Assembly: GCA_020051695.1 (NCBI GenBank)
Contig: JAGVQM010000038.1
Span: 46,326 to 110,325 of the forward strand
Source: Candidatus Zixiibacteriota bacterium
Lineage (GTDB): Bacteria > Zixibacteria > MSB-5A5 > WJJR01 > JAJRUJ01
Direction of reading: 5' to 3'
Length of the DNA stretch: 64,000 nucleotides
The position numbers and the translations under genes are program-made. Each line of letters begins with the position of its first letter. Within the stretch, counting starts at the first letter, position 1. Shown here piece by piece: positions 1 to 64,000 of this stretch. The notes under the pieces were generated by a model that did not search any database, had not been told where the DNA came from, and saw only the letters and a program-made list of their open reading frames with translations.

Positions 1-542
1 AGGATACGCTGAAAATTTTGGAAACCAAACCCGGTTGCGGTTGCACCAAAGCGCCGCTGGAAAAAACCGTGCTGGCGCCGGGTGACAGCACGCACCTGGA
101 AGTTATTTTCGATTCGAAGAAATTCAGTAACCGCGTGAATAAAAGCGTGCGAATTACCACCAATGAAGGAGCACAGCCGCAGTTGGTCCGATTCACCGCG
201 CTGGTCGAGGATACTTCAAGCGGCGGCCTGCAACTGGCGATCGAACCGCGTGTTCTTGATGTGTCAGTGGATGGCAAAGCCACCAATCAAACATTGACGC
301 TGACCAATCGTACCGACCAGACGCTTCCGCTGCGTCTGGTGGAATTGCCCCGGGAATACCTGACGGTCAACCTGCCGGCTACGCTTGGTCCGCGCCAGAC
401 GGTCCGCGCCGCGGTCATCCTGACGCCCGTGGCGGCCGGCGGCCCATTCAACAAATCATTTACCTTTGAAACGGGCGAAAAAAACGGCACCCGCTACACC
501 GTACCGGTTGTGTACCAGGAATGTACACTGACACATCGTTGA
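1..542 (+). CDS. DUF1573 domain protein (5' partial, runs off window start)
   Basis: Frame continues to base 3 with no start codon (…DTLKILETKPGCGCT…). The GCGCT core followed by PL…THLEVIFDS is typical of DUF1573 beta-sandwich proteins. Stop TGA at 540-542. Confidence 0.6.
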   Translation, partial: DTLKILETKPGCGCTKAPLEKTVLAPGDSTHLEVIFDSKKFSNRVNKSVRITTNEGAQPQLVRFTALVEDTSSGGLQLAIEPRVLDVSVDGKATNQTLTLTNRTDQTLPLRLVELPREYLTVNLPATLGPRQTVRAAVILTPVAAGGPFNKSFTFETGEKNGTRYTVPVVYQECTLTHR

Positions 543-559
543 CGGTATTTTCCTGCCCG

Positions 560-606
560 GCGTATGGCCGGTGTAGATCCGTACACCGGCCATGCGTTTC
601 TGGTTA
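560..606 (+). terminator. Rho-independent terminator after the DUF1573 gene
   Basis: 15-bp stem cgtatggccggtgta / tacaccggccatgcg (one G-U pair), 6-nt loop, followed by TTTCTGGTT. Confidence 0.6.
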
Positions 607-712
607 ATGTCCGATATACCTTCCCACCGCGGAGTACTCAAGAATAGCTTGACCGGAGCAAGGTACAGGTAATAATTTACGCTGAATTGGTTATTAAACA
701 GGGGAGTTGGTA

Positions 713-1234
713 ATGAGCGCGCGGTGCTGCAGTACATTAATGATCATGCTGTTGTTGGTGGTGTTTACGGCGGCCGGAGCGAATGCTGAAAGTGATACCA
801 TGGGAATTGGAGTCAGGGTCCGGGATTCGGTGAAAACGCTGGACAAGCTGGATTGGCTGGTGGGCCGCTGGACCGGCGAGGCCTTCGGCGGCGTGTGTGA
901 GGAAGTGTGGAATCCGGCGGTGGGTGGCAGTATGACCGGGACATTTACTCTGATTACCGACGGGAATGTCGCTTTCTATGAGTTCTGTACGATCAGCATT
1001 GGCCCGGAAGGCCCGGTTTTGCGCTTAAAACATTTTAATCCCGACCTCACCGGTTGGGAAGAAAAAGACGAAGTCATTGAATTTCCTTTTGTCAGCCAGG
1101 ATAAGAACGAAATCAACTTCGAGGGATTGACCTACCGTCTGAAATCGGCTGATGAGTTGTATATTGCGGTGATGTTGAAAAACAAAGATGGACAAAGTGA
1201 AAAAGTGGAGATCAACTGTTCCCGAGCCAAATGA
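713..1234 (+). CDS. secreted hypothetical protein (DUF6265-like)
   Basis: ATG at 713 is preceded by GGGGAG at 701-706. N-terminal signal peptide MSARCCSTLMIMLLLVVFTAAGANA, then a WLVGRWTGE motif. Confidence 0.55.
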   Translation: MSARCCSTLMIMLLLVVFTAAGANAESDTMGIGVRVRDSVKTLDKLDWLVGRWTGEAFGGVCEEVWNPAVGGSMTGTFTLITDGNVAFYEFCTISIGPEGPVLRLKHFNPDLTGWEEKDEVIEFPFVSQDKNEINFEGLTYRLKSADELYIAVMLKNKDGQSEKVEINCSRAK

Positions 1235-1237
1235 GCG

Positions 1238-1699
1238 CTAGTTGATCGTCGCCAAATCATTGGTCAGCCACTTTTTTTCTTCCGCGTTTTCCACTGCCGC
1301 GACCAATGCCTGGGCCTGAGCCAGATGTTCCTTTTTCCTGCCGTCGTCGCCGGCCACCGCCGCCGCACGGGCCAGCGCTTCATGGGCATAACCGAGGTAA
1401 AACGGCCCGGCATCTTTCGCATATTCGAGGGCCAACAGGCCGTGCCGCCGGGCGGCAGCGGCATCTTCGACCAGCGCATACACCCGCGCCGCCTGCCAAT
1501 GGCCGACCGACAGGTTGGTGGCGGTGCAATCTTCGCGCCGGGTCCAGTGCCACAGCGAGGCCTGGGTCAGCCGGACCATTTGTTCGTTTTCTTCGCCGGT
1601 GCGCTGTTGCTTATCAATCAGCGTCCAGGCCTCATTAAAGCAGTGCACGGAAAAGAATTTGTGTGCGGCGGGCAGATCAAAATCCGGTGGCTGTGTCAT
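1238..1699 (-). CDS. hypothetical protein
   Basis: ATG at 1699 (MTQPPDFDL…) sits 6 nt downstream of AAGGAG. The longer ORF-track start upstream lacks an RBS. No recognisable domain. Confidence 0.45.
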   Translation of the reverse strand: MTQPPDFDLPAAHKFFSVHCFNEAWTLIDKQQRTGEENEQMVRLTQASLWHWTRREDCTATNLSVGHWQAARVYALVEDAAAARRHGLLALEYAKDAGPFYLGYAHEALARAAAVAGDDGRKKEHLAQAQALVAAVENAEEKKWLTNDLATIN

Positions 1700-1986
1700 A
1701 CATATCTCCTTGACGGTACTACGGGCGATGAACCGGGAGGTTTGCGGCAAAGGGGGGTTCCCGCATACAGTTTGCAACGCGATCTCGGGACAGCCCGCTC
1801 TCATTTGTTGCCCAGACTCACGCCATCTGCTCTCACCGATACGCCAAAATCGAACACACATACGATCCATGCGATCGGATCACGGACTGCCTGGCCGCTG
1901 CACCTGATGGCCGAGTTGCCGATAATCTGAAAAGGGAGATAGACGTCGGCCGGAAAAACGCCGGTCAGGTCTTGCAGGTGCTTAAG

Positions 1987-3129
1987 ATGAATCCAAACGA
2001 TCAGACCCTGTTGGGACAATGGCGCATAACGCAAGCCGAGACGGCGCACCGCAAAGATTTATTGGGATTCGGGCCGGACGATGTCTCGCTGCTCGCCGCC
2101 TGCCGGGAATACATCCATCTTGAGGTCGACGGACTGGTTGCCGCCTTCTACCAGCAGCAAACTGCATTTGACGAAATTCGTACGATCATCGGGGACGCCG
2201 ATACACTCCGTCGTCTCCACTTCACCATGCGCGAGTATGTCCTCTCGCTTTTTTCCGGCGAATACGGGCAGAAATATGTGAATAATCGTCTGCGCATCGG
2301 TTTATTGCATAAACAAATCGGCGTCCCGCCCAAGCTCTACCTGAGCGCAATGCATAACTTGTTGCTGAAAATTGAAGATTGTCTTGCCGTGCACCTCACA
2401 GATGTTGTTGTGCGCACGGCCGCCGGCCGGGCATTACGCAAGCTGTTGTTCTTTGATACGACGCTTGTTTTTGATACATATGTCCGCTGGCTGGTGTCCG
2501 AAATCGAAACCGCCCGGGATGACCTGGAACGTCATGCCCGGGACCTCGAGGATAAAGTCGCCGAACGCACCCGTGAATTACAGGAACAAGCCCGGCGTGA
2601 CGGTTTGACCGGGCTGTACAATCGCGCGGCACTCAGCGAATTCCTGGCACGAGACCTGTCGGTTGCCCGACGCAACCGGCAACCGCTTTGCCTGATTTAT
2701 TTCGATGTGGATGACTTTAAGCAGATCAATGATGCCGACGGGCACCTTGCGGGCGACCGGGTGTTACAAATTATTGCGGGAGTTCTCCGGACGACGTGCC
2801 GCGACACCGACGTCCCCTGCCGGTACGGCGGGGACGAATTTTGTGTGCTCCTGCCCAATTCCACGCACGCCGAGGCCGAGCATGTGAGCGAGCGGATCAT
2901 CGGGGAACTGACTCAAGACGCGCCGGAGATTAAAATCAGCATCGGCGTTGCGCAGAGCGGCCCGGAACACCATGATGATGTCGAACTGCTGCTCAAACGG
3001 GCCGATGATATGATGTATCAGCGAAAACGACGCGGCAAAAGACATCGCCCGGCGGCGGAAACCGGTGGAAGAGCCCACACGTCGAGAAACCCCGGATCTT
3101 CCCCGGCACGCAAAAAGAGCATGCCCTGA
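1987..3129 (+). CDS. globin-coupled sensor diguanylate cyclase (globin sensor domain + GGDEF)
   Basis: N-terminal about 160 aa carries the proximal-His motif of globin-coupled sensors (RIGLLHKQIGVPPKLYLSAMH). C-terminal GGDEF domain with RYGGDEF (…CRYGGDEFCVLL…) and a DxLTGLxNR-like motif (DGLTGLYNR). Confidence 0.8.
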   Translation: MNPNDQTLLGQWRITQAETAHRKDLLGFGPDDVSLLAACREYIHLEVDGLVAAFYQQQTAFDEIRTIIGDADTLRRLHFTMREYVLSLFSGEYGQKYVNNRLRIGLLHKQIGVPPKLYLSAMHNLLLKIEDCLAVHLTDVVVRTAAGRALRKLLFFDTTLVFDTYVRWLVSEIETARDDLERHARDLEDKVAERTRELQEQARRDGLTGLYNRAALSEFLARDLSVARRNRQPLCLIYFDVDDFKQINDADGHLAGDRVLQIIAGVLRTTCRDTDVPCRYGGDEFCVLLPNSTHAEAEHVSERIIGELTQDAPEIKISIGVAQSGPEHHDDVELLLKRADDMMYQRKRRGKRHRPAAETGGRAHTSRNPGSSPARKKSMP

Positions 3130-3367
3130 ATACCGGCCGCCCGCGACCGGCCGGCAGATTAAACGGCTGCACAATTACGGTCATCTCACCGCTCCCGGCG
3201 GCGATAGCCGGACAGACCATCATTTTATTGAACCACACGAGTTGTTTTCCGCAAGAACCCGGTGAAAAAATCCTTGTATGAGGTTGGGCGTTTTTCTTGA
3301 TTGCTGGCATGCAGACGATACGAGTACCAAATCGCCGCACGGCGCCACAGTGGAGGGTCGGGCTGAC

Positions 3368-3886
3368 ATGAACATCCGATTATATCCAAAAATCGGTTAT
3401 CTGGTTTCATTTGCAGTGCTTGTCATGTTTCTCTCCGGTTGCGGGATCCAGCGCCGGCATGAATTCGTCTTCGTGGAAGGCGAGGCCGATAAACCGATCG
3501 GCGGCTGGGTTGTTACTCCGTCATTAGTGAGGTTCGAACAAGGTTCGAGCGCTGAGGTCGAGGAATATTCACTACTGATCAACGCCGTTCCCACTCCGGA
3601 CCTCCGGCGGTACCGGCTTGGCCTTGATTCAGTGGAATTCATCCTGCCGGGGGGCGGGAATCCTGAACGCGGAAGACTGCTGGCTTTCGAGAACCGTCAG
3701 ACCGAATCGGAGTTGTTTACCCGGCGCCTGACCGGGGTCCGTTTTGTCACGTCGGTTAAGGAGATCACGTGCCGCATACACATGACGCTGATTACGATCG
3801 AGACAAATGAACGCTGGAACCGCTCCGCCGATTATCGGATTACATCGCGCTGGCACAGGAACATCTGGTCCGGCAGGCGGAAATGA
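3368..3886 (+). CDS. lipoprotein, hypothetical
   Basis: ATG at 3368. Signal peptide with lipobox (…VLVMFLSGCG…). The upstream in-frame extension in the ORF track lacks a signal peptide or RBS. Confidence 0.5.
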   Translation: MNIRLYPKIGYLVSFAVLVMFLSGCGIQRRHEFVFVEGEADKPIGGWVVTPSLVRFEQGSSAEVEEYSLLINAVPTPDLRRYRLGLDSVEFILPGGGNPERGRLLAFENRQTESELFTRRLTGVRFVTSVKEITCRIHMTLITIETNERWNRSADYRITSRWHRNIWSGRRK

Positions 3887-3898
3887 GCGGATGCAACC

Positions 3899-6160
3899 AT
3901 GATGGACCGGCGCGATATTTCATCCGCGATGATCTGGAGCACCTTTGGTGTCCTGCTGTTGCTGTGGGCGGCGCATGTGTATGCCGCATATGAACCCTCC
4001 AGACCGGTGTGGGGAATCCTCCACGCCACGCTGTTGGCCGACGGATGGCGCTGGGTCGTCTGGGGCGCCGGTCTGCTGTTGATTTTCCCGCTGTCGGCCG
4101 CAGCCATTGCCGGAGGATGCGCACGCCATGTTTACCGGCCACGCATCTTTCCCACTGTGCCATTCGCGCGAAAAGCCATCGTGCTGCTTTTGCTATGCGC
4201 CGGTTTGTTTGTCTTTCGCTCGCGGGCACATATTTTCGGGGATGGCTACCGCATGCTCGATCGGCTGGCCGAGGCCGGGCCGTCGGTGTTGTTCAGTGCG
4301 GACATCCTCAAGGAAACACTGGATTTCGGCTGGCACTGGCTCAACCACCGTGTCTGGGCCGAGCCGTTGGGGATCAGGCCGGCGTTCACGTACGGTTTAT
4401 TGAATTGTCTGGCCGGGTTGCTGATCCTGATCGGGCTGGCACGTCTGATTCGGGAATTGACTCCCGCCCGTGAACAACGTCTTTTTCTCTGGGCAGCGGT
4501 GGCGAGTTCGGGCACCTTACTCCTCGGATTTGGTTATGTCGAAAGTTATTCCTGGGCGTTTGCCGGGGTGGTGTGGGCGATCCTCTATGCGGTGCGCGCC
4601 CTCCGGCGGCCGGAGTTATGGCGGGCCGCATTTGTGTTGTGGCTTGTCGCCGTCGGTTTTCACCTGTTGGCGCTTATATTTGCCCCGGCGATGATCTGGG
4701 CGTTTTATGCCCGGTGCCACGACCGGCCATTGCCGCTGGGCTGGGTCGTGGTGATCACCGGCGCACTTGTTGCCGGTGGTTCATTTATCGCCGCGCACCT
4801 GCCGGGCTTGCACTTGTTCGTATTCCCATTTGCCGGACATAACGGCAATTACGTATTATGGTCAGCGGCGCATCTGATCGATCTGGTTAACTTGGTGCTG
4901 CTTGTGGCGCCTGCGGCACTCCCCTTGCTGGTCATGGCATGGTCCAAAAACGGCAGCGCCGGAGTGGCGCGCGGCTGGAGTATTGTGGCGTTGGCCGCGT
5001 GTGGCGCCTGGTGGGCGGCGGTGGTCATCGACCCCACACTCGGCGCGGCGCGGGATTGGGACCTTCTTTCCTATTTTGGTCCGTTTCTGTGTTTGGGCGC
5101 CGCCGGATTGGTCCTGAGTCGAAAGTCGGGAATATCAAAGGCGACGATCAGTGTACTTACCGTCCAACTCGTCGGGCTGGTCATTTTTCACACTATGCCC
5201 TGGATCGCGGCACACCAAAACGCCGGGCGCGCCGTGGAAATGATGGACGTGATGCTTGCCGATGACCCGCATCTCAGCACGGAATATGATGATGCGGCGC
5301 GGGCCGTTGATTTCGGACAATTCCTGATCAGTGACGACCTCCAACGCTATGACCTGGGGACGAAATATTTTTTGCGCCGGACTACTGCAGTCCCGGATGA
5401 CCCCGACGCCTGGTGGAGTCTGGGTTCGATGTATTGGTACCGTGGGTTGCCGGACAGTTGTTATTCGGCATATCGCGAGTCGTTGCGCGCCGATTCGACT
5501 AATGTCCAATATTGGCATAATTTTGGTGTGTTGTTGCTGGGCCAGAGTCATCTCTCCGAAGCTAAACGGTGTTTTCTCAAGGTCCAGGAATTGAAACCCG
5601 GTGAACTGCAGCCGCTCTGGGGGTTGGCCACTTTGTATCAGCTGGAGGGACGGTATGATTCTACTGTAATCATGCTTGAGAGAGTCATTCAGTTGGAGCC
5701 GGGTTCCTGGGAAGTCCATTTTGCTCTCGGACTGGGGCGGCTGCGGCTGCAGGAGTATGCTGCTGCGCTTGACGAATTCGTTGAGGCCGCGAAATTGAAG
5801 CCTGCCGAGCGCCTGGTTTATCGGCGTGTCGGAGAAATCCTGCTGCAGCAGAAGAAGGTGACGGCGCTCCAACACCTGTTGCAAGACTGGGGCCGGCAAG
5901 CCGGGCCGCAGACCCGGGACGAACTCCGGCAGTGGCAGACCGTGGTCGATGCGTGGCCGGAGGTCCCGGCCGACGATGCCCATCTGGGTGATTTATTTGC
6001 CGTTCTGGCCGAATGGTATGCCGGGCATGACCTGCCGTTGATTGCTTATGATTTCTATCGCCGAGCCGTCCAATATGCGCCCGATTCCGCGAAATATCAG
6101 GCGCAAATCGATACATTGCGTGTGATCGTTCAACCATGCGTCGATGACATATGGCAGTAA
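3899..6160 (+). CDS. polytopic membrane protein with C-terminal TPR repeats (TMTC/DUF2723-like GT-C-fold putative glycosyltransferase)
   Basis: About 430 aa with 10 or more hydrophobic helices, then a TPR-rich soluble domain (WWSLGSMYWYRGLPDSCYSAYRESLRADSTNVQYWHNFGVLLL…). This architecture matches O-mannosyltransferase-like TPR proteins. Confidence 0.5.
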   Translation: MMDRRDISSAMIWSTFGVLLLLWAAHVYAAYEPSRPVWGILHATLLADGWRWVVWGAGLLLIFPLSAAAIAGGCARHVYRPRIFPTVPFARKAIVLLLLCAGLFVFRSRAHIFGDGYRMLDRLAEAGPSVLFSADILKETLDFGWHWLNHRVWAEPLGIRPAFTYGLLNCLAGLLILIGLARLIRELTPAREQRLFLWAAVASSGTLLLGFGYVESYSWAFAGVVWAILYAVRALRRPELWRAAFVLWLVAVGFHLLALIFAPAMIWAFYARCHDRPLPLGWVVVITGALVAGGSFIAAHLPGLHLFVFPFAGHNGNYVLWSAAHLIDLVNLVLLVAPAALPLLVMAWSKNGSAGVARGWSIVALAACGAWWAAVVIDPTLGAARDWDLLSYFGPFLCLGAAGLVLSRKSGISKATISVLTVQLVGLVIFHTMPWIAAHQNAGRAVEMMDVMLADDPHLSTEYDDAARAVDFGQFLISDDLQRYDLGTKYFLRRTTAVPDDPDAWWSLGSMYWYRGLPDSCYSAYRESLRADSTNVQYWHNFGVLLLGQSHLSEAKRCFLKVQELKPGELQPLWGLATLYQLEGRYDSTVIMLERVIQLEPGSWEVHFALGLGRLRLQEYAAALDEFVEAAKLKPAERLVYRRVGEILLQQKKVTALQHLLQDWGRQAGPQTRDELRQWQTVVDAWPEVPADDAHLGDLFAVLAEWYAGHDLPLIAYDFYRRAVQYAPDSAKYQAQIDTLRVIVQPCVDDIWQ

Positions 6161-6313
6161 GCGGAATAGAATGTGAAATTGCCGTCTGCTGCAGTATGAA
6201 TATACATGCTTCCTCACCACCACCAATTAAAACCGGCAAACGGCCGATGTTGCGCAGGGCATCGTCACAGTATTCAATTGCCGGACCGTCCCCTGAATTG
6301 GATCCGGGCCGAT

Positions 6314-7855
6314 TTACCGGGTATCGAGTTCAGACCGGCCCGAGCGGTCCGAGGACCGCAAAAGATTCCTGAATAACGTTCGGTCTTCAGGTTTCCAGAC
6401 GATCCGGAAAATCAGCAGCAATGATGGGACTGCGCAGAGCATCCCCCAGGCAAGCAATTCGATCCAACCCGAAAGTGTGATATAATGGACTGTAAAATAT
6501 CCGGCGATGAGTGACGGCGCCGCCGACAAAGCCGCCAGGACCAGCATGCGGTAATAATCCGTCACCGGCCGCCCGGTGTAGCGGCAGGCCAATACGGGAA
6601 TATATACGCCGTTACGGACCAGCAGGCACGCGGCCGAAGCCAAGGCGATGCCGGCAAGTCCCCAGCCAAATTGTAAGACCAGGAAGATGGACACAATCGC
6701 ATTCCCTAATCCGATTACTAGGGCGGAGATGGCGCTTTCCCGGATTTTTCCGAGTCCGGTCAACACCGCGAGCGCCACATACGAACAAACCGTGACCGCC
6801 ATCGGAAAAGCGATAATCCGCAGTACGGCGACTGCCGGTCCCTGTTCGGGACCGACCCAGATATGAATCAGCGGAGGCGCAAAAATCCACAGCATGCTCG
6901 CAGCCAGCCAGCCCAGCGGCATGAGCAGCCGTTCATTCTGGCGGGCCAGGTTGCGGATATCCTCCTCCCGGCCCCCGGCCTGTAATGTGGTCACGCGGGG
7001 GATCAGTACGGTCGTAATTGCCGAAAAAATCGCGCGTAGCAGGAAGTTCCATTTGACACCGCAAAAATAGGCGGTGACCATGGCCGGTCCCAGCAGCCAG
7101 CCGGCGATGAGAATGTCTGCCTGTTGCAGGATGATTAATCCTACTCCCGCAGTCATTATTTCAACGGTGAACACGGCAATGGGCCGCAGCAGGTCGCGGC
7201 TGAATTGGCGGATTGTCAAATGCAGTTCAGGCAATAACCGCCGGATGAAAAACAAACCACCGGCAGTGCGCCACACCGCCCCGGCGAGCGTCCCGACACC
7301 GATCCAGGCCAAAGATGCGCCCTTGATTTCCGACAGGCCGATAATCAAGACCAGACGGATCAGACCGCCGACGATCATAATCCCGTATTCATAGTCGAAA
7401 CGTTCGCAAGCGAAATAGCCGACCGAAAGCGCGCTGCGCGCCATGTCCAGACTTACCGCCGCGCCGAACAGCAGGGTCAACACCCGGGCGGCCGGCATAA
7501 ATTCCGGGGCAAATGGGAACAGGCGGTCGGCTTGCCAGGCCAGCAGCACACTGAGCGCCATACCCGCCGCACCCAGACCGAACAACAGAAATGAGGTCGT
7601 GGAGTAATACTGTCCGGCCTCGCCGACATCTTTCCGCCCCAGCGCATGGGTGACAAAACGCCCGGCGGCAGTCTGCACCGCGGTAGGGATGATGGTAAAA
7701 AGAACAAACAGCGAGCTCAGCCAGGGGATGAGGCCATACGCCTCCGAGCCGAGGCGGCCCACAAAATACGCCACGACAATCAGGGTAATCAGTCCGTCGA
7801 GGGCCAGGTTACCCAGTTTGGCCGCCGCGTTGATCGAAAACCGCTGCGGCTTCAT
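6314..7855 (-). CDS. MOP-superfamily oligosaccharide flippase (Wzx/MurJ-like polysaccharide biosynthesis protein)
   Basis: ATG at 7855 (MKPQRFSINAAAKLGNLALDGLITLIVVAYFVGRLG…). About 12-14 TM helices. The N-terminal motif is typical of PF01943/PF13440 flippases. Confidence 0.65.
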   Translation of the reverse strand: MKPQRFSINAAAKLGNLALDGLITLIVVAYFVGRLGSEAYGLIPWLSSLFVLFTIIPTAVQTAAGRFVTHALGRKDVGEAGQYYSTTSFLLFGLGAAGMALSVLLAWQADRLFPFAPEFMPAARVLTLLFGAAVSLDMARSALSVGYFACERFDYEYGIMIVGGLIRLVLIIGLSEIKGASLAWIGVGTLAGAVWRTAGGLFFIRRLLPELHLTIRQFSRDLLRPIAVFTVEIMTAGVGLIILQQADILIAGWLLGPAMVTAYFCGVKWNFLLRAIFSAITTVLIPRVTTLQAGGREEDIRNLARQNERLLMPLGWLAASMLWIFAPPLIHIWVGPEQGPAVAVLRIIAFPMAVTVCSYVALAVLTGLGKIRESAISALVIGLGNAIVSIFLVLQFGWGLAGIALASAACLLVRNGVYIPVLACRYTGRPVTDYYRMLVLAALSAAPSLIAGYFTVHYITLSGWIELLAWGMLCAVPSLLLIFRIVWKPEDRTLFRNLLRSSDRSGRSELDTR

Positions 7856-7960
7856 CAATACCCCGCCCGATGCTGTCATCGGCCGGATAGTACACAAACT
7901 CCCCCGGCCGGACAACAGCATATCTCACGCGGATGCGTCCGGAATACGACTTGGCCGGCC

Positions 7961-9793
7961 ATGGCGTATTGTAGTATAATGACGGGACTAGCGGGAGGGA
8001 CTGTGCCGAAGTATGTCGTGGTTCTGACGTGGTGCGTATTGTGCTGCATACTCGCGGGGGCGGCCGACTTGGCTGCGGCAGGTCTTGACTCGCTTGCGGT
8101 GCGGCTGGTCTGGATTGGGGACCAGCGGGTGTACTTCAACGCTGGCGAGGTCAGCGGAATTACGCCGGGCTGGCGGGTGTATTTACCTTCCGCAGTCACC
8201 GGGAACAGTAACGGTTGCTGGGGCGCGATCGACCAAGTCTATCCTGATTTATCCTCCGCACCCTGGGATACCTCTTTGATTTCAAAGCGTGTCTTGTCCC
8301 CGGATTCTCCGCAGGTCCTGCTCTTCCCGCCGGAGCCGAAAACACTCCGTATCCCTCATCTGCGCGTAGGACTGGTCAATGATGGACAAGCGGTTGATGA
8401 TGCCTCCGACCTTCTACAATTTCCGCCGCCGGCCTCATTACTGTGGCCCTGGACCAGAGGCGTGGATTCGACTGCGTCCGTTCAAGACGGGTTGTTTGCA
8501 TCTCGGCAGACAGCGGATGGTCGGCGATGGGCTATCAGTCTGGACACCTTGGCACGGCCTGAGGGAGAATTTCCCCATAGCTGGGGGGCGCTGGCTGACC
8601 GGCTGACCAGCATCACCGAACAGCATGATCGCCTGGACTGTCCTGCGGTCTGGGCGCTGCGGCCGCAGGAGGATGATCCCTTGCGCCGCGAAGGGGTATT
8701 TTTCGAAGGATTTTCGTATATCGATGACACGACGGTGGGGCTGGAATATGCCACGCCGTTTTACACCTTTGCCGAGTATGCAAATTCCGGCAGTTGGCGG
8801 CGTACACTGGCGGCTGCTGCACACGCCGACGCGGAACTGGATATTCGGCCGCCGGGCTGGACGCTGTACGGCAATCAGACCTGGGTCCGGACAACGGCGG
8901 CGGCTGTCGGAGATTTGCCGGTGATGATTGATACCGTCACGGTCGAATCATTTGCCGATTATAAAAATCAGCGGCTGGCCCTGGAATTGGAAGAGTTGGA
9001 TGTCTGTGCGATTTCCATTGATGATGTGCTGCGCGGCCTGCCGTCCCCGGATAAATACCACGTGGTCTCGTCGGTCCAAAATGCCCTCGTTGTCTTCGGG
9101 GTCAACCAGCGCAAAGACGACCTGAACGCCAACCTGCTGACCACCGCAGTCTGCTGCCTCGTCGATAAATTATCCCTGGTCCGCGCCCTGCTGGCCGACC
9201 AGGGACAGGTGACTCATACCATTCTGGCGCTGGATGATTCGCTGGGCCAGCCGCACTATCCGTACGATCCCCGCCGGGGCGGCGATCTGTTGATAAATAA
9301 ACGTCTGCGCCGGACTTTGAATTTTTATGTCGACCGCCGCATCGATCGCGGCATGATGGTTGCCGAATATATCGCCGGGAAACTGGCGGCGGAGGGGATA
9401 AAGACGCGGCTGGTCCCCGCCGGGCCCGAGCATTTCGCCGCCGCCGATTATTGCCGGGATATGGACCTCTTCATTTACCTCTGGCCGGTATGCGCCCTTC
9501 GGCCCGACCAGAGTCTTTATCCGTTTTTGTACGGCCCGACGCTGCCCTGCGGCACCAATCCGCTGGGTCTCGATCAGCCCGAATTCCTCACCCTGCTTGA
9601 GGCAGCCCGGCGGGAATCGGCCGCACTATTGCGGCAGCGATATTATCGGGAAATCGAATATCGCCTGTTGGCAGAACCCTATATTTGCCCGTTATATCGG
9701 CCGATCAGAAAGATAGTGGCTGCAAACCACTTGCCCGAGATTCGGTTGACCGCCGACGGGGAACTAGATATGTTTCCCGTGGGTGGCAAATAG
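7961..9793 (+). CDS. secreted solute-binding-protein family 5-like protein (orphan, no ABC permease or ATPase nearby)
   Basis: Signal-like N-terminus (KYVVVLTWCVLCCILAGAADLAAAG). C-terminal region resembles the OppA/DppA fold signature (…AEYIAGKLAAEGIKTRLVPAG…DMDLFIYLWP…DQSLYPFLYGP). An alternative ATG lies at 7979. Confidence 0.4.
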   Translation: MAYCSIMTGLAGGTVPKYVVVLTWCVLCCILAGAADLAAAGLDSLAVRLVWIGDQRVYFNAGEVSGITPGWRVYLPSAVTGNSNGCWGAIDQVYPDLSSAPWDTSLISKRVLSPDSPQVLLFPPEPKTLRIPHLRVGLVNDGQAVDDASDLLQFPPPASLLWPWTRGVDSTASVQDGLFASRQTADGRRWAISLDTLARPEGEFPHSWGALADRLTSITEQHDRLDCPAVWALRPQEDDPLRREGVFFEGFSYIDDTTVGLEYATPFYTFAEYANSGSWRRTLAAAAHADAELDIRPPGWTLYGNQTWVRTTAAAVGDLPVMIDTVTVESFADYKNQRLALELEELDVCAISIDDVLRGLPSPDKYHVVSSVQNALVVFGVNQRKDDLNANLLTTAVCCLVDKLSLVRALLADQGQVTHTILALDDSLGQPHYPYDPRRGGDLLINKRLRRTLNFYVDRRIDRGMMVAEYIAGKLAAEGIKTRLVPAGPEHFAAADYCRDMDLFIYLWPVCALRPDQSLYPFLYGPTLPCGTNPLGLDQPEFLTLLEAARRESAALLRQRYYREIEYRLLAEPYICPLYRPIRKIVAANHLPEIRLTADGELDMFPVGGK

Positions 9794-9810
9794 CAAATCA
9801 GAGAGGTGGG

Positions 9811-11568
9811 GTGGTGAAAAAGAGAATATTTTTTGCTTTTGTGGTCGTGGCGGTCGTGCCGGCAGTCATTACCATACTTGCGGCCAACATGTTTGCCCGG
9901 CAGGAACTGGAAGAAATCAGGCGGCGCAACGCCACTACGGGGCTGGCGCGGCTGGATGCCAATGTCGTGGAAGACCTCGCGGCGATGGGTTCGGCGGTCA
10001 AAAACGAAGTCGCCGATTCCCGCTGGCGCCGGTTGTTTTTGCGGCGGTGGCAACTGGGCTCGGTGTTTCAGGCTCAGTTGATCGATCAGTTGGTCGAACG
10101 CTCGGCGCAGGCCGGTTGGGTTTTTTCGGCGATCATCGACACCGACGGTGTCGTGCTGGGCCGGGGCGATCGGCCTTCGTCTTTCGGCGATACGGTGGAC
10201 TATCGCACGGTTTTCGGCACCCATGCGATTACCAAGGCGACCGCAAGCGCCGTGTCGCCGTTTCTCCCGGTGTGGGGTACGGGCGGTCTGCTGGGTATCG
10301 CCCCGATCACTTATGACGATAAGACGCTGGCTTTCCTGCTGGTGGGTAAGCCGTTCACTGCGGATAACCTGCGCAATTGGGTCGGCGGCTGGGCCATCCC
10401 GGCCATGATCGTCGCCTCGGGGGAAATCCTCAATCTGACACCGGATGTCCCCCAGGAACAGATTTCACCGGAAACATTTTCCGCGATATATCATGGTCCG
10501 CCGGTGACCTCGATGAATCTCACCGGACGGCGGTTTCTAATCGGGCGCAAGCACCTGACGGTGCCGACTTCCGGCAAGGCGCCGCTGATGATGCTGTTAT
10601 TTTTTGATTCTGCCCCGGTGGATGCGGCCACGGCCAAGTTGTTTTACGCGATGCTGGCCGCCGGCGGGCTGGGCCTGCTGCTGGCCCTGATTTTTGGCTG
10701 GCTGGTCGCGCGGCTGTTGACCCGGCCGCTGGATGATATTGTCGAGGCGGCCAATCGCATTTCCGACGGGCAATGGGACGCCGATGTGATCAGTTTTTCA
10801 GGGGGCGATGCCGGACGGATGGCCGATGCGTTTAACCGGATGATCGGCGATTTGCGGCGGTCGCGGGACCGCCTGATTCAGACCGAACGATTGGGCGCGT
10901 GGCGTGATGCCGCCCGCAAAGTGGCGCATGAGATTAAAAACCCGCTCTCGCCGATCCAGGTTTCGGCGGAAGACCTTGTTTCGGCTTACAAACCCGGCGA
11001 CCCCGGTTTCGAAAAAATCCTCAGGCAATCGACGGCGACGATTATCGAGGAAGTCGCCGCGATCAAGAGGTTTATCGATGAGTTTTCCTCGTTTGCCCGC
11101 ACGCCGCGGCCGGTGTTTGCGCGTTTTGACATCAAAGACCTGCTCAGCGATGCGGCATCGTCATTTCCCACGGAACACCGGGACGGCCGGATTGCTGTCG
11201 ACACGACCCGCAGTTTGATGCTCACCGGTGATGCCGAACTGTTGAAACAGGCCCTGGTCAACCTGATCAAAAACGGTCTGGAAGCCGGCGGGGCGAAAGG
11301 CGCGGTCACCGTCACGGTAGTCGACGAAGACGATCAGGTGCAGATCATCGTCGATGACACCGGGCCGGGGATCTCCGGGGAGATGAAAGCAAAGCTGTTT
11401 ACCCCGTATGCGACCAGCAAACCCGGCGGGACCGGGCTGGGGCTGGTCATTTTGCAGGGTATCGCGGTCGACCACGGCGGGACTGTCACCGTACGGGAAA
11501 GTCCGGACGGCGGCGCGCGGTTTGTGCTGCAGCTTTTGAAAAACCCGCCGGCGAGGGAACAGCGTTAA
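9811..11568 (+). CDS. sensor histidine kinase, NtrY-like (TM - periplasmic domain - TM - HAMP - HisKA - HATPase)
   Basis: GTG start after GAGAGG. H-box HEIKNPLSPI, G-box TGPGIS…GGTGLGL. Two TM segments flank a periplasmic domain of about 250 aa. Confidence 0.8.
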   Translation: MVKKRIFFAFVVVAVVPAVITILAANMFARQELEEIRRRNATTGLARLDANVVEDLAAMGSAVKNEVADSRWRRLFLRRWQLGSVFQAQLIDQLVERSAQAGWVFSAIIDTDGVVLGRGDRPSSFGDTVDYRTVFGTHAITKATASAVSPFLPVWGTGGLLGIAPITYDDKTLAFLLVGKPFTADNLRNWVGGWAIPAMIVASGEILNLTPDVPQEQISPETFSAIYHGPPVTSMNLTGRRFLIGRKHLTVPTSGKAPLMMLLFFDSAPVDAATAKLFYAMLAAGGLGLLLALIFGWLVARLLTRPLDDIVEAANRISDGQWDADVISFSGGDAGRMADAFNRMIGDLRRSRDRLIQTERLGAWRDAARKVAHEIKNPLSPIQVSAEDLVSAYKPGDPGFEKILRQSTATIIEEVAAIKRFIDEFSSFARTPRPVFARFDIKDLLSDAASSFPTEHRDGRIAVDTTRSLMLTGDAELLKQALVNLIKNGLEAGGAKGAVTVTVVDEDDQVQIIVDDTGPGISGEMKAKLFTPYATSKPGGTGLGLVILQGIAVDHGGTVTVRESPDGGARFVLQLLKNPPAREQR

Positions 11569-11574
11569 GCGGCC

Positions 11575-12912
11575 ATGCCTACCGTACTGGTCATTGACGA
11601 CGAGCCGAATATCCTGCGCAGTCTGTCCTCGGCGCTCACCCGGCGCGGGTATGATGTCCTGACCGCCGCCGCCGGCGCGGAAGGACTTCAAAAATTATCC
11701 GCAACGGTGGACGCGGTCTTGCTGGATGTCCGGCTGCCCGATTTTGACGGCTTGAAAATCCTCAAACGTATCCGGGAGAAATACCCGCAAGTGGGGGTGT
11801 TGATGATCTCCGGGCACGCGACGATCGAGGAGGCGGTGCAGGCGGTCAAACTCGGCGCGCATGATTTCCTGGAAAAGCCGCTGTCGCTGGAGAAAGTCCT
11901 GATCGTCCTGGAGAACCTGCTCAAACTCCGGCGCCTGGAAGCGGAAGTCGACCTGTGGCGCACGCGGGCCGGGGAGGGGGGGCCGCTGATCGGACAATCC
12001 GCGCCGATGAAAGCGCTGTTGTCTGAAATCAACCGCGCCGCCCCCACCGACAGCCGGGTCCTGATCACCGGCGCGAACGGCACGGGAAAAGAACTGGTCG
12101 CGCGGATGATTTGGGCCGGGTCCAAACGGCGGGAGCATGATTTTCTGGCGGTCAACTGCGCGGCGATCCCTGAAGAATTGATTGAATCCGAATTATTCGG
12201 GCATGAAAAAGGATCGTTCACCGGCGCAGCGGGCAACAAGACCGGCAAATTTCAGCAGGCGCACCACGGGACGTTGTTTCTTGATGAAATCGGCGATATG
12301 TCGCTGAAAACTCAGGCCAAGGTGCTGCGCGTTTTGGAGGATTCGCTGGTCACCCCGGTTGGCGGCGCGCAGGCAATGAAAGTCGATGTCCGAATTATCG
12401 CCGCCACCAACAAAGACCTCCCCGCCGAAATCCAGACCGGCCGGTTTCGCGAGGATTTGCTCTATCGGCTGAATGTCATTCCGCTGCATATCCCGCCGCT
12501 GTGCGAACGCAAAGCCGATATTCCACCGCTGGTCGATTATTTCCTGCGCCTGACTGCCGACAAACTCGGCCGCACACCCAAGACAATCAACGCCGGCGCG
12601 GTAGAATTACTGGCGGCGTATGATTTTCCCGGCAATGTGCGGGAGTTGCGCAATGTCATCGAGCGGCTGGTGATCATGGCCGAGGGCCGGGTGATTACTC
12701 CGGCCGATGTGCTTCGCTGGCTGCCGCAGGTCGGCGCGGAGAATCAGGTTTTGCCGCTCAGGGAAGCCGCTGATGATTTTGAACGGGAGTACATCCAAAA
12801 GACTCTCGATGATTGCGGCAACAATGTCACCAAAGCTGCCGCGCAATTAGGGCTCGAACGCGCGCACCTGTACAAGAAGATGAAAGCGCTGGGGATGAAG
12901 ACGGAGCGGTAA
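11575..12912 (+). CDS. sigma-54-dependent response regulator (REC - AAA+ - HTH; NtrX/NtrC/AtoC class)
   Basis: REC domain (VLVIDDEPNI…D), Walker A GANGTGKE, sigma-54 contact motif GSFTGA, C-terminal Fis-type HTH. Lies 6 nt after the kinase stop. Confidence 0.9.
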   Translation: MPTVLVIDDEPNILRSLSSALTRRGYDVLTAAAGAEGLQKLSATVDAVLLDVRLPDFDGLKILKRIREKYPQVGVLMISGHATIEEAVQAVKLGAHDFLEKPLSLEKVLIVLENLLKLRRLEAEVDLWRTRAGEGGPLIGQSAPMKALLSEINRAAPTDSRVLITGANGTGKELVARMIWAGSKRREHDFLAVNCAAIPEELIESELFGHEKGSFTGAAGNKTGKFQQAHHGTLFLDEIGDMSLKTQAKVLRVLEDSLVTPVGGAQAMKVDVRIIAATNKDLPAEIQTGRFREDLLYRLNVIPLHIPPLCERKADIPPLVDYFLRLTADKLGRTPKTINAGAVELLAAYDFPGNVRELRNVIERLVIMAEGRVITPADVLRWLPQVGAENQVLPLREAADDFEREYIQKTLDDCGNNVTKAAAQLGLERAHLYKKMKALGMKTER

Positions 12913-13115
12913 GTCGCTCGTGAGTGGCGTACGCGGGTGGCCCGCTCTCCGGGCGGATTTCGTTCCGACGCGGTACATACCCTGAAAAGGGAACCACCTA
13001 AAAGGCGGACCGCTGGTTATAACAGTGAGAATTCATTACGCCGTACCGCAGGATTTTTATCTTTGCAGAGGAAATACTTGGAGGAGGTCACTGAGCAAGG
13101 AAAGGAACTACTTAT

Positions 13116-14006
13116 ATGATCGTTGCAAAATCGCGCATCGCACAGATCATGTTTTTATTTTTGTTTGCTATTAGTTGTTCGGGACATTCAGGAAACAACA
13201 ACACCTCGGATGATGCGGAGCCCCCGGAACGCATTGGTGTGCTTCGATCGACAGATCACGGTGCGACCTGGACTTTCATCGGGTATGCAAGTTTCAATGC
13301 GCCGACCCTCATTCCCGTGGACCCCAGCCCTCTGGCGACAGATAACGGTATTGCGCTTTATTTCCTTGACTTGGCCGGGCTGGGCAAACCTGCAGGCACC
13401 CCCCGGGTCATCTATCGCGCAGTCACGACGGATGCCCTTCTGTTCACCCCGCCCGTCCAAGCGTTTTCCTATCCGGAGGACATGACCGATCCTTATGTCT
13501 TGCAAATGCCGAACGAGAGCTGCCGTCTGTACCTGCAGGCAGTGGGAAGGGGCATTATCAGCGCGTCAAGCAGTGATGGACTTGAATTCACTCTCGAAGA
13601 CGGTGAAAGATCGATTGACGGCGGTACGCCCGGAGCACTGGTCACCCCCGACGGGGATATACGTCTGTTCTTTGCCGGCGAATCAGGGATCAGCAGTGCG
13701 CTGTCGGGCGACGGCTTGACGTTTGTCTCCGAGCAGGGCGAACGTATTCCCAAAGGTTCGTACCGCCTCATCGCTGATCCTCACCCTATCCGCTTGCAAA
13801 GTGGCAGCTATCTCATGTCGTATATACGCGTTCCGTCGGCCGGAGAGCCGCCTTTGGATAACGAAATGCGCCTGGCCGGCAGCATCGCGGGATTTGACTG
13901 GACCGAAAATCCTGTCTCGCTCCGCCTTGGCGCCAATCCGGGACTGGTCGAAACCGCCGATGGGACATTATATATCTATTTTGTGGACTTTCACGCCGCT
14001 GATTAG
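13116..14006 (+). CDS. lipoprotein with beta-propeller/sialidase-like (BNR or GH32/43-like) fold
   Basis: Lipobox FLFAISCSG. Repeated STDHGATW / SSDGLEF / SGDGLTF / TADGTLYIYF blade-like motifs. Confidence 0.45.
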   Translation: MIVAKSRIAQIMFLFLFAISCSGHSGNNNTSDDAEPPERIGVLRSTDHGATWTFIGYASFNAPTLIPVDPSPLATDNGIALYFLDLAGLGKPAGTPRVIYRAVTTDALLFTPPVQAFSYPEDMTDPYVLQMPNESCRLYLQAVGRGIISASSSDGLEFTLEDGERSIDGGTPGALVTPDGDIRLFFAGESGISSALSGDGLTFVSEQGERIPKGSYRLIADPHPIRLQSGSYLMSYIRVPSAGEPPLDNEMRLAGSIAGFDWTENPVSLRLGANPGLVETADGTLYIYFVDFHAAD

Positions 14007-14139
14007 GGCGCAGGTTAAGCCCCCAGCGGCTTGACTTTTTCGTCAGGCGCCGGGGTGCGTGATCTACGTGCTGGATTCCGGGCCGTTCAGGAACGACATT
14101 TTGCGGGAGCGCGTAGGGCGGGCACCGCTCGCCATTTTT
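14004..14139 (+). repeat. copy A (degenerate) of the 57-bp MITE/REP-like element plus a shared downstream terminator-like module
   Basis: GGCGCAGGTTAAGCCCCCAGCGGCTTGAC…GTCAGGCGCCGGGG aligns to copy B. GCGTAGGGCGGGCACCGCTCGCCATTTTTGC follows about 45 bp later. Confidence 0.55.
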
Positions 14140-14260
14140 GCTGTAGACAATATCACATATCGACAGCACGACGACCGATCCCCGCTATCGACTCTACCCG
14201 GACAAGATCAGACAAAAAACCAACCGGCGGCAGGGTGGTTGATACCGGGAGGCACTACGG

Positions 14261-14668
14261 ATGACACAAGCACCGCATCGAATGGGCAAAAAAATTGTGA
14301 TTGTCGGCATTGCAGTCGCCGTCGGTTTGTCGCATTTCATCACGGGAAAACAGTACAATGGGCCGTTTCCCCGGTTCGTAAACGGTTATATGATTGATAT
14401 CCTCCTGCCGTTTGCTGCATATCTCCTGTTATGTAACATCAAACATCCGCTGGTTAACCGATGGTGGGTGAGGTGTTGTGCGGTTTTCGGACTGGGGGTC
14501 ATCGTGGAGACACTGCAATTTTCCGGCATCCCCGTATTTGGCGCGACGTTCGACCCTTGGGATTTTGCGGCCTATGGCGCGGGTGTGACCGCGGCGGCAT
14601 TGGCCGATACGGTTCTTTTCCCGCGTATGTTTCCATTCTGGAAAGATGAGGGTGTCGGGAGTCGTTAA
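14261..14668 (+). CDS. small integral membrane protein (DUF2809-like)
   Basis: ATG at 14261 with GGGAGG 8 nt upstream. Four hydrophobic helices; motif FGATFDPWDFAAYGAG. Confidence 0.55.
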   Translation: MTQAPHRMGKKIVIVGIAVAVGLSHFITGKQYNGPFPRFVNGYMIDILLPFAAYLLLCNIKHPLVNRWWVRCCAVFGLGVIVETLQFSGIPVFGATFDPWDFAAYGAGVTAAALADTVLFPRMFPFWKDEGVGSR

Positions 14669-14786
14669 AAGCGCGGAATGGCGTTGCCTAACGAACGACC
14701 TCTCGGATGCTTATTGTGAAACAGCGAACATTGCCGATGACGGGTGGCTCGCCCTCGGGCGGATTTCATTTTGCCACGGATATAGA

Positions 14787-14885
14787 GGGCGTAGGTCAAG
14801 CCGCCTGCGGCTTGATACATTGTCAGGCGCCAGGGCGCCTGACCTACTCACCAGTGCGTAGGGCGGGCACCGCCCGCCATTTTTG
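14787..14885 (+). repeat. copy B of the 57-bp MITE/REP-like element plus terminator hairpin
   Basis: Core GGCGTAGGTCAAGCCGCCTGCGGCTTGATACATTGTCAGGCGCCAGGGCGCCTGACC with two internal inverted repeats (CAAGCCGC/GCGGCTTG and GTCAGGCGCC/GGCGCCTGAC). Then GGCGGGCACCGCCCGCC + ATTTTT. Confidence 0.7.
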
Positions 14886-14924
14886 CATCGTCTGCAGCGG
14901 TGGGCAGCGCTCACCCTACCAGAC

Positions 14925-15359
14925 TTACAGCTTCTTAAACACCTTAGCGATACAACGATGAATCGCGTGCAGTCCGGTTACCGGTTCGGCATACATTAAG
15001 ATGCACTTGCCGCTGATGGTCTGAATGCCCTCGGCTTCAGCTTTTTTTATCGGCTCGGCAAAATTGGCGCCCTGCTGGAACCAGAGTTTGGTGATCCCGG
15101 CCCGGTGGGCGTCGGCGACGACATCCAGCGCATGGGCGGGGGAGACGGCAATCACCGCCGCCTCGACATCCGGCGGCACCGTGGCCAAGCTGGAAAAACA
15201 CCGTTCGCCCTTGAACGTATTCCGTGCCGGATGCACCGGGTAGACAGTATAACCCCGTTTTTTTAGTGTCGTGCAGATGGCCCCGCCGAATTTACGGGGT
15301 GAGGCGCCTACCACGGCAATATGCCGGGCTTGCACAAAATCCACAATCCGCTGGTCCAT
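14925..15359 (-). CDS. CoA-binding domain protein (YccU/YneT family)
   Basis: MDQRIVDFVQARHIAVVGASPRKFGG… is typical of PF13380. ATG at 15359. Confidence 0.75.
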   Translation of the reverse strand: MDQRIVDFVQARHIAVVGASPRKFGGAICTTLKKRGYTVYPVHPARNTFKGERCFSSLATVPPDVEAAVIAVSPAHALDVVADAHRAGITKLWFQQGANFAEPIKKAEAEGIQTISGKCILMYAEPVTGLHAIHRCIAKVFKKL

Positions 15360-15477
15360 GGCGCGTCCTCCTGTGTGTCCGCCGAAACAATACGACGCCG
15401 GGCTTGCCCGGTCAATCAAAAAGCGCTAGTTTTCACCCGATGAAAAGACGAAACAGTCGCAAGTACAGGGAGTCCCC

Positions 15478-15768
15478 ATGAGCAGTTATTTTCTGGCACA
15501 CATCAACATCCATCAACCCGCGGCATATGAACAATATCTGGCCGGTTTTGATGAGATATTCGCCCGCTATCAGGGCCGCGTGCTGGCGGTGGAGGACCAC
15601 GCCACGGTCCTGGAGGGGAAGTGGGCCGCGCAGCGGACCGTGCTCATTCAGTTCCCGAACACCGCCGAACTGCGCCGCTGGTACGATTCGCCCGAGTATC
15701 AACGGCTGGCGGAATTTCGCCGGCGCGCCTCAACGGCCGACATTGTCATTATCGAAGGGCATGATTGA
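15478..15768 (+). CDS. DUF1330 domain protein
   Basis: 96 aa. HINIHQPAAYEQY…RTVLIQFPNTAELRRWYDSPEYQ matches the DUF1330 signature. Confidence 0.8.
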   Translation: MSSYFLAHINIHQPAAYEQYLAGFDEIFARYQGRVLAVEDHATVLEGKWAAQRTVLIQFPNTAELRRWYDSPEYQRLAEFRRRASTADIVIIEGHD

Positions 15769-15801
15769 CGTGCGGCCGGTGCGTGTGTGCCCCCGCCGCG
15801 G

Positions 15802-16368
15802 CTACCAGTTCTTATGGTGCAGCACGAATGGGTCATCCTCAAAGGCCGCCGCCGCATGCCTCATGATAAAGGCCTGCAATTTTTCGGTGGGCGCGGTCAG
15901 GATGACCACGTCATCCTCGATAATATGCGCAATGTCCAACGTCTTATTCTCGAGACCTTTACTGAGCCAGTCGGAATTAATCGGGGCCAGGGTCAGCGCC
16001 TCCGGGCCGAACGTGATGCCCCAAATAGTATGGGCCGGGACCAGGTGACTGCTGTAAAATTCATTGTTCTTTTGTGAATCTTCCGGGTAGACATCGAGAA
16101 ACAACATGTCGCCCAGCCGTACAAGATGGGCTTCGAATAATCCGTCGGCCTTGTCTTTCTCTTTGGTCGTCAGCCGATATGTTTTATTCTCGCCCTGTTG
16201 GAAAATCCAGGTACCGTCGCGGGCGCCCGACGTATCACCCCAGGCGCCGATCAGCCGGTCGTCGAAAATGGCTGTCTCTTCGGTGTACAAGGGATGGAGG
16301 GACAAGGTCCAGCACCCAGCCAGCAGCAGCACACCGACCAAGAGCACACCAGCTTTTATCTTTCGCAT
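15802..16368 (-). CDS. lipoprotein, hypothetical
   Basis: ATG at 16368 (MRKIKAGVLLVGVLLLAGC…) after AGGGG. Lipobox LLAGC. Confidence 0.55.
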   Translation of the reverse strand: MRKIKAGVLLVGVLLLAGCWTLSLHPLYTEETAIFDDRLIGAWGDTSGARDGTWIFQQGENKTYRLTTKEKDKADGLFEAHLVRLGDMLFLDVYPEDSQKNNEFYSSHLVPAHTIWGITFGPEALTLAPINSDWLSKGLENKTLDIAHIIEDDVVILTAPTEKLQAFIMRHAAAAFEDDPFVLHHKNW

Positions 16369-16465
16369 ATGTTCGCCCCTTTTTATGTTTAATTCCATGT
16401 GCTGATGTATACACACCAATCCGACGAACGGCTATACGTTTTTATGGGGTGGGAACACGTGCTGG

Positions 16466-17062
16466 TCACACATGCACGGCGAAGCGGCAAACCTCATCCC
16501 CCTGCAGGACAGATTGGATGATATCCACGCGGACGGGTCGCTCGAGGACCGCTTCCCAGATTTTTTTGCACCAGCCGGCGCCGCACAGGCAATAGGTCGG
16601 CGATATAGCCACGGCCGCGCGGGCATAATCGCAATGGCAGAAATAATAGCGCTTGGCTTCGGGAGTAGTCGCCTCCCGGTGTTCCTCGGGGAAACGCGGG
16701 GCCTTGGTGATATATACAATATCCCCGACCCGTTCGGGCTTGACCATGAAGACCTTGCCGTGCATGGCCGCGAGGAGTTGATCAATGTCGCGGGCAGCAT
16801 CCCAGACTTTTTTGAATTCCGCGATATGTTCGGTATAACAGTCGCAGGAACACTCGGTCATAATCATGACTCTGGTTTCCAGATCAGGCGCAAGGGCATC
16901 TAGCTTGTCCATGGTCTCAGCCATCAGCGCCGCCTGTGCGCGTTCATCCAGCTCCGCCAGCCGGTCGACTTCGGTCATGACTTCCCGTGCGGCGGATGCG
17001 CCGAGATGTTCGGCAAGCGTCAGTGATAATTTTTCCGGCCAGGCAGGATTCCCCATCGCCAT
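16466..17062 (-). CDS. cysteine-rich hypothetical protein (CSCDCY…CHCDY…CLCGAGWC; putative metal-binding)
   Basis: 198 aa, no signal peptide. Three Cys clusters in the C-terminal half. Possibly ATC-hydrolase-like, but I cannot confirm this. Confidence 0.4.
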   Translation of the reverse strand: MAMGNPAWPEKLSLTLAEHLGASAAREVMTEVDRLAELDERAQAALMAETMDKLDALAPDLETRVMIMTECSCDCYTEHIAEFKKVWDAARDIDQLLAAMHGKVFMVKPERVGDIVYITKAPRFPEEHREATTPEAKRYYFCHCDYARAAVAISPTYCLCGAGWCKKIWEAVLERPVRVDIIQSVLQGDEVCRFAVHV

Positions 17063-17138
17063 TTTCCTTACGGTACTCTCCGCCCGTCGCTTTCCCTTGC
17101 GTATCTATTCCTCGATCGTTTTGACCGGCACGAATTTA

Positions 17139-18098
17139 TTATCCCTGATCGCCCGCCGGTTTTGGCCAGAACTCCTCGATGGTCTGCCACAGCAGGTGAT
17201 TGAATTCCCCCGGTTTGACCATGTGCGGAAAATGGCCGACGCCGGGCATGAAAATAACTTTGAATGAAGCGGCCACCCGGTTGTTGGCCTCGGCATCGGT
17301 CGGATATTCATCGGAATTAATGCAACGGATCGGCACACGGACATCGCTCAATGCTGTCCGGTAATTATAATGGAACAATTGATCGAACGATCCCAGGGCG
17401 ACAGCTTCGGGTGCAGCGGCCATCCCGCTGGAGACCCGTTCGACCAGCTCCGAATCGGCGTACGCCGGAAACATGCCTTTGACGAATTCGTATGTCGCTG
17501 TGGGGAAATCCGCCGAGAAATGCGCCAGATATCCCGCGATCTGTTCCTCGGAAAGTTCGCGTTCCAGGTTTTGCAGGTTATCGACGCCGATCAGTGCAGT
17601 CACCCGCTCGCCCAGCAACCGCGCCGCTTCGATCATCACCGTGCCGCCCATCGAGTGGCCGATCAGGATGACATTTGGCAGATCCAATTTATGCACCACT
17701 GCCGCAACATCGGCGCCGTACGCGGCCATGCTCCACACTTCGCGCTCAGCCCCCGATTCGCCGTGCCCCGCCAGGTCGATGGTTACAATTTTGTATTCCC
17801 CGGCAAACTCATCGACTTGTTTTTCCCAGAACGTGCGGTCGCAACACCAGCAGTGGATAAACACCAGCGCCCGCTCACCGCTGCCACGAACCTCGTAGCA
17901 AACGCGGACACTATCGGTCGAAAGCACGTTGTCGTGCACTACCGTCGGTGCGGGCGGCGGCTCGCATTGGGATTGCTGTCGGCACGCCGTGAAGGCAAGT
18001 GCGACAATAATCAGCGCAGTGCAGAATGATGCCGAGTGACGGCGGGGCAGACGAAAATAGTGCGGTGCAGCCGGCTTTTCAGACAAGTAGTGGATCAT
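17139..18098 (-). CDS. alpha/beta-hydrolase fold lipoprotein
   Basis: Lipobox LAFTAC. Nucleophile elbow GHSMGG; HG…W motif LVFIHCW. Confidence 0.7.
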   Translation of the reverse strand: MIHYLSEKPAAPHYFRLPRRHSASFCTALIIVALAFTACRQQSQCEPPPAPTVVHDNVLSTDSVRVCYEVRGSGERALVFIHCWCCDRTFWEKQVDEFAGEYKIVTIDLAGHGESGAEREVWSMAAYGADVAAVVHKLDLPNVILIGHSMGGTVMIEAARLLGERVTALIGVDNLQNLERELSEEQIAGYLAHFSADFPTATYEFVKGMFPAYADSELVERVSSGMAAAPEAVALGSFDQLFHYNYRTALSDVRVPIRCINSDEYPTDAEANNRVAASFKVIFMPGVGHFPHMVKPGEFNHLLWQTIEEFWPKPAGDQG

Positions 18099-18193
18099 CA
18101 GGAATCCTCCTATTTGTTCGTATCGTTTCCGGAAATGAAGTGTGCCATTACGGAGGGTGTCAAGTTGAATTCAGCCGGCGGCGGCGACACACA

Positions 18194-18715
18194 TTATTTC
18201 GCCGGCAGCAGTGGTCGAATATCGGCCAGCAGACCGGTCACTGTCTCGGCGGTCAGTCCGGTAACTGCCGTGCTGCCGACCAACGTTCCGCGTTGATCGA
18301 AAACGAGGATGGTACACATGTCGGCGGCGAATTCGTAGGCCTTGTCGAACCGGCCTTTCCAGTCCAACAGGGTCCACCGTTCGGGTTCCCGGGGGAATTT
18401 GCCTTTTATCATGCTTTTCAAGAAAAACGGCACGCCACGGACATTGGCCAAGCGGACAAAACCGACGACAGAGGTATCGTGCGTCACGGCCAGCGAATCC
18501 CGCATTGCGGAAAACCACTGGTCCTGATAATCGTTGCCTTTGCGGTCGTAGGCGAAAACGACCACCACCCGGCCCCGGAAATCATCGTCCCGGTGGATTT
18601 TTTCAAACTGGTCTTTTATTTCAAAATCAATAAGTGTACTGTCTGCCGCTATGGCGGTCGGCGAAACCAAACATACGGCCAACCAGCAGAACAAGGCCGG
18701 TATGATCGTTTTCAT
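18194..18715 (-). CDS. secreted hypothetical protein (thioredoxin-like fold without CxxC?)
   Basis: ATG at 18715. Signal peptide MKTIIPALFCWLAVCLVSPTAIAADS. Lies 20 bp downstream of msrAB. Confidence 0.45.
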   Translation of the reverse strand: MKTIIPALFCWLAVCLVSPTAIAADSTLIDFEIKDQFEKIHRDDDFRGRVVVVFAYDRKGNDYQDQWFSAMRDSLAVTHDTSVVGFVRLANVRGVPFFLKSMIKGKFPREPERWTLLDWKGRFDKAYEFAADMCTILVFDQRGTLVGSTAVTGLTAETVTGLLADIRPLLPAK

Positions 18716-18735
18716 GGCGCGCTCCGGGAAACCTG

Positions 18736-19662
18736 CTAAAACCGCGTGACCCGTGCATGGCAATACGGCTGTTTCCCGGTCTTGAGGTAATAATCCTGGT
18801 GGTAATCCTCGGCTTCCCAGAACGTACCGGCCGGGACAACTTGTGTGGCGATATTGAGTCCCCCGGCTTTCAGGAGGTCGAGGAGTTTTTCGATGGTCTG
18901 TTTCTGCCGTTCGTCGACATAAAAGACCGCCGAGCGGTATTGATCGCCGATATCCGGGCCTTGCCGTTCGACCTGCGTGGGGTCGTGAATCTCGAAAAAG
19001 AGCCGGGCCAGCGTTTCATGGTTTGTTTTGGACGAATCGAAGATCACTTCCAGCGCTTCGGCGTGGCCGGTGTTGCCGGTGCATACTTCATTATATGTCG
19101 GTTTTTCCCCGGCGCCGCCTATATAGCCGACCCTTGTCGAAATGACGCCCTCGGCCCGCTGGAAATAATATTCCACACCCCAGAAACATCCTCCCGCAAA
19201 ATAAGCAGTTTGATTCGCCACCGCCTTTTCCGGCACAAAGCCCAGGGAAATGGAGTTCACGCAATGGCGGGTATTTTTTGCCGTGAATCCCTCACCCAGG
19301 AACACATGTCCCAGGTGCGCCCCGCAATTCCCGCAGACGATTTCAGTGCGCCGGCCGTCGGCGTCCGGCACGCGTTTGACGGCGCCGGGAACTTCATCAT
19401 CAAAACTCGGCCAGCCGCATTGCGCGTCGAATTTATCCTGCGAGCGGTACAACGGCGCATTGCAGCGCCGGCAGGTATAGGTGCCCTCGTCCTCGAATTT
19501 GTGATACTCGCCCGAGAACGGCGCTTCAGTCCCCTTATGCAGGATTACTCGTTCTTCCTCGGGGGTCAGCTTATTTACATTCATCATCGAATCCTGTGCT
19601 ACTGCCGATGTCGCCCAAAGGGCCACCAGCATTATGATTATACCACTAGTCGTGCATTTCAC
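18736..19662 (-). CDS. msrAB: secreted bifunctional methionine sulfoxide reductase MsrB-MsrA
   Basis: Signal peptide. MsrB Zn/catalytic motifs (RCNAPLY…CGWPSF…CGNCGAHLGHVF). MsrA GCFWG motif (AYFAGGCFWGVEYYF). Confidence 0.9.
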   Translation of the reverse strand: MKCTTSGIIIMLVALWATSAVAQDSMMNVNKLTPEEERVILHKGTEAPFSGEYHKFEDEGTYTCRRCNAPLYRSQDKFDAQCGWPSFDDEVPGAVKRVPDADGRRTEIVCGNCGAHLGHVFLGEGFTAKNTRHCVNSISLGFVPEKAVANQTAYFAGGCFWGVEYYFQRAEGVISTRVGYIGGAGEKPTYNEVCTGNTGHAEALEVIFDSSKTNHETLARLFFEIHDPTQVERQGPDIGDQYRSAVFYVDERQKQTIEKLLDLLKAGGLNIATQVVPAGTFWEAEDYHQDYYLKTGKQPYCHARVTRF

Positions 19663-20108
19663 GGCACTGTCCTTTCAACTGACGGTGCCCGGTTGTTTAC
19701 CTGCCCGTCAAAGTGATACGGGTTGATGTGAACGGCCAATTGGCATTGTGCCACTCTGGTTCCGGGATTTCGACGGGATACGGACGTCCTATATGAGCAT
19801 TTTCTCGGCTACCATAATATGCATAAATACGGAATCCGTCCGGTAATCCCGTCTCAGATCTCACGGGATTGGGGCTTCCAGCTGGGGAATTCTCCCCTTT
19901 GTATTGTGCGATGACCATAGTTTTTGCGGTTATTTCGCGGATGTTGATTACTTGGGATGTTGTGTGCTGTGGTTATACACTCGGTATGCGCCTGTTCTGC
20001 AACGGGATAAACCCACGCCGTCAAGAATCGCATAACTTGGCCATTAAATTGCTCAAACCCTGAGCAGGTAATCAATATCCCGGTTCAGTAGAAAAAGGAG
20101 GATTTATA

Positions 20109-20795
20109 GTGCAAAAAGCAAAAGTACACTTCCAAATCGGCAGTCTGCTTGCGGCAATGGCGCTGCTGGCATTTGTGGCGTTCGGCTGTTCGAATGACGC
20201 TCCGCTGGCGCCGAGTCAAAACGGGCCCGGATTATCGCCGGCCCTGACGTACGTTTTGGATCAATTCGGAGTCGATCCGTTGCAAGGCTTGACCGGCAAT
20301 GCGCTGGCCAAGAAGAAAGAGTGTTTCATTCATTCGGCGACCGATACGGTCGATGTCGATGAGAATGGTGCGATTGTTTACCTCGATTTGGGCGAGGGCG
20401 TATCTGAGTTTGAAATTCCCGGCGACGCAGTATGCAAGGACTATGAGAAGTATTTGGAGGAGTTGGCAAAAGAGGATCCGGACGAAGAGAAATTGGCTGA
20501 ATTCGAGGCAGAGAATCCGTTTGGTTGCCCGGTGCGCATCACCGCAGATGCCGCGTTATTCAACACGCCGCATGGACCGCTAGTGATGTACGATTTCGGG
20601 CCAGATGGCCTTGAGTTCAATAAAGAATGCAAGTTGCGTCTGTGGACGGACTTTGGCAAAGACAAGCTGGTCTGGTTGTACTGGTTCGATCCGGAAAAGG
20701 GCCAGTGGGTTAAGGAAGATAAAGCGAAAAAGACTGATAAAGAAGGTGCAATCGAGTTCAAGATCACGCACTTCTCAAAGTACGCGATTTCCTAA
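20109..20795 (+). CDS. lipoprotein, hypothetical (lower-GC gene)
   Basis: GTG start 9 nt after AAGGAGG. Lipobox AFVAFGCS. Lys/Glu-rich; GC clearly below the neighbouring genes. Confidence 0.6.
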   Translation: MQKAKVHFQIGSLLAAMALLAFVAFGCSNDAPLAPSQNGPGLSPALTYVLDQFGVDPLQGLTGNALAKKKECFIHSATDTVDVDENGAIVYLDLGEGVSEFEIPGDAVCKDYEKYLEELAKEDPDEEKLAEFEAENPFGCPVRITADAALFNTPHGPLVMYDFGPDGLEFNKECKLRLWTDFGKDKLVWLYWFDPEKGQWVKEDKAKKTDKEGAIEFKITHFSKYAIS

Positions 20796-20818
20796 CCGCC
20801 GGAAAGAAAGGAATTCAT

Positions 20819-20856
20819 AAAACGCCCACTCTCCGAGTGGGCGTTTCTTCTTGTGG
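20819..20856 (+). terminator. Rho-independent terminator
   Basis: AACGCCCACT-ctccg-AGTGGGCGTT 10-bp stem followed by TCTTCTTGT. Confidence 0.8.
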
Positions 20857-21102
20857 GTCAACACCTTGCTATGCCCAATGCCCGTTTGTCCGCTGCCGGC
20901 TGGGCGAAAGCCCAAAACCCCCTACGGACGGACGACCAAAATGTCGATTTATTGAAGTATAAGAGTCTGAACGAAGACGCAAGACGTCTTCCTCTGTAGA
21001 GTCTGGATTCACTGATTAAAGAAGAGTGGAAACTCGAGGATACCCTCGTTTTGGGACCAAATGGCTCGGGCGTGTGGAACATCAGGCAGGAGGACATAAT
21101 AA

Positions 21103-22242
21103 TTGAAAATTGAACAGAAAACCTGGACTCAGGAGAGCGGGTGGGATCATGATGCGCCGGGGGAGCTTGCCGAACAGCCGCAGGTTGTCTTTGTTTTTGG
21201 CGGCAGAGCGGCGCTGGAAGGTCAAGGATTACTCGATGATATCCGCCATGCTTACCCTGAAACCAATGTATTTGGTTGTTCGACGGCCGGAGAGATCGGC
21301 GGCACCCGAGTGACCGATGATGCGCTGGTGGCAACGGCCGTCGCGTTCGAACATTCACAGGTCACCGGCGCGCAGGTTAGCGTTGACGACACGGTCGGCA
21401 GTTACGATGCCGGCAAATACCTGGCGCAAACCCTCAACAAGAATGGCCTGAAGCATGTTTTTGTCTTGTCCGACGGCCTAAAGGTCAATGGCAGCGATCT
21501 GGTCAAAGGACTGACCGGACATTTGCCGGGTGACGTCAAAGTCACCGGCGGGTTGTCCGGTGACGGTGATCGCTTTCAGGAAACGCTGGTCGTCTGGGAG
21601 GGTCGGGCGATGTCCGGTTCGGTAGCGGTCCTTGGTTTATACGGCGATCGGTTGAAGGTTGGTTATGGCTCGCAGGGAGGCTGGGATTCCTTCGGGCCGG
21701 AACGGTTGATCACCCGGGCTGAGGGGAATGTCTTGTACGAATTGGACGGCCGCTCGGCGCTTGATTTGTACAAGCAATATCTGGGCGAACACGCGGTGGG
21801 CTTGCCCGCCACGGGCCTGCTTTTCCCCTTAAGTCTGCGCGGTGCGGAAGGTGAGCCCGGGGTTGTCCGGACGATTTTGGCAGTGGATGAACAAAAACAG
21901 AGTATGACTTTTGCCGGCGACCTGCCCGAGGGCGCCTACGCCCGGTTGATGAAGGCCAATTTTGACCGTCTAATCGACGGCGCCGAGGGTGCGGCGGAGG
22001 TCTGCCATCAGGCATTGGCGCCATCGCCGTCGGAATTGGCCATTTTGATCAGTTGCGTCGGCCGGAAAATGGTGCTCAGACAGCGGGTCGAAGAAGAGGT
22101 GGAAAGCGTCCAGGCCGCCCTCGGAAACCAGACCGTTTTGGCGGGTTTCTATTCGTATGGCGAGATTTCGCCGTTTTCCCTAAACGCCAAATGTGAGTTG
22201 CATAATCAGACGATGACGATCACTACCTTGTCGGAAAAGTAG
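21103..22242 (+). CDS. FIST-domain sensor protein (FIST_N + FIST_C)
   Basis: TTG start after GGAGGA. Full-length FIST architecture (…VFGCSTAGEIGG…GFYSYGEISP…). Its stop abuts the kinase start. Confidence 0.75.
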   Translation: MKIEQKTWTQESGWDHDAPGELAEQPQVVFVFGGRAALEGQGLLDDIRHAYPETNVFGCSTAGEIGGTRVTDDALVATAVAFEHSQVTGAQVSVDDTVGSYDAGKYLAQTLNKNGLKHVFVLSDGLKVNGSDLVKGLTGHLPGDVKVTGGLSGDGDRFQETLVVWEGRAMSGSVAVLGLYGDRLKVGYGSQGGWDSFGPERLITRAEGNVLYELDGRSALDLYKQYLGEHAVGLPATGLLFPLSLRGAEGEPGVVRTILAVDEQKQSMTFAGDLPEGAYARLMKANFDRLIDGAEGAAEVCHQALAPSPSELAILISCVGRKMVLRQRVEEEVESVQAALGNQTVLAGFYSYGEISPFSLNAKCELHNQTMTITTLSEK

Positions 22243-24342
22243 ATGGTGACTCGGATGCACGGATTACTTCGTCGACAACTCGTCCGGCATTTCGGCGCCG
22301 CCGATAATATACCGGCTGAATGGCGGGGATTCATTTCCGCCGTCAACGATGCCTACGCGCAATCCGATATCGACCGGGCCATGCTGGAACGGTCTCTCGA
22401 ATTGAGTTCACAGGAATTGTCACAGGCCAATTCCGACATGCGGGCCATTTTCAATGTCCTGCCGGACTTGTTTTTCCGGCTGGACCGTGGGGGGACAATT
22501 CTCGACAGCAAGGCCGGCAAAAATACCAATTTCTATGTTCCGCCGAATTCGATGCTCGGCAAACGAATTCAGGATATCCCTCTGCCGGAAATTGGCGCCA
22601 AGTTCGCCGAGGCCGTCCGGCAGTTGGAACAGACAAAATCGACGGTCTGTGTCGAATACGACCTGTACATGCCGTCCGGCATAACTTCCTATGAAGCACG
22701 CTTACTGCCGCTGTTCGACAACGAGATTATCGTTATTATCCGGGATATCACTGAACGCAAAAACGCGGAACGCGAGTTGCACGACCGCGAAAGTCTGTTG
22801 CGGGCCACGCTGAAATCGACCGGCGATGGAATCCTCGTGGTCAACAAGGAGGGGCGGGCGACACATTCAAATGCCCGGTTTTTGGAACTGTGGCGGATCC
22901 CCCGGGAGCTGGCGGCACAAGGCGACGACGATAAATTACTCGATTTTGTGCTCGATCAATTGCGCGAACCGCAATTGTTCCTGGCTAAGGTCCGGGAACT
23001 CTATGCCAGCCGCGAAGAGTCTTTCGATACACTGCATTTCAAGGATGAGCGTGTCTTTGAGCGGTTTTCCTGCCCGTTGATCAAGAACGGTGATATCGCC
23101 GGCAGGGTATGGAGTTTTCGGGATATCACCGCGCGGGTTAAAGCCGAACAGCAGCAACGTGAAATGAAAGACATGCTGGAACGAGCGGAACGGATGGAAT
23201 CCCTGGGCGTGCTGGCGGGCGGTGTGGCCCATGACCTCAACAACATCCTCGGCCCACTGGTCGGTTACCCGGACCTGATTGGGATGATGTTGCCGGACGA
23301 CAGCCCTGTGAAAGAAAAAATCAGCCGTCTGGGGCAGGCGGCGCAAGCGGCCGCGGACGTTGTCCAGGACTTGCTGACGCTGGCCCGGCGCGGCCGTTAC
23401 GAACTCACGCCGGTGAATCTGAACCGGATTATTGCCGAGTTCTTCGATTCGCCCAGTTATCTGAAACTTGCCGAGTATAATCCGGGCATATGCATGGCCT
23501 TTGGCCCGGACAACTCGTTGCCGAATATCAATGGTTCAGCCCTGCATTTATCAAAAGTCATCATGAACCTGACGGTGAATGCCTTCGAGGCCATGACCGA
23601 AGGCGGGACGCTCACCATATCAACATCCCAACGCCCGTTGACCGAATTGGAGAGCGGATACGCCGAGCTCAACCCCGGGGATTATGTCATCCTGCGGATG
23701 AAAGACACCGGAAGCGGCATCGATCCCCAGGACCTGGATAAAATTTTTGAACCGTATTATTCGAAAAAGAAAATGGGGCGCAGCGGCAGCGGGCTGGGGC
23801 TTTCGGTCGTTTACGGAGTAATCAAAGACCATAATGGATACTATGATGTCTTCTCCACACTTGGCAAAGGGACGGAATTCGTTCTTTATTTCCCTGTGAC
23901 CAATAGCCCGGTCGAGAACAAATCGGGTCCGGCGGGTGAACATCGAGGCATGGAGACCATCCTGGTCGTAGATGATAATGAAGAACAGCGGATTATGGCC
24001 GCAGAGCTTATTGCCAGCCTGGGTTATCGGGTCGTTTCAGTCGCCAACGGCCACGAAGCGGTTGCTTTTTTCGACAATCAGTCGGTTGATCTGGTCGTTT
24101 TGGATATGATTATGGAAGATGGATTCGATGGCCTGGACACGTACCGTGAGATTGTTATACGGCACCCCGGCCAGAAAGCAATTATCGTCAGCGGATATTC
24201 TGCCACCCAGCGGGTGCAACAGATGCAGGAACTCGGCGCCGGCAGATATGTCCGAAAACCATATTCGCGCAACACCATCGGCGAAGCCCTCCGTGAAGAA
24301 TTGGACCGCTGCGCACTGCCCGCCCGTCATCGGCGATCATGA
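22243..24342 (+). CDS. hybrid sensor histidine kinase (PAS-PAS-HisKA-HATPase-REC)
   Basis: Two PAS-like segments. H-box GGVAHDLNNIL, HATPase GSGLGLSVVYG, C-terminal receiver domain (ILVVDDNEEQ…VVLDMIM). Confidence 0.85.
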   Translation: MVTRMHGLLRRQLVRHFGAADNIPAEWRGFISAVNDAYAQSDIDRAMLERSLELSSQELSQANSDMRAIFNVLPDLFFRLDRGGTILDSKAGKNTNFYVPPNSMLGKRIQDIPLPEIGAKFAEAVRQLEQTKSTVCVEYDLYMPSGITSYEARLLPLFDNEIIVIIRDITERKNAERELHDRESLLRATLKSTGDGILVVNKEGRATHSNARFLELWRIPRELAAQGDDDKLLDFVLDQLREPQLFLAKVRELYASREESFDTLHFKDERVFERFSCPLIKNGDIAGRVWSFRDITARVKAEQQQREMKDMLERAERMESLGVLAGGVAHDLNNILGPLVGYPDLIGMMLPDDSPVKEKISRLGQAAQAAADVVQDLLTLARRGRYELTPVNLNRIIAEFFDSPSYLKLAEYNPGICMAFGPDNSLPNINGSALHLSKVIMNLTVNAFEAMTEGGTLTISTSQRPLTELESGYAELNPGDYVILRMKDTGSGIDPQDLDKIFEPYYSKKKMGRSGSGLGLSVVYGVIKDHNGYYDVFSTLGKGTEFVLYFPVTNSPVENKSGPAGEHRGMETILVVDDNEEQRIMAAELIASLGYRVVSVANGHEAVAFFDNQSVDLVVLDMIMEDGFDGLDTYREIVIRHPGQKAIIVSGYSATQRVQQMQELGAGRYVRKPYSRNTIGEALREELDRCALPARHRRS

Positions 24343-24679
24343 TCTTAGGAAATTCTGCGCCGAATATTCCACCTAAGATGTTGTCAATCCAGCAGATGGA
24401 TTATATTTTGTATTCGGCTCGCTACGCAGAACCCCGTGAATTCTGCTGCCGGAATCAACTGATTTTTATATTGAACCAACAGGCCCTTTGGGTTTCCTTT
24501 TATTGTGAGTACGTTATTGGGAAAATTGAATAATGAAGAAGTGCGCAAACATCGAGATTTCCGGATATGTAGTAGATAGGACAAGTGAACACCCGGATAT
24601 CGACAGGCCCGGGTCGGACAGGATGAATAGAGAGAGTCGGCATCGGTTCTCACTACAAAAGAGTTGGAGGGAGAAACTC

Positions 24680-26197
24680 ATGAGGAAAATGCTGGGGGTT
24701 GTCAATGCATTGGTTGCCCTGATCATGGTGTTCGCATTGACCGGCAGTTCCGTGGCCAATAACCGGCCCGAAGCGTCCACGCTGTTACAGGATTCTCAGC
24801 GCTACCAACGAATTCTTGAAACAGGGGGCGACTTCTCGTCACAACAACACGCGCTGTTTGAGTTCATCTTTGCCGCCACGGCATCGCCGGCCGGCGACCG
24901 TGCGGGAATTCCCGCGACGGACCGGTTGGCGCGGCCATCGTATGGTTACCTGTACGTTTCAGATACCTGCTATGTCTGGGATGGCGGGCAATGGGTATAC
25001 AGCTCGCGCACGACCTACACGTACGGGACGAACCAATTAATGACCACGATCGTCACAGAGGAGTGGGACGGCGGGCAATGGGTGTATGTCGACCGGTATT
25101 TGTACACCTACGACGGTAACAACAGAATGGCGACGATGACGATGCAAGAATGGCAATCTGCACAATGGGAAAACGTCAGTGATATGACGTTCTCCTACGA
25201 TGGAAACGGGAATCAGATCGAAATGCTGATCCGGAGTTGGGAGGATGGCGGCTGGGTCAATGCGGCCAAGATTACCTCGACCTTCTCCGGCAATTTGGTC
25301 CAGACATCCCTTACGCAAATGTGGGCCGATCCGGATTGGGAAAATTCGATGATGGTCACCTATGCGTACGACGGCAGCGACCGGAGGATAGAGGAAGTGA
25401 CCCAGTTCTGGTTCGGCACAGACTGGACCAATTTATCCCGCAGGACACATGTCTATAACGGCAGTGGTCTGGTGACCGAAACCATTAACCAAAGCTGGCT
25501 GGGCGTAAGCTGGTCCAATCAATCACGGACGACATACGCCTACAACGGCAACGGACAGGAAACGACGGTTACCCAGTATTCCTGGGCCGGGGCGGCCTGG
25601 GTGGAATCCTCGATGTGGCAGTACACGTATAATGGTTCCGGCTACGAAATACTGGCGGTATACTCTTCGTGGTCGGGCTCTTCGTGGGTGGAAACCGAGG
25701 CCGATACCTCCAAATATGTCGGCGACAAGCTGGTCGAGGAAGTCCGCAACCATATCCAATCGGCACAGGTCGACCGGACGCAGTACACCTGGGACGGCGA
25801 TTGTATGGTCGCCGATCTGGACCAGGTGTGGCAGGATGGCGCCTGGGTCAACGAAATGCGGTGTGTGTATGTCTGTGGGTCGGGTTCGGGAATTTTGAGT
25901 GAATCCGAGCAAGGACCCGTGGCGTATTCCCTGGCCCAGAATTATCCGAATCCGTTTAACGCCTCGACCGTCATCCGGTATAGTTTGGACCGTGGTTCAC
26001 CGGTAACGATAACCGTTTATAATCTGCTGGGTCAGACAGTCACCGTTCTGGATGAGGCCTACCGTGCGGCGGGAGTCCATGAAACGACCTGGGACGGCGC
26101 CGATCGGTCGGGTCACGCGGTGCCCAGCGGCATATATTTTTATCGTTTGGCAGCCGGTGAATTCAACGAAGTCCGCAAGATGGTATTGTTGAAATAA
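24680..26197 (+). CDS. secreted repeat protein with T9SS type-A C-terminal sorting domain
   Basis: ATG at 24680 lies 6 nt after GGAGGGAG. Signal peptide. About 10 tandem 29-aa repeats (W-x-G-x2-W-x-N … T-Y-x-Y-D-G-N-G). C-terminus NYPNPFNASTVIRY…GIYFYRL…KMVLLK matches Por_Secre_tail. Confidence 0.8.
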   Translation: MRKMLGVVNALVALIMVFALTGSSVANNRPEASTLLQDSQRYQRILETGGDFSSQQHALFEFIFAATASPAGDRAGIPATDRLARPSYGYLYVSDTCYVWDGGQWVYSSRTTYTYGTNQLMTTIVTEEWDGGQWVYVDRYLYTYDGNNRMATMTMQEWQSAQWENVSDMTFSYDGNGNQIEMLIRSWEDGGWVNAAKITSTFSGNLVQTSLTQMWADPDWENSMMVTYAYDGSDRRIEEVTQFWFGTDWTNLSRRTHVYNGSGLVTETINQSWLGVSWSNQSRTTYAYNGNGQETTVTQYSWAGAAWVESSMWQYTYNGSGYEILAVYSSWSGSSWVETEADTSKYVGDKLVEEVRNHIQSAQVDRTQYTWDGDCMVADLDQVWQDGAWVNEMRCVYVCGSGSGILSESEQGPVAYSLAQNYPNPFNASTVIRYSLDRGSPVTITVYNLLGQTVTVLDEAYRAAGVHETTWDGADRSGHAVPSGIYFYRLAAGEFNEVRKMVLLK

Positions 26198-26255
26198 GGC
26201 GAGGCAGCCGATTGGCGGGCGGTTGTAACCGCGACGCCCGCCTCCAGAGAAATTC

Positions 26256-26293
26256 GGGCGGTGAGTTTCACATACTCACCGCCCGTTTTATTT
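26256..26293 (+). terminator. Rho-independent terminator
   Basis: GGGCGGTGAGT-ttcacat-ACTCACCGCCC followed by GTTTTATTT. Confidence 0.8.
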
Positions 26294-26390
26294 GAGGCCA
26301 TGCCCGGCAATTGTCTATGGAATACCATGAATACTCTTTCCCCGGATTGCCGGCCGGCGTTTTATTACGCCGGGTGCAGGAGGACAGACA

Positions 26391-26891
26391 ATGGGCTACA
26401 CCTTGGAACCGTTGACAGAGCACGACCGCACGGCGGTCGTGGATATCTTCAATTATTACATTGAACATAGTTTTGCCGCCTATTGGGAAACGCCCCGAGG
26501 ATACGGCGTGTTCGATCAGTTTGCCGCGCTTACCGCGGACTATCCTACGGCGGCTGTCAGAACCGACAGCGGTGAGACTGTCGGATTCGCCTTTTTGCGG
26601 CCGTATCACCCGGCCGATTCATTTCGGTATACTGCGGAAATTACGTATTTTATCGCTCCGGAGCATACGGGGAAGGGGTTAGGCGCACGGCTTCTCGATT
26701 ACCTGACCGCCGCCGCCCGCAAAAAAGAGATCACGATTCTTCTGGCATCCATTTCCTCGCGAAACGACGGCAGCATCCGGTTCCACCGCACCCACGGGTT
26801 CGTTGAATGCGGCAGGTTCATCGGCATCGGCCGCAAGCACGGCGGACCATTTGATGTAGTCTGGATGCAAAAACAGTTGCCGTCATGCTGA
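26391..26891 (+). CDS. GNAT family N-acetyltransferase (phosphinothricin/aminoacid acetyltransferase-like)
   Basis: 166 aa. Acetyl-CoA-binding motif HTGKGLGARLL and a PAT/Bar-like C-terminus. Confidence 0.8.
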   Translation: MGYTLEPLTEHDRTAVVDIFNYYIEHSFAAYWETPRGYGVFDQFAALTADYPTAAVRTDSGETVGFAFLRPYHPADSFRYTAEITYFIAPEHTGKGLGARLLDYLTAAARKKEITILLASISSRNDGSIRFHRTHGFVECGRFIGIGRKHGGPFDVVWMQKQLPSC

Positions 26892-27101
26892 CCGTCCGCT
26901 CTGGAGATTGGGGCGGCGGCGCCGTGCGGTGAGTGCGTTGCCAAATTCGCGGGGAGAAAGGCCTTGCCTCCGGCACAGGAACGCATTTTCTATGATGCCG
27001 GGAATATGTTGCGTGCCGGTATGCCCACTGGCGGTTGAACCTCCCGCGCCCGGCGCGGCGGGGTTTCCGGCCCCGGCACTTCGCCTGTGGAGGGATGGAA
27101 G

Positions 27102-28547
27102 ATGTCGCCGATCAAGCCGCAAAATTTGAAAGGTTTCAAAGATGTTCTCCCGGCGGAAATGCTGTTTCGGGACAACGTCATTTCACATATCAAAAAAGTC
27201 TTTGAATCGTACGGTTTTGCTCCGCTGAACACCCCGGCCCTTGAGTACAAGGAAATCCTGCTGGGTTACGGTGACGAGGCCGGCAAGCAAATCTACCTGT
27301 TTGAGGAACCGGAGGGCAATCAGGTCGGCTTGCGGTTCGATCTGACCGTACCCCTCTCGCGGGTGATTGCCCAGTATCATGACCTGCCCCGGCCGTTCAA
27401 ACGGTACCAGGTACAGCCGGTTTGGCGTTATGACAAACCCGATCCCGGCCGTTTTCGCGAATTCATCCAGTTCGATATCGACACGATCGGGACGACCTCG
27501 ATGATGGCGGACACGGAAATAATTGCCGCCATGCATGAGTCTTTGTCGGGACTGCGGCTGCCGCACAAGATTCGTTTCAGTAACCGTAAGATCCTGAACA
27601 GTCTGATTATGTTTGCCGGTATCCCGGAAACGATGGGGCGTCATGTATTCCGCATCCTGGACAAGCTGGAAAAACAGGGGTTGGCCAGCGTGAAACTGGA
27701 ACTGGGGCCCGGCCGCGTCGATGAATCCGGTGATCCGATTCCGGGTCTGGGGCTGAAGCCGCCACAGATCGCCAAAATCGAGGAATTTCTCGGTTTGCCG
27801 CAGCGGACACGGCAGGAAGGGCTTGATTCGGCGGCTAATTTGTTTAAGGACACACCGGGCGCCGAAACCGGTATCCGGGAGGTGGCGGAAATTCATGAAT
27901 ACCTCACGGCGCTGGAGATCCCCGATGACAAGGTAATTATCGATCTGAGCATTGCGCGGGGGCTGGACTATTACACCGGTCCGGTATTTGAAGCGGTGCT
28001 GGTCGACGACCGCGGCGGCCGGGTGGGGAGTGTGATGGGCGGTGGGCGTTACGATCAACTCATTGGGCAATTCACCGGACGGCCGGAGCCGGCCACCGGC
28101 GCGTCGATCGGCGTGGACCGGCTGGTGAGCGCCATGCAACTGTTGCAGGATATCCAGCCACGGCCCTCGACTGCTGATGTGCTGGTGACCGTGATGATGC
28201 CGGAACGGATCGCGGAATATGCCCGAATCGCCGGCCGGCTGCGGCGCGAGGGGATCAACGCCGAGTTGTACATGGGCGGAGAGAAATCGATCGGCAAGCA
28301 ATTACAGTATGCCGACCGGCAGATGATTCCCGTGGCCGTCATTGCCGGTTCAAATGAGTTTGACGCCGGGGAGGTCTCGATCAAGGACCTTGATAAAATC
28401 CGGCGGGAAAAAATCGAGATCAAAGACCGCAAAGAGTGGGTCAAACGCAAAGTCGGCCAGGTCACCGTGCCCCTCGCCGATCTGGCTGTGGAAGTGAAGT
28501 CGATGCTGCGGGCGGGTGGCGGCACGAACCTGCCGTCAGACCATTGA
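27102..28547 (+). CDS. hisS: histidine--tRNA ligase
   Basis: Class II aaRS motif 2 (WRYDKPDPGRFREFIQFDID) and motif 3 (GGGRYDQL), plus a C-terminal anticodon-binding domain. ATG after GGAGGG. Confidence 0.85.
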   Translation: MSPIKPQNLKGFKDVLPAEMLFRDNVISHIKKVFESYGFAPLNTPALEYKEILLGYGDEAGKQIYLFEEPEGNQVGLRFDLTVPLSRVIAQYHDLPRPFKRYQVQPVWRYDKPDPGRFREFIQFDIDTIGTTSMMADTEIIAAMHESLSGLRLPHKIRFSNRKILNSLIMFAGIPETMGRHVFRILDKLEKQGLASVKLELGPGRVDESGDPIPGLGLKPPQIAKIEEFLGLPQRTRQEGLDSAANLFKDTPGAETGIREVAEIHEYLTALEIPDDKVIIDLSIARGLDYYTGPVFEAVLVDDRGGRVGSVMGGGRYDQLIGQFTGRPEPATGASIGVDRLVSAMQLLQDIQPRPSTADVLVTVMMPERIAEYARIAGRLRREGINAELYMGGEKSIGKQLQYADRQMIPVAVIAGSNEFDAGEVSIKDLDKIRREKIEIKDRKEWVKRKVGQVTVPLADLAVEVKSMLRAGGGTNLPSDH

Positions 28548-28595
28548 AATACCCATGACGAATGCCGCCCGACGAATTTGCCGAAGAGACAGCAC

Positions 28596-29567
28596 ATGAA
28601 ACGGATTGCCGTATTGACCAGCGGCGGTGATGCCCCCGGAATGAATGCTGCGGTGCGCGCGGTGGTCCGGGCGGGTGTCGAAGCGGGTTTCGACGTATGG
28701 GGGGTGGAGCGCGGCTATCGAGGATTGGTCGAAGACCGGATGCGGCGGTTCACACGCCGGGATGTCAGCGGCATCATTCAGCTCGGCGGTACGATATTGG
28801 GCAGTGCGCGCCTCCCCGAGTTCAGGCAAAAAGCCGTGCGGACCGCGGCGGTCTCGACGCTGCAGAAAGCGCGGGTCGACGCGCTGGTAGTGATCGGCGG
28901 CAACGGGTCGCAGGCCGGTGCGGCTTCCCTTTGGAAAGATGGTTTTCCGGTCGTGGGTATCGCCTCCACCATTGACAATGACCTGGTGGGCAGTGATCCG
29001 ACGATCGGCGTGGATACTGCCGTAAACGTGGCCCTTGAGGCGATCGACAGGATCAAGACGACCGCTTCCGCTCACCACCGGGCGTTCCTGGTGGAGACCA
29101 TGGGGCGGCACTGCGGCTATCTGGCGCTGGTCGTGGGGATTGCCGGGGGAGCTGAGGCGGTCATCATCCCGGAAATCGAGCAGACCCCGGGACAGATCGA
29201 ACGTGACCTGCGGGCGGCGTACGAATGCGGCAAGTCGCATGCCATCGTGGTCGTGGCGGAAGGGGCGACGAATAATGCCGACCGACTGGGAGAATACTTC
29301 CGCAAGCGTGAACCGGATATCGGCTTCGGCCTGCGCATCACGAAACTTGGCTATGTCCAGCGTGGCGGGGCGCCGGGTGGCTTCGACCGGGTTTTGGGGA
29401 CGCGGCTCGGCGCCGGCGCAGTGGAACTGCTGGCCCGGGGTGAGGCCGGGAAACTTGTCGGAATGCTCAACGGCGCACTCGCCGCTACCCCCTACGTGGA
29501 AATTATCGGCAAAACCAAGGAGCTTGACCCAAAACTGTTCGAACTTGCCGGGATCATGGCCAAGTGA
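28596..29567 (+). CDS. pfkA: ATP-dependent 6-phosphofructokinase
   Basis: RIAVLTSGGDAPGMNAA…GGNGS…TIDNDL…ETMGRHCGYLAL are the PfkA signatures. Confidence 0.9.
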   Translation: MKRIAVLTSGGDAPGMNAAVRAVVRAGVEAGFDVWGVERGYRGLVEDRMRRFTRRDVSGIIQLGGTILGSARLPEFRQKAVRTAAVSTLQKARVDALVVIGGNGSQAGAASLWKDGFPVVGIASTIDNDLVGSDPTIGVDTAVNVALEAIDRIKTTASAHHRAFLVETMGRHCGYLALVVGIAGGAEAVIIPEIEQTPGQIERDLRAAYECGKSHAIVVVAEGATNNADRLGEYFRKREPDIGFGLRITKLGYVQRGGAPGGFDRVLGTRLGAGAVELLARGEAGKLVGMLNGALAATPYVEIIGKTKELDPKLFELAGIMAK

Positions 29568-29648
29568 GGCGTCCCCCGGGGGACCATCGCCTATTCGATT
29601 AAACAATGCCGAATGTTTTGATACTGCACAATTCACAGGAGGATCAGG

Positions 29649-30242
29649 ATGTCACTCACATTGTCGGAATTGCCGTATGCGATTAACGCACTGGAGCCAT
29701 ACATCAGTGCCCGCACCCTGGAATTTCACCACGGGAAACATCACGCCGCCTATGTCACCAATGCCAATAAGTTGACCGCCGGGACGGAATGGGACCAGAT
29801 GCAGCCGGAAGCCGTCATGCGCCGGATTGCCAATGAACCCAAACACGCGGCTGTTTTCAACAATGTCGCACAGGCCTGGAATCATGCGTTTTACTGGAAC
29901 TGCCTGAAACCGCATGGCGGCGGCAAGCCGACCGGCCGACTCGCCGGGATGATTGATGTGGATTTCGGTTCCTATGAAAAGTTCATCGAGGAACTTAAAA
30001 ACGCCGGGGCAACCCAGTTCGGCAGCGGCTGGGCTTGGCTGGTCCTGGACGGCGCCAAATTACGGGTAGTCAAAACACCGAATGCCGGGAACCCGCTGGC
30101 CGATGGTCTGACGCCGATCCTGACCGTTGATGTCTGGGAACATGCCTACTATCTGGATTATCAGAACAAGCGGCCGGATTATCTGTCTGCTGTTGTCGAA
30201 CACCTGATCAACTGGGAGTTCGCCGGTTCGCGTTTGGGCTGA
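29649..30242 (+). CDS. sodB: Fe/Mn superoxide dismutase
   Basis: LPYAINALEPYIS…FHHGKHH…DVWEHAYYLDYQN. ATG after CAGGAGGA. Confidence 0.9.
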   Translation: MSLTLSELPYAINALEPYISARTLEFHHGKHHAAYVTNANKLTAGTEWDQMQPEAVMRRIANEPKHAAVFNNVAQAWNHAFYWNCLKPHGGGKPTGRLAGMIDVDFGSYEKFIEELKNAGATQFGSGWAWLVLDGAKLRVVKTPNAGNPLADGLTPILTVDVWEHAYYLDYQNKRPDYLSAVVEHLINWEFAGSRLG

Positions 30243-30646
30243 GAATTCACGAGGCGTCGCGAAAACAGACTTCACCCGTGAGGCCGAGTGTGCCGGCCAT
30301 ATGGCCACGACAAAGGTTATCCGCGCCGAGCAATCAGCGTCCCTGGTGAAGATATGACCGCTATTTACAAGCCCTCCGGGTGTCATGTTTAACCGTCCGG
30401 CCAGGCCGCCACGGCAGGTGAGAATGGATCGTCCGACCGGGATGGTCCATTTTTGCCTTGACAGGATGCCGCGGTATATTCATCTGGCAGTAGTTAAAAA
30501 AGCCGGTATTTTATCCCGGGACGGACGGCCGTCGGTCCGGCGGGAGGGTAGTGCTATATATTTGAATAAGACAATCCTCTGCGGTGTAATGACTCGTGAG
30601 TAAAAATTAAAGACGCCGGGGGATGAACAGGCAAGGGAGGTGACAT

Positions 30647-31174
30647 ATGCTGGTTTTCCTTTCCATTTTCATCGTCGGGTTTGCGCTCCTGTTGTTATCC
30701 ATGATCTTCGGTCATGATACCGGTGATGGTATCGACCATGATTTCAGCGCCGACGCCGACCATGGCGCCTCCGGGCCCAGCATCTTCAGTGTCCGGATGA
30801 TCTCGCTGCTGCTGGTCGGTTTCGGCGGCGCGGGATTCGGGGTGCGCGCGACGTCCGAGGCGTCGATGCTGCTGGCCTCGCTGGCCGGCCTGGGTGGGGC
30901 CGTGGTAGTCGGGGTTATCGGTTATCTCATCATTCGGTTGTTTTATGCCAGCCAGGCGAGTTCAACGATCACGGACCGCGACCTCATCGGCTGCACCGGG
31001 AACCTGATCGACGGCATCTCGGGGACCGGCAACGGCCAGATTTCCTGTGTCCTGCGCGGCCGGGAAATGACCTACCTGGCGCGTTCCCGTGACGGCAGTT
31101 CTATTCCCCGGGGCACACCGGTCCGGGTAATTGGAAAAAGCGGGAATATCGTGACCGTTGAGTCCGTGGCGTAA
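30647..31174 (+). CDS. NfeD-like membrane protein (flotillin-associated, OB-fold C-terminus)
   Basis: TM helices plus a C-terminal beta-domain. Immediately upstream of an SPFH/flotillin gene, the classic pairing. Confidence 0.7.
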   Translation: MLVFLSIFIVGFALLLLSMIFGHDTGDGIDHDFSADADHGASGPSIFSVRMISLLLVGFGGAGFGVRATSEASMLLASLAGLGGAVVVGVIGYLIIRLFYASQASSTITDRDLIGCTGNLIDGISGTGNGQISCVLRGREMTYLARSRDGSSIPRGTPVRVIGKSGNIVTVESVA

Positions 31175-31213
31175 GGCAATTCATTCACCGCGTAGATCAG
31201 GAGGTTTTCAATT

Positions 31214-32788
31214 ATGGGAGAACTGCTTTCCAATGTCGCCTGGCCGTTTGTGGCGCTGGCCGTTGTTATCGCCTTTTTTGCCCTGGTCAAGGGCCTGTCG
31301 GCTTTTTATATCAAAGTCCCACCGAACACAGCCGCATTCTTCTACGGGGCGCGGAGCGGGAAACGGCAGTTGAAACGGGCGGAAATCATCGGATCCGGCT
31401 TGCCGGATTCCATCGCCATGGTCCTGCCGCCCGGGACTGTTGTGGTCACCGGGGGCGGCCGCATCCGCAAGCCGATCATCGAGGCGGTGAAATTTCTCGA
31501 TCTTTCGGAAATTACGCTGGCTGATCTGAAAGTGGCCGACATGCCCAACGTTGACGGGGTTTTGGTCACCGTCGAGGCCGTGGCCAATATCCGGTTTAAG
31601 GACGACGCCGAGTCGCTTTTGGCGGCGGGCGGCCGATTTTTGGACAAAAAGGCCGATGAGATCAAAGCGACGGCGCGTGAAACACTCGAAGCCAATCTTC
31701 GGGGAGTCGTGGGCCGCCTGACTGTCGAACAAATCATTCAGGACCGCGATGCCTTTCGCCAACAAGTACTTACCGAAGCCGGCGAAGACCTGACCCGTCT
31801 GGGAATGCAAATCGACGTTTTCAACCCGCAGTCGATCACCGACAGCATGCATTATATCGAGGCGTTGGGTAAGAAGCGGACTGCCGAAGTGCAGCGCGAT
31901 GCCACAATCGGGGAGGCCGAAGCCACCGCCGAGGCCAGGAAAAAGGCCTCTGACGCCGACCGCGGCGCTGAAGTCGTCGCCCAGCAGAATGAACGATTGA
32001 AAGCGGAAGCGATCAAAATCGCCAATGTGGCCAAACAACAATATGCCGCAGAAGTTGCCCGCGAGACGGCGCTGGCCGGGCAGGCCGGGCCGTTGGCGAC
32101 CGCCGAAGCTCGGCAGAAGGTAATCATTGCCGAGGTCAAAATCGAAGAAGAAGAAGCCAAGGCCAATATTGCCGTCGAACAACAAAATATCCTCCGCGAA
32201 CAGAAGGCGCAGGAGGCGCGAATCGTCGTTCCCGCACGGGCTGAAGCCGATGCCAAGATCAAGACTGCTGAGGGTTACAAAGTCTCCGAGGTCGCGCGGG
32301 CCGAGGGCGACAAATTCGCTATCAGCGCGCGCGCCGACGCCGAACAGCACAAGCGGACGGTCGAGGGTTCGGGTGAGGCGGCGGCCAACCGGGCCAAGGG
32401 TTTGGCCGAAGCCGAAATCATCGAACGGCAGGGACTGGCCCGGGCGACTGCGGTTGCAGAACTGGCCAAGGCCTACCAGCAATTCAACAAGGCGGCGATC
32501 ACTCTGGAAGTCCTGAAGGCCTTACCCGCCGCAATCGAGGCGCTGGCGCCCGTTTTCGGTGCGATAGCCGCGCCGATGGGGAATATCGATAAAGTTGTTG
32601 TCGTTGACAGCGGTGGTGGCGGGCAGAACAACAGCGCGCTCACGCGCTATGCCCAGACCGGACCGACACTCCTGTTCAACCTGCTGCAACAAGCGAAAGC
32701 GGCCGGGATTGATCTCGAAGGTCTGCTGCACAAGGCCGGAATTGCCGTTACCGATCCCGCAGGAGAGGCGACTGAGAACAAGACATGA
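31214..32788 (+). CDS. flotillin-like SPFH/band-7 protein
   Basis: N-terminal TM, SPFH domain, long Ala/Glu-rich coiled-coil (EA repeats). YqiK/FloT-like. Confidence 0.85.
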   Translation: MGELLSNVAWPFVALAVVIAFFALVKGLSAFYIKVPPNTAAFFYGARSGKRQLKRAEIIGSGLPDSIAMVLPPGTVVVTGGGRIRKPIIEAVKFLDLSEITLADLKVADMPNVDGVLVTVEAVANIRFKDDAESLLAAGGRFLDKKADEIKATARETLEANLRGVVGRLTVEQIIQDRDAFRQQVLTEAGEDLTRLGMQIDVFNPQSITDSMHYIEALGKKRTAEVQRDATIGEAEATAEARKKASDADRGAEVVAQQNERLKAEAIKIANVAKQQYAAEVARETALAGQAGPLATAEARQKVIIAEVKIEEEEAKANIAVEQQNILREQKAQEARIVVPARAEADAKIKTAEGYKVSEVARAEGDKFAISARADAEQHKRTVEGSGEAAANRAKGLAEAEIIERQGLARATAVAELAKAYQQFNKAAITLEVLKALPAAIEALAPVFGAIAAPMGNIDKVVVVDSGGGGQNNSALTRYAQTGPTLLFNLLQQAKAAGIDLEGLLHKAGIAVTDPAGEATENKT

Positions 32789-32869
32789 ACGTGGAGCGAC
32801 GCTTTGCGATGTGCCGGATTTACCGGAAAAGCACAGTACCCTATTACAATGTTGGCGTGGGGTAGCACG

Positions 32870-33376
32870 ATGCTCATGAATCCGGACGACCAGATTTCCC
32901 CGGCGATGGCGGAGCTTGTTGTCGACGGCAAGCCCGTTTACAAAGTTGATGCGAGGCCGTCCCAGGCCCTGGTCGTGCACTGCGGCGATCCGCGGTTCCA
33001 GTCGGCCTTTCGCTTGTTCATCACCCGGGAATTGGGTTTCCAAAACTATACGCCGCTCATTATCGGCGGCGGAGTGCACGCGTTCGGCGCCCAGAGTTTT
33101 CTGCCTAAGAACTTCAAAACCCTATGGGGGCAAATCAAATTCTTCGTAAAAGTAGGCCAGGTCAAGCAGGTAGTCATTATCAACCACGAGGATTGCCTCT
33201 GGTATAAAAAGATGCAGGGGTACGAGGCAAAACTTAAATTGCCGGTGCTTGGCCGCCAGGACCTGCAAACTGCCGCCCGCACCATTCTCCGGGATTTCAC
33301 CGGCGTGCAGGTCCGCTCGTTCTGGGCGGCGCTCGAGGGAGACAATATTTCCTTTACGGAGGTGCCGCCCGCCTAG
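32870..33376 (+). CDS. hypothetical protein with beta-carbonic-anhydrase-like CxDxR / HxxC motifs
   Basis: ATG at 32870 lies 7 nt after GTGGGG. Motifs VVHCGDPRF and INHEDC. Final gene of the nfeD-flotillin operon. Confidence 0.35.
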   Translation: MLMNPDDQISPAMAELVVDGKPVYKVDARPSQALVVHCGDPRFQSAFRLFITRELGFQNYTPLIIGGGVHAFGAQSFLPKNFKTLWGQIKFFVKVGQVKQVVIINHEDCLWYKKMQGYEAKLKLPVLGRQDLQTAARTILRDFTGVQVRSFWAALEGDNISFTEVPPA

Positions 33377-33626
33377 GTGAAGATGCTCCCTAGAAGAAAG
33401 AAAATCGTGAAGACCGGGGTGCAGGCATCGATTTTTGGAATCCACCGGAACGGCGGGCTGTCGGCTCACTTCACCTGTTCGTCTTTCCATCATGAAAAAT
33501 GTTGACCAATGAATCCAGTGGAGTCTGTTGATTGATGCGTTCAGTGATTTGATCAAGGGCGGAATCGAATTGAGCGATTGTATAACATAAATGGTTTCTG
33601 TTTATTGTGAGCAGACTCAAGATTTC

Positions 33627-34181
33627 TTATTTTTCTTTGTGGTTTGCCGGGATCAGGAGCTGAAGGTTGCCGCCGGCATCGCATGCGTAAATACTCCCTC
33701 CAACGGTAATCGTACCATATGCATAACCCATTACGAAGAAGATGAGGTCTTTTTCAGGGTGCCAGCAGAAATGCTTTACGGCGTTCTGCCCAGGCAGTTT
33801 GTTGGCATCGATGAGCGGAGCAAAGGTGCTGTCTTGTCGAATTATCAACAATGAAGTCCGTTCCTCCCATTCATTGTCCTTCAAATAGGCGATATACTTG
33901 CTGGATGGCGATATTTGAGGGGATGCATTTGACCCATGATGTTCAAATGTCCGTCTCTGCATCCTGACGAGATCGACTGCGTGGATTTGTCCCCCAAATT
34001 CAAATACGACTGTTTTGGCTCTTTCTGAAATGGATGGATCAATGGGGGATTTTAACAAACTCCAACGAGGGAATTGTCCACCAATACTAAATAGTTCTTT
34101 CTTGATTCCGGGGGTCTCATACCAAATCGCCTGCGGAGTAACTAAAACGGTCAGTGTGTCCAGCGTACGGGAGATGGACAC
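33627..34181 (-). CDS. PD40/TolB-like beta-propeller fragment (about 3-4 blades only)
   Basis: Blade motifs SPSSKYIAYLKD, WHPEKDLIFFV, SIYACDAGGNLQLL. Too short for a complete 6-bladed propeller. Overlaps the upstream SPOR gene by 31 nt. Low GC (about 48-50%). Confidence 0.45.
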   Translation of the reverse strand: MSISRTLDTLTVLVTPQAIWYETPGIKKELFSIGGQFPRWSLLKSPIDPSISERAKTVVFEFGGQIHAVDLVRMQRRTFEHHGSNASPQISPSSKYIAYLKDNEWEERTSLLIIRQDSTFAPLIDANKLPGQNAVKHFCWHPEKDLIFFVMGYAYGTITVGGSIYACDAGGNLQLLIPANHKEK

Positions 34182-34627
34182 TGCTTGACTATTGTGCCAT
34201 GATAGCCCGCGACGTCGAGGGCAACCGAGTCGTCCCGGGCTTGATCCGACGTTTCATAGAGGCCAATTCGCACTCCAATTACGGTTGGCTCACCATCCAT
34301 TTGATCCGCGACAGACAAATAGGATAGATGGCCCTTGTCTTTAAAGGATTGACAGATGGAATCAGCAACCGCTTGCTCGGCAACGTGGAAAGAACCGATT
34401 TCGATGGAATAATATACCAACTTTCTCACGGGATGTCTGACGTTATATTCGGACCGCAAGTCGGCACCGGCCGAGAAGGGAAACGCAATCGCCAATAAGA
34501 AAAATATCGGGATTAGCCAGAAGGTCAGGCGCCCTGGCGCCTGACAATGCGTCAAACCGCAGGCGGCTTGATCTACGCCTGGTTGTTGTATTGTGGGCAA
34601 TGCCATTGGGTTGGTATGGCCTTTCAT
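34151..34627 (-). CDS. SPOR-domain protein, DedD/FtsN-like (N-terminal tail - TM - SPOR); start uncertain
   Basis: C-terminal SPOR signature YYSIEIGSFHVAEQAVADS…GEPTVIGVRIGLYETSDQA. TM FWLIPIFFLLAIAFPF. If the start is MKGHT (34627), copy C of the 57-bp repeat lies in-frame in the cytoplasmic tail. An alternative TTG start lies just after the repeat. Confidence 0.5.
   Translation of the reverse strand: MKGHTNPMALPTIQQPGVDQAACGLTHCQAPGRLTFWLIPIFFLLAIAFPFSAGADLRSEYNVRHPVRKLVYYSIEIGSFHVAEQAVADSICQSFKDKGHLSYLSVADQMDGEPTVIGVRIGLYETSDQARDDSVALDVAGYHGTIVKQCPSPVRWTH
34522..34578 (-). repeat. copy C of the 57-bp MITE/REP-like element (reverse orientation)
   Basis: The reverse complement, GGCGTAGATCAAGCCGCCTGCGGTTTGACGCATTGTCAGGCGCCAGGGCGCCTGACC, matches copy B at 52 of 57 positions. 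Confidence 0.7.
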
Positions 34628-34734
34628 AAACCCACACGCCGTCTTGAGTCGCTCAGGCGATCAAAACTGTGGGTGGGCCACCGAAGCGCTGAGATTCGAT
34701 AACGTAAACAGTGAACACTTGATTACTCGAATTT

Positions 34735-35040
<306 letters not shown>

Positions 35041-35170
35041 AGCGATTCGACCATCTATGATTATGGTTTTGCATGTCATATGGTTTTTGCCGCGATTTTT
35101 TGCCGGCTCGCAGCAGACCAGGGACGCTTTTGGGGTTGACGTGACCGTCCCGGCAGCTAAGATATACACC

Positions 35171-36721
35171 ATGTTGCGGATCGGATTTGTCGGCATAGTG
35201 ATGTGCGTGGCAGTTTGGTTTTCAGGCACGGCATATTGCTCGGTGGATGAGGACATTCCACTGGGATCCTGGGTGTATCCGGCAATCGCCGAACTGGCCG
35301 GTGGAGTCGGGACCGCCGGACCGCGGATGATGCTGCAAACCCAGCCGTTTACCAGGGGCCAGGTGGCCGGTTACCTGCACGACCTCGCTCCTGATTCTAC
35401 TAAACTGGATCCCGGGCAGTTAATCCTGTTCCGCCGGCTATGGGCCGAATTTTATCGGGATATTGATGAATTGCATCGGCCCGCCGGGGAGGAGTTGATC
35501 CTGCGCGCCGGCATTGAGCCCTATCTGCTTGCCGACCATGCCGAACAACGGGACGGCTTAAATCGCGCGGGGGGGTATGTCCATGGTTCGTTCGGGCGTT
35601 CCGGCCGCTGGGTTGTGTACTCCCGGGTCAGGTTTGACTCCGACGCGCGATACGACACCCGTTTCCGTGGTGTGAAGTGGAAAGACAACCTCACCGCTAA
35701 CGTCGATAATGCTTGTCTCAAATTCCATGCCGGTAATTGGACGTTGTTCTGGGGTCGCAGCCGGCTCAAATTCGGCCGCTCACAAACCGACGGTTTGTTG
35801 TTGTCCGGGTATGCTCCGCCGCCCGATCAGGCCCGGTTGAGCTACCGGCGCAGCGGCTTTAATTTTCTGTATTTTTTTGCTGTTTTGGATGATTTACCTC
35901 TTGCGGACGGTCGGCTTGCGCGGCGGTATTTGGCTGGCCACCGGCTGACAGTCAAACCCTGGAAATTTCTGGAGCTGGCGATTTCGGAAGTGGTAGTATT
36001 TGGCGGGGCCGGCCGGCCGCCGGAATGGTATTACTTGAATCCATTCATTCCCTATTACTGGGAACAGATTAATGAAGAGCATGATGACAATCCATTATGG
36101 AACTTCGATTGGACTTGGAACATTGCACGCGGCTGGGAATTATACGGCGAGTTGTTGATCGACGATTTCCAGATAGATTTTGTCTCCGAACCGCAACAGG
36201 TCGGCATCCTGGCCGGGGTGCACGCGGCCGCCCCGCTGGGTCTGAACCGGACATATCACACGTTGGAGTACTCGCGGGTGAATTCCACCGTATACGGCCA
36301 AAACGAGGTGCAAAATCCCTACTACTATCGCCGCGATGTAAACGGCCGGGTGATTCCGCTGGGATCGCGTTATGGCCCGGACGCCGAGCGGGTCACGTAT
36401 CGGGTAGTCCTGCATGCTGTTGACTGGTTGGACCTTAGGGCGGCGGCCGAGCGCCGACGCCGTGGCGAGTGCCAAATCGATGATCCGCAGCAATCCGGTG
36501 TGCCGCATGGCGTGCCTTTTCCTACAGGTGTTGTCGACCGGCGCTGGGACATATCGTTTGGCTTCACTTTTCAGTATAAAAATTTCGTTATTGCCGAGTT
36601 TGACGGCGGCTGGTCGCACCGGCGCAACGAGAACAATATCCTCGGCCGGGATGACGATTTGTTTTTTGCCGGGGCGGCTGTGCAGTGTAATCTCTGGCGG
36701 GTGTTCCGGTGGCCGAATTAG
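35171..36721 (+). CDS. outer-membrane beta-barrel-like protein (Wzi/capsule-assembly-like)
   Basis: Signal peptide MLRIGFVGIVMCVAVWFSGTAYC. Aromatic-rich alternating beta-strand pattern and a C-terminal aromatic residue (…FRWPN). Only weak family resemblance. Confidence 0.35.
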   Translation: MLRIGFVGIVMCVAVWFSGTAYCSVDEDIPLGSWVYPAIAELAGGVGTAGPRMMLQTQPFTRGQVAGYLHDLAPDSTKLDPGQLILFRRLWAEFYRDIDELHRPAGEELILRAGIEPYLLADHAEQRDGLNRAGGYVHGSFGRSGRWVVYSRVRFDSDARYDTRFRGVKWKDNLTANVDNACLKFHAGNWTLFWGRSRLKFGRSQTDGLLLSGYAPPPDQARLSYRRSGFNFLYFFAVLDDLPLADGRLARRYLAGHRLTVKPWKFLELAISEVVVFGGAGRPPEWYYLNPFIPYYWEQINEEHDDNPLWNFDWTWNIARGWELYGELLIDDFQIDFVSEPQQVGILAGVHAAAPLGLNRTYHTLEYSRVNSTVYGQNEVQNPYYYRRDVNGRVIPLGSRYGPDAERVTYRVVLHAVDWLDLRAAAERRRRGECQIDDPQQSGVPHGVPFPTGVVDRRWDISFGFTFQYKNFVIAEFDGGWSHRRNENNILGRDDDLFFAGAAVQCNLWRVFRWPN

Positions 36722-37647
36722 ACCGTCTTGTCCTGCATTCGGCGGCCAAAGTCAACCTCGGGTTGGCCGTCTTGCGCCGGATGCCCGATGGATATCATGA
36801 ATTGCAGACCACCTTTCAAGCGATTGATCTGTTTGACACCCTCGAATTCGAAAAAAATCCCGACGGCGGAATCCGGATCTGTTGCGATAACCCTGAGTTT
36901 CCACTGGGCAGGGAAAACCTGATATTTCGGGTTTTTCGACAGGCGGAACAACGGTGCGGGTGCCGGGTGAACCTGCAAATCTCGGTCGAAAAAAGGATAC
37001 CGATTGCCGCAGGGTTGGGGGGTGGTTCTGCGAACGCCGCCGCAGCGATATTTGCGGCTAACATATTATATAACATGAAATTATCAGACACTCAACTCAC
37101 GCATTGGGGAACCGAGCTTGGTGCGGATGTCCCCTTTTTTCTGGGTCATGTGCAGGCGGAGGGACGGGGACGGGGGGACATCCTGACGCCGATCCAAATA
37201 TTTGCCGATTATTGGCTTGTGGTGGTCAAACCGCAGGTCGGATTAGCGGCGGCGGAGGTCTATCGGAAATTCGATTTGGCCTTGACAAAACCTGCTCAAA
37301 GTCTTAGTTTTTCTCATTGCCGGGACGGGAACGATTTTTTTGCGGTAATAGCCCGGGCCAATAACGATTTGGAAGAAATTGTCTTGGAATTGTGCCCGGA
37401 AGCTGAACACGCAAAGCGATTTTTGGAGGGGTTGGGTTCCGTGTCCGCGAAGGTATCCGGGAGCGGGCCTTGTGTTTTTGGCATCTTTAAGGAAAAGCCG
37501 GACTTACTGGAGATAAGTCATTTATCGCCTTCCGCAGACTGGCGGATATTTGTCTGCCGGCCGCTGGCGAACCGGAAGGCGATCGGTGTGGGGAAGCCAG
37601 ACCAAGGACAGACCGACAGGCAAGGAGCAGACCGTGGAAATCACTGA
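36709..37647 (+). CDS. ispE: 4-diphosphocytidyl-2-C-methyl-D-erythritol kinase
   Basis: GHMP kinase motif PIAAGLGGGSANAAA. N-terminus AKVNLGLAVLRRMPDGYHEL. GTG start overlaps the upstream stop. C-terminal extension of about 25 aa. Confidence 0.85.
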   Translation: MAELDRLVLHSAAKVNLGLAVLRRMPDGYHELQTTFQAIDLFDTLEFEKNPDGGIRICCDNPEFPLGRENLIFRVFRQAEQRCGCRVNLQISVEKRIPIAAGLGGGSANAAAAIFAANILYNMKLSDTQLTHWGTELGADVPFFLGHVQAEGRGRGDILTPIQIFADYWLVVVKPQVGLAAAEVYRKFDLALTKPAQSLSFSHCRDGNDFFAVIARANNDLEEIVLELCPEAEHAKRFLEGLGSVSAKVSGSGPCVFGIFKEKPDLLEISHLSPSADWRIFVCRPLANRKAIGVGKPDQGQTDRQGADRGNH

Positions 37648-37984
37648 AGTGCGTGTTACGCTTCGGAGCGAGGAGAAACTCAAGGCCTTTGCCAACGTGA
37701 CTTTTGACGGCGAATTTGTCATTCGCGGCTTGAAAGTCATCAACGGCAACAAGGGGTATTTTGTCTCCATGCCCTCCCGGAAACGCTCGGACGGGACTCA
37801 TCAGGATATTGCCCATCCGATTAACAATGCCATGCGCAAGAAAATCGAAGACAAAGTGCTTGCCGCTTACGAACAGGAACTACGGTCTCAATCCGGCGGC
37901 ATGAACGTCGGAATAACCGCGGGAGTGGATTCCTCACACTCGTCGGCCGACAACCTCAATGGTGAGGCCGGGCGCGGGTTGTAA
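37634..37984 (+). CDS. spoVG: septation protein SpoVG
   Basis: GTG at 37634 lies 6 nt after AAGGAG. MEITEVRVTLRSEEKLKAFANVTFDGEFVIRGLKVINGNKGYFVSMPS matches the SpoVG family closely. Confidence 0.85.
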   Translation: MEITEVRVTLRSEEKLKAFANVTFDGEFVIRGLKVINGNKGYFVSMPSRKRSDGTHQDIAHPINNAMRKKIEDKVLAAYEQELRSQSGGMNVGITAGVDSSHSSADNLNGEAGRGL

Positions 37985-38032
37985 AAAACGTCCCATTTCA
38001 GGAGTGCCTGTCGTATATTTTGGTGGAATTAT

Positions 38033-38104
38033 TGGGGCGTCGTCAAGCGGTAAGACACAAGCCTTTGGAGCTTGCATTCCCAGGTTCGAATCCTGGCGCC
38101 CCAG
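38033..38104 (+). tRNA. tRNA-Gln (TTG)
   Basis: TGGGGCG…CAAGC-CTTTGGA-GCTTG…CCAGGTTCGAATCCTGG-CGCCCCA-G. Anticodon UUG; no encoded CCA. Confidence 0.85.
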
Positions 38105-38163
38105 CTTTATGATAACCAGATCAAACGCCGGAATTTTCAGCCAACCCTCGACCCGAATCCGCC

Positions 38164-39114
38164 ATGCCCTATGAATTGAAAATTGTCAGCGGCAATTCCA
38201 ACCGTCCGCTGGCCGAGAAAATCGCCGCCCATATGGGGCGAAAATTGGCCGAGTGTGAAGTCTCCCGATTTTCCGATGGGGAATTGTTTGCCCAGATCAA
38301 CGAGAACGTGCGGGGTACTGATTTATTTATCGTACAATCGACCAACGCGCCGGCCGATAACCTGATGGAATTACTGATTATCATCGATGCCGCACGGCGG
38401 GCGTCCGCCGCGCGGATTACCGCGGTGATTCCCTATTTCGGTTATGCGCGTTCCGACCGCAAGACCGAACCGCGCGTGTGTATTGCCGCTAAACTGGTGG
38501 CCAATATTATCGTGGCTGCCGGCGCCGACCGCGTGCTGACGATGGACCTGCACGCCTCGCAAATTCAGGGATTTTTCGATATCCCCGCCGACCACCTGTA
38601 TTCCTCGCTGATTTTCGACAAATATTTCCAACGGATCGGGCTGGAGTCGCCAGTCATTGTCTCGCCCGATGTCGGCTCGATCAAGATGGCCCGCGCCTTT
38701 TCCAAGACTTTGAACGGCTCGCTGGCGATTGTCGATAAACGGCGGCAGTCCCCCAACCATTCCGAAATTATGCACATTATCGGGGAAGTGGAAGGCCGGC
38801 CGGCAATTATCCGCGATGATATGGTCGACACGGCGGGCACGTTGACCGGGGCGGCATATGCGATAAAAAAAGCGGGCGCCGAGGATATTTATGCCTGTTG
38901 CACCCACGGCGTGTTTTCCGGCAAGTCACTGGAAAAAATTGAGAAGGCCCCGATTGAAAAAATGGTCGTCTCCGATACTATCGATTTGTCGGGTAAGGAG
39001 TTACCTAAGAAAATCGACGTGGTAAGCAGCTCGGAGTTATTCGCGCAGGCCATCGAGCGTATCCACGGGGAAGAGACAATTTCTGAGCTGTTTCGCGGAT
39101 TGGCGCCGGAGTGA
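38164..39114 (+). CDS. prs: ribose-phosphate pyrophosphokinase
   Basis: KIVSGNSN…DLHA.QIQGFF…VVSPDVG…DDMVDTAGT are the Prs signatures. Confidence 0.9.
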   Translation: MPYELKIVSGNSNRPLAEKIAAHMGRKLAECEVSRFSDGELFAQINENVRGTDLFIVQSTNAPADNLMELLIIIDAARRASAARITAVIPYFGYARSDRKTEPRVCIAAKLVANIIVAAGADRVLTMDLHASQIQGFFDIPADHLYSSLIFDKYFQRIGLESPVIVSPDVGSIKMARAFSKTLNGSLAIVDKRRQSPNHSEIMHIIGEVEGRPAIIRDDMVDTAGTLTGAAYAIKKAGAEDIYACCTHGVFSGKSLEKIEKAPIEKMVVSDTIDLSGKELPKKIDVVSSSELFAQAIERIHGEETISELFRGLAPE

Positions 39115-39300
39115 CAAACGCCGGCCGACAGACCGCGTAGCCATAGCGAGTAGCGGGGAAATGTGACATGACACGAGGTCCGATCCCCATTATATTGTGG
39201 TGTGGGAGAATAAGTGATATTTGGTAAATCTCCCGGGTAGGAGTAATCATCTGAAAGACCGGTTTCCGGTCGGAAGAACTTTTGTTGAGGTACAACGAAC

Positions 39301-40035
39301 ATGAAGACTGTGGAATTGGCCGCCCGGACCCGTGAATTAAAGGGGAAAGGCCCTGCCCGGCGGTGCCGCGCTGATGGTCGCATCCCCGGAGTGCTGTATG
39401 GTATTTCCATCGAACCGCAGCCGTTGACAGTGAGCACCCATGAATTTGTCAATGCCGCGCGCGGAGAGAATACCGTGCGGATGATGGTGAACCTGAAATT
39501 CGACGGCAATGGGCGCAGTGAGATGGCCCTGGTCCGCGATGTGCAAAAAGACCCGGTTACCGGCCGCATCGTGCATATCGATTTTTTGCATGTCTCCCCG
39601 GACCGCAAGTTGAAACTGACCGTGCCGCTCAAGCTGATCGGCATCCCCGAGGGCGTCAAAACCCGCGGCGGCGTGCTGCAGTGGATTATGCGGGAGTTGG
39701 AAGTTGAATGTCTGCCCGGTAATATCCCTGAAATCGTCGAGTTGAATGTCGAGGCCCTGGGTATTGGTGATACCATCCATGTCCGGGAAATCCCGATCGA
39801 AGGGGTGACCATTCTCTCCGATCTGCGACGCACAGTCGTTTCGGTGGTCCCGCCGACGGTCATCAAGGAGACTGTGACCACCACTGATGCTGCCGCCGAA
39901 GCCGCCGGTGAGGCCGAGAAGGTCGGCGAGGGTGAAGAGGGCGCAGAGAGCGCAGAGGGCAAAGAGGGCAAGGAAAAAGCCAAAGCCGACGCCACGGCGA
40001 AAAAAGAAGAGAAAAAAGACAGGAAGAAAGAATAG
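39301..40035 (+). CDS. rplY: 50S ribosomal protein L25 / general stress protein Ctc
   Basis: L25/Ctc beta-barrel N-domain plus the Ctc C-domain, with a Lys/Glu-rich tail. Confidence 0.85.
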   Translation: MKTVELAARTRELKGKGPARRCRADGRIPGVLYGISIEPQPLTVSTHEFVNAARGENTVRMMVNLKFDGNGRSEMALVRDVQKDPVTGRIVHIDFLHVSPDRKLKLTVPLKLIGIPEGVKTRGGVLQWIMRELEVECLPGNIPEIVELNVEALGIGDTIHVREIPIEGVTILSDLRRTVVSVVPPTVIKETVTTTDAAAEAAGEAEKVGEGEEGAESAEGKEGKEKAKADATAKKEEKKDRKKE

Positions 40036-40072
40036 CCGGAATACCATACCGTTCGGTTCTGGAATGGACAAG

Positions 40073-40100
40073 CCCCCGACATCTGTCGGGGGTTTTTTTT
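40073..40100 (+). terminator. Rho-independent terminator after rplY
   Basis: CCCCCGAC-atct-GTCGGGGG followed by TTTTTTTT. Confidence 0.85.
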
Positions 40101-40205
40101 ATGTGCACACTTGTGGATGGCATACGTCCTCGTACACCATCAAGAAAAAAAGCTGGTGCACCAGGAGGTACACCAGCCACAACGCTGAAACGAACAACCT
40201 GGTTA

Positions 40206-40811
40206 TTACGGGCACTGCACGCACAACGCATCCTGGCCTTTGTACACGAACTTTACCAGGAACTGCACGTCCAGCGGAGTTGTGTTGCCGTCACAATTTA
40301 CATCGCCTTTGCCCCAGGGGCAGTTTTCATAGAGATACAGCGCGTCCAGACTCTGGTACACATACTTCACCAAAAACTGCACGTCCAGCGGAGTGGTCCC
40401 GCCATCGTGGTTCACGTCACCTTTCAGACCGCAATCGCAGTCCTCGGCGCCACCGGCCCCGTACCAATACCCGATACCGGCTTCGTAATTAGTGCTGGTC
40501 GCGTACCCGATTACTGATTGCCCGACGGAGAACATCATCTGGTAATTGGTCGATGACAGATTATCCCCGCCGGCGTTGATCGACTGCCAGGGGATGGCGT
40601 ACGCCCCCGGTTCCATCGCCGCTTCCGCGGTGAATGGCGCAATCGCCTGTGGCTGGTGTACGTCCTCCCCGCTGAGGGCGGGCTCTGCAACGTGAACCGG
40701 TGTAGCCGCCTTCGCGGCTGTTTTGGTGTCAACCCGCTCACCGCTGACCATCACCGTCAATAGGAGCAAGAGCATGATCGCCAAAACACCGATTAGGACT
40801 GATCGTTTCAT
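40206..40811 (-). CDS. secreted protein with C-terminal type-I dockerin repeat pair
   Basis: Signal peptide. Two Ca-binding dockerin segments (GDVNHDGGTTPLDVQFLVKYV and GDVNCDGNTTPLDVQFLVKFV; D1-N3-D5-D12 pattern). Lies 9 bp downstream of the fibre gene. Confidence 0.65.
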   Translation of the reverse strand: MKRSVLIGVLAIMLLLLLTVMVSGERVDTKTAAKAATPVHVAEPALSGEDVHQPQAIAPFTAEAAMEPGAYAIPWQSINAGGDNLSSTNYQMMFSVGQSVIGYATSTNYEAGIGYWYGAGGAEDCDCGLKGDVNHDGGTTPLDVQFLVKYVYQSLDALYLYENCPWGKGDVNCDGNTTPLDVQFLVKFVYKGQDALCVQCP

Positions 40812-40820
40812 ATTTTTCTC

Positions 40821-42974
40821 CTATTTCCTGTCTGCCAGGAGTCTTTCCAACGCGACCTGCAGTTCGGCCAGTTTCGTTTCGAGTTGGTCGATGCGGGCGT
40901 CTTTGGTTTCGTTTTGTGTTTTCAATTCCTTAATGGCCTCGACCAGCAGCGGCGCCATGTGGCTGTAATCCACCGCGAGGTAGCCGTCGGCGTCGGGAGA
41001 AACAAGTTCCGGCACGATGTCTTGTATTTCCTGCGCCAGGAAACCGAGATGCGCCTTGTCGTCGAATTGCCGTTCCGGATATTCATCCCGGTTCCAGGTA
41101 TGCGTCACCCCGCGCAACTGCCCGACCGTAGCCAGCGCGCCGGTAATCGGGGCGATCTCGCTTTTGAACCGGGCGTCCGAGGTCTCATGCACGGTCGTGC
41201 ATTCGATGTCGCCGTTGACATCCAGCGGATAGGACGGAGAAATCGTGCCGATGCCGACAGAACCCGTGCCGTCGTCGCACAGAAAAACGTCCCCCGATCC
41301 TCTATTGATCACGAGGTTTTCGGCTGCGCCGTTATATCGCGCCATGATTTCGTTGTCATCCAGCGTGATGTTGCGTCCGGCGGCAGATCCCACGGTCACG
41401 TACCCGCCGCTGCTTAGTGTGACATCACTCCCACCCACGACATGCAGCGGGACGTTCGGACTGTTGGTGTTGATCCCCACACCGCCGGCAGCACGAATGA
41501 GAAATTGATCTGATGCCGAGGACGTGAAATCCGCATCGGTATCATCAGCCCAGACAAATGTCCCGTCGTGATTGGCCTTGGCACGTCGCCCCGCGGCCAA
41601 TGAATACTGTCCCGCTGCTGTATTAGCTCTGCCTCCGGGGACAGTCGCATAACTGGCGCTGGCCGTGTTAATGTAGCCGCCGCCAATGACTGAACAATAG
41701 CCGCTGGCCGTGTCCGCGCACCCGCCGCCGATGCTCGCATAATCGCTTAGCAGAGTACCGGTATTATTTTTTTGCCCGCCGCTGATCGTGGAAAGGGCGC
41801 CGGTCGTGGTATTATTCCATCCTCCCCCGATCGTCGATTTGGATCCGGTGGCCCGATTGAATAACCCCCCCGAGATCGTGGTGTTGTCCGATGAGGCGAC
41901 ATTATGTGAACCGCCGGCGATAGTCGCATACAATCCTGAAGCAGTGTCAAGAGAACCGCCGCTGATCGTTGCCACATCATTGGCGGCGTAATTCAAGTAA
42001 CCGCCGGCGACCACCGCCTGGTTGCCATTTGCATGATTCAGGATACCGCCGCTTACCACCGCCCCCAAATCACCGGCCACGTTTCCTGCCCCCCCCGCCA
42101 CCACAGATACCCCGCCGGATGCCGTGTTGTTATATCCTCCACTGACCACGGAGGAATCACCGGTCGCTTCGTTGTCATACCCGAGGACGTTGGCCCAAAC
42201 ACCCGATGAGGCATGGTTTTGTCCCATGGCCAACCGGCCCTTGCCGACAATATTGCCGTCGGGCAGCAGGTGGCATACCGTGTCGAGGTCGGATGTACCA
42301 AAAAGCAGTACGCCGCCTTCGCGGAACTCCACTTTGCGGGCGCCGGTGTCCTGCGTGCCTCGGGCCAGTGTGGAAGATTCATATAACGTGATTCCCGGAC
42401 CGTCCTCGTCGATAGAAATGTTAATTCTCACATCGCCATTTTGATCCGTGACAGAAATGCCGCTTGAAGAACAATACACCTGCTCTTCGTCCCCGCCCGC
42501 GCCGCGAATGACGATCTGATCGGCGCCGATGATGGTCGAATCACCGGTGGGATTGACCACGATGACACTCCCGGTGATCCCACCCCCGGCCGCCCCCGCC
42601 AACGAACCAACGCGATAGGCATACCCCACCGATACGATCTGCGCGCGGGGACTCATTTCCGGATCGGCTTCCACCTTAACGCTGAGGAATGCCTGCCCGG
42701 CAAACGCAGAATCGGGGATGGGGGATACCGCTCCCAAAAGCGTGATAAACGAGCCGTTGCCGTCGGGAGTAATGACCCTCGGCTCCGACCACAACGAATC
42801 GCCGTCCGTTTCCGCATTCCACAGGGCAAAAACCACGTTGACGGGGACGGTTACCGGCTGGCCCCCGCCGTCGACCAGCCGACCCTGATAATTAAGCATT
42901 TGCGGCACTTCAGCCATTGCCACGCCAACCAGCAACAGCGCGGCACCCACGCACAACACGAGGCGTAACGACAT
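40821..42974 (-). CDS. secreted beta-helical fibre protein with C-terminal peptidase-S74 intramolecular chaperone domain (phage tail-fibre/endosialidase-type CIMCD)
   Basis: ATG at 42974 lies 7 nt after GGAGG. Signal peptide MSLRLVLCVGAALLLVGVAMA. About 12 15-residue repeats (xxTIsGGxxNxAsGx; YadA-head/tail-fibre beta-helix like). C-terminus HETSDARFKSEIAPI…LRGVTHTWN…LGFLAQEIQDIVPELV…DGYLAVDYSHMAPLLVEAIKELK matches the Ser-Lys autoproteolytic chaperone domain. Confidence 0.8.
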   Translation of the reverse strand: MSLRLVLCVGAALLLVGVAMAEVPQMLNYQGRLVDGGGQPVTVPVNVVFALWNAETDGDSLWSEPRVITPDGNGSFITLLGAVSPIPDSAFAGQAFLSVKVEADPEMSPRAQIVSVGYAYRVGSLAGAAGGGITGSVIVVNPTGDSTIIGADQIVIRGAGGDEEQVYCSSSGISVTDQNGDVRINISIDEDGPGITLYESSTLARGTQDTGARKVEFREGGVLLFGTSDLDTVCHLLPDGNIVGKGRLAMGQNHASSGVWANVLGYDNEATGDSSVVSGGYNNTASGGVSVVAGGAGNVAGDLGAVVSGGILNHANGNQAVVAGGYLNYAANDVATISGGSLDTASGLYATIAGGSHNVASSDNTTISGGLFNRATGSKSTIGGGWNNTTTGALSTISGGQKNNTGTLLSDYASIGGGCADTASGYCSVIGGGYINTASASYATVPGGRANTAAGQYSLAAGRRAKANHDGTFVWADDTDADFTSSASDQFLIRAAGGVGINTNSPNVPLHVVGGSDVTLSSGGYVTVGSAAGRNITLDDNEIMARYNGAAENLVINRGSGDVFLCDDGTGSVGIGTISPSYPLDVNGDIECTTVHETSDARFKSEIAPITGALATVGQLRGVTHTWNRDEYPERQFDDKAHLGFLAQEIQDIVPELVSPDADGYLAVDYSHMAPLLVEAIKELKTQNETKDARIDQLETKLAELQVALERLLADRK

Positions 42975-43313
42975 GGAACGACCTCCAATAAATTTAAAGG
43001 GGATGACTTGAATACGATACATCTTCGGCCCGATTCAAAAAGCACGGGTTTGTATTTCACCGTCACCCTGAGATGAGACCGTCAGGGCAAAGCAGTACAA
43101 CAGAACATATTGTCAAAAAATACAATACTCAAAGAAGATGAATTGGGCAAGGAATTTCCGAATTATCGAGCGTAATTCGGGTAAAATATGGACTGTTGTA
43201 GTCCATTATTCAATATATTTCGTTATAATCTTTTGCGGAAGACCAAAGGGGGGGCATGACGACAATGGCCGATAGAGCGCGGCGGCAGAGGTGCATGCGG
43301 AGGGCTCTGCAGT

Positions 43314-43841
43314 CTATTGTCCTGCGGGCGGCCCCCTAAGCAAATGAACATCATCGATCCACGCGGTACCGGTCCCCTCAACCACGAGGTTGAGTTTCAC
43401 GCTGTCCGGGTTTTGTCCCTGCTGGAGAAAAAACGGCGTTTCCTCGACCGACCAATCAGTGGTGCCGCTGAGCGGGGAAAGCAGATCGCGGGAAAAAAAT
43501 TCCCCCAGTTCCGGAAAATGGCACAACATTTCCAGGTATACGCGGCCGCGGACCTCGGCGGTACGCACCCGGGCCCGGTAGACCAGCGTGGCGTCTTCCA
43601 CGTCGATATCGCTTAGGGCACAGAGTCTGATGACTATTGGTTCGACGGCAGTGATCTGCAATGATCCGTTGCCGTCGACAGATGTTTCCCGGTCAATATT
43701 GACGCTTTGGCGGGCGATGATTTCAGACAGTTCATCCAGCGGGAAATGGCGCAACTCGACAAGTTCGTCGGCAGGTTGCGCGCACCCCACCAACAGGAAT
43801 ATTGCAACAACTGCGGGCACATGCCTCCGGGTTGATTTCAT
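43314..43841 (-). CDS. lipoprotein, hypothetical
   Basis: ATG ATG at 43844/43841 after GAGGA. Lipobox FLLVGCAQ. The longer upstream ORF in the track is antisense to the kinase gene and was discarded. Confidence 0.5.
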   Translation of the reverse strand: MKSTRRHVPAVVAIFLLVGCAQPADELVELRHFPLDELSEIIARQSVNIDRETSVDGNGSLQITAVEPIVIRLCALSDIDVEDATLVYRARVRTAEVRGRVYLEMLCHFPELGEFFSRDLLSPLSGTTDWSVEETPFFLQQGQNPDSVKLNLVVEGTGTAWIDDVHLLRGPPAGQ

Positions 43842-43979
43842 CATATCCTCACGCGGACGATAGCGGGTTGTAACCACATGGCCGTTTATTTTCATTATCG
43901 GCCGGTATGGGGCCGATCTTGCAGTCAAATTCCGGGGGAATTGGCCGAAAATATAGTACAAGAGACCAAAGGCCGAAAT

Positions 43980-45650
43980 ATGCCCACGACAGACTCTGTT
44001 ATCCCCTTGCGGTTCGGGGAGTTTATTCCCGAGGAGAAGATCGGGCAGGGGGGAATTTGCGAAGTCTACCGCGCCCGTCAGCCCTCGCTGGACCGCCGGG
44101 TCGCGGTGAAAGTATTGCACCATCACCTGCTGCAAAACGCCGGCCTCCGCCGCCGTTTTGTGCAGGAGGCCAGGATTCTGGCCCGGTTGTCCCACCCGCA
44201 CATTATCCATGTGATCGATGCCGGGACCGAGGGGGAGTGGGTGTATTATGTGATGGAATATGTCGAGGGCACTGATTTCAAAAAAATCCTGCAGGAGGGG
44301 TACAAGACCATCCCCGAAAAATTGGACATCCTCATCCAGACGCTGAAAGGGCTGGAGTATGCGCATAACAACGGTGTGATCCATCGGGACCTGAAACCGG
44401 CGAACATCATGGTCGATATGGCGGGGCATGCCCGATTGGCCGATTTCGGTATCGCGCATTTGTTCGCGCAGCCCGGCGGCGCCGAGGAAACCCAGACCGG
44501 GGAATTGATGGGCACACCGGCATATATGGCGCCCGAACAGCGGACGTCCGCCAAAAACGTGGATGCCCGTTCGGACATTTATTCGATGGGCGTCATTTTG
44601 TATGAGGCGGTCACCGGCAAAAAGCCGGTCGGGCGCGTCCGCCCGCCGTCGGAACTGAACCCCGACGCGCCGAAATTCCTCGATGAAATAATCCTGACCT
44701 GTCTGGAGCAGGAACCGGAAAAGCGCCACCAGACCGCGGGGGCGTTGAAAGATTTGCTGTTGGAGACCGCGCTGCAGCCGACGGGCATTGTCGAGGTGGC
44801 CGAACCGACGTTTGCCGGAGTGGAGGATTTTATCGGTTGCTGCCGTTTCCTAGATACATTAAGCAAGGACGAAGCGTCCCAGACGTTCCTTGTGGAAAAC
44901 ACCAGTGACCACAAATTGTATGTCATTAAAAAAATCACCGGCCGGAGTATCGAACTGAGCAGTCTGCGCCGGCTGGCAGTGTTGAAACATCGCCATATTT
45001 TGAATATTCACGGCGCCGGTTCGGACCTGAAAAAAACGGTGGTGGTCACCGACTATGCCCGGGGTGGGTCACTGGCCGACCGGCTGGCCCGCCGCTGGAA
45101 TGAACCGGAGGTCACCCGTTTTTTATATGAAGCGGCGCAAGCCGTCGATTTTGCGCACAAAAACGACGTCATCCACGGCAACCTGCGTCCCTCCAATGTC
45201 CTGTTCGACGATCAAGGGAGCGTGTTGCTGGCTGATTTCGGCATCCCGCCCCTCGCGGCAAAGCGCAAGCCCTGGTGGCGGCCGCCCGAACGGAATAATT
45301 CCCGGGAGGGAGATTTGTTTGCGCTGGGCGCGCTGGCGTACCGGATGCTGTTCGGCGATCGGCCGCGCTGGTTTGCGGAAGATCACCTGCATTTTCCCAA
45401 AGTGCAGACGTTTGTTTCCCGCGATACCCGCCGGATGCTGATGCGGTTGCTGCATCAGGACGCCGCAAAGCGCTGCGCCTCGGCCGAGGAAATCCTGTTC
45501 CAATATGCGCCCCGTACAAAAGATAAGACGAGTATCCTGCCGCTGGAACAGGACGGGCGGAGATTCTCGCTGCCCGTGTGGGTCTGGTTGATAATTGCGG
45601 GGGTAGCGGCGGTTGCGGGGGCGGTGCTGGCGTTCTGGCGTGTGCTGTAA
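43980..45650 (+). CDS. tandem Ser/Thr protein kinase - pseudokinase with C-terminal TM anchor
   Basis: Domain 1 is Hanks-type: GxGxxxxV…VAVK…HRDLKPANI…DFG…APE. Domain 2 keeps VIKK and DFG but has HGNLRPSNV (catalytic Asp changed to Asn). Final hydrophobic helix LPVWVWLIIAGVAAVAGAVLAFW. Confidence 0.75.
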   Translation: MPTTDSVIPLRFGEFIPEEKIGQGGICEVYRARQPSLDRRVAVKVLHHHLLQNAGLRRRFVQEARILARLSHPHIIHVIDAGTEGEWVYYVMEYVEGTDFKKILQEGYKTIPEKLDILIQTLKGLEYAHNNGVIHRDLKPANIMVDMAGHARLADFGIAHLFAQPGGAEETQTGELMGTPAYMAPEQRTSAKNVDARSDIYSMGVILYEAVTGKKPVGRVRPPSELNPDAPKFLDEIILTCLEQEPEKRHQTAGALKDLLLETALQPTGIVEVAEPTFAGVEDFIGCCRFLDTLSKDEASQTFLVENTSDHKLYVIKKITGRSIELSSLRRLAVLKHRHILNIHGAGSDLKKTVVVTDYARGGSLADRLARRWNEPEVTRFLYEAAQAVDFAHKNDVIHGNLRPSNVLFDDQGSVLLADFGIPPLAAKRKPWWRPPERNNSREGDLFALGALAYRMLFGDRPRWFAEDHLHFPKVQTFVSRDTRRMLMRLLHQDAAKRCASAEEILFQYAPRTKDKTSILPLEQDGRRFSLPVWVWLIIAGVAAVAGAVLAFWRVL

Positions 45651-45736
45651 TCAATCCGGGCCGCATTGCGGGGCGGGCGATCCTGTCAAATCATGGCCGT
45701 TACGGCAGGCGGGTCGGCCGGGGGAGGGGGTTTCGC

Positions 45737-45764
45737 TTGACATTTCACGGGAGTTACATATAAT
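45737..45764 (+). promoter_or_regulatory. consensus sigma-70 promoter (TTGACA-N16-TATAAT) for tRNA-Glu
   Basis: Perfect -35 and -10 hexamers, about 55 nt upstream of the mature tRNA 5' end. Confidence 0.65.
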
Positions 45765-45823
45765 ACGTGGCTGTTGCCGACCTCGACTTGAGAGACGGCG
45801 ACGGGAGAGAATAAAAAATAGAC

Positions 45824-45898
45824 GTCCCCATCGTCTAGCCCGGCCTAGGACACCGCCCTTTCACGGCGGCGACACGAGTTCGAATCTCGTTGGGGACG
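45824..45898 (+). tRNA. tRNA-Glu (TTC)
   Basis: GTCCCCATCGTCTAGCCCGGCCTAGGACACCGCCCTTTCACGGCGGCGACACGAGTTCGAATCTCGTTGGGGACG, followed by a T-tract. Close to canonical bacterial tRNA-Glu. Confidence 0.9.
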
Positions 45899-46014
45899 CT
45901 TTTTTATTGTCCTTATTGCCTCACCGGCAGCAGGTGTCAATTAAAAATCCGAAGGTTGTCCCAGCCCCAGACAGTGCGGGCCGGGATTCGTGGGGGTCCC
46001 GGCCCGCGGTGGTC

Positions 46015-46662
46015 TCAGACGAGTATATCGAACAACGATTTTTGCGTGGTACTCTGGTTCAGGTATTGCAGCAGCGCATAGTTGTTGGTCTGTTCGTCCT
46101 CGTCTTCCTGCTGTTCAAGCAGCTCCAGCAAATCGGCAAACACCGTGTCCTGCGTGGCGCCGAGGCCTGTTGCGTCCGCCGTTTCGGGCGGGCCCATCCG
46201 CTCCAGGGGCGGCGGGGCCGGCCGTTCCGAGCTGTCGATTTTGCCGTCTGCGTTGGCATCCAGCCGCTCAAAGATCTCGTCGACATCCAACGACAGGCCG
46301 GTCTGTTCTACCAGTTGTTCGGACATGGCCGCCATTTCGGTCTTGTCGATCGCGCCGTCGCCGTCAGTGTCCATCTCCGAGAACGGATCGTTTCCCATCC
46401 GGCCGCCCGGCGGCGGCGGTGGGGCAGGCATCTCCGTGTCGCTGAGCAGACCGTCCGCGTCGGCATCCAACAGTGCGAAAATCTCGTCGATGCTGGACGT
46501 CTCGCCGGTTTTCTCTGCCATCCGGTCAACCATCACCTGCAATTCGGTTTTGTCGATTCCGCCGTCGCCGTTAGTATCCAACCGGGCAAAATGCTGTTGC
46601 CGCATTCGGGCCATGGCCGCGGTATCCATCCCTGTGCCGAAACCGCTGATTCCACTGATCAT
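46015..46662 (-). CDS. EF-hand calcium-binding protein (4 EF-hand loops, Pro-rich linkers), no signal peptide
   Basis: Loops DTNGDGGIDKTE, DADADGLLSDTE, DTDGDGAIDKTE, DANADGKIDSSE. Confidence 0.7.
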   Translation of the reverse strand: MISGISGFGTGMDTAAMARMRQQHFARLDTNGDGGIDKTELQVMVDRMAEKTGETSSIDEIFALLDADADGLLSDTEMPAPPPPPGGRMGNDPFSEMDTDGDGAIDKTEMAAMSEQLVEQTGLSLDVDEIFERLDANADGKIDSSERPAPPPLERMGPPETADATGLGATQDTVFADLLELLEQQEDEDEQTNNYALLQYLNQSTTQKSLFDILV

Positions 46663-46962
46663 TGTTCACCTCCTTTCATCCGATGAAATCCTCAAGCCCG
46701 ACCGAGTTCAGCTTATTGTCCATCCACTGCGCCGTGTGCCGTTGCCGACCACGGTCGGACTCTTTGTTGAATGTCATCGGCCGGCTGCGTTCGGTATAAT
46801 AAGGGTGCACCCGCAGTATTCATGATTTGTCGCACCGGTGTCACAATTGTGCAACAATTCCAGGGTACGACTATGTTGAATGAGTATGAAAAGCTGAAGC
46901 AGCCACTGATCGACCCACGACCGCGGGTGTTCCGCCAACACAACAGCGGCCGTGCAACGGCA

Positions 46963-47007
46963 GCGTCCCCAATTTCCTCTCCTCTCATTGGGGACGCTTT
47001 TATTTGT
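46963..47007 (+). other. tRNA-Glu acceptor-stem/3'-end remnant forming a terminator-like hairpin
   Basis: GCGTCCCCA-(17 nt)-TGGGGACGC-TTTTATTTGT. The 3' part matches the tRNA-Glu 3' end and trailer (TCTCgTTGGGGACGCTTTTtTATTgT). Confidence 0.5.
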
Positions 47008-47066
47008 GGGCGGTATACCGGCGGAGTACCACTTGAATTTTCCCGGAAAACCGCTATATTATGTGC

Positions 47067-48569
47067 ATGAAAATCGCGACCGGGGGGAAACGGGTGTCTC
47101 GGTGGACGACGATGATGTGGGTCATCGGGCTGTGTCTGCTGGGTCTGGTTTGCGGTTGTTCGGACGACAGCGGTGTTAACCCGGACACGCCCGAAAACCG
47201 CATCGGCCCCGCGGGGGGCACTGTACATTCTTCCACGGGTGAGCTGACCTTGACCATCCCGGCCGGGGCGTTGCAGGACGATCTTGATTTCACGGTCGAA
47301 CCGGACAGCACGCCGGATGCGGCGGCCGGGACGTACAAAATCGTGTCGCCGGTGTATTCTTTGGGACCGGCGGGGACGGCGTTCGGTGTCGCGGCGACAA
47401 TTTCGCTTGCCTACGATGAGACGGCCCTAGGGCCGGCGGCGGAGAATTCGGTGGTTCTGTGCGCCAGCGCCTCGAGCGGCCTTGGATGGGAAGTGCTGGG
47501 GACAACAGTCGACAGCGCCATGAATCGGGCGGCCGCCCCGATAACCCATTTGTCGGATTTTGCAGTAATGGTCGATACGGTGTTGCCCACGACCGTGGAA
47601 ACGGGCGGGTATATTTATTCCGATACAACCTGGGGAGCCAAAGATACGGTCCTGGTGACCGCCTCGGTCTATGTGACCGGTGAGGCCTCGCTCACTATCG
47701 AACCCGGGGCCAGGATCTTGTTCAACCTGGGTACCGGACTGAACGTTTACGGAAATCTGACTGCCGCGGGCACGGAGGGCCGGCCCATCCTGTTTACTTC
47801 GGCGGCCGATATTGCGGGCGGCGCGCCGGCGGCCGGCGACTGGGACGGTATTCGATTCAACCGCGCCGGCGGCGGCACGCTGAGCAGGAGTGTCATTCGT
47901 TACGGTATAAATGGTGTATATATCAGCGAGTCCTCTCCGCAAATCACGCATTGTCTTATTGAAGAGTTCAAACAGAAGGGAATATACATCGACGGGCCCG
48001 GCGGTATCGTGCCGCTGGAACTCAGTGTGACCGAATGTCTGATCCGCCAGCGGAGCGCAGACTATGCCGATGTGCGCGTGGGTGTGTTTGTTTATGAGGC
48101 AGTAGATATAACCATCGCAGATTGCGCAATCAGCAATTGCCATTACGGAATACAATTTCAGGGTCAGGTCGCAATTATCCCTCATTTTCAGGTGACCGGT
48201 TGTGATATTCGCGAGCACCGCTGGTACGGCATCTACGCGCTGGCCGGCGGGTGAAGCGGAGGCAAGACACCGACGGGTTCGGTGCAGGGCTGCAATATCG
48301 TGGGCAACGGCTTACTGGCATTTCGCACTTCGGCCTGCCATGACAGCGGAAGTCTCATCCACGCGGAAAACAACTGGTGGGGTGTGGCCGATTCGGCGGG
48401 GATCGAGGCGGTCGTCTACCACCATGGAGACAACCCAAACTATCCCACGGTGGTGTTTGTGCCGTTTGCGACCGGCGCTTTTGATCTGGACCCTCCTACA
48501 GGTTTTGGCGTGAGTGCAGGTAACTGCGAGGGTTACACCGAGATGCCTTCCGCCGTAGCTGATCATTGA
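47067..48569 (+). pseudogene. right-handed parallel beta-helix repeat lipoprotein interrupted by an in-frame TGA at 48252-48254
   Basis: Lipobox LLGLVCGC. Beta-helix motifs (…NNWWG…). ORFs 47061-48254 and 48282-48569 are in the same frame, separated only by TGA (…YALAGG*SGGKTPTG…). Confidence 0.55.
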
Positions 48570-48740
48570 AGGCCAATCCCCAGAGTTGGTTGGTACATAA
48601 TTGAGGGGCCGGCCTGGCAGGTCGGCCCTTTTTCGCGCTCCATAGGTTGCTTCAATCCGGCAGTTGCCCCGCAGCCGGCAAATGAGTATCTTCCCCCCGC
48701 CGACGTATGTGAGCATAAACCCGGTCAGGGAGGAGAACCG

Positions 48741-50102
48741 ATGCCCGCCGTCACCGATTATATCACCAAGAATCGCCAGCGGTACGTTGATGAATTGTTC
48801 GAACTGTTGCGTATGCCGACTGTATCCGCCGATTCAACGAAAAAACAGGAGTTGATCCGGTGTGCCGAGCATCTGGTGCGCCATTTCGCAGCCATTGGTC
48901 TGACGGCGAAATTGGTGAAGACGCCCGGCCATCCGATTGTGTATGCCGAATGGCTCGGCCGCCCGGGCGCGCCCACCGTATTGTATTACGGGCATTATGA
49001 TGTTCAGCCGGCCGATCCGCTCGAATTATGGAAAACCCCGCCTTTCGAGCCGACGATCAAGGGCGGCAACGTGTATGCGCGCGGCTCATCCGACGACAAA
49101 GGGCAATTTTTTCTGCATGTCAAGGCGGCGGAGGCCCATTTTAAGGCGGGTGACGGACCGCCGGTCAACATAAAATTTATTATTGAGGGCGAAGAGGAAG
49201 CCGCCGCCGACAATTTGGAGAAATATATCGCCGACAACACCAAACTGCTGGCGTGCGACCATATCATCGTTTCCGATACCGCACAATTCGATCAAGGGTG
49301 TCCCTCGATTTGTTATGGTTTGCGGGGCATCGTCTATATGGAAATCATCGTGACCGGGCCGAACCGCGATCTGCATTCGGGAGAATTCGGCGGGACGGTC
49401 GCCAACCCGGCTAATGTGTTGGGCCGCATGATCTCCCGGTTGCACGACGACAACGGACGCGTTCAAATCGACGGTTTTTATAACGATGTTGTCGAACTCT
49501 CCACGGCTGAAAAGGCGGAATTTGCCCGGCTACCGTTCGATCCGGAAAAATACCGGAAGTCACTTGATTTGCCGCAACTCTTTGGTGAAAAAGGATATAC
49601 AGACCTCGAACGGGTCTGGGCGCGTCCAACATGTGATGTAAATGGGATTTATGGTGGATATATGGGTGAAGGGGGCAAAACCATCATCCCAGCCAAAGCC
49701 GGCGCAAAGATCAGCATGCGCCTGGTCCCCGACCAGGATCCGGAGACCATCGAGCGGCAATTCATTGCTTACATTAAGAAGATTACCCCGCCGTCCGTCC
49801 GGGTGGAGATCATCACTCACGGCAAAGCCCGGCCAGTGGTGGTGCCCACGGATTCACCGGCGCTGACCAAAGCGCGTGAAGCGTTGCGCAAAGCATATGG
49901 TACCGAGGCCGTGTTGATGCGCGGCGGCGGGTCCATCCCGGTGGTCGAGACATTCAAGCGGGAGCTTGGCGTGCCTGCCGTACTGCTGGGTTTCGGGCTG
50001 CCGGATGATGCGCTGCACTCGCCGAATGAAAAAATGTCGCTGGAGCAGTTTCATCGCGGCATCCTGACCTCGGCGTACCTGATGGAGTTGCTGGCCGAAT
50101 GA
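48741..50102 (+). CDS. M20 family dipeptidase (ArgE/DapE/PepV-like)
   Basis: HYDVQP, SSDDKGQ and GEEE metal-binding motifs. ATG after GGGAGGAG. Confidence 0.85.
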   Translation: MPAVTDYITKNRQRYVDELFELLRMPTVSADSTKKQELIRCAEHLVRHFAAIGLTAKLVKTPGHPIVYAEWLGRPGAPTVLYYGHYDVQPADPLELWKTPPFEPTIKGGNVYARGSSDDKGQFFLHVKAAEAHFKAGDGPPVNIKFIIEGEEEAAADNLEKYIADNTKLLACDHIIVSDTAQFDQGCPSICYGLRGIVYMEIIVTGPNRDLHSGEFGGTVANPANVLGRMISRLHDDNGRVQIDGFYNDVVELSTAEKAEFARLPFDPEKYRKSLDLPQLFGEKGYTDLERVWARPTCDVNGIYGGYMGEGGKTIIPAKAGAKISMRLVPDQDPETIERQFIAYIKKITPPSVRVEIITHGKARPVVVPTDSPALTKAREALRKAYGTEAVLMRGGGSIPVVETFKRELGVPAVLLGFGLPDDALHSPNEKMSLEQFHRGILTSAYLMELLAE

Positions 50103-50115
50103 CGGAGTTGCGCGG

Positions 50116-50763
50116 ATGATCATAGAGAAAATTGTCGTCGGCACCCTGATGGAGAATACCTATATCGTCGCCGACGAGCACAGCAAAGATGCCGTTATTA
50201 TCGACCCCGGCGACGAACCCGAGCGGATCCTCGAGCGCGTGGCAAAGCTCAAGCTGCATGTCGGCAAGCTGGTCTGCACGCATGGGCATGTCGATCATGT
50301 GGGGGCTGTCGAAGTATTGAAGGCCGAGCTGGGCGCGCACTTTTTTATGCACCGCGCCGATGAAATGTACCTGCCGCACACCGCCGACCAGGGCCGGCTC
50401 TACGGCATGCCGGATCTGGAAAACCCCAAAGTGGACAGCTACATCAAGGACGGTGACCGGCTGCCTTTTGGCGCGTATGCGCTGGACGTTATCGGCACGC
50501 CGGGGCACAGCCCGGGGGGCGTGATTTTGGTGTGCGGGGAGGATGCCTTTGTCGGCGACCTGATTTTTGCCGGCTCGATCGGCCGGACCGACCTGCCCGG
50601 GGGCGATTATGCGGCCATGATGGTCTCTTTGGAAACCGTCATTCGGCGGCTGCCGCAGGAGACCCGGTTGCATCCGGGGCACGGCGAGTCGACGATTGTG
50701 GCGGTCGAACGCAGGTACAATCCTTTCCTGCAAGGGCTTAGAGTTGAGGATCGTGACTTTTGA
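50116..50763 (+). CDS. MBL-fold metallo-hydrolase (glyoxalase II-like)
   Basis: THGHVDHVG (HxHxDH), second His cluster GTPGHSPGG, terminal HPGHG. Confidence 0.85.
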   Translation: MIIEKIVVGTLMENTYIVADEHSKDAVIIDPGDEPERILERVAKLKLHVGKLVCTHGHVDHVGAVEVLKAELGAHFFMHRADEMYLPHTADQGRLYGMPDLENPKVDSYIKDGDRLPFGAYALDVIGTPGHSPGGVILVCGEDAFVGDLIFAGSIGRTDLPGGDYAAMMVSLETVIRRLPQETRLHPGHGESTIVAVERRYNPFLQGLRVEDRDF

Positions 50764-51779
50764 ATAATCATTATGGTGCCCATGACACGAGCGCATGGGG
50801 GTGTTTTTCGGCCCTTGGGGAGAAAATTAAAAAAGTGTCGCCTGATGTAAAAAAACCCTTGCTCTCTCTCCGGCCCCCGGTAATATTGGCAGACCTGGTG
50901 CTTGGAGGCACAATCGGGAGGGTTAAAAAAGTATACGGCGGGTTAAATCCGCCGGCGTTGAATCCGATAACAGGATAGACCCATATGCCGTGGGGAATTA
51001 TGCATTTGGGGTGAGGGAAAATATTTAAGTACGTACGGAAAAACATCTTGACAAGCCGTAGGCAGGCGATTAGAGTTCACTCAATTTGCCGGGCCCTATC
51101 GGCGGAAGTCGTGGCTGTAGCAGGTTCGGGAGGGTCAAATACGCAGACAGGCGGTTAAGTTGTCCGACTGTTTGCCGAGGCATATGTCAGAAAGGAATTA
51201 ACGGTTTTCGGCGGTGCGGGCTGAAAACTGTTGCAATTTCCCGGGGAGCGGGAAAGCCGAAACGAGGCGGTCAAAGAGCTCAGGGGCATTTGGCCGGTTG
51301 AGTTTTCGGCATAATTCAGAACTTGGCATTTACACAATGTGGTCAACCACGGAGGGTTGCCCAGGCCGGCACCGGCAAATGGATGGAATCAGAGAACATT
51401 GCGGTGCCCACCGGATTTAATCCTAATCGCCTTTCACGGTCCTGTGCGGGGGCCGCAATTGCGAGAGTAAACGGATTTGCTCGGGATGGTTCCGGATACG
51501 GTATTGTTTTTTGCGACATCTATTCAGTTACAAGCAGGGGGGTAGGCATGACCGATTTTGCCCGTTTTCTTCCATTTTTTGGGAAATTTATATAAAAAAT
51601 GAAGAGGTATATTAATGTATTGTAGGTCGAAAGGAGGGTCTTGCGACAACACACCGCGGAACATGCGGTCTGTTATGAACTCTGGAAACAAGCCCGGACA
51701 ATCGCAGCTGTTTATTACGCCCGGACAATCGTATCAAGACTTTAAGAAAAAACATCCCTTCAACAAAGGGGGAAAGTTG

Positions 51780-54700
51780 ATGAAACCATTCTCTTTGAGA
51801 GGGTTGGCAGTTTTAACTGCCTTGCTTCTGGTCCCGCTGTTTGCGGCATCGGTTTCCGCGCAGCAGACCACCTGGTATTTTACCGGGACAGGCATTGAAG
51901 TCAGCAAGGTCGAAGACGGTTCTTGCCGCGTGATCAATGCCCAACCCGGCACAACGTTATCCGACTCCATGGTCGTTATGCTTCTCCGGTTTGCCAATAC
52001 CTGGAACCCGGCGCAGAGTGACGTCCTGGATACGGTCCGTGTTTTCAGTACCTGTTCGGATTCCGGCATTGTCCAAGCCGTTTATCTGTACCGGGAAACG
52101 GGCGTCGGCACTCCGGGGTTCGGTGATTTTTCACCGGGCACGGACGCGCTGTTGGGTACCGTTAATTCGTTCGCTAATGGATTCGATAACGGCGATAGTG
52201 CAGTATTCAATCTGAACTATACCATCGCCGCCGGCGACTCCATGTTCATGTATGTCGTTTTGAACCTTAGTGACGGCGTCGTGGGCGATCTGGATTATCT
52301 GGGTTCCGATATCGGCGTTAAAATTTACGGCGATCCCCCGGGAACCAATACCGGTCCCGGAATTATTTTTGTAGATGCCCGTTATGGCCCGACGGACGTG
52401 GACGGACCGGGCGGCGTTTACGAAATTATCGCGAACGACCCTGACAACCAGGGTTATCTGGAAACCCGCACGATGCCCTACTATTTTGAGACGGGCACTG
52501 TCGGTTCCGATATGCGCATGGGTGAGGTTAACATCACCTACAGTGGTTCGGTGGCCCCGATGAAAGTGGTCAGCGGGACCAGCGACAACGAAGTCGTGAT
52601 GGGCATCATCATCGACAATTCGCGCAGCACCGTCGCTGATGATTTGACCGGTGTGAGAATTCGCAGCCGCATGACGCAGGAAAGCTCGATTTCCCGTCTT
52701 GCGGTCTACAAGGAAAGCACCTGTGTCGTCCCGACGGGTCCAACCTCGTTCGGCACGGGCGACATCCTTTGGGCGCAGAATTCCTCTCCGGGAACCTTCG
52801 ACTGGGGAACTGACCCGGCATCCGGCGAATATCTCAATTTGCCGATTCAAGCCGGCATGGGGAATATCGCGGCCGGTGAAATCGTTTATCTGTATGTTGT
52901 TGTTGATCTTAACGAGATGGTGATCAACGCGGACGAAACCAGCCGCAACACCTACAACTGGCATAAAGTCGGCGTTGCGCTGAATGATCAGGCGGGGACA
53001 ACAGTCGATCCCGAGGCGTTGACTTTTGATAACGCCGGTATCGGTCCTCGTGTGACAGCTGATGGCACCCGGATTGTGGTGTACAACAATCTGGCGTACT
53101 GGAGCGGCACGCATACCATCGTGGGCAATTCCCCCATCTTGATCGATCAGGATCAGGCCTGGGACGCCGATTCTTTGATTGGGCTGTATGTTTTCAACCT
53201 GACCGACGGCAGCTCCGGTTTGATTACCGATAACGACGATTCGACCGTAACCGCAGCGTTGACCGGCGGCGCCCAGAACGACTGGGATATCGGCGATCAA
53301 TACTATATCGGTACGCTTCCCGGCCAGCCGCTGTTGATCGACTCGAAGCCGCCGGTGATCCAGTGCCTGAACGACCCGTTCGATACGACCTGGCCGAACT
53401 GGGAACACTCGGATGACGGCGGTGATACCCCCGGCTACGGTATCGGGACAATCGACAACCTGGATAATATTCTTGTCAGGTTTGATATCGATGACGACGG
53501 TCCGGGTGCGTTGGTCACGGTCGGCAACACTCGGCCGCGCGTTGATTTGCGCGTGTTCGGCCAGACTGTCGGGACGCATGTCCTGATGGACAACGATTCG
53601 CTGGATATCTGGGAAGCGGACATGACGCCGATCCCGGATGCGGATGAATTGACTGCGTATCGCACCGACACGCTTTCCGGCAACAAGTTGCTGCAGGTCC
53701 TGGCTCAGGACGATGCCGGCAACCTGGCTACATTCTATTGCCCGGTCATGCGTGACATCGATACCCGGCGGCCGAGCTTTACGGGTGTGCCGATCACCTT
53801 CGATTTCGCCCCCGGCGGCGACGTGAACGGTGACGGTGTGGCCGCGATTGGCGACATACTCCGCATGACCGCCAATATGGGCGCCAACTGGAGAAACTGG
53901 AACCGTGAAGACGGCCAGGGTGTTGAAATTCGGAGTCTGGTCGCTTATTTCCATGGGGATTGGGGCTTCACGCAGCAAGTGCTGACCGATCCGTCGGGTG
54001 ACAACCAGAATTTCTCCGTTGATTTCACCCTCGCCCCCGGTGGTTGGGACAGTGTGTTGACGACGGTAGCGGCGACGATGTGTTCGCTGGTCGCTATCGA
54101 TAACGCCGACAACGTGGCGTTCAGCACCGAGGGTACGCTTACCGCGACCCCGTTTGCCGGTGCGGTAATCGATAACATGCCGCCGACACCGGTTTCCGCG
54201 CTGTGGACTCTGTGGAAAGACATCCCCACCAATAACGTCGTTAATATCGGCGATACGGTGCGGTTCAGAGTCGACATGAACGGGATCACCGATGTGGCCT
54301 CGGTCCACACCGACCTGTTTATTGCCGGTCTAGGTGGAAACCACTATGTCCAGCTGGCCGACAGCGGCAACAATATCTGGGTCTTGAAACACAAAGTTCT
54401 GGATCCGCTGTTGAACAATTCCGGCGATTTTGCCAGGGATGAAGCGCCGCATACCGATGTGTGCCCGACCGTGCCGTATATCCATGGCTCGGCGGACAGC
54501 GTCATCATCGTATCTACCGACTTTTTCGGCAACGTCGATACGACCTGGTTGTATGCGCCGACCTTCCCGCATCTGGATTGGGCGCCGGCGGAAACAGTGA
54601 CTATCGACACCAAAATCCCGCCGCCGGTCGGCAGTCTGACGGCCACGCCGGGTCCGGAGGGTTCGGTGCGGTTGGATTGGACCAATGCTACCGACGGCGC

Positions 54701-57700
54701 TGCCGTGGGTAACCTGAAGGACGGTCCGTGGACCTTCGAAATCTGGTGGGATGCGGGTGCAGGTGCCGATCCGAATCTGAAATTGGCCGAGGTTTATGAA
54801 GCAACGGCCTCGGCTCCTTGCGCCAACATTACCTCCTGGCGTTCGGATACGACGGTATCGATGCAGGCGAATTTCACCTGCGGCGAGACCTATCGCTTCA
54901 AGATCAAAGTCCTGGATAACGCCAACAACCCGTCGGCTTGGTCGACGACTGTTGCCGTTACCACCGACTGCGCTGCGCCGACCGTTTGCGTGTTCCAGCC
55001 CGAGGAAGAGGGCGGCATCTACAGTTGCAATATGTGCACCTGGGATGGTTCGGACAGCACACAGGGGTTGACTATTTACGTCCAGCCGTTCGATCCCGAG
55101 AGCCAGGACGTTCAAGCCATCGGCACGGTCTTGGTCCGCGTGAAAATGCGCGGTGGTGTTCCGGGCCCGTGGACGTCGGTTGGCTTTACCGATGTCGGCG
55201 CGGGTGCGCCGTTCACCTACGCGTTGTTGCTTGATTGTGAAGACCTCGACGCGATCGTCGGTACTGAACTGACCGATGTCCTGGAATTGATTATCCTGGG
55301 CGCCGATGAGGCCGGTAACGTCACGACGATTGCCGAAGCGCTGGCCAACTGCGGCCCGTGGGAGTTCTCGTGGTCGACCTCGTCGATCGAAGGCGAAGTC
55401 GTCACGATCAACGGCGACCTGCCGGAATACCAGGCCTACTGCGATCTGCATGGCTGGGAAATCACCGGCGATGCCAACACCGTGTCGATCACTCTCACCG
55501 GCGGCGTGATGCCCTACAAGGCCCGCGCTTATGCCGATGACGATGAGAACACCGGCAGCAATGACCTGATCTGGTACGCCGAGGGGCTGACCAGCGCCAC
55601 CACCACCTTCAACCTTGATGCAACCGGTTGGGATAAAGGTGAGGGGACGCTGGATGTCGAGTGGTGCGATGCGACCGGCGCGTTCACTTCCGCGACCGTG
55701 AAGCTGTGCGTGCTCGATGAGATCGCCCCGTGCGCTCAGGTGATCAACCCGATGGACGGCAAGTGCATCCGTCGTGCGCACTCGGTACTCGATCCGGTCC
55801 CGGTGACCGTCGAGATCGATCCGCTGGCCAACTGCCTCGATCCTAACGGCGTGGTCAAGGTCGACTACGAATGGGCGACCGAATGTTGTATCGGTACCTA
55901 TTCGGAGATTGTGAGAGTTCGCGACAGTATCCCAGTCCCATGCGGTCTCCAGGATTCTGCCGAGTGCGACACGTTCTATACGGGCGGCGTCATGGACTCG
56001 ATCAACTGCATCAATCCTAGTGAGATTTGCTGGCATATCTTCTGGTATACAGACACGCTCGAAATCGACTGCGACACAGCCGATTGGAATAACTTCGCCA
56101 TCATGCCGGGCGACTCGATCCATAGCGATCTGGTCACCGCTTGGTGGTTCAATAAAGATGATCTGGCCTGGGTCACCGAATCCGGTACTCTGATCTATAT
56201 CCGGGCGCGGGTGTATGACGACCAGGGCAACATCTTTGTCACCGAATGCGTGCAGGTCTGCGTCGATATCGACACTCCGCCGCTGTGTTTGCGCAGCCCG
56301 GAAGAGTGTATCGCGCTGGACGGCATTCCTCGCCTTTCCGGTACGGGCGTCACGATGGTGGCCGACCTGAACTGGGCCGAAGGCAATGTTGACGACATCG
56401 AAGATGTCTTCCTGTATCGCAAGAAATCAACCGAAGCCGATCGGTGGGAAAACTGGACCTCCCTCGGCGCGGGCGTGCCCGCCACCAACTCCAGCATGTG
56501 GCGGTGGGACACTGTCAACGTTTCCGGTCTGACCGATCAGGTTTACTACGACTTCCGGGTCATTGCCAAGACGATCTGGGGCACCTGGTCGTACGACATG
56601 AACGGTGACGGGCAATTCGATCACAACACCTTCGATACCACCAACTGCGACGCCGTGACCTGGTTCATCGACCACTCGGCCGAGAACATCTGGATCGATA
56701 CGGTCTGGACCACGATCGACGGCAACGAGTTGGTTCAGCCCAATGCCAGCTGCACGCTGAGCGATCCGCGGGGCTGGGCCTGGACGCAGTGGGGTAACGA
56801 CATCACCGTCCAGCCGTTGGTTGAGCCGCTGGGCCTGACCGACGACATCGTCAAGGTCACCTGGACCTTGTACAAAGCCGGTGAGGGCTGCTATTCCTGC
56901 GGTTGCGGCAACGGCTTTGGTGAGCCCGAAACCGGGACCTGTGATTCGAAGGTGGTGCGGATTAACGAAGGCGATAATGCGCTGAATTCGGTTACTTTCA
57001 ATCCCGCCGAGATGGCGTTCTGGATGACCATTGCTGATGGTTTCCAGACGGTCGTCCTCCATGTCCAGGCCGAAGATGCCTGCGGCAACACCAGTGAGGA
57101 CTGCATCGAGCTGTACCTGCTCGATATCGACCCGACCGAGGCGATTATCGTCGATCCGAAGAACCGCGAAGTGTTCTGCCAGGATCATACTAATGGCGGT
57201 GGCGGTATCGAAGTCACCGCGATGACGCTCCTGGACGAAAACTTCGTCAAAGCCGTCTTTGCCTACAGCACCAATGGTACGAACTGGATACCGTTTGATT
57301 CCGTGACGAGTGCCACGACCAACGGCAACCTGTCTGGGATGTGGTACCCGCACGCCCTGGGGCTGACGGACGGCATGTATTACCTGACAGTCTGGGCCGA
57401 GGACAATGCCGGCAACAGGCAGGCGACGGATTACCCGATTATCGTGTATCTGTCCTGCGGTGTGCCGACAGTGACCCTGACCTACCCGACCGCCGACATG
57501 TTCGTTGGCTGCCCGCTGGAGTTGACCGCGACGGCGACTGCGCCGGATGCGTACAACTACATCACCAAGGTGGAGTTCTTCTACCAGGCGGTGGGCAGCG
57601 CGACAGCGACCAAGATCGGCGAAGACCTGTATTCGTTAGACGGCATTTACAGTTACGCCTGGGATCCGGCGCTCAATGGTGATTACTACATCTGGGCCAA

Positions 57701-60700
57701 GGTGACCGTGAAATCCGGCGCGACCGCTGTCTCCGAGATGGTCTGGGTCAAGGGTGACGGCACGGCTCCTGAAGTGTACATGGTTGAAGTCAATGACGAC
57801 CACTCCAACGGCGGCGCGGGCGACCCGACAATCGTCACCGCGGGCGACGTAGTCCCGATCGTCGTCGAGGCGTGGGATCGGCTGCAGGCGACCGGTTACG
57901 GTCCGGAAAACAACTGCGGCCTGGACAGCGTCAAGATTTACGTGAAGCAGGGTTCGACGGTTATCTTCGGTGAGCTGACCACGCCGGTCGCTTCCGTGGA
58001 AAATCAGTTCTCTGCTGACTGGCCGACTACCGGTCTGCTGAACGGGACCTACGAGGTGTATGCAGTTGCCTCCGACGGCTGCTGCAACAACGCGACTTCC
58101 GCGAGCTGGTATGTCTCGATCGTCAACCCTATGCCGCCGGTGACCATCGCCGTGGACGAAGCTGTCCTGGTATGTGGCATGTGGTCCACCAACGAGGATG
58201 AGATCACCCTCGTGGCGGTTCCGGGTGATCTGGCGGACATCGATTCCGTCCAGTTCTGGGCGAACAGCACCGATCAGTCTGATGTGTACGACCAGTACAT
58301 GCTCCTGCCGGGCGCCGTTTCCTTCAACGGGGTCTACTTCCTTGAGGTGGATGTAACCCTGTGGGAAGAAGGCACCTACCGGCTCCGGGCAGTGGTCTGG
58401 ATCGACGGCAAGTGCACGGACGACGGTAACGATTCCGATACCGAGTTCGATGACTTCACCTTCGATCCGAACACCAAAGTCTGGCAGATGCTGTTGAACA
58501 TCGATCGTTCGGCCCCGACGCCAACCTTCACGCTGGATGCGTCAGTGATTGAGGAAGGCACGGAGTTCGAAATCACCGTGGCGAACCCGCCGTGCGGCAG
58601 TTGCGATATCGATCACTACGAATACGGTATCGTGACCATGGCCGGCAAGTACGGTACGCGTGCGGAATATATTACCGACGAGTGCACGTTCTCGTTCGAT
58701 CCGGTCGATTCCGGCGCCGTGACGATGCACAATTGCTACTGGGGTGGTTATATCCGCGTGACCGCGGTCGACCCCCTGGGCAACGAGGCATACTACCAGA
58801 TCCCGGCCGAGATCCTGGGCGTGGCCGACGGTTACGCCAAGATCACCTCGCCGGCGCATGGTGAGTATATCTCCGATACCGTCGCGATTACCGCTTCGGT
58901 CGTCGGTACTGAAGGCGAGCTGACGTACTACTACAGCGCGCTGGGCAGCACCGCTCGGACCGAAATCGATAACCCGTTTGCTACCAACGACCTCCCCGAC
59001 GGTCAGTACCTGTTGTGGGTCGGCAACAATGGTAACATTCACAGTATCGAGTGCGCGGTACCGGTGAGTATCGTCAACGACTGCGCGACCGTTGTTCTGG
59101 AAAATCCGATGCCGTATGGCACTTGCCATGACGGTCACGTGATGTTCATCGGCGGTACGGTCGATCTGCTGGCCGAAGTCACCCTGACTTCGAGCGTCCC
59201 GGTCGACTCGGTCGTATTCAAGTACAAGACGCTGGATGCTCCGGGCGGGCACACCGATACCGAAGATCCGGCAGATGGCTGGGTGACAGTCGGCATTGAC
59301 CGCTATAAAGCCACGTCCTGGGATGTTTCCTGGAACACGGCCGACAGCGGCAGCGTCGTACCCGATGGTTACTATGTGATTATGGCCTTCTCCTACGACC
59401 GTTCCGGTCAGGAGTGCCATTCGAATTCAATCACCGTGGCCGTCGACAACACCAGGCCGTATAGTGAAATCTCTGAAGTCAACGGCGACCAGACCACTTC
59501 GACGTGTGCCGACGTCACCGAAGGCACCAACGTGGAAATCATCGCCGTGGCGGCTGATGACCGTTCACCGCTGGGTCCGGGCGATGCATACAATTCCTGC
59601 CCGCGGTACCTGCAGTTCTTCGCGGGTTATTGCGGCGAGGGTGGCGGCGGCAACGTCGACATCGTCTGGGTTATGGATGCGTCCGGTTCGATGGGCGACG
59701 AACAAGCGGCAATCGGCGGTCAGATCAACCTGTTCATGGATGGTCTGGGCGGCCTGGATTACAATCTGGCCGTGACCGGATTCGAATCCGAAGGGTACTT
59801 CTCGTCGGTGAACGATTCGACGAAGTCCGTACCGATGGCCCTTGACGGTTCGTATGCGGCGGCCCTGATGGGCAACGGCGCCTGGACGACCAACCAAACG
59901 GTCTTCAATACCATGATCACCGGGGTTGGCGTGGGCGGCGGTACGGAAGACGGTGCTGGCTCGCTGATGGAGACGCTCGAACACTACACCTTCCGTTCGG
60001 GCGCCAAGAAGTACTTCATCCTGATCACTGATGAATCCGGCGATGACAACGAGCTGGAAGCGCAGTGTATCGCGTTGATGAACCAGGAAGGCGTCACGGT
60101 CCATGTGGTGTCCGACCCCTCGTTCACCACGTACTCCAACATCGCGGCAGCCACTAATGGCCAGGTGTACGATATCACCGCGGCCAACTGGGGCGCGCTG
60201 TTGGGCGTTCTGGCTTCGCAGATTTCGGGCGGCGGCGCGAACGCGACCCCGTTTGATCCGATCTGGGGCAAGGCAGTCGATCTTGACACCGATGCGCCGT
60301 CGGTTCACTGGAACACCACAGGACTGGCTCCGGGTGAATACTGCTTGTGGACGGTCATCACCGATAACGTCGGCAACCAGTATACCTCGGGACTGACGAC
60401 GGTCTGCGTCTATGACAAGACCCCGCCGGTGGCGTGGATTGCCGGTTTCGGCGATGCAACCCTGGCCTGTCCGACCTGCGAATCGCACCGGATCTACGCG
60501 ATGACCTGCGATACCGACGTCAAGTCGATCAAATTTGAAATTCGGCCTGACGGTTCGACCAGCGAATATGACTGGACGACCATCGGTATCAGCAACATGA
60601 TCGATTCCTCGCTGTGGTATACCGATTGGAATCCGTGTGGTATGGACGGTGCCTACGACTTGCGTGCGGTGCCGGCTTCCGACCACTACGCCACCGGTAC

Positions 60701-62642
60701 TACCGAACACGTGACCTGGGATATCGATCCCAACGTCCAGCCGACGCTGGCCGTGACGTTCGATTCTGATGATTGCTCGATCTCCTATGCCGACGGTGTG
60801 ATCTCCACGATCACGTTCGAAGACAAGAGCTCGGGCAACCTCGGCCTGGTCCGTGTGGATGCCACCAGCGCCCCGTGGTACATGGGGATGCTGGGTATTT
60901 ACCAGCCGCTTGGTGAAGTGGCGCTGACCACCGAAAAGGTCGACCTGGTGCAGATGCTGGGTATGACCAGTGTTGCCTATCTCGGCAACTTCGATGACAG
61001 CGACATCCTGCTGGGCGGTGTGGGTTCGTTCTACGGGTCGTACTACGACAAGACGACGCTGGTTTCGTACCTGGGTATGTCCGACGTTTCGGTCGCCCGT
61101 GTCTATCCGACACTGGGTATGCCGGGCACGTTGTACAACCTGGCCACGAACTCGTACCTGTCGATCGACCGTGACGCCGTCACGGCCACCAATGGCGTGA
61201 TCATTCTGCCGTCGCTGGTGCCGACGATGTACACGGGCCAGAACGACCTGTACAATATCTGGGATGTTAACGGCTATCTGCCGGCGATCCGGTTCACCAA
61301 CCCGTTGGAGGGTGGGCTGGTCGATGGCAAGTATGCCAAGATCAAGATTCCGTACGATGCGGCTGCCCCGATCGTCGATTCGCTTGCCGTAGCTTGGTGG
61401 GACGGCGACGAGTGGAAGGTCAACACGGGTATCTTCTTCGGGCCGAGCGCGGAGGGCTTTAACGACAATAACCACACTGTCGAGTTCTTCGCCGCCGACC
61501 TGCACGGGATCTACGCGGTGGTCTCGAATGATGCGGATGCCTGCTCCGGACCGATCACGGTCACGGCTGCGCCGCATGACGCGATCACTCCGTGGGCCAA
61601 TGGTTACACCGACAACGACCCGACATTCAACACGCTGGTGCGTTCGAACATCACCGGGAACGACAACAACTGGGATGTGGATTCGCTGCAGACCCATGTG
61701 AAGCTCGACGGCATTACCATCTACAATAACGGTGCTAATGCCACCGGCTGGCTGACCACCTGGGATCCGGTGTCCGGCCTGTTGAAGACGCGCTGGAACG
61801 GTGCCGCTGGTCTGGAAGAAGGCGAACACACCTACTGGGTGAAGGCGCGTACGTTCCAGGGCTGTGCCAAGGAACTGACCGTGACCTTCGACGTGGACGA
61901 AACCGCCCCGTTGATCAATTGGACACACCAGTATGTCTGCCCGAATCCGGAATTCAAGATTGTGATTTCGGATAACGGCGGAGCCGGTGTCGATCTGGAC
62001 AACATCCAGGCCGATGTTTATGACTACGATCTGTCGCTGGGCACGCAAATCCCGTCCGACAAGCTCGTCTATGAGGAGCATGCCTCGGGTTTCGAGTTGC
62101 GCGGTGACACGCTGGTCTTCGGTCTGACTGCCGAAAACGCAATCTACCGCCGCTATGTGGTAGTGTTGTGGGACGGCACGGAAGACGGCCGGTATGTCGG
62201 TGAGGACGACGATGATGTGTACCAATCCGACAGCAAGTGGGTCTATGACAACGATCATGGCGTACCCGACTTGGTCGGCAACAATGCCACACCGGTCTTC
62301 CGGATGTTCACCGTGGGCGGCGACGGCTGCGGCGAAGCTGGTGACGACGATGTATCGCACAACGATCCGAACCCGTTCGATCCGTGGGCCGGTCAGACCA
62401 CGACAATCACTGTCCCGGCGGCCGGTTCGGTCAGCGTGAAAATCTATGACCTTGCCGGTGAAAAGGTGATCACGCTCTGGGATCAGGAGAATACTTTCAT
62501 CTCCGGTACCGAGGTTGAATGGGATGGCAAAGTTGACGGTCGGATCGTCGCGAGCGGCGTGTATCTCTGCCACGTGTCGGGTAACGACAACGGCAAGAGC
62601 TTCTCGCAAGTTGTGAAGATCGCGGTTGTTAACGGAGAATAA
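51780..62642 (+). CDS. giant (3620 aa) secreted multi-Ig-like-domain adhesin with vWA (MIDAS) domain and T9SS-type/FlgD-Ig-like C-terminal sorting domain
   Basis: ATG at 51780 after AAAGGGGGAAAG. Signal peptide MKPFSLRGLAVLTALLLVPLFAASVSA. Many DxTxP-initiated Ig-like modules. Dockerin-like Ca loop GDVNGDGVAAIGDI (about 53.8 kb). vWA with DASGSM MIDAS (about 59.65-60.24 kb). C-terminus NPFDPW…KIYDLAGEKV…SGVYLCHV…. Confidence 0.85.
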   Translation: MKPFSLRGLAVLTALLLVPLFAASVSAQQTTWYFTGTGIEVSKVEDGSCRVINAQPGTTLSDSMVVMLLRFANTWNPAQSDVLDTVRVFSTCSDSGIVQAVYLYRETGVGTPGFGDFSPGTDALLGTVNSFANGFDNGDSAVFNLNYTIAAGDSMFMYVVLNLSDGVVGDLDYLGSDIGVKIYGDPPGTNTGPGIIFVDARYGPTDVDGPGGVYEIIANDPDNQGYLETRTMPYYFETGTVGSDMRMGEVNITYSGSVAPMKVVSGTSDNEVVMGIIIDNSRSTVADDLTGVRIRSRMTQESSISRLAVYKESTCVVPTGPTSFGTGDILWAQNSSPGTFDWGTDPASGEYLNLPIQAGMGNIAAGEIVYLYVVVDLNEMVINADETSRNTYNWHKVGVALNDQAGTTVDPEALTFDNAGIGPRVTADGTRIVVYNNLAYWSGTHTIVGNSPILIDQDQAWDADSLIGLYVFNLTDGSSGLITDNDDSTVTAALTGGAQNDWDIGDQYYIGTLPGQPLLIDSKPPVIQCLNDPFDTTWPNWEHSDDGGDTPGYGIGTIDNLDNILVRFDIDDDGPGALVTVGNTRPRVDLRVFGQTVGTHVLMDNDSLDIWEADMTPIPDADELTAYRTDTLSGNKLLQVLAQDDAGNLATFYCPVMRDIDTRRPSFTGVPITFDFAPGGDVNGDGVAAIGDILRMTANMGANWRNWNREDGQGVEIRSLVAYFHGDWGFTQQVLTDPSGDNQNFSVDFTLAPGGWDSVLTTVAATMCSLVAIDNADNVAFSTEGTLTATPFAGAVIDNMPPTPVSALWTLWKDIPTNNVVNIGDTVRFRVDMNGITDVASVHTDLFIAGLGGNHYVQLADSGNNIWVLKHKVLDPLLNNSGDFARDEAPHTDVCPTVPYIHGSADSVIIVSTDFFGNVDTTWLYAPTFPHLDWAPAETVTIDTKIPPPVGSLTATPGPEGSVRLDWTNATDGAAVGNLKDGPWTFEIWWDAGAGADPNLKLAEVYEATASAPCANITSWRSDTTVSMQANFTCGETYRFKIKVLDNANNPSAWSTTVAVTTDCAAPTVCVFQPEEEGGIYSCNMCTWDGSDSTQGLTIYVQPFDPESQDVQAIGTVLVRVKMRGGVPGPWTSVGFTDVGAGAPFTYALLLDCEDLDAIVGTELTDVLELIILGADEAGNVTTIAEALANCGPWEFSWSTSSIEGEVVTINGDLPEYQAYCDLHGWEITGDANTVSITLTGGVMPYKARAYADDDENTGSNDLIWYAEGLTSATTTFNLDATGWDKGEGTLDVEWCDATGAFTSATVKLCVLDEIAPCAQVINPMDGKCIRRAHSVLDPVPVTVEIDPLANCLDPNGVVKVDYEWATECCIGTYSEIVRVRDSIPVPCGLQDSAECDTFYTGGVMDSINCINPSEICWHIFWYTDTLEIDCDTADWNNFAIMPGDSIHSDLVTAWWFNKDDLAWVTESGTLIYIRARVYDDQGNIFVTECVQVCVDIDTPPLCLRSPEECIALDGIPRLSGTGVTMVADLNWAEGNVDDIEDVFLYRKKSTEADRWENWTSLGAGVPATNSSMWRWDTVNVSGLTDQVYYDFRVIAKTIWGTWSYDMNGDGQFDHNTFDTTNCDAVTWFIDHSAENIWIDTVWTTIDGNELVQPNASCTLSDPRGWAWTQWGNDITVQPLVEPLGLTDDIVKVTWTLYKAGEGCYSCGCGNGFGEPETGTCDSKVVRINEGDNALNSVTFNPAEMAFWMTIADGFQTVVLHVQAEDACGNTSEDCIELYLLDIDPTEAIIVDPKNREVFCQDHTNGGGGIEVTAMTLLDENFVKAVFAYSTNGTNWIPFDSVTSATTNGNLSGMWYPHALGLTDGMYYLTVWAEDNAGNRQATDYPIIVYLSCGVPTVTLTYPTADMFVGCPLELTATATAPDAYNYITKVEFFYQAVGSATATKIGEDLYSLDGIYSYAWDPALNGDYYIWAKVTVKSGATAVSEMVWVKGDGTAPEVYMVEVNDDHSNGGAGDPTIVTAGDVVPIVVEAWDRLQATGYGPENNCGLDSVKIYVKQGSTVIFGELTTPVASVENQFSADWPTTGLLNGTYEVYAVASDGCCNNATSASWYVSIVNPMPPVTIAVDEAVLVCGMWSTNEDEITLVAVPGDLADIDSVQFWANSTDQSDVYDQYMLLPGAVSFNGVYFLEVDVTLWEEGTYRLRAVVWIDGKCTDDGNDSDTEFDDFTFDPNTKVWQMLLNIDRSAPTPTFTLDASVIEEGTEFEITVANPPCGSCDIDHYEYGIVTMAGKYGTRAEYITDECTFSFDPVDSGAVTMHNCYWGGYIRVTAVDPLGNEAYYQIPAEILGVADGYAKITSPAHGEYISDTVAITASVVGTEGELTYYYSALGSTARTEIDNPFATNDLPDGQYLLWVGNNGNIHSIECAVPVSIVNDCATVVLENPMPYGTCHDGHVMFIGGTVDLLAEVTLTSSVPVDSVVFKYKTLDAPGGHTDTEDPADGWVTVGIDRYKATSWDVSWNTADSGSVVPDGYYVIMAFSYDRSGQECHSNSITVAVDNTRPYSEISEVNGDQTTSTCADVTEGTNVEIIAVAADDRSPLGPGDAYNSCPRYLQFFAGYCGEGGGGNVDIVWVMDASGSMGDEQAAIGGQINLFMDGLGGLDYNLAVTGFESEGYFSSVNDSTKSVPMALDGSYAAALMGNGAWTTNQTVFNTMITGVGVGGGTEDGAGSLMETLEHYTFRSGAKKYFILITDESGDDNELEAQCIALMNQEGVTVHVVSDPSFTTYSNIAAATNGQVYDITAANWGALLGVLASQISGGGANATPFDPIWGKAVDLDTDAPSVHWNTTGLAPGEYCLWTVITDNVGNQYTSGLTTVCVYDKTPPVAWIAGFGDATLACPTCESHRIYAMTCDTDVKSIKFEIRPDGSTSEYDWTTIGISNMIDSSLWYTDWNPCGMDGAYDLRAVPASDHYATGTTEHVTWDIDPNVQPTLAVTFDSDDCSISYADGVISTITFEDKSSGNLGLVRVDATSAPWYMGMLGIYQPLGEVALTTEKVDLVQMLGMTSVAYLGNFDDSDILLGGVGSFYGSYYDKTTLVSYLGMSDVSVARVYPTLGMPGTLYNLATNSYLSIDRDAVTATNGVIILPSLVPTMYTGQNDLYNIWDVNGYLPAIRFTNPLEGGLVDGKYAKIKIPYDAAAPIVDSLAVAWWDGDEWKVNTGIFFGPSAEGFNDNNHTVEFFAADLHGIYAVVSNDADACSGPITVTAAPHDAITPWANGYTDNDPTFNTLVRSNITGNDNNWDVDSLQTHVKLDGITIYNNGANATGWLTTWDPVSGLLKTRWNGAAGLEEGEHTYWVKARTFQGCAKELTVTFDVDETAPLINWTHQYVCPNPEFKIVISDNGGAGVDLDNIQADVYDYDLSLGTQIPSDKLVYEEHASGFELRGDTLVFGLTAENAIYRRYVVVLWDGTEDGRYVGEDDDDVYQSDSKWVYDNDHGVPDLVGNNATPVFRMFTVGGDGCGEAGDDDVSHNDPNPFDPWAGQTTTITVPAAGSVSVKIYDLAGEKVITLWDQENTFISGTEVEWDGKVDGRIVASGVYLCHVSGNDNGKSFSQVVKIAVVNGE

Positions 62643-62733
62643 CCCACCACAGGTAAAATGAGCCGGCGGGGGAACAAAGCCCCCGCCGGCGGCTGATAGA
62701 GAAAATAAGCTTATGCAAAAGGAGAGAGCCGAA

Positions 62734-63636
62734 ATGACCAGGATACCGTGGGGTAAGATTGCGGTAGTCGTGGGCGTTTTCTCTGCCCTGATGGTGGGAG
62801 TAACGACGACGGCAACTGCGGAAGATAACCACGCATTCCCGTTTCTGCGGACCGGCGTCGGTGCTCGCGCTTGGGGTATGGGCAATGCCTATGTAGCCAT
62901 CGCGGGTGACGCGACCTCGGCGTTTTTTAATCCCGCCGGGCTGAGCAAACTCAACAAATGGGGCTTCGCCACGATGATGTCGGTGGACATGGCGTTCGAT
63001 CGTAAACACAATTACGCCGCGCTGGCCGGCAACTTCGATTTTGGCGCGCTCGGTTTCTCGTGGGTGAATTCCGGCATCGATGATGTGTCGATTTCCGAAG
63101 GTCAGGGCGGAGGCGCGTTCAACTACAGCCAGAATGTCTTTGCCTTAAGCTATGCCAATCAGTCATGTAATTTCCGGTGGGGCGTGAACTTCCTCATCCT
63201 GAACCATGACGTCAACGGCATTTCCAACACGGGCGTCGGCGGTGACCTCGGGTTCCAGTGGGATTTCCACAAGGAAGCCACGCTGGGCCTTGTCGGCCAG
63301 CACTTCGGAATCACTGTGGGAGAAGACAAGGTCCCGGCCAACTATCGGTTGGGTGTCGGTATTCACCCGGAAATGCTCGAGGGATTTACGTTCCCCTTCG
63401 AGATCCAGAAAACCCAGCATCGTGACGACATCGCGTTTCGGGTCGGCGGCGAATACGCCTATGTCTTCGAGAATGAAGACTACGGCACCGCGATTCGGGC
63501 CGGTGTTGACGATGGTGCGTTCAGCGTCGGTGCGGGCTTGCGGTTCAAGCAGTTCATGCTTGACTATGCATACATCACTGAGAAGGAAGATTTCCTCGGT
63601 GAAAACCATAAGTTCAGCCTGATCGGCAATTTCTAA
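62734..63636 (+). CDS. outer-membrane beta-barrel protein, PorV/PorQ-like (T9SS-associated; PorP/SprF-like role possible)
   Basis: ATG at 62734 lies 5 nt after AAGGAGAGAG. Signal peptide. N-terminal motif FLRTGVGARAWGMGNAYVAIAGDATSAFFNPAGL. Ends in F (…LIGNF), an OM beta-barrel signature. Confidence 0.5.
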   Translation: MTRIPWGKIAVVVGVFSALMVGVTTTATAEDNHAFPFLRTGVGARAWGMGNAYVAIAGDATSAFFNPAGLSKLNKWGFATMMSVDMAFDRKHNYAALAGNFDFGALGFSWVNSGIDDVSISEGQGGGAFNYSQNVFALSYANQSCNFRWGVNFLILNHDVNGISNTGVGGDLGFQWDFHKEATLGLVGQHFGITVGEDKVPANYRLGVGIHPEMLEGFTFPFEIQKTQHRDDIAFRVGGEYAYVFENEDYGTAIRAGVDDGAFSVGAGLRFKQFMLDYAYITEKEDFLGENHKFSLIGNF

Positions 63637-63666
63637 TTTGGCGATTGTTCGGAACGCATAGACCAC

Positions 63667-63704
63667 CCGCCCCGGCCATCCTGTGGTCGGGGCGGTTTTT
63701 TTTG
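63667..63704 (+). terminator. Rho-independent terminator
   Basis: CCGCCCCG-gccatcctgtggt-CGGGGCGG followed by TTTTTTTTT. Confidence 0.8.
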
Positions 63705-63869
63705 ATGCCGAGGAAAGCACTCTCCGGCGGGCTGCGTCCGGCCCTTTTCTGAAGATAGCCGTTGACTTTCCTGCGGGATTCCCGCAACCATAATTGAGCC
63801 GGAAATTGGTCGCGCGAAAATAGGATTGCCGGAGACGGCCCCGGCCGACCGGCAACCAAGGGAGGGAAC

Positions 63870-64000
63870 ATGTCAAAAGTCAAAGTGTTGCTGATTGTTG
63901 CACTGGCCGTGCTGCCGGCGGTTCTGGCCGCGCCCGCCGTGGCTGATGTGGCGATCACACAAAAGTCGACTTCGACCATGATGGGCGGGATGATGCTGAC
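63870..64000 (+). CDS. secreted hypothetical protein (3' partial, runs off window end)
   Basis: ATG after AGGGAGGG. Signal peptide MSKVKVLLIVALAVLPAVLAAPAVA. Confidence 0.5.
   Translation, partial: MSKVKVLLIVALAVLPAVLAAPAVADVAITQKSTSTMMGGMML

Follow-up and report, generated by a model that had tools for sequence, protein, structure and literature searches.

A MAT-type surface fibre with a Peptidase_S74 chaperone and its probable SxNY-domain anchor in a Candidatus Zixiibacteriota bacterium

Caulton et al. (2024) described the mosaic adhesive trimer (MAT) fibres of Bdellovibrio bacteriovorus, a subgroup of which, for example Bd3182, carries a Peptidase_S74 (S74) domain (PMC10769870). In this study, we analysed a 64-kb stretch of the chromosome of a Candidatus Zixiibacteriota bacterium, a Zixibacteria-like MAG; this whole stretch is referred to as the window. 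One of its genes encodes a fibre with the layout of the MAT S74 subgroup, in which a signal peptide is followed by a β-rich N-domain of ~100–130 aa, a β-helical shaft and an S74 C-terminus with the SDxxxK motif. As in Bdellovibrio, the gene is chromosomal and lies in no prophage, and VGIxTxxPxxxL motifs of the fibre resemble, at the motif level, the capping-loop consensus of MATs and MYRF (PMC10769870). Compared to the Bdellovibrio MATs, the window fibre occurs in a non-predator rather than a predator, and its shaft is built of UspA1-head-type 15-residue repeats. Furthermore, it is accompanied by a conserved downstream partner with an SxNY domain, whereas no partner has been described for the Bdellovibrio fibres.

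Other known proteins share parts of this architecture. The S74 fibres of phages, such as the K1F endosialidase and the L-shaped fibre pb1 of T5, have in common with the window fibre the Ser/Lys dyad of the chaperone and a stalk of the triple-β-helix type. Unlike them, the window fibre has a Sec signal peptide and no virion context, and its N-domain and its partner are unrelated to the baseplate-attachment domains of phages. The heads of trimeric autotransporters (Moraxella UspA1, Yersinia YadA) contain the same type of GGxxNxAxG repeat of 14–15 residues. Compared to these proteins, the window fibre, in which Pfam found no YadA-type C-terminal membrane anchor and which ends in S74 and a helix, would be trimerised by S74 and anchored N-terminally through its partner. 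MYRF (myelin regulatory factor) is a eukaryotic membrane-bound transcription factor. It shares with the fibre an S74-type self-cleaving trimerisation domain, and the homology is confined to the chaperone, which matched the intramolecular-chaperone domain of MYRF in PDB 7dc3 (E = 0.0026).

The fibre gene (40821..42974, on the minus strand, as are all features of the locus given below) encodes 717 aa that end in an S74 chaperone and are predicted to form a trimeric surface fibre of the MAT type. Its start codon is backed by GGAGG 7 nt upstream and by the alignment of homologues. The search for homologues yielded more than 5,133, and in several phyla homologues carry the label "tail fiber domain-containing protein" from PGAP, the NCBI annotation pipeline. 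The protein begins with a Sec signal peptide (residues 1–21, 42912..42974; MSLRLVLCVGAALLLVGVAMA followed by EVPQ), with cleavage read from the sequence between AMA and EVPQ; an N-terminal hydrophobic leader is present in 21 of 21 aligned homologues. This signal peptide is the one pointer to surface exposure of the fibre. Residues 279–461 (41592..42140) comprise 12 GGxxNxAxG repeats of 15 residues, a β-roll shaft of the UspA1/YadA-head type, in which the GGxxNxA pattern recurs with a period of 15 over residues 279–447. They matched the UspA1 head (PDB 3pr7, E = 1e-19) and, weakly, LbR_Ice_bind. They are followed by a conserved junction and distal stalk (residues 462–598, 41181..41591; FVWADDTDADFTSSASDQFLIRAAGGVGINTNSPNVPL ... 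GSVGIGTISPSYPLDV), which holds two VGIxTxxPxxxL motifs and invariant columns in the homologue alignment and would form the mature tip after cleavage. The S74 intramolecular chaperone spans residues 599–690 (40905..41180), and PF13884 (Peptidase_S74) matched residues 599–658 with E = 2.2e-14 and 53.9 bits against a cut-off of 22. S599 and K604, the dyad of SDARFK (SDxxxK), were invariant in 21 homologues, and the self-cleavage site is predicted just N-terminal to Ser599. A C-terminal heptad-like helix (residues 691–717, 40824..40904; IDQLETKLAELQVALERLL), found in most homologues, would leave along with the chaperone.

The conserved N-terminal domain (residues ~22–125, 42600..42911; VPQMLNYQGRL...PR..IVSVGYAYRV) has P24, N28, Q30, G31, L33, W62, P109 and R110 as conserved residues. 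Its position directly after the signal peptide and the β-helical shaft with an S74 cap would both place the protein with the MATs. NCBIfam NF053851 (Bdello_MAT_N) matched 18 of 21 members of the fibre family, with a best E of 1.4e-9, at scores far below the curated family cut-off; the window fibre itself scored E = 0.0088 and 15.8 bits against a cut-off of 60. By these profile matches, the N-domain is homologous to the MAT N-domain at the superfamily level and is not a member of the curated Bdellovibrio subfamily. A preliminary description of the locus had called the combination of features not a described system. That claim does not hold for the fibre, as chromosomal fibres that end in S74 and share a conserved N-domain are those of the Bdellovibrio MAT family.

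Between the TAG stop codon of the fibre gene and the ATG of the partner gene (40206..40811, 201 aa) lies a spacer of 9 bp (40812..40820), and GGAG overlaps the stop codon; together, these features imply an operon with translational coupling. The 339-bp gap ahead of the fibre gene (42975..43313) is AT-richer, with 44.5% GC compared to ~56% locally, and is probably the promoter region. Beyond it, a gene at 43314..43841 encodes a lipoprotein of 175 aa with the lipobox LVGC and with no match in Pfam, PHROG or NCBIfam. The preliminary description had included it in the unit. However, a homologue (74% identity) was found in only two close relatives, in which the gene of a TonB-dependent receptor lies between it and the fibre gene, and the lipoprotein is probably a neighbour rather than a module member. 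The flanks of the pair are housekeeping genes (ispE, spoVG, prs, rplY, hisS, pfk, sodA), and the rplY/prs neighbourhood recurs in relatives. A survey of the window with Pfam on nearly all ORFs of at least 150 aa, and with PHROGs on those left without assignment, yielded only housekeeping, signalling and surface-protein genes. Por_Secre_tail, the sorting domain of type IX secretion (T9SS), was not found by Pfam in the fibre or its partner; it is present in another protein of the window, at 24533-26197.

The partner consists of a signal peptide, a Pro/Ala-rich linker, the SxNY domain and a dockerin. The SxNY domain (residues ~66–120, 40452..40616, ~50 aa; YAIPWQSINAGGDNLSSTNYQMMFSVGQSVIGYATSTNYEAGIGYWYG) has nine invariant residues (W75, G81, G82, G97, Q98, G102, G112, G114 and W116) and no match in Pfam or PDB. 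Its family comprises 15,652 clusters in public data at E ≤ 1e-3, only ~1e-5 of protein clusters. Despite the strong conservation, AlphaFold2 did not predict a fold for the domain as a monomer (pLDDT below 50), also when given 108 sequences, which suggests that it probably folds only on binding; its conservation beside fibres points to a fibre-docking module. The remainder is a Cys-bracketed type-I dockerin fold (residues ~122–201, 40209..40448) with two DxNxDG Ca-loop/helix repeats. PF00404 (Dockerin_1) matched residues 130–188 (E = 1.2e-6, 29.1 bits against a cut-off of 22.9), and the AlphaFold2 model of residues ~122–200 had a pLDDT of 92–97 and retrieved type-I dockerins only from PDB with Foldseek (target-normalised TM-score 0.75–0.82, rmsd 2.3–2.7 Å). 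D132, D143, D170 and D181 are invariant, and C125, C127, C164, C197 and C200 are conserved. This dockerin has the fold and the doubled loop-helix motif for Ca binding in common with cellulosomal type-I dockerins; unlike them, it stands in a non-cellulosomal context and has five conserved bracketing cysteines. Thus, the preliminary description was borne out in its account of the pair itself: a Sec signal peptide, about 12 YadA-head-like repeats and a complete S74 chaperone in the fibre, a dockerin in the ORF 9 bp downstream, and an AT-rich gap of about 340 bp.

One described protein resembles the SxNY domain. PamT, of the Pam pilus of Candidate Phyla Radiation (CPR) bacteria, is predicted to be the tip pilin (Troman et al. 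2026, bioRxiv 10.64898/2026.03.03.709456; NCBIfam NF058579), and the same preprint reports that a tail-fibre-like gene consistently co-localises with the pam operon, while drawing no connection between PamT and the fibre-like protein. The N-terminus of PamT (~50 residues after the signal peptide, model positions ~27–77) was matched by 15 of 29 SxNY domains, with a best E of 1.7e-8, and CPR_pilus_PamT was the only NCBIfam model that these 15 matched. The matches lie far below the curated family cut-off (21.5 bits against a cut-off of 240). Only model positions ~23–77 align, and the window partner is not a full-length equivalog: in PamT the shared segment is followed by a truncated Ig-like pilin domain, in the window protein by the dockerin.

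The fibre–partner pair is kept in four relatives, in two distinct genomic contexts. Among 19 evaluable genome loci located via the small protein, a fibre or N-domain gene lay directly upstream of the small gene in 15–16; among these are Anaerolineae loci that encode a fibre-like protein that has the N-domain and lacks S74, and a partner that has SxNY and lacks the dockerin. An independent metagenome sample was located via the fibre alone (best 80 of 564 loci, 60 evaluable) and contains near-duplicates (one set of three loci and two pairs). In this sample, an SxNY gene was found within the fibre cluster in 36 of the 60 evaluable loci, and in 31 of these 36 it lay directly downstream of the fibre, often overlapping it or tens of bp away. 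Tandem arrays of two to four fibre genes close with one SxNY gene. About 40% of the evaluable fibre loci among these best 80 have no SxNY gene, and lone SxNY genes occur amid housekeeping genes at six loci; therefore, the association is frequent and not obligatory. The SxNY family is a large, unnamed one that adjoins MAT-like fibres in many phyla. Across 28 adjacent pairs, SxNY similarity followed N-domain similarity with a Spearman coefficient of 0.59, compared to 0.10 for the junction region of the fibre, and the partial Mantel test gave p = 0.001 for the co-variation of SxNY and N-domain. Such co-variation could reflect co-inheritance as a cassette with recombination elsewhere in the fibre, instead of contact.

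A signal-peptide-like N-terminus was found in 54 of 59 SxNY proteins, and their C-termini vary by lineage. Dockerin_1 was present in seven and Por_Secre_tail in four, each of the latter at a different locus, alongside Chloroflexi tails and other types. Outside Zixibacteria, the partner retains SxNY and the dockerin is swapped for other C-terminal modules. Across lineages, the C-terminal module is a dockerin (also of the planctomycete type), a T9SS sorting domain, a short hydrophobic tail (Chloroflexi) or a beta domain (Verrucomicrobia-like contigs). The conserved feature of the partner is the SxNY domain and not the dockerin, which the preliminary description had taken as its defining mark. 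In Zixibacterial loci, unrelated secreted BNR, PKD, subtilase and FG-GAP proteins also carry the partner's dockerin as a tag at their very C-terminus, a distribution that points to a lineage-specific surface-attachment module.

With moderate confidence, we interpret the locus as a two-gene operon for a MAT-type cell-surface fibre and its probable anchor. The fibre would be exported via Sec, after which the S74 domain would nucleate trimerisation of the β-roll shaft and then cleave itself off at Ser599 through the Ser599/Lys604 dyad; trimerisation and cleavage are predicted because of what is known of the S74 family and the conservation of the catalytic residues. Once uncovered by cleavage, the distal tip would serve as the adhesive end, with the conserved N-domain as the cell-proximal, docking end. 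The co-translated 201-aa protein would act as an adaptor whose SxNY domain binds the fibre N-domain, probably folding as it binds, and whose dockerin fixes the complex to a putative cell-surface receptor. In other lineages, SxNY would be fused to the local attachment device, whether a T9SS sorting domain, a dockerin of the planctomycete type, a tail or a beta domain, and in a CPR version, suggested by weak homology, it would be joined to the pilin domain of PamT.

The similarity to phage proteins raises the question of whether the protein is simply the tail fibre of a prophage or phage remnant, with the small gene as an accessory, as S74 domains are usual in phage fibres and fibre residues ~283–715 matched many tail-fibre PHROGs (E down to 2.5e-27). 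This explanation is effectively refuted. The ORFs scanned across the 64 kb include no genes for phage structure, replication or lysis, and in particular no portal, terminase or baseplate, the window is uniform in GC content, the fibre carries a Sec signal peptide, and relatives have the pair in the identical rplY/prs neighbourhood. Moreover, the N-domain and SxNY had no match among PHROGs and no tblastn match in 50,697 phage genomes, the GTIGQPDAG motif was absent from 2.9 million viral contigs, and just three viral contigs matched at all, in the junction/stalk region. The preliminary description had likewise regarded the locus as non-prophage, and had proposed a Ca-dependent assembly of the fibre by cohesin and dockerin together with an EF-hand protein and a giant adhesin. 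The dockerin fold with its two Ca-loop repeats is real, as is the EF-hand protein, and other Zixibacterial loci have clusters of dockerin-tagged proteins around the pair. However, no cohesin was found among the scanned ORFs of the window, as that description had also noted; a signal peptide is missing from the EF-hand protein, the giant adhesin matched neither dockerin nor cohesin, and neither gene stands beside the pair in its other contexts. Other lineages exchange the dockerin for unrelated modules and retain SxNY. Such an assembly is distinctly unlikely. What stands of the preliminary description is a chromosomal S74 fibre coupled to a dockerin protein, with synteny in relatives; its novelty, the wider Ca system, the lipoprotein and the dockerin as hallmark do not.

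Two further readings concern the SxNY protein. It may be an assembly factor or secretion escort of the fibre (e.g., by T9SS piggy-back), or a minor subunit of the fibre base, instead of the final anchor. Gene linkage and co-variation fit an escort as well as an anchor, no signal for outer-membrane export can be recognised in the fibres, while a T9SS sorting domain occurs in some SxNY proteins, and the SxNY domain is predicted to be disordered alone. T9SS sorting domains and dockerins normally keep their carrier at the cell surface, though, which fits an anchor at least equally, and a single SxNY gene per fibre array suits a shared receptor. We consider this reading unlikely, while noting that anchor and escort are not mutually exclusive. 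Alternatively, fibre and SxNY genes may encode merely co-regulated surface proteins that do not interact directly, a reading consistent with the many lone SxNY genes and the many fibre loci that lack one. The fixed position directly downstream of the fibre, the link held across at least five lineage-specific architectures, the specificity of the co-variation for the N-domain and an enrichment that is very large against the background frequency of the family make this very unlikely.

The fibre itself is of an already described kind and not new. For the MAT fibres, the surface element bound by the N-domain was stated to be unknown (PMC10769870). The features of the SxNY protein are consistent with an adaptor that anchors MAT-type fibres, and it may be their missing cell-surface anchor.

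The fibre gene lies at 40821-42974 on the minus strand and encodes 717 aa; a GGAGG stands 7 nt before its start at 42974, which agrees with the start in all homologues, and the intergenic region upstream of it (339 bp) has a GC content of 44.5% compared to about 56% locally. Its TAG is separated by a spacer of only 9 bp (GAGAAAAAT, minus strand) from the ATG of the gene for the small partner protein (40206-40811, minus strand; 201 aa). Profile searches against Pfam gave significant matches, over the gathering threshold, to both domains proposed in the preliminary description: Peptidase_S74 (S74), an intramolecular chaperone, which spans residues 599-658 of the fibre (E=2.2e-14), and Dockerin_1, which spans residues 130-188 of the small protein (E=1.2e-6). 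Fibre residues 279-447 contain 12 GGxxNxA repeats with a period of exactly 15; structural counterparts by alignment are the Moraxella UspA1 head (3pr7, E=1e-19) for these repeats and the MYRF chaperone domain (7dc3) for the fibre C-terminus. In the SDARFK motif, S599 and K604 are invariant among 21 full-length homologues. Given the two profile matches, the 15-residue repeats and the invariant S599 and K604, the first description of these proteins was accurate. Two copies of GxVGIxTxxPxxxL precede S74 (residues 497-510 and 571-584; window 41181-41591) and seem to resemble the capping-loop consensus that has been published for MYRF and for the mosaic adhesive trimers (MATs) of Bdellovibrio.

More than 5,133 proteins are homologous to the fibre; in Zixibacteria, Armatimonadota, Planctomycetota, Verrucomicrobia and Kiritimatiellia, PGAP calls them "tail fiber domain-containing protein". 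Caulton et al. 2024 (PMC10769870) described 21 chromosomal MAT fibres, all of which have a beta-rich and conserved domain, ~130 aa long, after the signal peptide, and 13 of which end in S74 with SDxxxK and were shown to cleave themselves. The authors also remarked on relatives in other bacteria, and stated explicitly that the cell-surface element holding the fibre is unknown. The window fibre matches NF053851, the NCBIfam model of the MAT N-domain, only weakly (E=0.0088); the model is matched by 18 of 21 aligned fibre-family members (best E=1.4e-9), with essentially no other family matched, and the fibre N-terminal domain (residues ~22-125) is therefore homologous to the MAT N-domain. Matches to PHROG tail-fibre families are confined to fibre residues ~283-715, and the N-domain matched neither PHROGs nor any of 50,697 phage genomes. 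The only viral-contig relatives (L027-L029, IMG/VR) match only in the junction/stalk region and have neither a MAT N-domain nor S74. The term "domesticated phage-type fibre" was correct, but the kind is not new, having been described as MATs; the window fibre is a further member of the known MAT/S74 kind. What makes the locus of interest is the partner protein rather than the features emphasised in the first description; taken by themselves, the fibre and the dockerin are unremarkable.

A prophage reading of the locus was ruled out by Pfam and PHROGs scans of the window. These scans covered nearly all ORFs of at least 150 aa in the 64 kb by Pfam, and the unknown ones by PHROGs, and found no portal, terminase, baseplate, integrase or cohesin among the scanned ORFs, in agreement with the original remark that the window holds no other phage genes. 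The GC content of the window is even. One flank of the pair encodes HisRS, phosphofructokinase, SOD, NfeD/flotillin, Wzi, IspE, SpoVG, Prs and L25, and the other an M20 peptidase, a beta-helix lipoprotein, an EF-hand protein, a 3,675-aa Ig-rich protein and a Ser/Thr kinase (43878-45650, plus strand; 590 aa, containing two kinase-like stretches and, at the C-terminus, a transmembrane segment) that is divergent from the 175-aa lipoprotein gene. The S74-dockerin pair is kept in relatives: in three metagenome contigs (L001-L003) a 50%-identical fibre and a 63%-identical small protein adjoin rplY, and in L004 (GCA_964520555.1) a 944-aa fibre and a 162-aa dockerin protein lie in a chromosomal context unrelated to that of the window.

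Other neighbours that had been assigned to the same system did not withstand comparison. The lipoprotein gene (43314-43841, minus strand; 175 aa), beyond the 339-bp region, had been counted as one unit with the fibre and the dockerin protein; it was rejected as a third component, as its homologues are limited to close relatives, in which another gene lies between it and the fibre. A Ca-dependent system had also been proposed that joined the EF-hand protein and the giant adhesin. The EF-hand protein (46015-46662, minus strand; 215 aa) possesses four EF-hand loops (EF-hand_5 E=1.8e-19) as well as a borderline Dockerin_1 match; it has no signal peptide and is thus probably cytoplasmic and unrelated to the fibre. 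The giant Ig-rich surface protein (51615-62642, plus strand; 3,675-aa ORF) gave weak Big_3_3 and Big_7 matches and no match to dockerin, cohesin, the MAT N-domain or SxNY, our name for the conserved domain of the small protein. Neither recurs beside the pair in L001-L004, and we abandoned this linkage.

Alignment of 27-28 homologues divides the small protein, in order, into a signal peptide, a variable Pro/Ala-rich linker, SxNY and a Cys-bracketed dockerin. SxNY is a strongly conserved stretch of ~50 aa with the consensus YxIPWQSINAGG..SSTNY....SVGQSVIGYATSxNYEAGIGYWYG, and no relatives of it were found in the PDB (by profile search), Pfam or PHROGs. AlphaFold2 modelled residues ~122-200 at pLDDT 92-97, and the Foldseek matches of the modelled module were cellulosomal type-I dockerins only (target-normalised TM-score 0.75-0.82). 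At Zixibacterial loci the same dockerin is found as the extreme C-terminal tag of unrelated secreted BNR propeller, PKD, subtilase and FG-GAP proteins, and hence acts like a general surface-display tag. The dockerin of the small protein is genuine but does not constitute the conserved element of the partner. Among Zixibacteria the pair itself is often flanked, on one side or the other, by secreted dockerin-tagged proteins of 430-770 aa (BNR propeller, PKD with DUF7619, subtilase, FG-GAP), as at L007, L008, L009, L014, L018 and L022.

The pairing was surveyed from both sides, with fibre, N-domain and SxNY genes called by domain HMMs from our own alignments. With the small protein as query, 22 loci were recovered from 185,579 species genomes: three belong to Anaerolineae and the others to Zixibacteriota, some of them labelled "Ignavibacteria". 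Upstream DNA was sufficient in 19 loci, and in 15-16 of these a fibre or N-domain gene is directly upstream. At the Anaerolineae loci (L024-L026) the protein encoded upstream carries the N-domain without S74, and the small protein (~90-100 aa) consists of SxNY only, without a dockerin, which indicates that the conserved pairing is that of the N-domain with SxNY. The second survey used the fibre alone (10-sequence alignment) against metagenomes and took the best 80 of 564 loci, near-duplicates included. Among these, 60 fibre loci were evaluable; the SxNY gene was directly downstream in 31, directly upstream in 3 and elsewhere in the cluster in 2, and ~40% of the evaluable loci had no detectable SxNY gene. 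Tandem fibre genes were present in 27 of the best 80 loci (e.g., L032, L037, L051, L082, L034, L045), and arrays of 2-4 fibre paralogues finish with a single SxNY gene. Some tandem genes have the N-domain without S74, in parallel to the division of Bdellovibrio MATs into S74 and non-S74 subgroups. The SxNY family accounts for 15,652 clusters of 1.84 billion at E<=1e-3, and against this background frequency of ~1e-5 the fibre/SxNY adjacency is not due to chance. Solitary SxNY genes were found amid housekeeping genes (L005, L016, L112-L115). A viral scan by back-translated motif (GTIGQPDAG) gave no match in 2.9 million viral contigs.

A signal-peptide-like start is present in 54 of 59 SxNY proteins, and in most lineages the SxNY domain starts directly at the predicted cleavage site. 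The C-terminal part differs from lineage to lineage. It is a Cys-bracketed dockerin in Zixibacteria, a planctomycete-type dockerin in L041, L082 and L100, and a T9SS Por_Secre_tail in L035, L060, L064 and L069 (TIGR04183 E=7.9e-12). The window organism has T9SS cargo as well, judging from a 554-aa protein (24533-26197, plus strand) with a C-terminal Por_Secre_tail / FlgD_ig, although its own SxNY protein bears a dockerin. Chloroflexi-type proteins (L024-L026, L040, L089, L093, L102, L105, L108) terminate in a conserved short tail, ...Y(L/I)PL(V/I)LR..., which matches no Pfam or NCBIfam model and might serve as a sorting signal or as a donor strand; these proteins are ~90-105 aa long, and the tail is too short for a transmembrane helix. 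In the Verrucomicrobia/Planctomycetes-like loci L051, L055, L075, L083 and L096, a beta-rich domain of ~70 aa that ends in ...PAGN(L/R/K)F(F/Y)RL(R/K)xP has no family match, and larger domains occur in L032, L036 and L053. At L099 (6802-9849), SxNY occupies residues ~795-857 of a 1,016-aa stop-to-stop ORF of an FG-GAP protein, which begins within the 3' end of a fibre gene and continues downstream. Multi-domain versions exist: in proteins P0294, P0307, P0309, P0351 and P0382 (320-510 aa) the SxNY profile matches 3-4 times in tandem.

Pairwise similarities among 28 non-identical adjacent N-domain/SxNY pairs showed that SxNY varies with its neighbouring N-domain (Spearman 0.59) but not with the junction region of the same fibres (0.10); the value for N-domain versus junction was 0.06. 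A partial Mantel test gave p=0.001. Such co-variation fits co-evolution of the two domains. It is just as compatible with joint inheritance of the N-domain and SxNY as a cassette, to which distal fibre parts are added by shuffling, and this shuffling is the "mosaic" behaviour described for MATs. AlphaFold2 runs with 27 and 108 sequences gave the SxNY monomer a pLDDT of ~45-55 (<50 in the full protein, mean 55 with the 108-sequence alignment), which precluded a meaningful fold search. High conservation combined with low predicted folding is what would be expected, though it is no proof, if SxNY took up its fold upon binding or oligomerisation. The only curated family matched by SxNY was NCBIfam NF058579, CPR_pilus_PamT, whose model positions ~27-77 were matched by 15 of 29 diverse SxNY domains (best E=1.7e-8). 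PamT is predicted to be the tip pilin of the Pam pilus in the Candidate Phyla Radiation (CPR), and a tail-fibre-like gene is consistently co-located with the pam operon; the preprint that reported both (Troman et al. 2026) draws no connection between them.

Collectively, these results show or strongly support that the window pair comprises a MAT-type fibre, exported by Sec and with its S74 catalytic dyad intact, and a secreted SxNY-dockerin protein encoded in the same operon. By analogy with its family, S74 would direct trimer folding and then self-cleavage at Ser599, by which ~119 residues would be released and the distal stalk exposed as the tip. The present analysis suggests that SxNY may bind the N-terminal domain of the fibre and that the dockerin may fix the complex to the cell surface. 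The SxNY partner is apparently an undescribed, very widespread fibre-partner module and a credible candidate for the MAT anchor, the physical docking being what we infer. We propose tentatively, with somewhat more doubt than conviction, that SxNY is a general docking module for the MAT N-domain across bacteria, which, when fused to lineage-specific attachment devices, constitutes the missing fibre anchor and in CPR, through PamT, mounts a tail-fibre-like adhesin on the Pam pilus tip. In Zixibacteria the device would be the dockerin, in Bacteroidota-like lineages the T9SS sorting domain, in Chloroflexi the short tail and in CPR the tip pilin PamT.

To our knowledge, studies of self-cleaving phage-like chromosomal fibres have been confined to those of Bdellovibrio. 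Such fibres, which have over 5,000 homologues, are common in many uncultured phyla as surface organelles encoded on the chromosome, and a small, widely conserved partner would make the question of the MAT anchor directly testable. The variable end of SxNY proteins agrees with the surface-attachment route of each lineage. If true, the SxNY finding would suggest how CPR pili bear an adhesin and would provide a function for a very large family of "hypothetical" secreted proteins of 100-250 aa.

Follow-up and report, generated by a model that had tools for sequence, protein, structure and literature searches.

How does a bacterium outside the Bacteroidetes put a protein of several thousand residues on its surface and keep it there? 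The stretch of DNA analysed here (64,000 nucleotides, hereafter the window) raises this question, since a gene for such a giant protein is followed directly by one for an outer-membrane barrel. An earlier note on this DNA had read the two as a T9SS-type adhesin and its dedicated porin, arranged like SprB and SprF, and had placed the lineage outside the Bacteroidetes. The placement is borne out by the nearest named relatives, which are Ca. Zixiibacteriota, of the FCB group.

The giant surface protein

The giant surface protein gene (51780..62642, + strand; 10,863 nt) takes up 17% of the window. The stop-to-stop ORF spans 51615-62642, and an ATG at 51780, preceded by GGGGGA, yields exactly 3,620 aa, which confirms the single 10.9-kb ORF described earlier. 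The composition is 54-61% GC. The orthologous giants of L001 and L002 are collinear with the window protein (34-38% identity, about 2,650 aa), and 16 orthologues were aligned. Upstream lies an ORF-free leader of about 1 kb (50764..51779, +) with a GC content of 49% versus 58%, its best sigma-70-like site lying at 51048-51076. The leader is long in the orthologous loci L010, L017 and L019 and short in L008 and L013, and no conservation of its sequence was found.

The protein is very acidic (501 D+E versus 153 K+R) and begins with a predicted Sec signal peptide (aa 1-27; 51780..51860, +). The segment MKPFSLRGLAVLTALLLVPLFAASVSA, followed by QQ, was read from the sequence as a positively charged n-region, a hydrophobic core and a cleavage site between SVSA and QQ; complete orthologues have equivalent signal peptides, in line with the earlier reading.

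The body of the protein contains Ig-like modules. These had been described as dozens of DxTxP modules; the Ig-like nature stands, whereas the number is less firm, as the modules are not directly countable (18 D-x(1-4)-[AP]-P and 11 DxxGN motifs) and no internal repetition was detected at the BLAST level. A Pfam scan of the window protein returned two Ig matches only, both below threshold: the best-recognised module, Big_7 (aa 1896-1971; 57465..57692, +; 22.6 bits, cut-off 24.1), and Big_3_3 (aa 2842-2887; 60303..60440, +; 24.5 bits, cut-off 27). The Big_7 module matches PDB 9kvu, a "bacterial immunoglobulin domain B1" (E=0.003), and among the 16 orthologues Big_7 was found in 13, Big_3_3 in 11 and Big_13 in nine. 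A single dockerin/EF-hand-like Ca-loop motif, DVNGDGVAAIGDILR (aa 681-695; 53820..53864, +), is conserved in the consensus of the 16 orthologues as DxNGDGIAAxGDxLR, with D692 nearly invariant. The dockerin-like loop reported earlier is present, but a dockerin domain was rejected, as there is one loop only and no dockerin model matched the protein at E<=0.1.

Embedded in the array is a VWA module with a MIDAS (aa about 2626-2820; 59655..60239, +), recognised through an orthologue profile and a MIDAS alignment. The MIDAS residues are D2633, S2635, S2637, T2722 and D2751. The window copy lies just below the PF00092 cut-off of 23.8 (13.7 bits in the full protein, 23.1 bits when excised), while all eight orthologous modules match this model, the best at 4.9e-9. 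With the orthologue profile, about 170 VWA/I-domain chains of solved structure were found in the PDB, with DxSxS aligned to the integrin MIDAS. The D, S, S and TDE motif are invariant in the eight orthologues, and the T is replaced in one of them (L002). These results support the earlier assignment of a VWA domain with a DxSxS MIDAS. A single-sequence AF2 model of the module reached a pLDDT of 35. The module was found only in the closest clade, which consists of the window and L001-L007.

The C-terminal tail of the giant

The protein ends in a C-terminal domain (CTD) of the T9SS type A/FlgD_ig-like kind (aa 3530-3620; 62367..62639, +). It passes the cut-off of 23 of the sorting-domain model TIGR04183, with 26.6 bits for the full-length protein and 30.9 bits for the excised tail, although it scores 15.6 against a cut-off of 27 with Pfam PF18962, which counts against the carrier role proposed below. 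In the orthologous tails, TIGR04183 matched 21 of 28, the C-terminus of the PorZ model 23 of 28 and that of the PorU model 22 of 28. The best non-flagellar solved matches of the tail profile are the CTDs of PorU (6ZA2, 6e-10) and PorZ (5M11, 1e-7). K3613 is nearly invariant among the orthologues; type-A CTDs are known to contact PorV through a single highly conserved Lys (PMC10994853), and K3613 may be this residue. The domain had been proposed in the earlier note, as had a secreted adhesin-type protein combining a T9SS sorting domain with a VWA/MIDAS module, and both proposals are supported.

Type-B NCBIfam models matched none of the 28 orthologous tails, and no type-B CTD (TIGR04131 or PF13585, CHU_C) was matched by the window protein in Pfam and NCBIfam at E<=0.1. 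Weak CHU_C matches in three of 16 orthologous giants are probably cross-matches to the type-A/FlgD_ig tail; such a cross-match also occurs in a second type-A CTD protein of the window (24533-26197), which has no barrel of its own.

The downstream barrel

The downstream gene (62734..63636, +) encodes a PorV/PorQ-family outer-membrane barrel. Its better start is the ATG at 62734, preceded by AAGGAGAG, giving 300 aa; the signal peptide ends TATA before ED, and the C-terminal residue is Phe. The barrel passes the PorV/PorQ family model NF033709 (96.5 bits, cut-off 90; match over aa 40-307 in the 307-aa form), as do distant relatives from other phyla, while it stays below the equivalog cut-offs for PorV (NF033710, 30.8/250), PorQ (NF033711, 50.4/220) and PorV2 (NF052325, 59.1/325). 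The fold is a 14-stranded FadL-type barrel with an N-terminal plug. Invariant alignment columns define a conserved plug motif, RTGVGARAWGMGNA...FFNPAGL (aa 39-70; 62848..62943, +). The motif GVGARAWGMGNA...NPAGL, on which the earlier assignment to a PorV/PorQ-like family was based, is present, and the assignment holds; the plug segment aligns with the equivalent segment of F. johnsoniae PorV, which is the top match of the barrel by both sequence profile and fold. No PorP/SprF model of Pfam or NCBIfam matched the barrel at E<=0.1.

An intergenic hairpin of 11 G-C pairs (62662..62690, +), with no U-tract on the + strand, lies between the giant and barrel genes, and in 28 of 28 orthologous loci the stop codon of the giant is followed by an equivalent strong hairpin (dG -22 to -43). 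A canonical intrinsic terminator with a 13-bp stem and T8 (63667..63703, +) is located downstream of the barrel gene. This terminator had been taken to be shared by both genes; the terminator is there, but the all-GC hairpin intervenes. Because this strong hairpin separates the two genes, their co-transcription is only assumed.

Conserved pairing of giant and barrel

The two genes are 91 nt apart in the window and 69-276 nt apart in 28 orthologous loci. For each of the 28 orthologous barrels with upstream DNA, the preceding gene encodes a giant (2,432 to more than 3,300 aa) that ends in the same tail, which answers in the affirmative the earlier question of whether adhesin and porin co-occur across related genomes. 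Giant and barrel are inherited as a unit. Distances between barrels correlate with those between cargos (r 0.78-0.86), which favours the role proposed below; against it, the tail shows no stronger a signal of co-diversification than the remaining cargo does. At 83 PorV-family loci, a CTD protein lies directly upstream in 47 and directly downstream in eight, so that 55 are adjacent on the same strand; 61 of 62 CTD matches at these loci are on the same strand, and only seven are non-adjacent.

A proposed cargo and carrier cassette, and its alternatives

With moderate confidence, we consider the giant and the barrel to be a T9SS two-gene cargo/carrier cassette, in which the barrel would be the cognate carrier and anchor of the giant. 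Sec would export the giant, whose C-terminal beta-sandwich domain would serve as the T9SS sorting signal for passage through a SprA-type translocon. The barrel would receive the tail when the cargo emerges from the translocon, and the uncleaved tail would stay docked on the surface loops of the barrel, as PorU does on PorV and PorZ on PorQ, tethering a roughly 3,500-residue acidic Ig-like fibre to the outer membrane. The divergent N-terminal third would then be distal. A metal-dependent VWA/MIDAS site, which the closest clade has some 800 residues from the anchor, may bind a ligand, and the giant would act as an adhesin. Further observations count against this carrier and anchor role: F. johnsoniae PorV is 100 residues longer than the barrel, whose loops are short; the barrel reaches no PorV, PorQ or PorV2 equivalog cut-off; no Zixibacteria-labelled PorU was among the matches listed; and the 64-kb window contains no T9SS translocon, motor or sortase genes (SprA/Sov, PorK/L/M/N, PorT and PorW are all absent from it).

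The barrel may instead be a cognate shuttle only. A PorU-type sortase would cleave the tail, and the giant would be covalently linked to a glycolipid at the surface or released; the barrel would therefore not be its anchor. Type-A CTD cargo normally meets this fate (PMC7463736), and sortases do occur in sibling candidate phyla: bona fide PorU sortases stand beside PorV-family genes in Eisenbacteria and Poribacteria-like loci, and a Latescibacterota entry also carries the PorU name. However, the tail profile is closer to the retained CTDs of PorU and PorZ than to any cleaved CTD in the PDB, and no Zixibacteria-labelled PorU appeared among the matches listed. The pairing of one cargo gene with one barrel gene is, according to published descriptions (PMC12618676; PMC9143113), observed with anchored type-B cargos. 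We regard this shuttle-only reading as rather unlikely.

It is quite improbable that the barrel is the general PorV of the organism for all type-A cargos, lying beside the largest of them by chance. Published work has a single general PorV serving all type-A CTDs (PMC12618676), which also counts against a private carrier, and the second CTD protein of the window has no barrel of its own. Against this stand the PorV equivalog score of 30.8, far from 250, and the strict linkage to a giant across barrel identities of 33 to 89%. Moreover, single MAGs hold several PorV-family paralogues, each beside a different CTD protein; one MAG has two different barrel/CTD-cargo pairs (L015 and L039), and L040 and L062 are further cases.

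Just as improbable, in our view, is a T9SS-independent two-gene display, loosely like two-partner or inverse-autotransporter systems, in which the barrel itself would insert or anchor the tail, and perhaps aid export, with no SprA translocon. T9SS is commonly said to be confined to Bacteroidota (PMC12618676), T9SS core genes are undemonstrated for Zixibacteria, and no paper linking the two was found in the literature searched. Pairs of a barrel and a CTD protein are also found in bins that carry the labels Elusimicrobia, Poribacteria, FCPU426 and Goldbacteria, but MAG labels are unreliable. No protein-translocating activity is known for plugged FadL-type barrels of 14 strands, the tail still has the type-A motifs for contact with SprA and PorV, and the PorU sortases that adjoin such barrels in Eisenbacteria and Poribacteria-like loci are T9SS attachment components.

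That the barrel is a FadL-type channel for hydrophobic substrates, adjacent by coincidence, is highly improbable: FadL, TodX and CymD are close structural neighbours and one homologue is annotated by JGI as a "long-subunit fatty acid transport protein", but the barrel passes the PorV/PorQ family cut-off, scores only 14 against a cut-off of 970 with FilD, the only FadL-family model matched, retrieves PorV and no FadL from the PDB with its profile, and belongs to a family adjoined by CTD proteins at 55 of 83 loci.

Comparison with known systems

The SprB/SprF analogy drawn in the earlier note holds for the gene order only. In F. johnsoniae, the gene for the giant repetitive adhesin SprB is likewise followed directly by a dedicated barrel gene, whose product SprB requires for secretion and localisation (PMC12618676). 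SprF is a member of the PorP/SprF family, which serves type-B CTDs (PMC12618676). The gene order is alike, as would be the principle that a single cargo has a carrier of its own, whereas the tail and barrel families are not: a SprB/SprF-type pair was rejected, since at E<=0.1 the barrel matches no PorP/SprF model and the giant no type-B CTD model (TIGR04131/CHU_C), and no gliding genes were seen. SprB is not known to contain a VWA module.

Closer precedents are found in PorU-PorV, PorZ-PorQ and PorU2-PorV2. In the attachment complex of P. gingivalis and F. johnsoniae, PorU and PorZ keep their CTDs, to which PorV and PorQ bind, and reviews have put forward the hypothesis that cognate PorV-like barrels shield CTDs from cleavage (PMC10202324, PMC7463736). 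As proposed for the cassette, a 14-strand PorV/PorQ-family barrel there holds a protein through a retained type-A-like, FlgD_ig-type CTD. Here the protein to be anchored would be an Ig/VWA fibre of 3,620 aa, neither a sortase nor a protein for A-LPS delivery. In Bacteroidota, PorV2 is followed by an adjacent, same-strand gene for CTD-bearing PorU2 (L074; NF052325/NF052324), whereas the order here is cargo and then barrel. The barrel also differs from all three precedents in its smaller size, its scores below the equivalog cut-offs and its Zixibacteria-like lineage. With the general PorV of F. johnsoniae (PDB 6H3I / 8GL6), it shares 14 strands and the N-terminal plug motif GxxARAxGxG...NPA; it differs in sequence (15-21% identity), in being about 100 residues shorter, mostly in loops, in standing beside a single cargo and in having several paralogous copies per genome.

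The giant itself resembles large Ig-repeat VWA/MIDAS adhesins in its very acidic long arrays of Big_7, Big_3_3 and Big_13 and in its embedded VWA with DxSxS-T-D. Unlike these, it apparently depends for export and anchoring on a T9SS CTD together with a barrel of the PorV family, and not on a T1SS, a sortase or an autotransporter.

Bins with such cassettes are labelled Zixibacteria, Eisenbacteria, KSB1, Krumholzibacteria, Poribacteria, Elusimicrobia, FCPU426 and Goldbacteria. One could speculate, as an unlikely but far-reaching extension, that cassettes of a PorV/PorQ barrel and a CTD cargo are a widespread modular form of surface display in many uncultured phyla, in at least some of them with no Bacteroidota-type SprA or PorKLMN; the barrel-tail pair would then be the ancestral core of the carrier and attachment functions of T9SS. 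The examples of a cargo with a private carrier described to date all involve another tail and barrel family and come from Bacteroidota, and the pair in the window may be such an arrangement built from a type-A tail and a PorV/PorQ-family barrel.

The giant surface protein and its barrel partner

The giant ORF runs stop-to-stop from 51615 to 62642, and its credible start is ATG 51780, which is preceded by a GGGGGA Shine-Dalgarno sequence. The gene (51780-62642, +) thus encodes a protein of exactly 3,620 aa and makes up 17% of the window, as the earlier note had claimed. The protein opens with a signal peptide of the usual Sec type, MKPFSLRGLAVLTALLLVPLFAASVSA|QQ, and is extremely acidic (D+E 501 vs K+R 153). 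The first mature residue (codon at 51861) is predicted to be Gln (SVSA|QQ), recalling the Bacteroidetes "Q-rule". That rule concerns signal-peptidase-I substrates in Bacteroidetes and is stated not to extend to the entire FCB group (PMC5837995). GC content is 54-61% throughout. About 1 kb on the 5′ side of the gene (50764-51779) has no credible ORF and a lower GC content (49% vs 58%); no Rfam family matched this leader, and its sole good promoter-like site lies at 51048-51076. Similarly long leaders precede the giants of three related loci (L010, L017 and L019) and are absent from two others (L008 and L013), with no conserved sequence among them.

All Pfam matches of the window copy of the giant (Big_3_3, Big_7, Por_Secre_tail and VWA) were sub-threshold. 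Among sixteen orthologous giants drawn from the fetched loci and aligned (A3), matches were obtained to Big_7 (13/16), Big_3_3 (11/16), Big_13 (9/16), FlgD_ig (9/16) and VWA (5/16). The VWA module (aa about 2626-2820) is kept in register within the closest clade, with the motif DxSxS...T...TDE. All eight orthologous VWA modules matched PF00092 (best 4.9e-9), and in the PDB a profile of the module found about 170 chains with VWA or integrin I-domains, in which the MIDAS serines line up. AlphaFold, run on the module sequence alone, reached a pLDDT of 35, too low to speak for or against a particular fold. The giant contains 18 D-x(1-4)-[AP]-P and 11 DxxGN motifs, and BLAST self-comparison detected no internal repeats. 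Therefore, the "dozens" of Ig-like modules proposed previously are reasonable as a length-based estimate and do not represent a measured count. The dockerin-like loop of the earlier note is a single dockerin/EF-hand-like loop (aa 681-695) that is conserved in the orthologues and matched no dockerin model. The T9SS sorting domain (CTD) at the C-terminus was recovered by the NCBIfam type-A model TIGR04183, with 26.6 bits for the full protein and 30.9 for the excised tail (aa 3530-3620; cut-off 23).

The likeliest start of the barrel gene is ATG 62734, preceded by AAGGAGAG; the product is 300 aa and the gene ends at 63636 (+). The database representative of this protein (P0001) starts at ATG 62713 and is 307 aa long. 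The barrel passes the NCBIfam PorV/PorQ family model (96.5; cut-off 90) and does not score as an unrelated FadL/OmpP1 transporter, the finding that was to have spoken against a T9SS role. It falls below every equivalog cut-off tested (PorV, PorQ and PorV2). A profile of 19 family members (A1) gave a single convincing sequence in the PDB, the PorV chain of the Flavobacterium johnsoniae SprA translocon (6H3I_F, E = 3.2e-8), with the match falling on the plug motif and the last strands; only this family profile gave a match, as phmmer with the single barrel sequence returned nothing from the PDB. At E ≤ 1e-5, 1,244 relatives of the barrel family were retrieved. The nearest named ones belong to Candidatus Zixiibacteriota, an FCB-group phylum. 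The bins of other close loci are labelled automatically ("uncultured Ignavibacteria", "Acidobacteriota"), and we treated these labels as unreliable.

Conservation of the gene pair

The partnership of giant and barrel is real. Among the 80 best loci taken from the genome collection, all barrels of at least 33% identity with upstream DNA were preceded by a plus-strand ORF of 2,432 to >3,300 aa, all carrying the same tail and separated from the barrel by 69-276 nt. In two Zixibacteria-type contigs, the barrel homologue is preceded at about 97 nt by a large ORF, encoding 3,886 aa in one contig and 3,656 aa in the other; close relatives of 83-89% identity are arranged in the same way. In one of them (L083, 83% identical, 3-9907) the giant is divided into two overlapping ORFs of 1,964 and 1,418 aa, a split that could reflect a frameshift, misassembly or a pseudogene. 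The giants of L001 and L002 align collinearly with the window giant over about 2,650 residues (34-38% identity), and it is the N-terminal third that diverges by far the most.

Downstream of the barrel, L001 and L002 encode an Aminotran_5 protein, a deacetylase and a methyltransferase. The window and its two closest relatives instead encode a small secreted protein, absent from L001 and L002, with a Met/Gly-rich N-terminus (ADV.I.QK.TS.MMGGMM; 63870-64000, +, cut by the window end; L083 10991-12091; L086 10581-11582). The flanking genes are not conserved, and therefore the conserved unit is the two-gene pair. Barrel distances correlate with those of the tail (Mantel r = 0.78) and of the rest of the cargo (r = 0.86). 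The correlations reflect inheritance as a unit; as the tail does not exceed the remaining cargo, we claim no co-evolution.

The earlier note also placed the two genes under a shared terminator; we reject as unproven the reading of the pair as an operon ending there. A canonical terminator (13-bp stem and T8; 63667-63703, +) does follow the barrel gene. An 11-bp all-GC hairpin without a U-tract, however, lies between the two genes (62662-62690), and a long near-perfect GC hairpin begins 0-17 nt past the giant stop in 28/28 orthologous loci (ΔG −22 to −43 kcal/mol), its sequence varying among loci and the U-tract usually absent. Attenuation, 3′ stabilisation and termination without a U-tract are all possible roles of these spacer hairpins. 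Barrel genes are also trailed by similar hairpins, often without a U-tract, so that such structures may be the ordinary terminators of the lineage, and a single transcript is accordingly not established. A separate barrel promoter is disfavoured because only about 40 nt separate the hairpin from the barrel start codon.

A type-A sorting domain and comparison with SprB/SprF

The aligned tails (A4) show the type-A motif series PNPF..., IYDxxGxxV, W.G...G..VA.GVY and a terminal K..V. The 28 orthologous tails matched TIGR04183 (21/28) and the C-termini of the PorZ (23/28) and PorU (22/28) models. The best matches of the tail profile to solved structures were the PorU CTD (6ZA2, 6e-10), FlgD Ig domains and the PorZ CTD (5M11, 1e-7). 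A few of the orthologous giants (3/16) also gave weak CHU_C matches, probably cross-matches to the type-A/FlgD_ig tail; a type-B reading was nevertheless rejected, as no tail (0/28) matched the type-B NCBIfam models.

PorU and PorZ are the two T9SS proteins that keep their CTDs; PorV and PorQ hold them at the surface (PMC7463736, PMC10202324). "Cognate PorV-like β-barrels" have been explicitly proposed to shield CTDs from cleavage (PMC10202324). By cryo-EM, type-A CTDs contact the extracellular loops of PorV inside SprA via a single highly conserved lysine (PMC10994853). K3613 is nearly invariant among the giants and may be equivalent to this lysine.

The earlier note likened the pair to SprB/SprF of Flavobacterium. 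Gene order and the one-cargo/one-barrel logic are common to both. The SprB/SprF type is, however, defined by a type-B CTD and a PorP/SprF barrel (PMC12618676), and no model match to either was found in the window pair. The locus therefore works like SprB/SprF yet lies outside that pair type, and its family placement is PorV/PorQ with type-A/FlgD_ig CTDs.

CTD genes beside PorV-family genes in other lineages

A local HMM built from the tails was searched against all six-frame ORFs of 83 sources. It gave 62 matches, 61 on the strand of the barrel. A CTD protein lies directly upstream of 47 barrels and directly downstream of eight, and only seven matches were non-adjacent. The adjacent CTD proteins span 226 to >3,300 aa, and the labels of their bins include KSB1, Krumholzibacteria, Eisenbacteria and Elusimicrobia. 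In one MAG there are two distinct, paralogous barrel/CTD pairs (L015 and L039), evidence against one housekeeping PorV.

The Bacteroidota member of the family (Rapidithrix, L074) is PorV2, with a CTD-bearing PorU2 immediately after it. Full PorU sortases also stand beside PorV2-like barrels at L032 (4122-10993) and L069 (2139-10918), from Poribacteria-like and Ca. Eisenbacteria bins. Bona fide PorU was scored at 595 bits in the Ca. Eisenbacteria locus and 434 bits in the Poribacteria-like one (NF033707, cut-off 420), the latter lying directly upstream of its PorV-family gene. Therefore, T9SS attachment-complex genes occur well outside Bacteroidota.

T9SS machinery and other genes in the window

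No T9SS core genes were found in the 64-kb window. Queries with the Eisenbacteria PorU (10 matches) and the Poribacteria-like PorU catalytic core (51 matches) gave no Zixibacteria-labelled sortase among the matches listed; candidates were limited by word-sharing, and these searches are therefore uninformative rather than negative. Another type-A CTD protein in the window (24533-26197, +; TIGR04183 41 bits) is 554 aa long, with FlgD_ig (41) and Por_Secre_tail (28.2) above cut-off and a weak DUF3836 match. No PorV-family gene adjoins it. Its presence shows that the type-A signal is used more than once in the genome.

A 733-aa protein (40821-43022, −) ends in an intramolecular chaperone domain, Peptidase_S74 (53.9 bits), which is known from fibres of the tailspike/endosialidase type; no family matches were obtained for ORFs 38889-40082 and 43314-44729 next to it (both −). 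A few kb before the giant, a 397-aa right-handed beta-helix protein is encoded (47061-48254, +; Beta_helix 49 bits, NosD-like just below cut-off). Surface-polysaccharide functions in the region are hinted at by a Wzi-like outer-membrane protein of capsule assembly (35036-36721, +; 74.5 bits) and by a protein whose MATE/Wzx-flippase matches are weak and sub-threshold (6314-7921, −). Signalling genes are dense in the flanks (1972-3129, 9685-12912, 21103-24342 and 43878-45650): in turn, a GGDEF diguanylate cyclase, a histidine kinase together with a sigma-54 response regulator, a hybrid histidine kinase preceded by a weak NosP-like match below threshold, and a Ser/Thr kinase.

Proposed mechanism and significance

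Giant and barrel form a genuine, well-conserved cargo/carrier cassette, and each gene can be annotated separately with current models. We propose that the giant would be exported via Sec, its tail recognised by a T9SS translocon, and the protein handed over to its private PorV/PorQ-family barrel. The uncleaved tail would be retained there by direct binding, anchoring a long acidic fibre of Ig modules with a variable distal N-terminal part. In the closest clade the fibre would also bear the MIDAS metal site for ligand binding, and adhesion would be its likely function.

T9SS has been described as a Bacteroidota speciality, and current models assign one carrier, PorV, to all type-A cargos and private PorP/SprF carriers only to type-B ones (PMC12618676). 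The pairing in the window runs counter to this one-PorV-for-all rule. In the literature searched, we found no description, outside Bacteroidota, of a PorV/PorQ-family barrel privately paired with a type-A-like CTD cargo, nothing relevant on T9SS in Zixibacteria, and only general reviews on PorV-like or PorQ-like barrels. The window locus and roughly 50 relatives present type-A-like cargos with private PorV-family barrels, conserved as units across FCB-group and other candidate phyla. If confirmed, this would extend the "cognate carrier" rule to the PorV/PorQ family and offer very large adhesins a simple means of non-covalent anchoring. A CTD gene beside a PorV-family gene would then be a compact genomic signature for predicting surface-displayed proteins in uncultured bacteria. 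In Zixibacteria, the giant is probably a major cell-surface structure.
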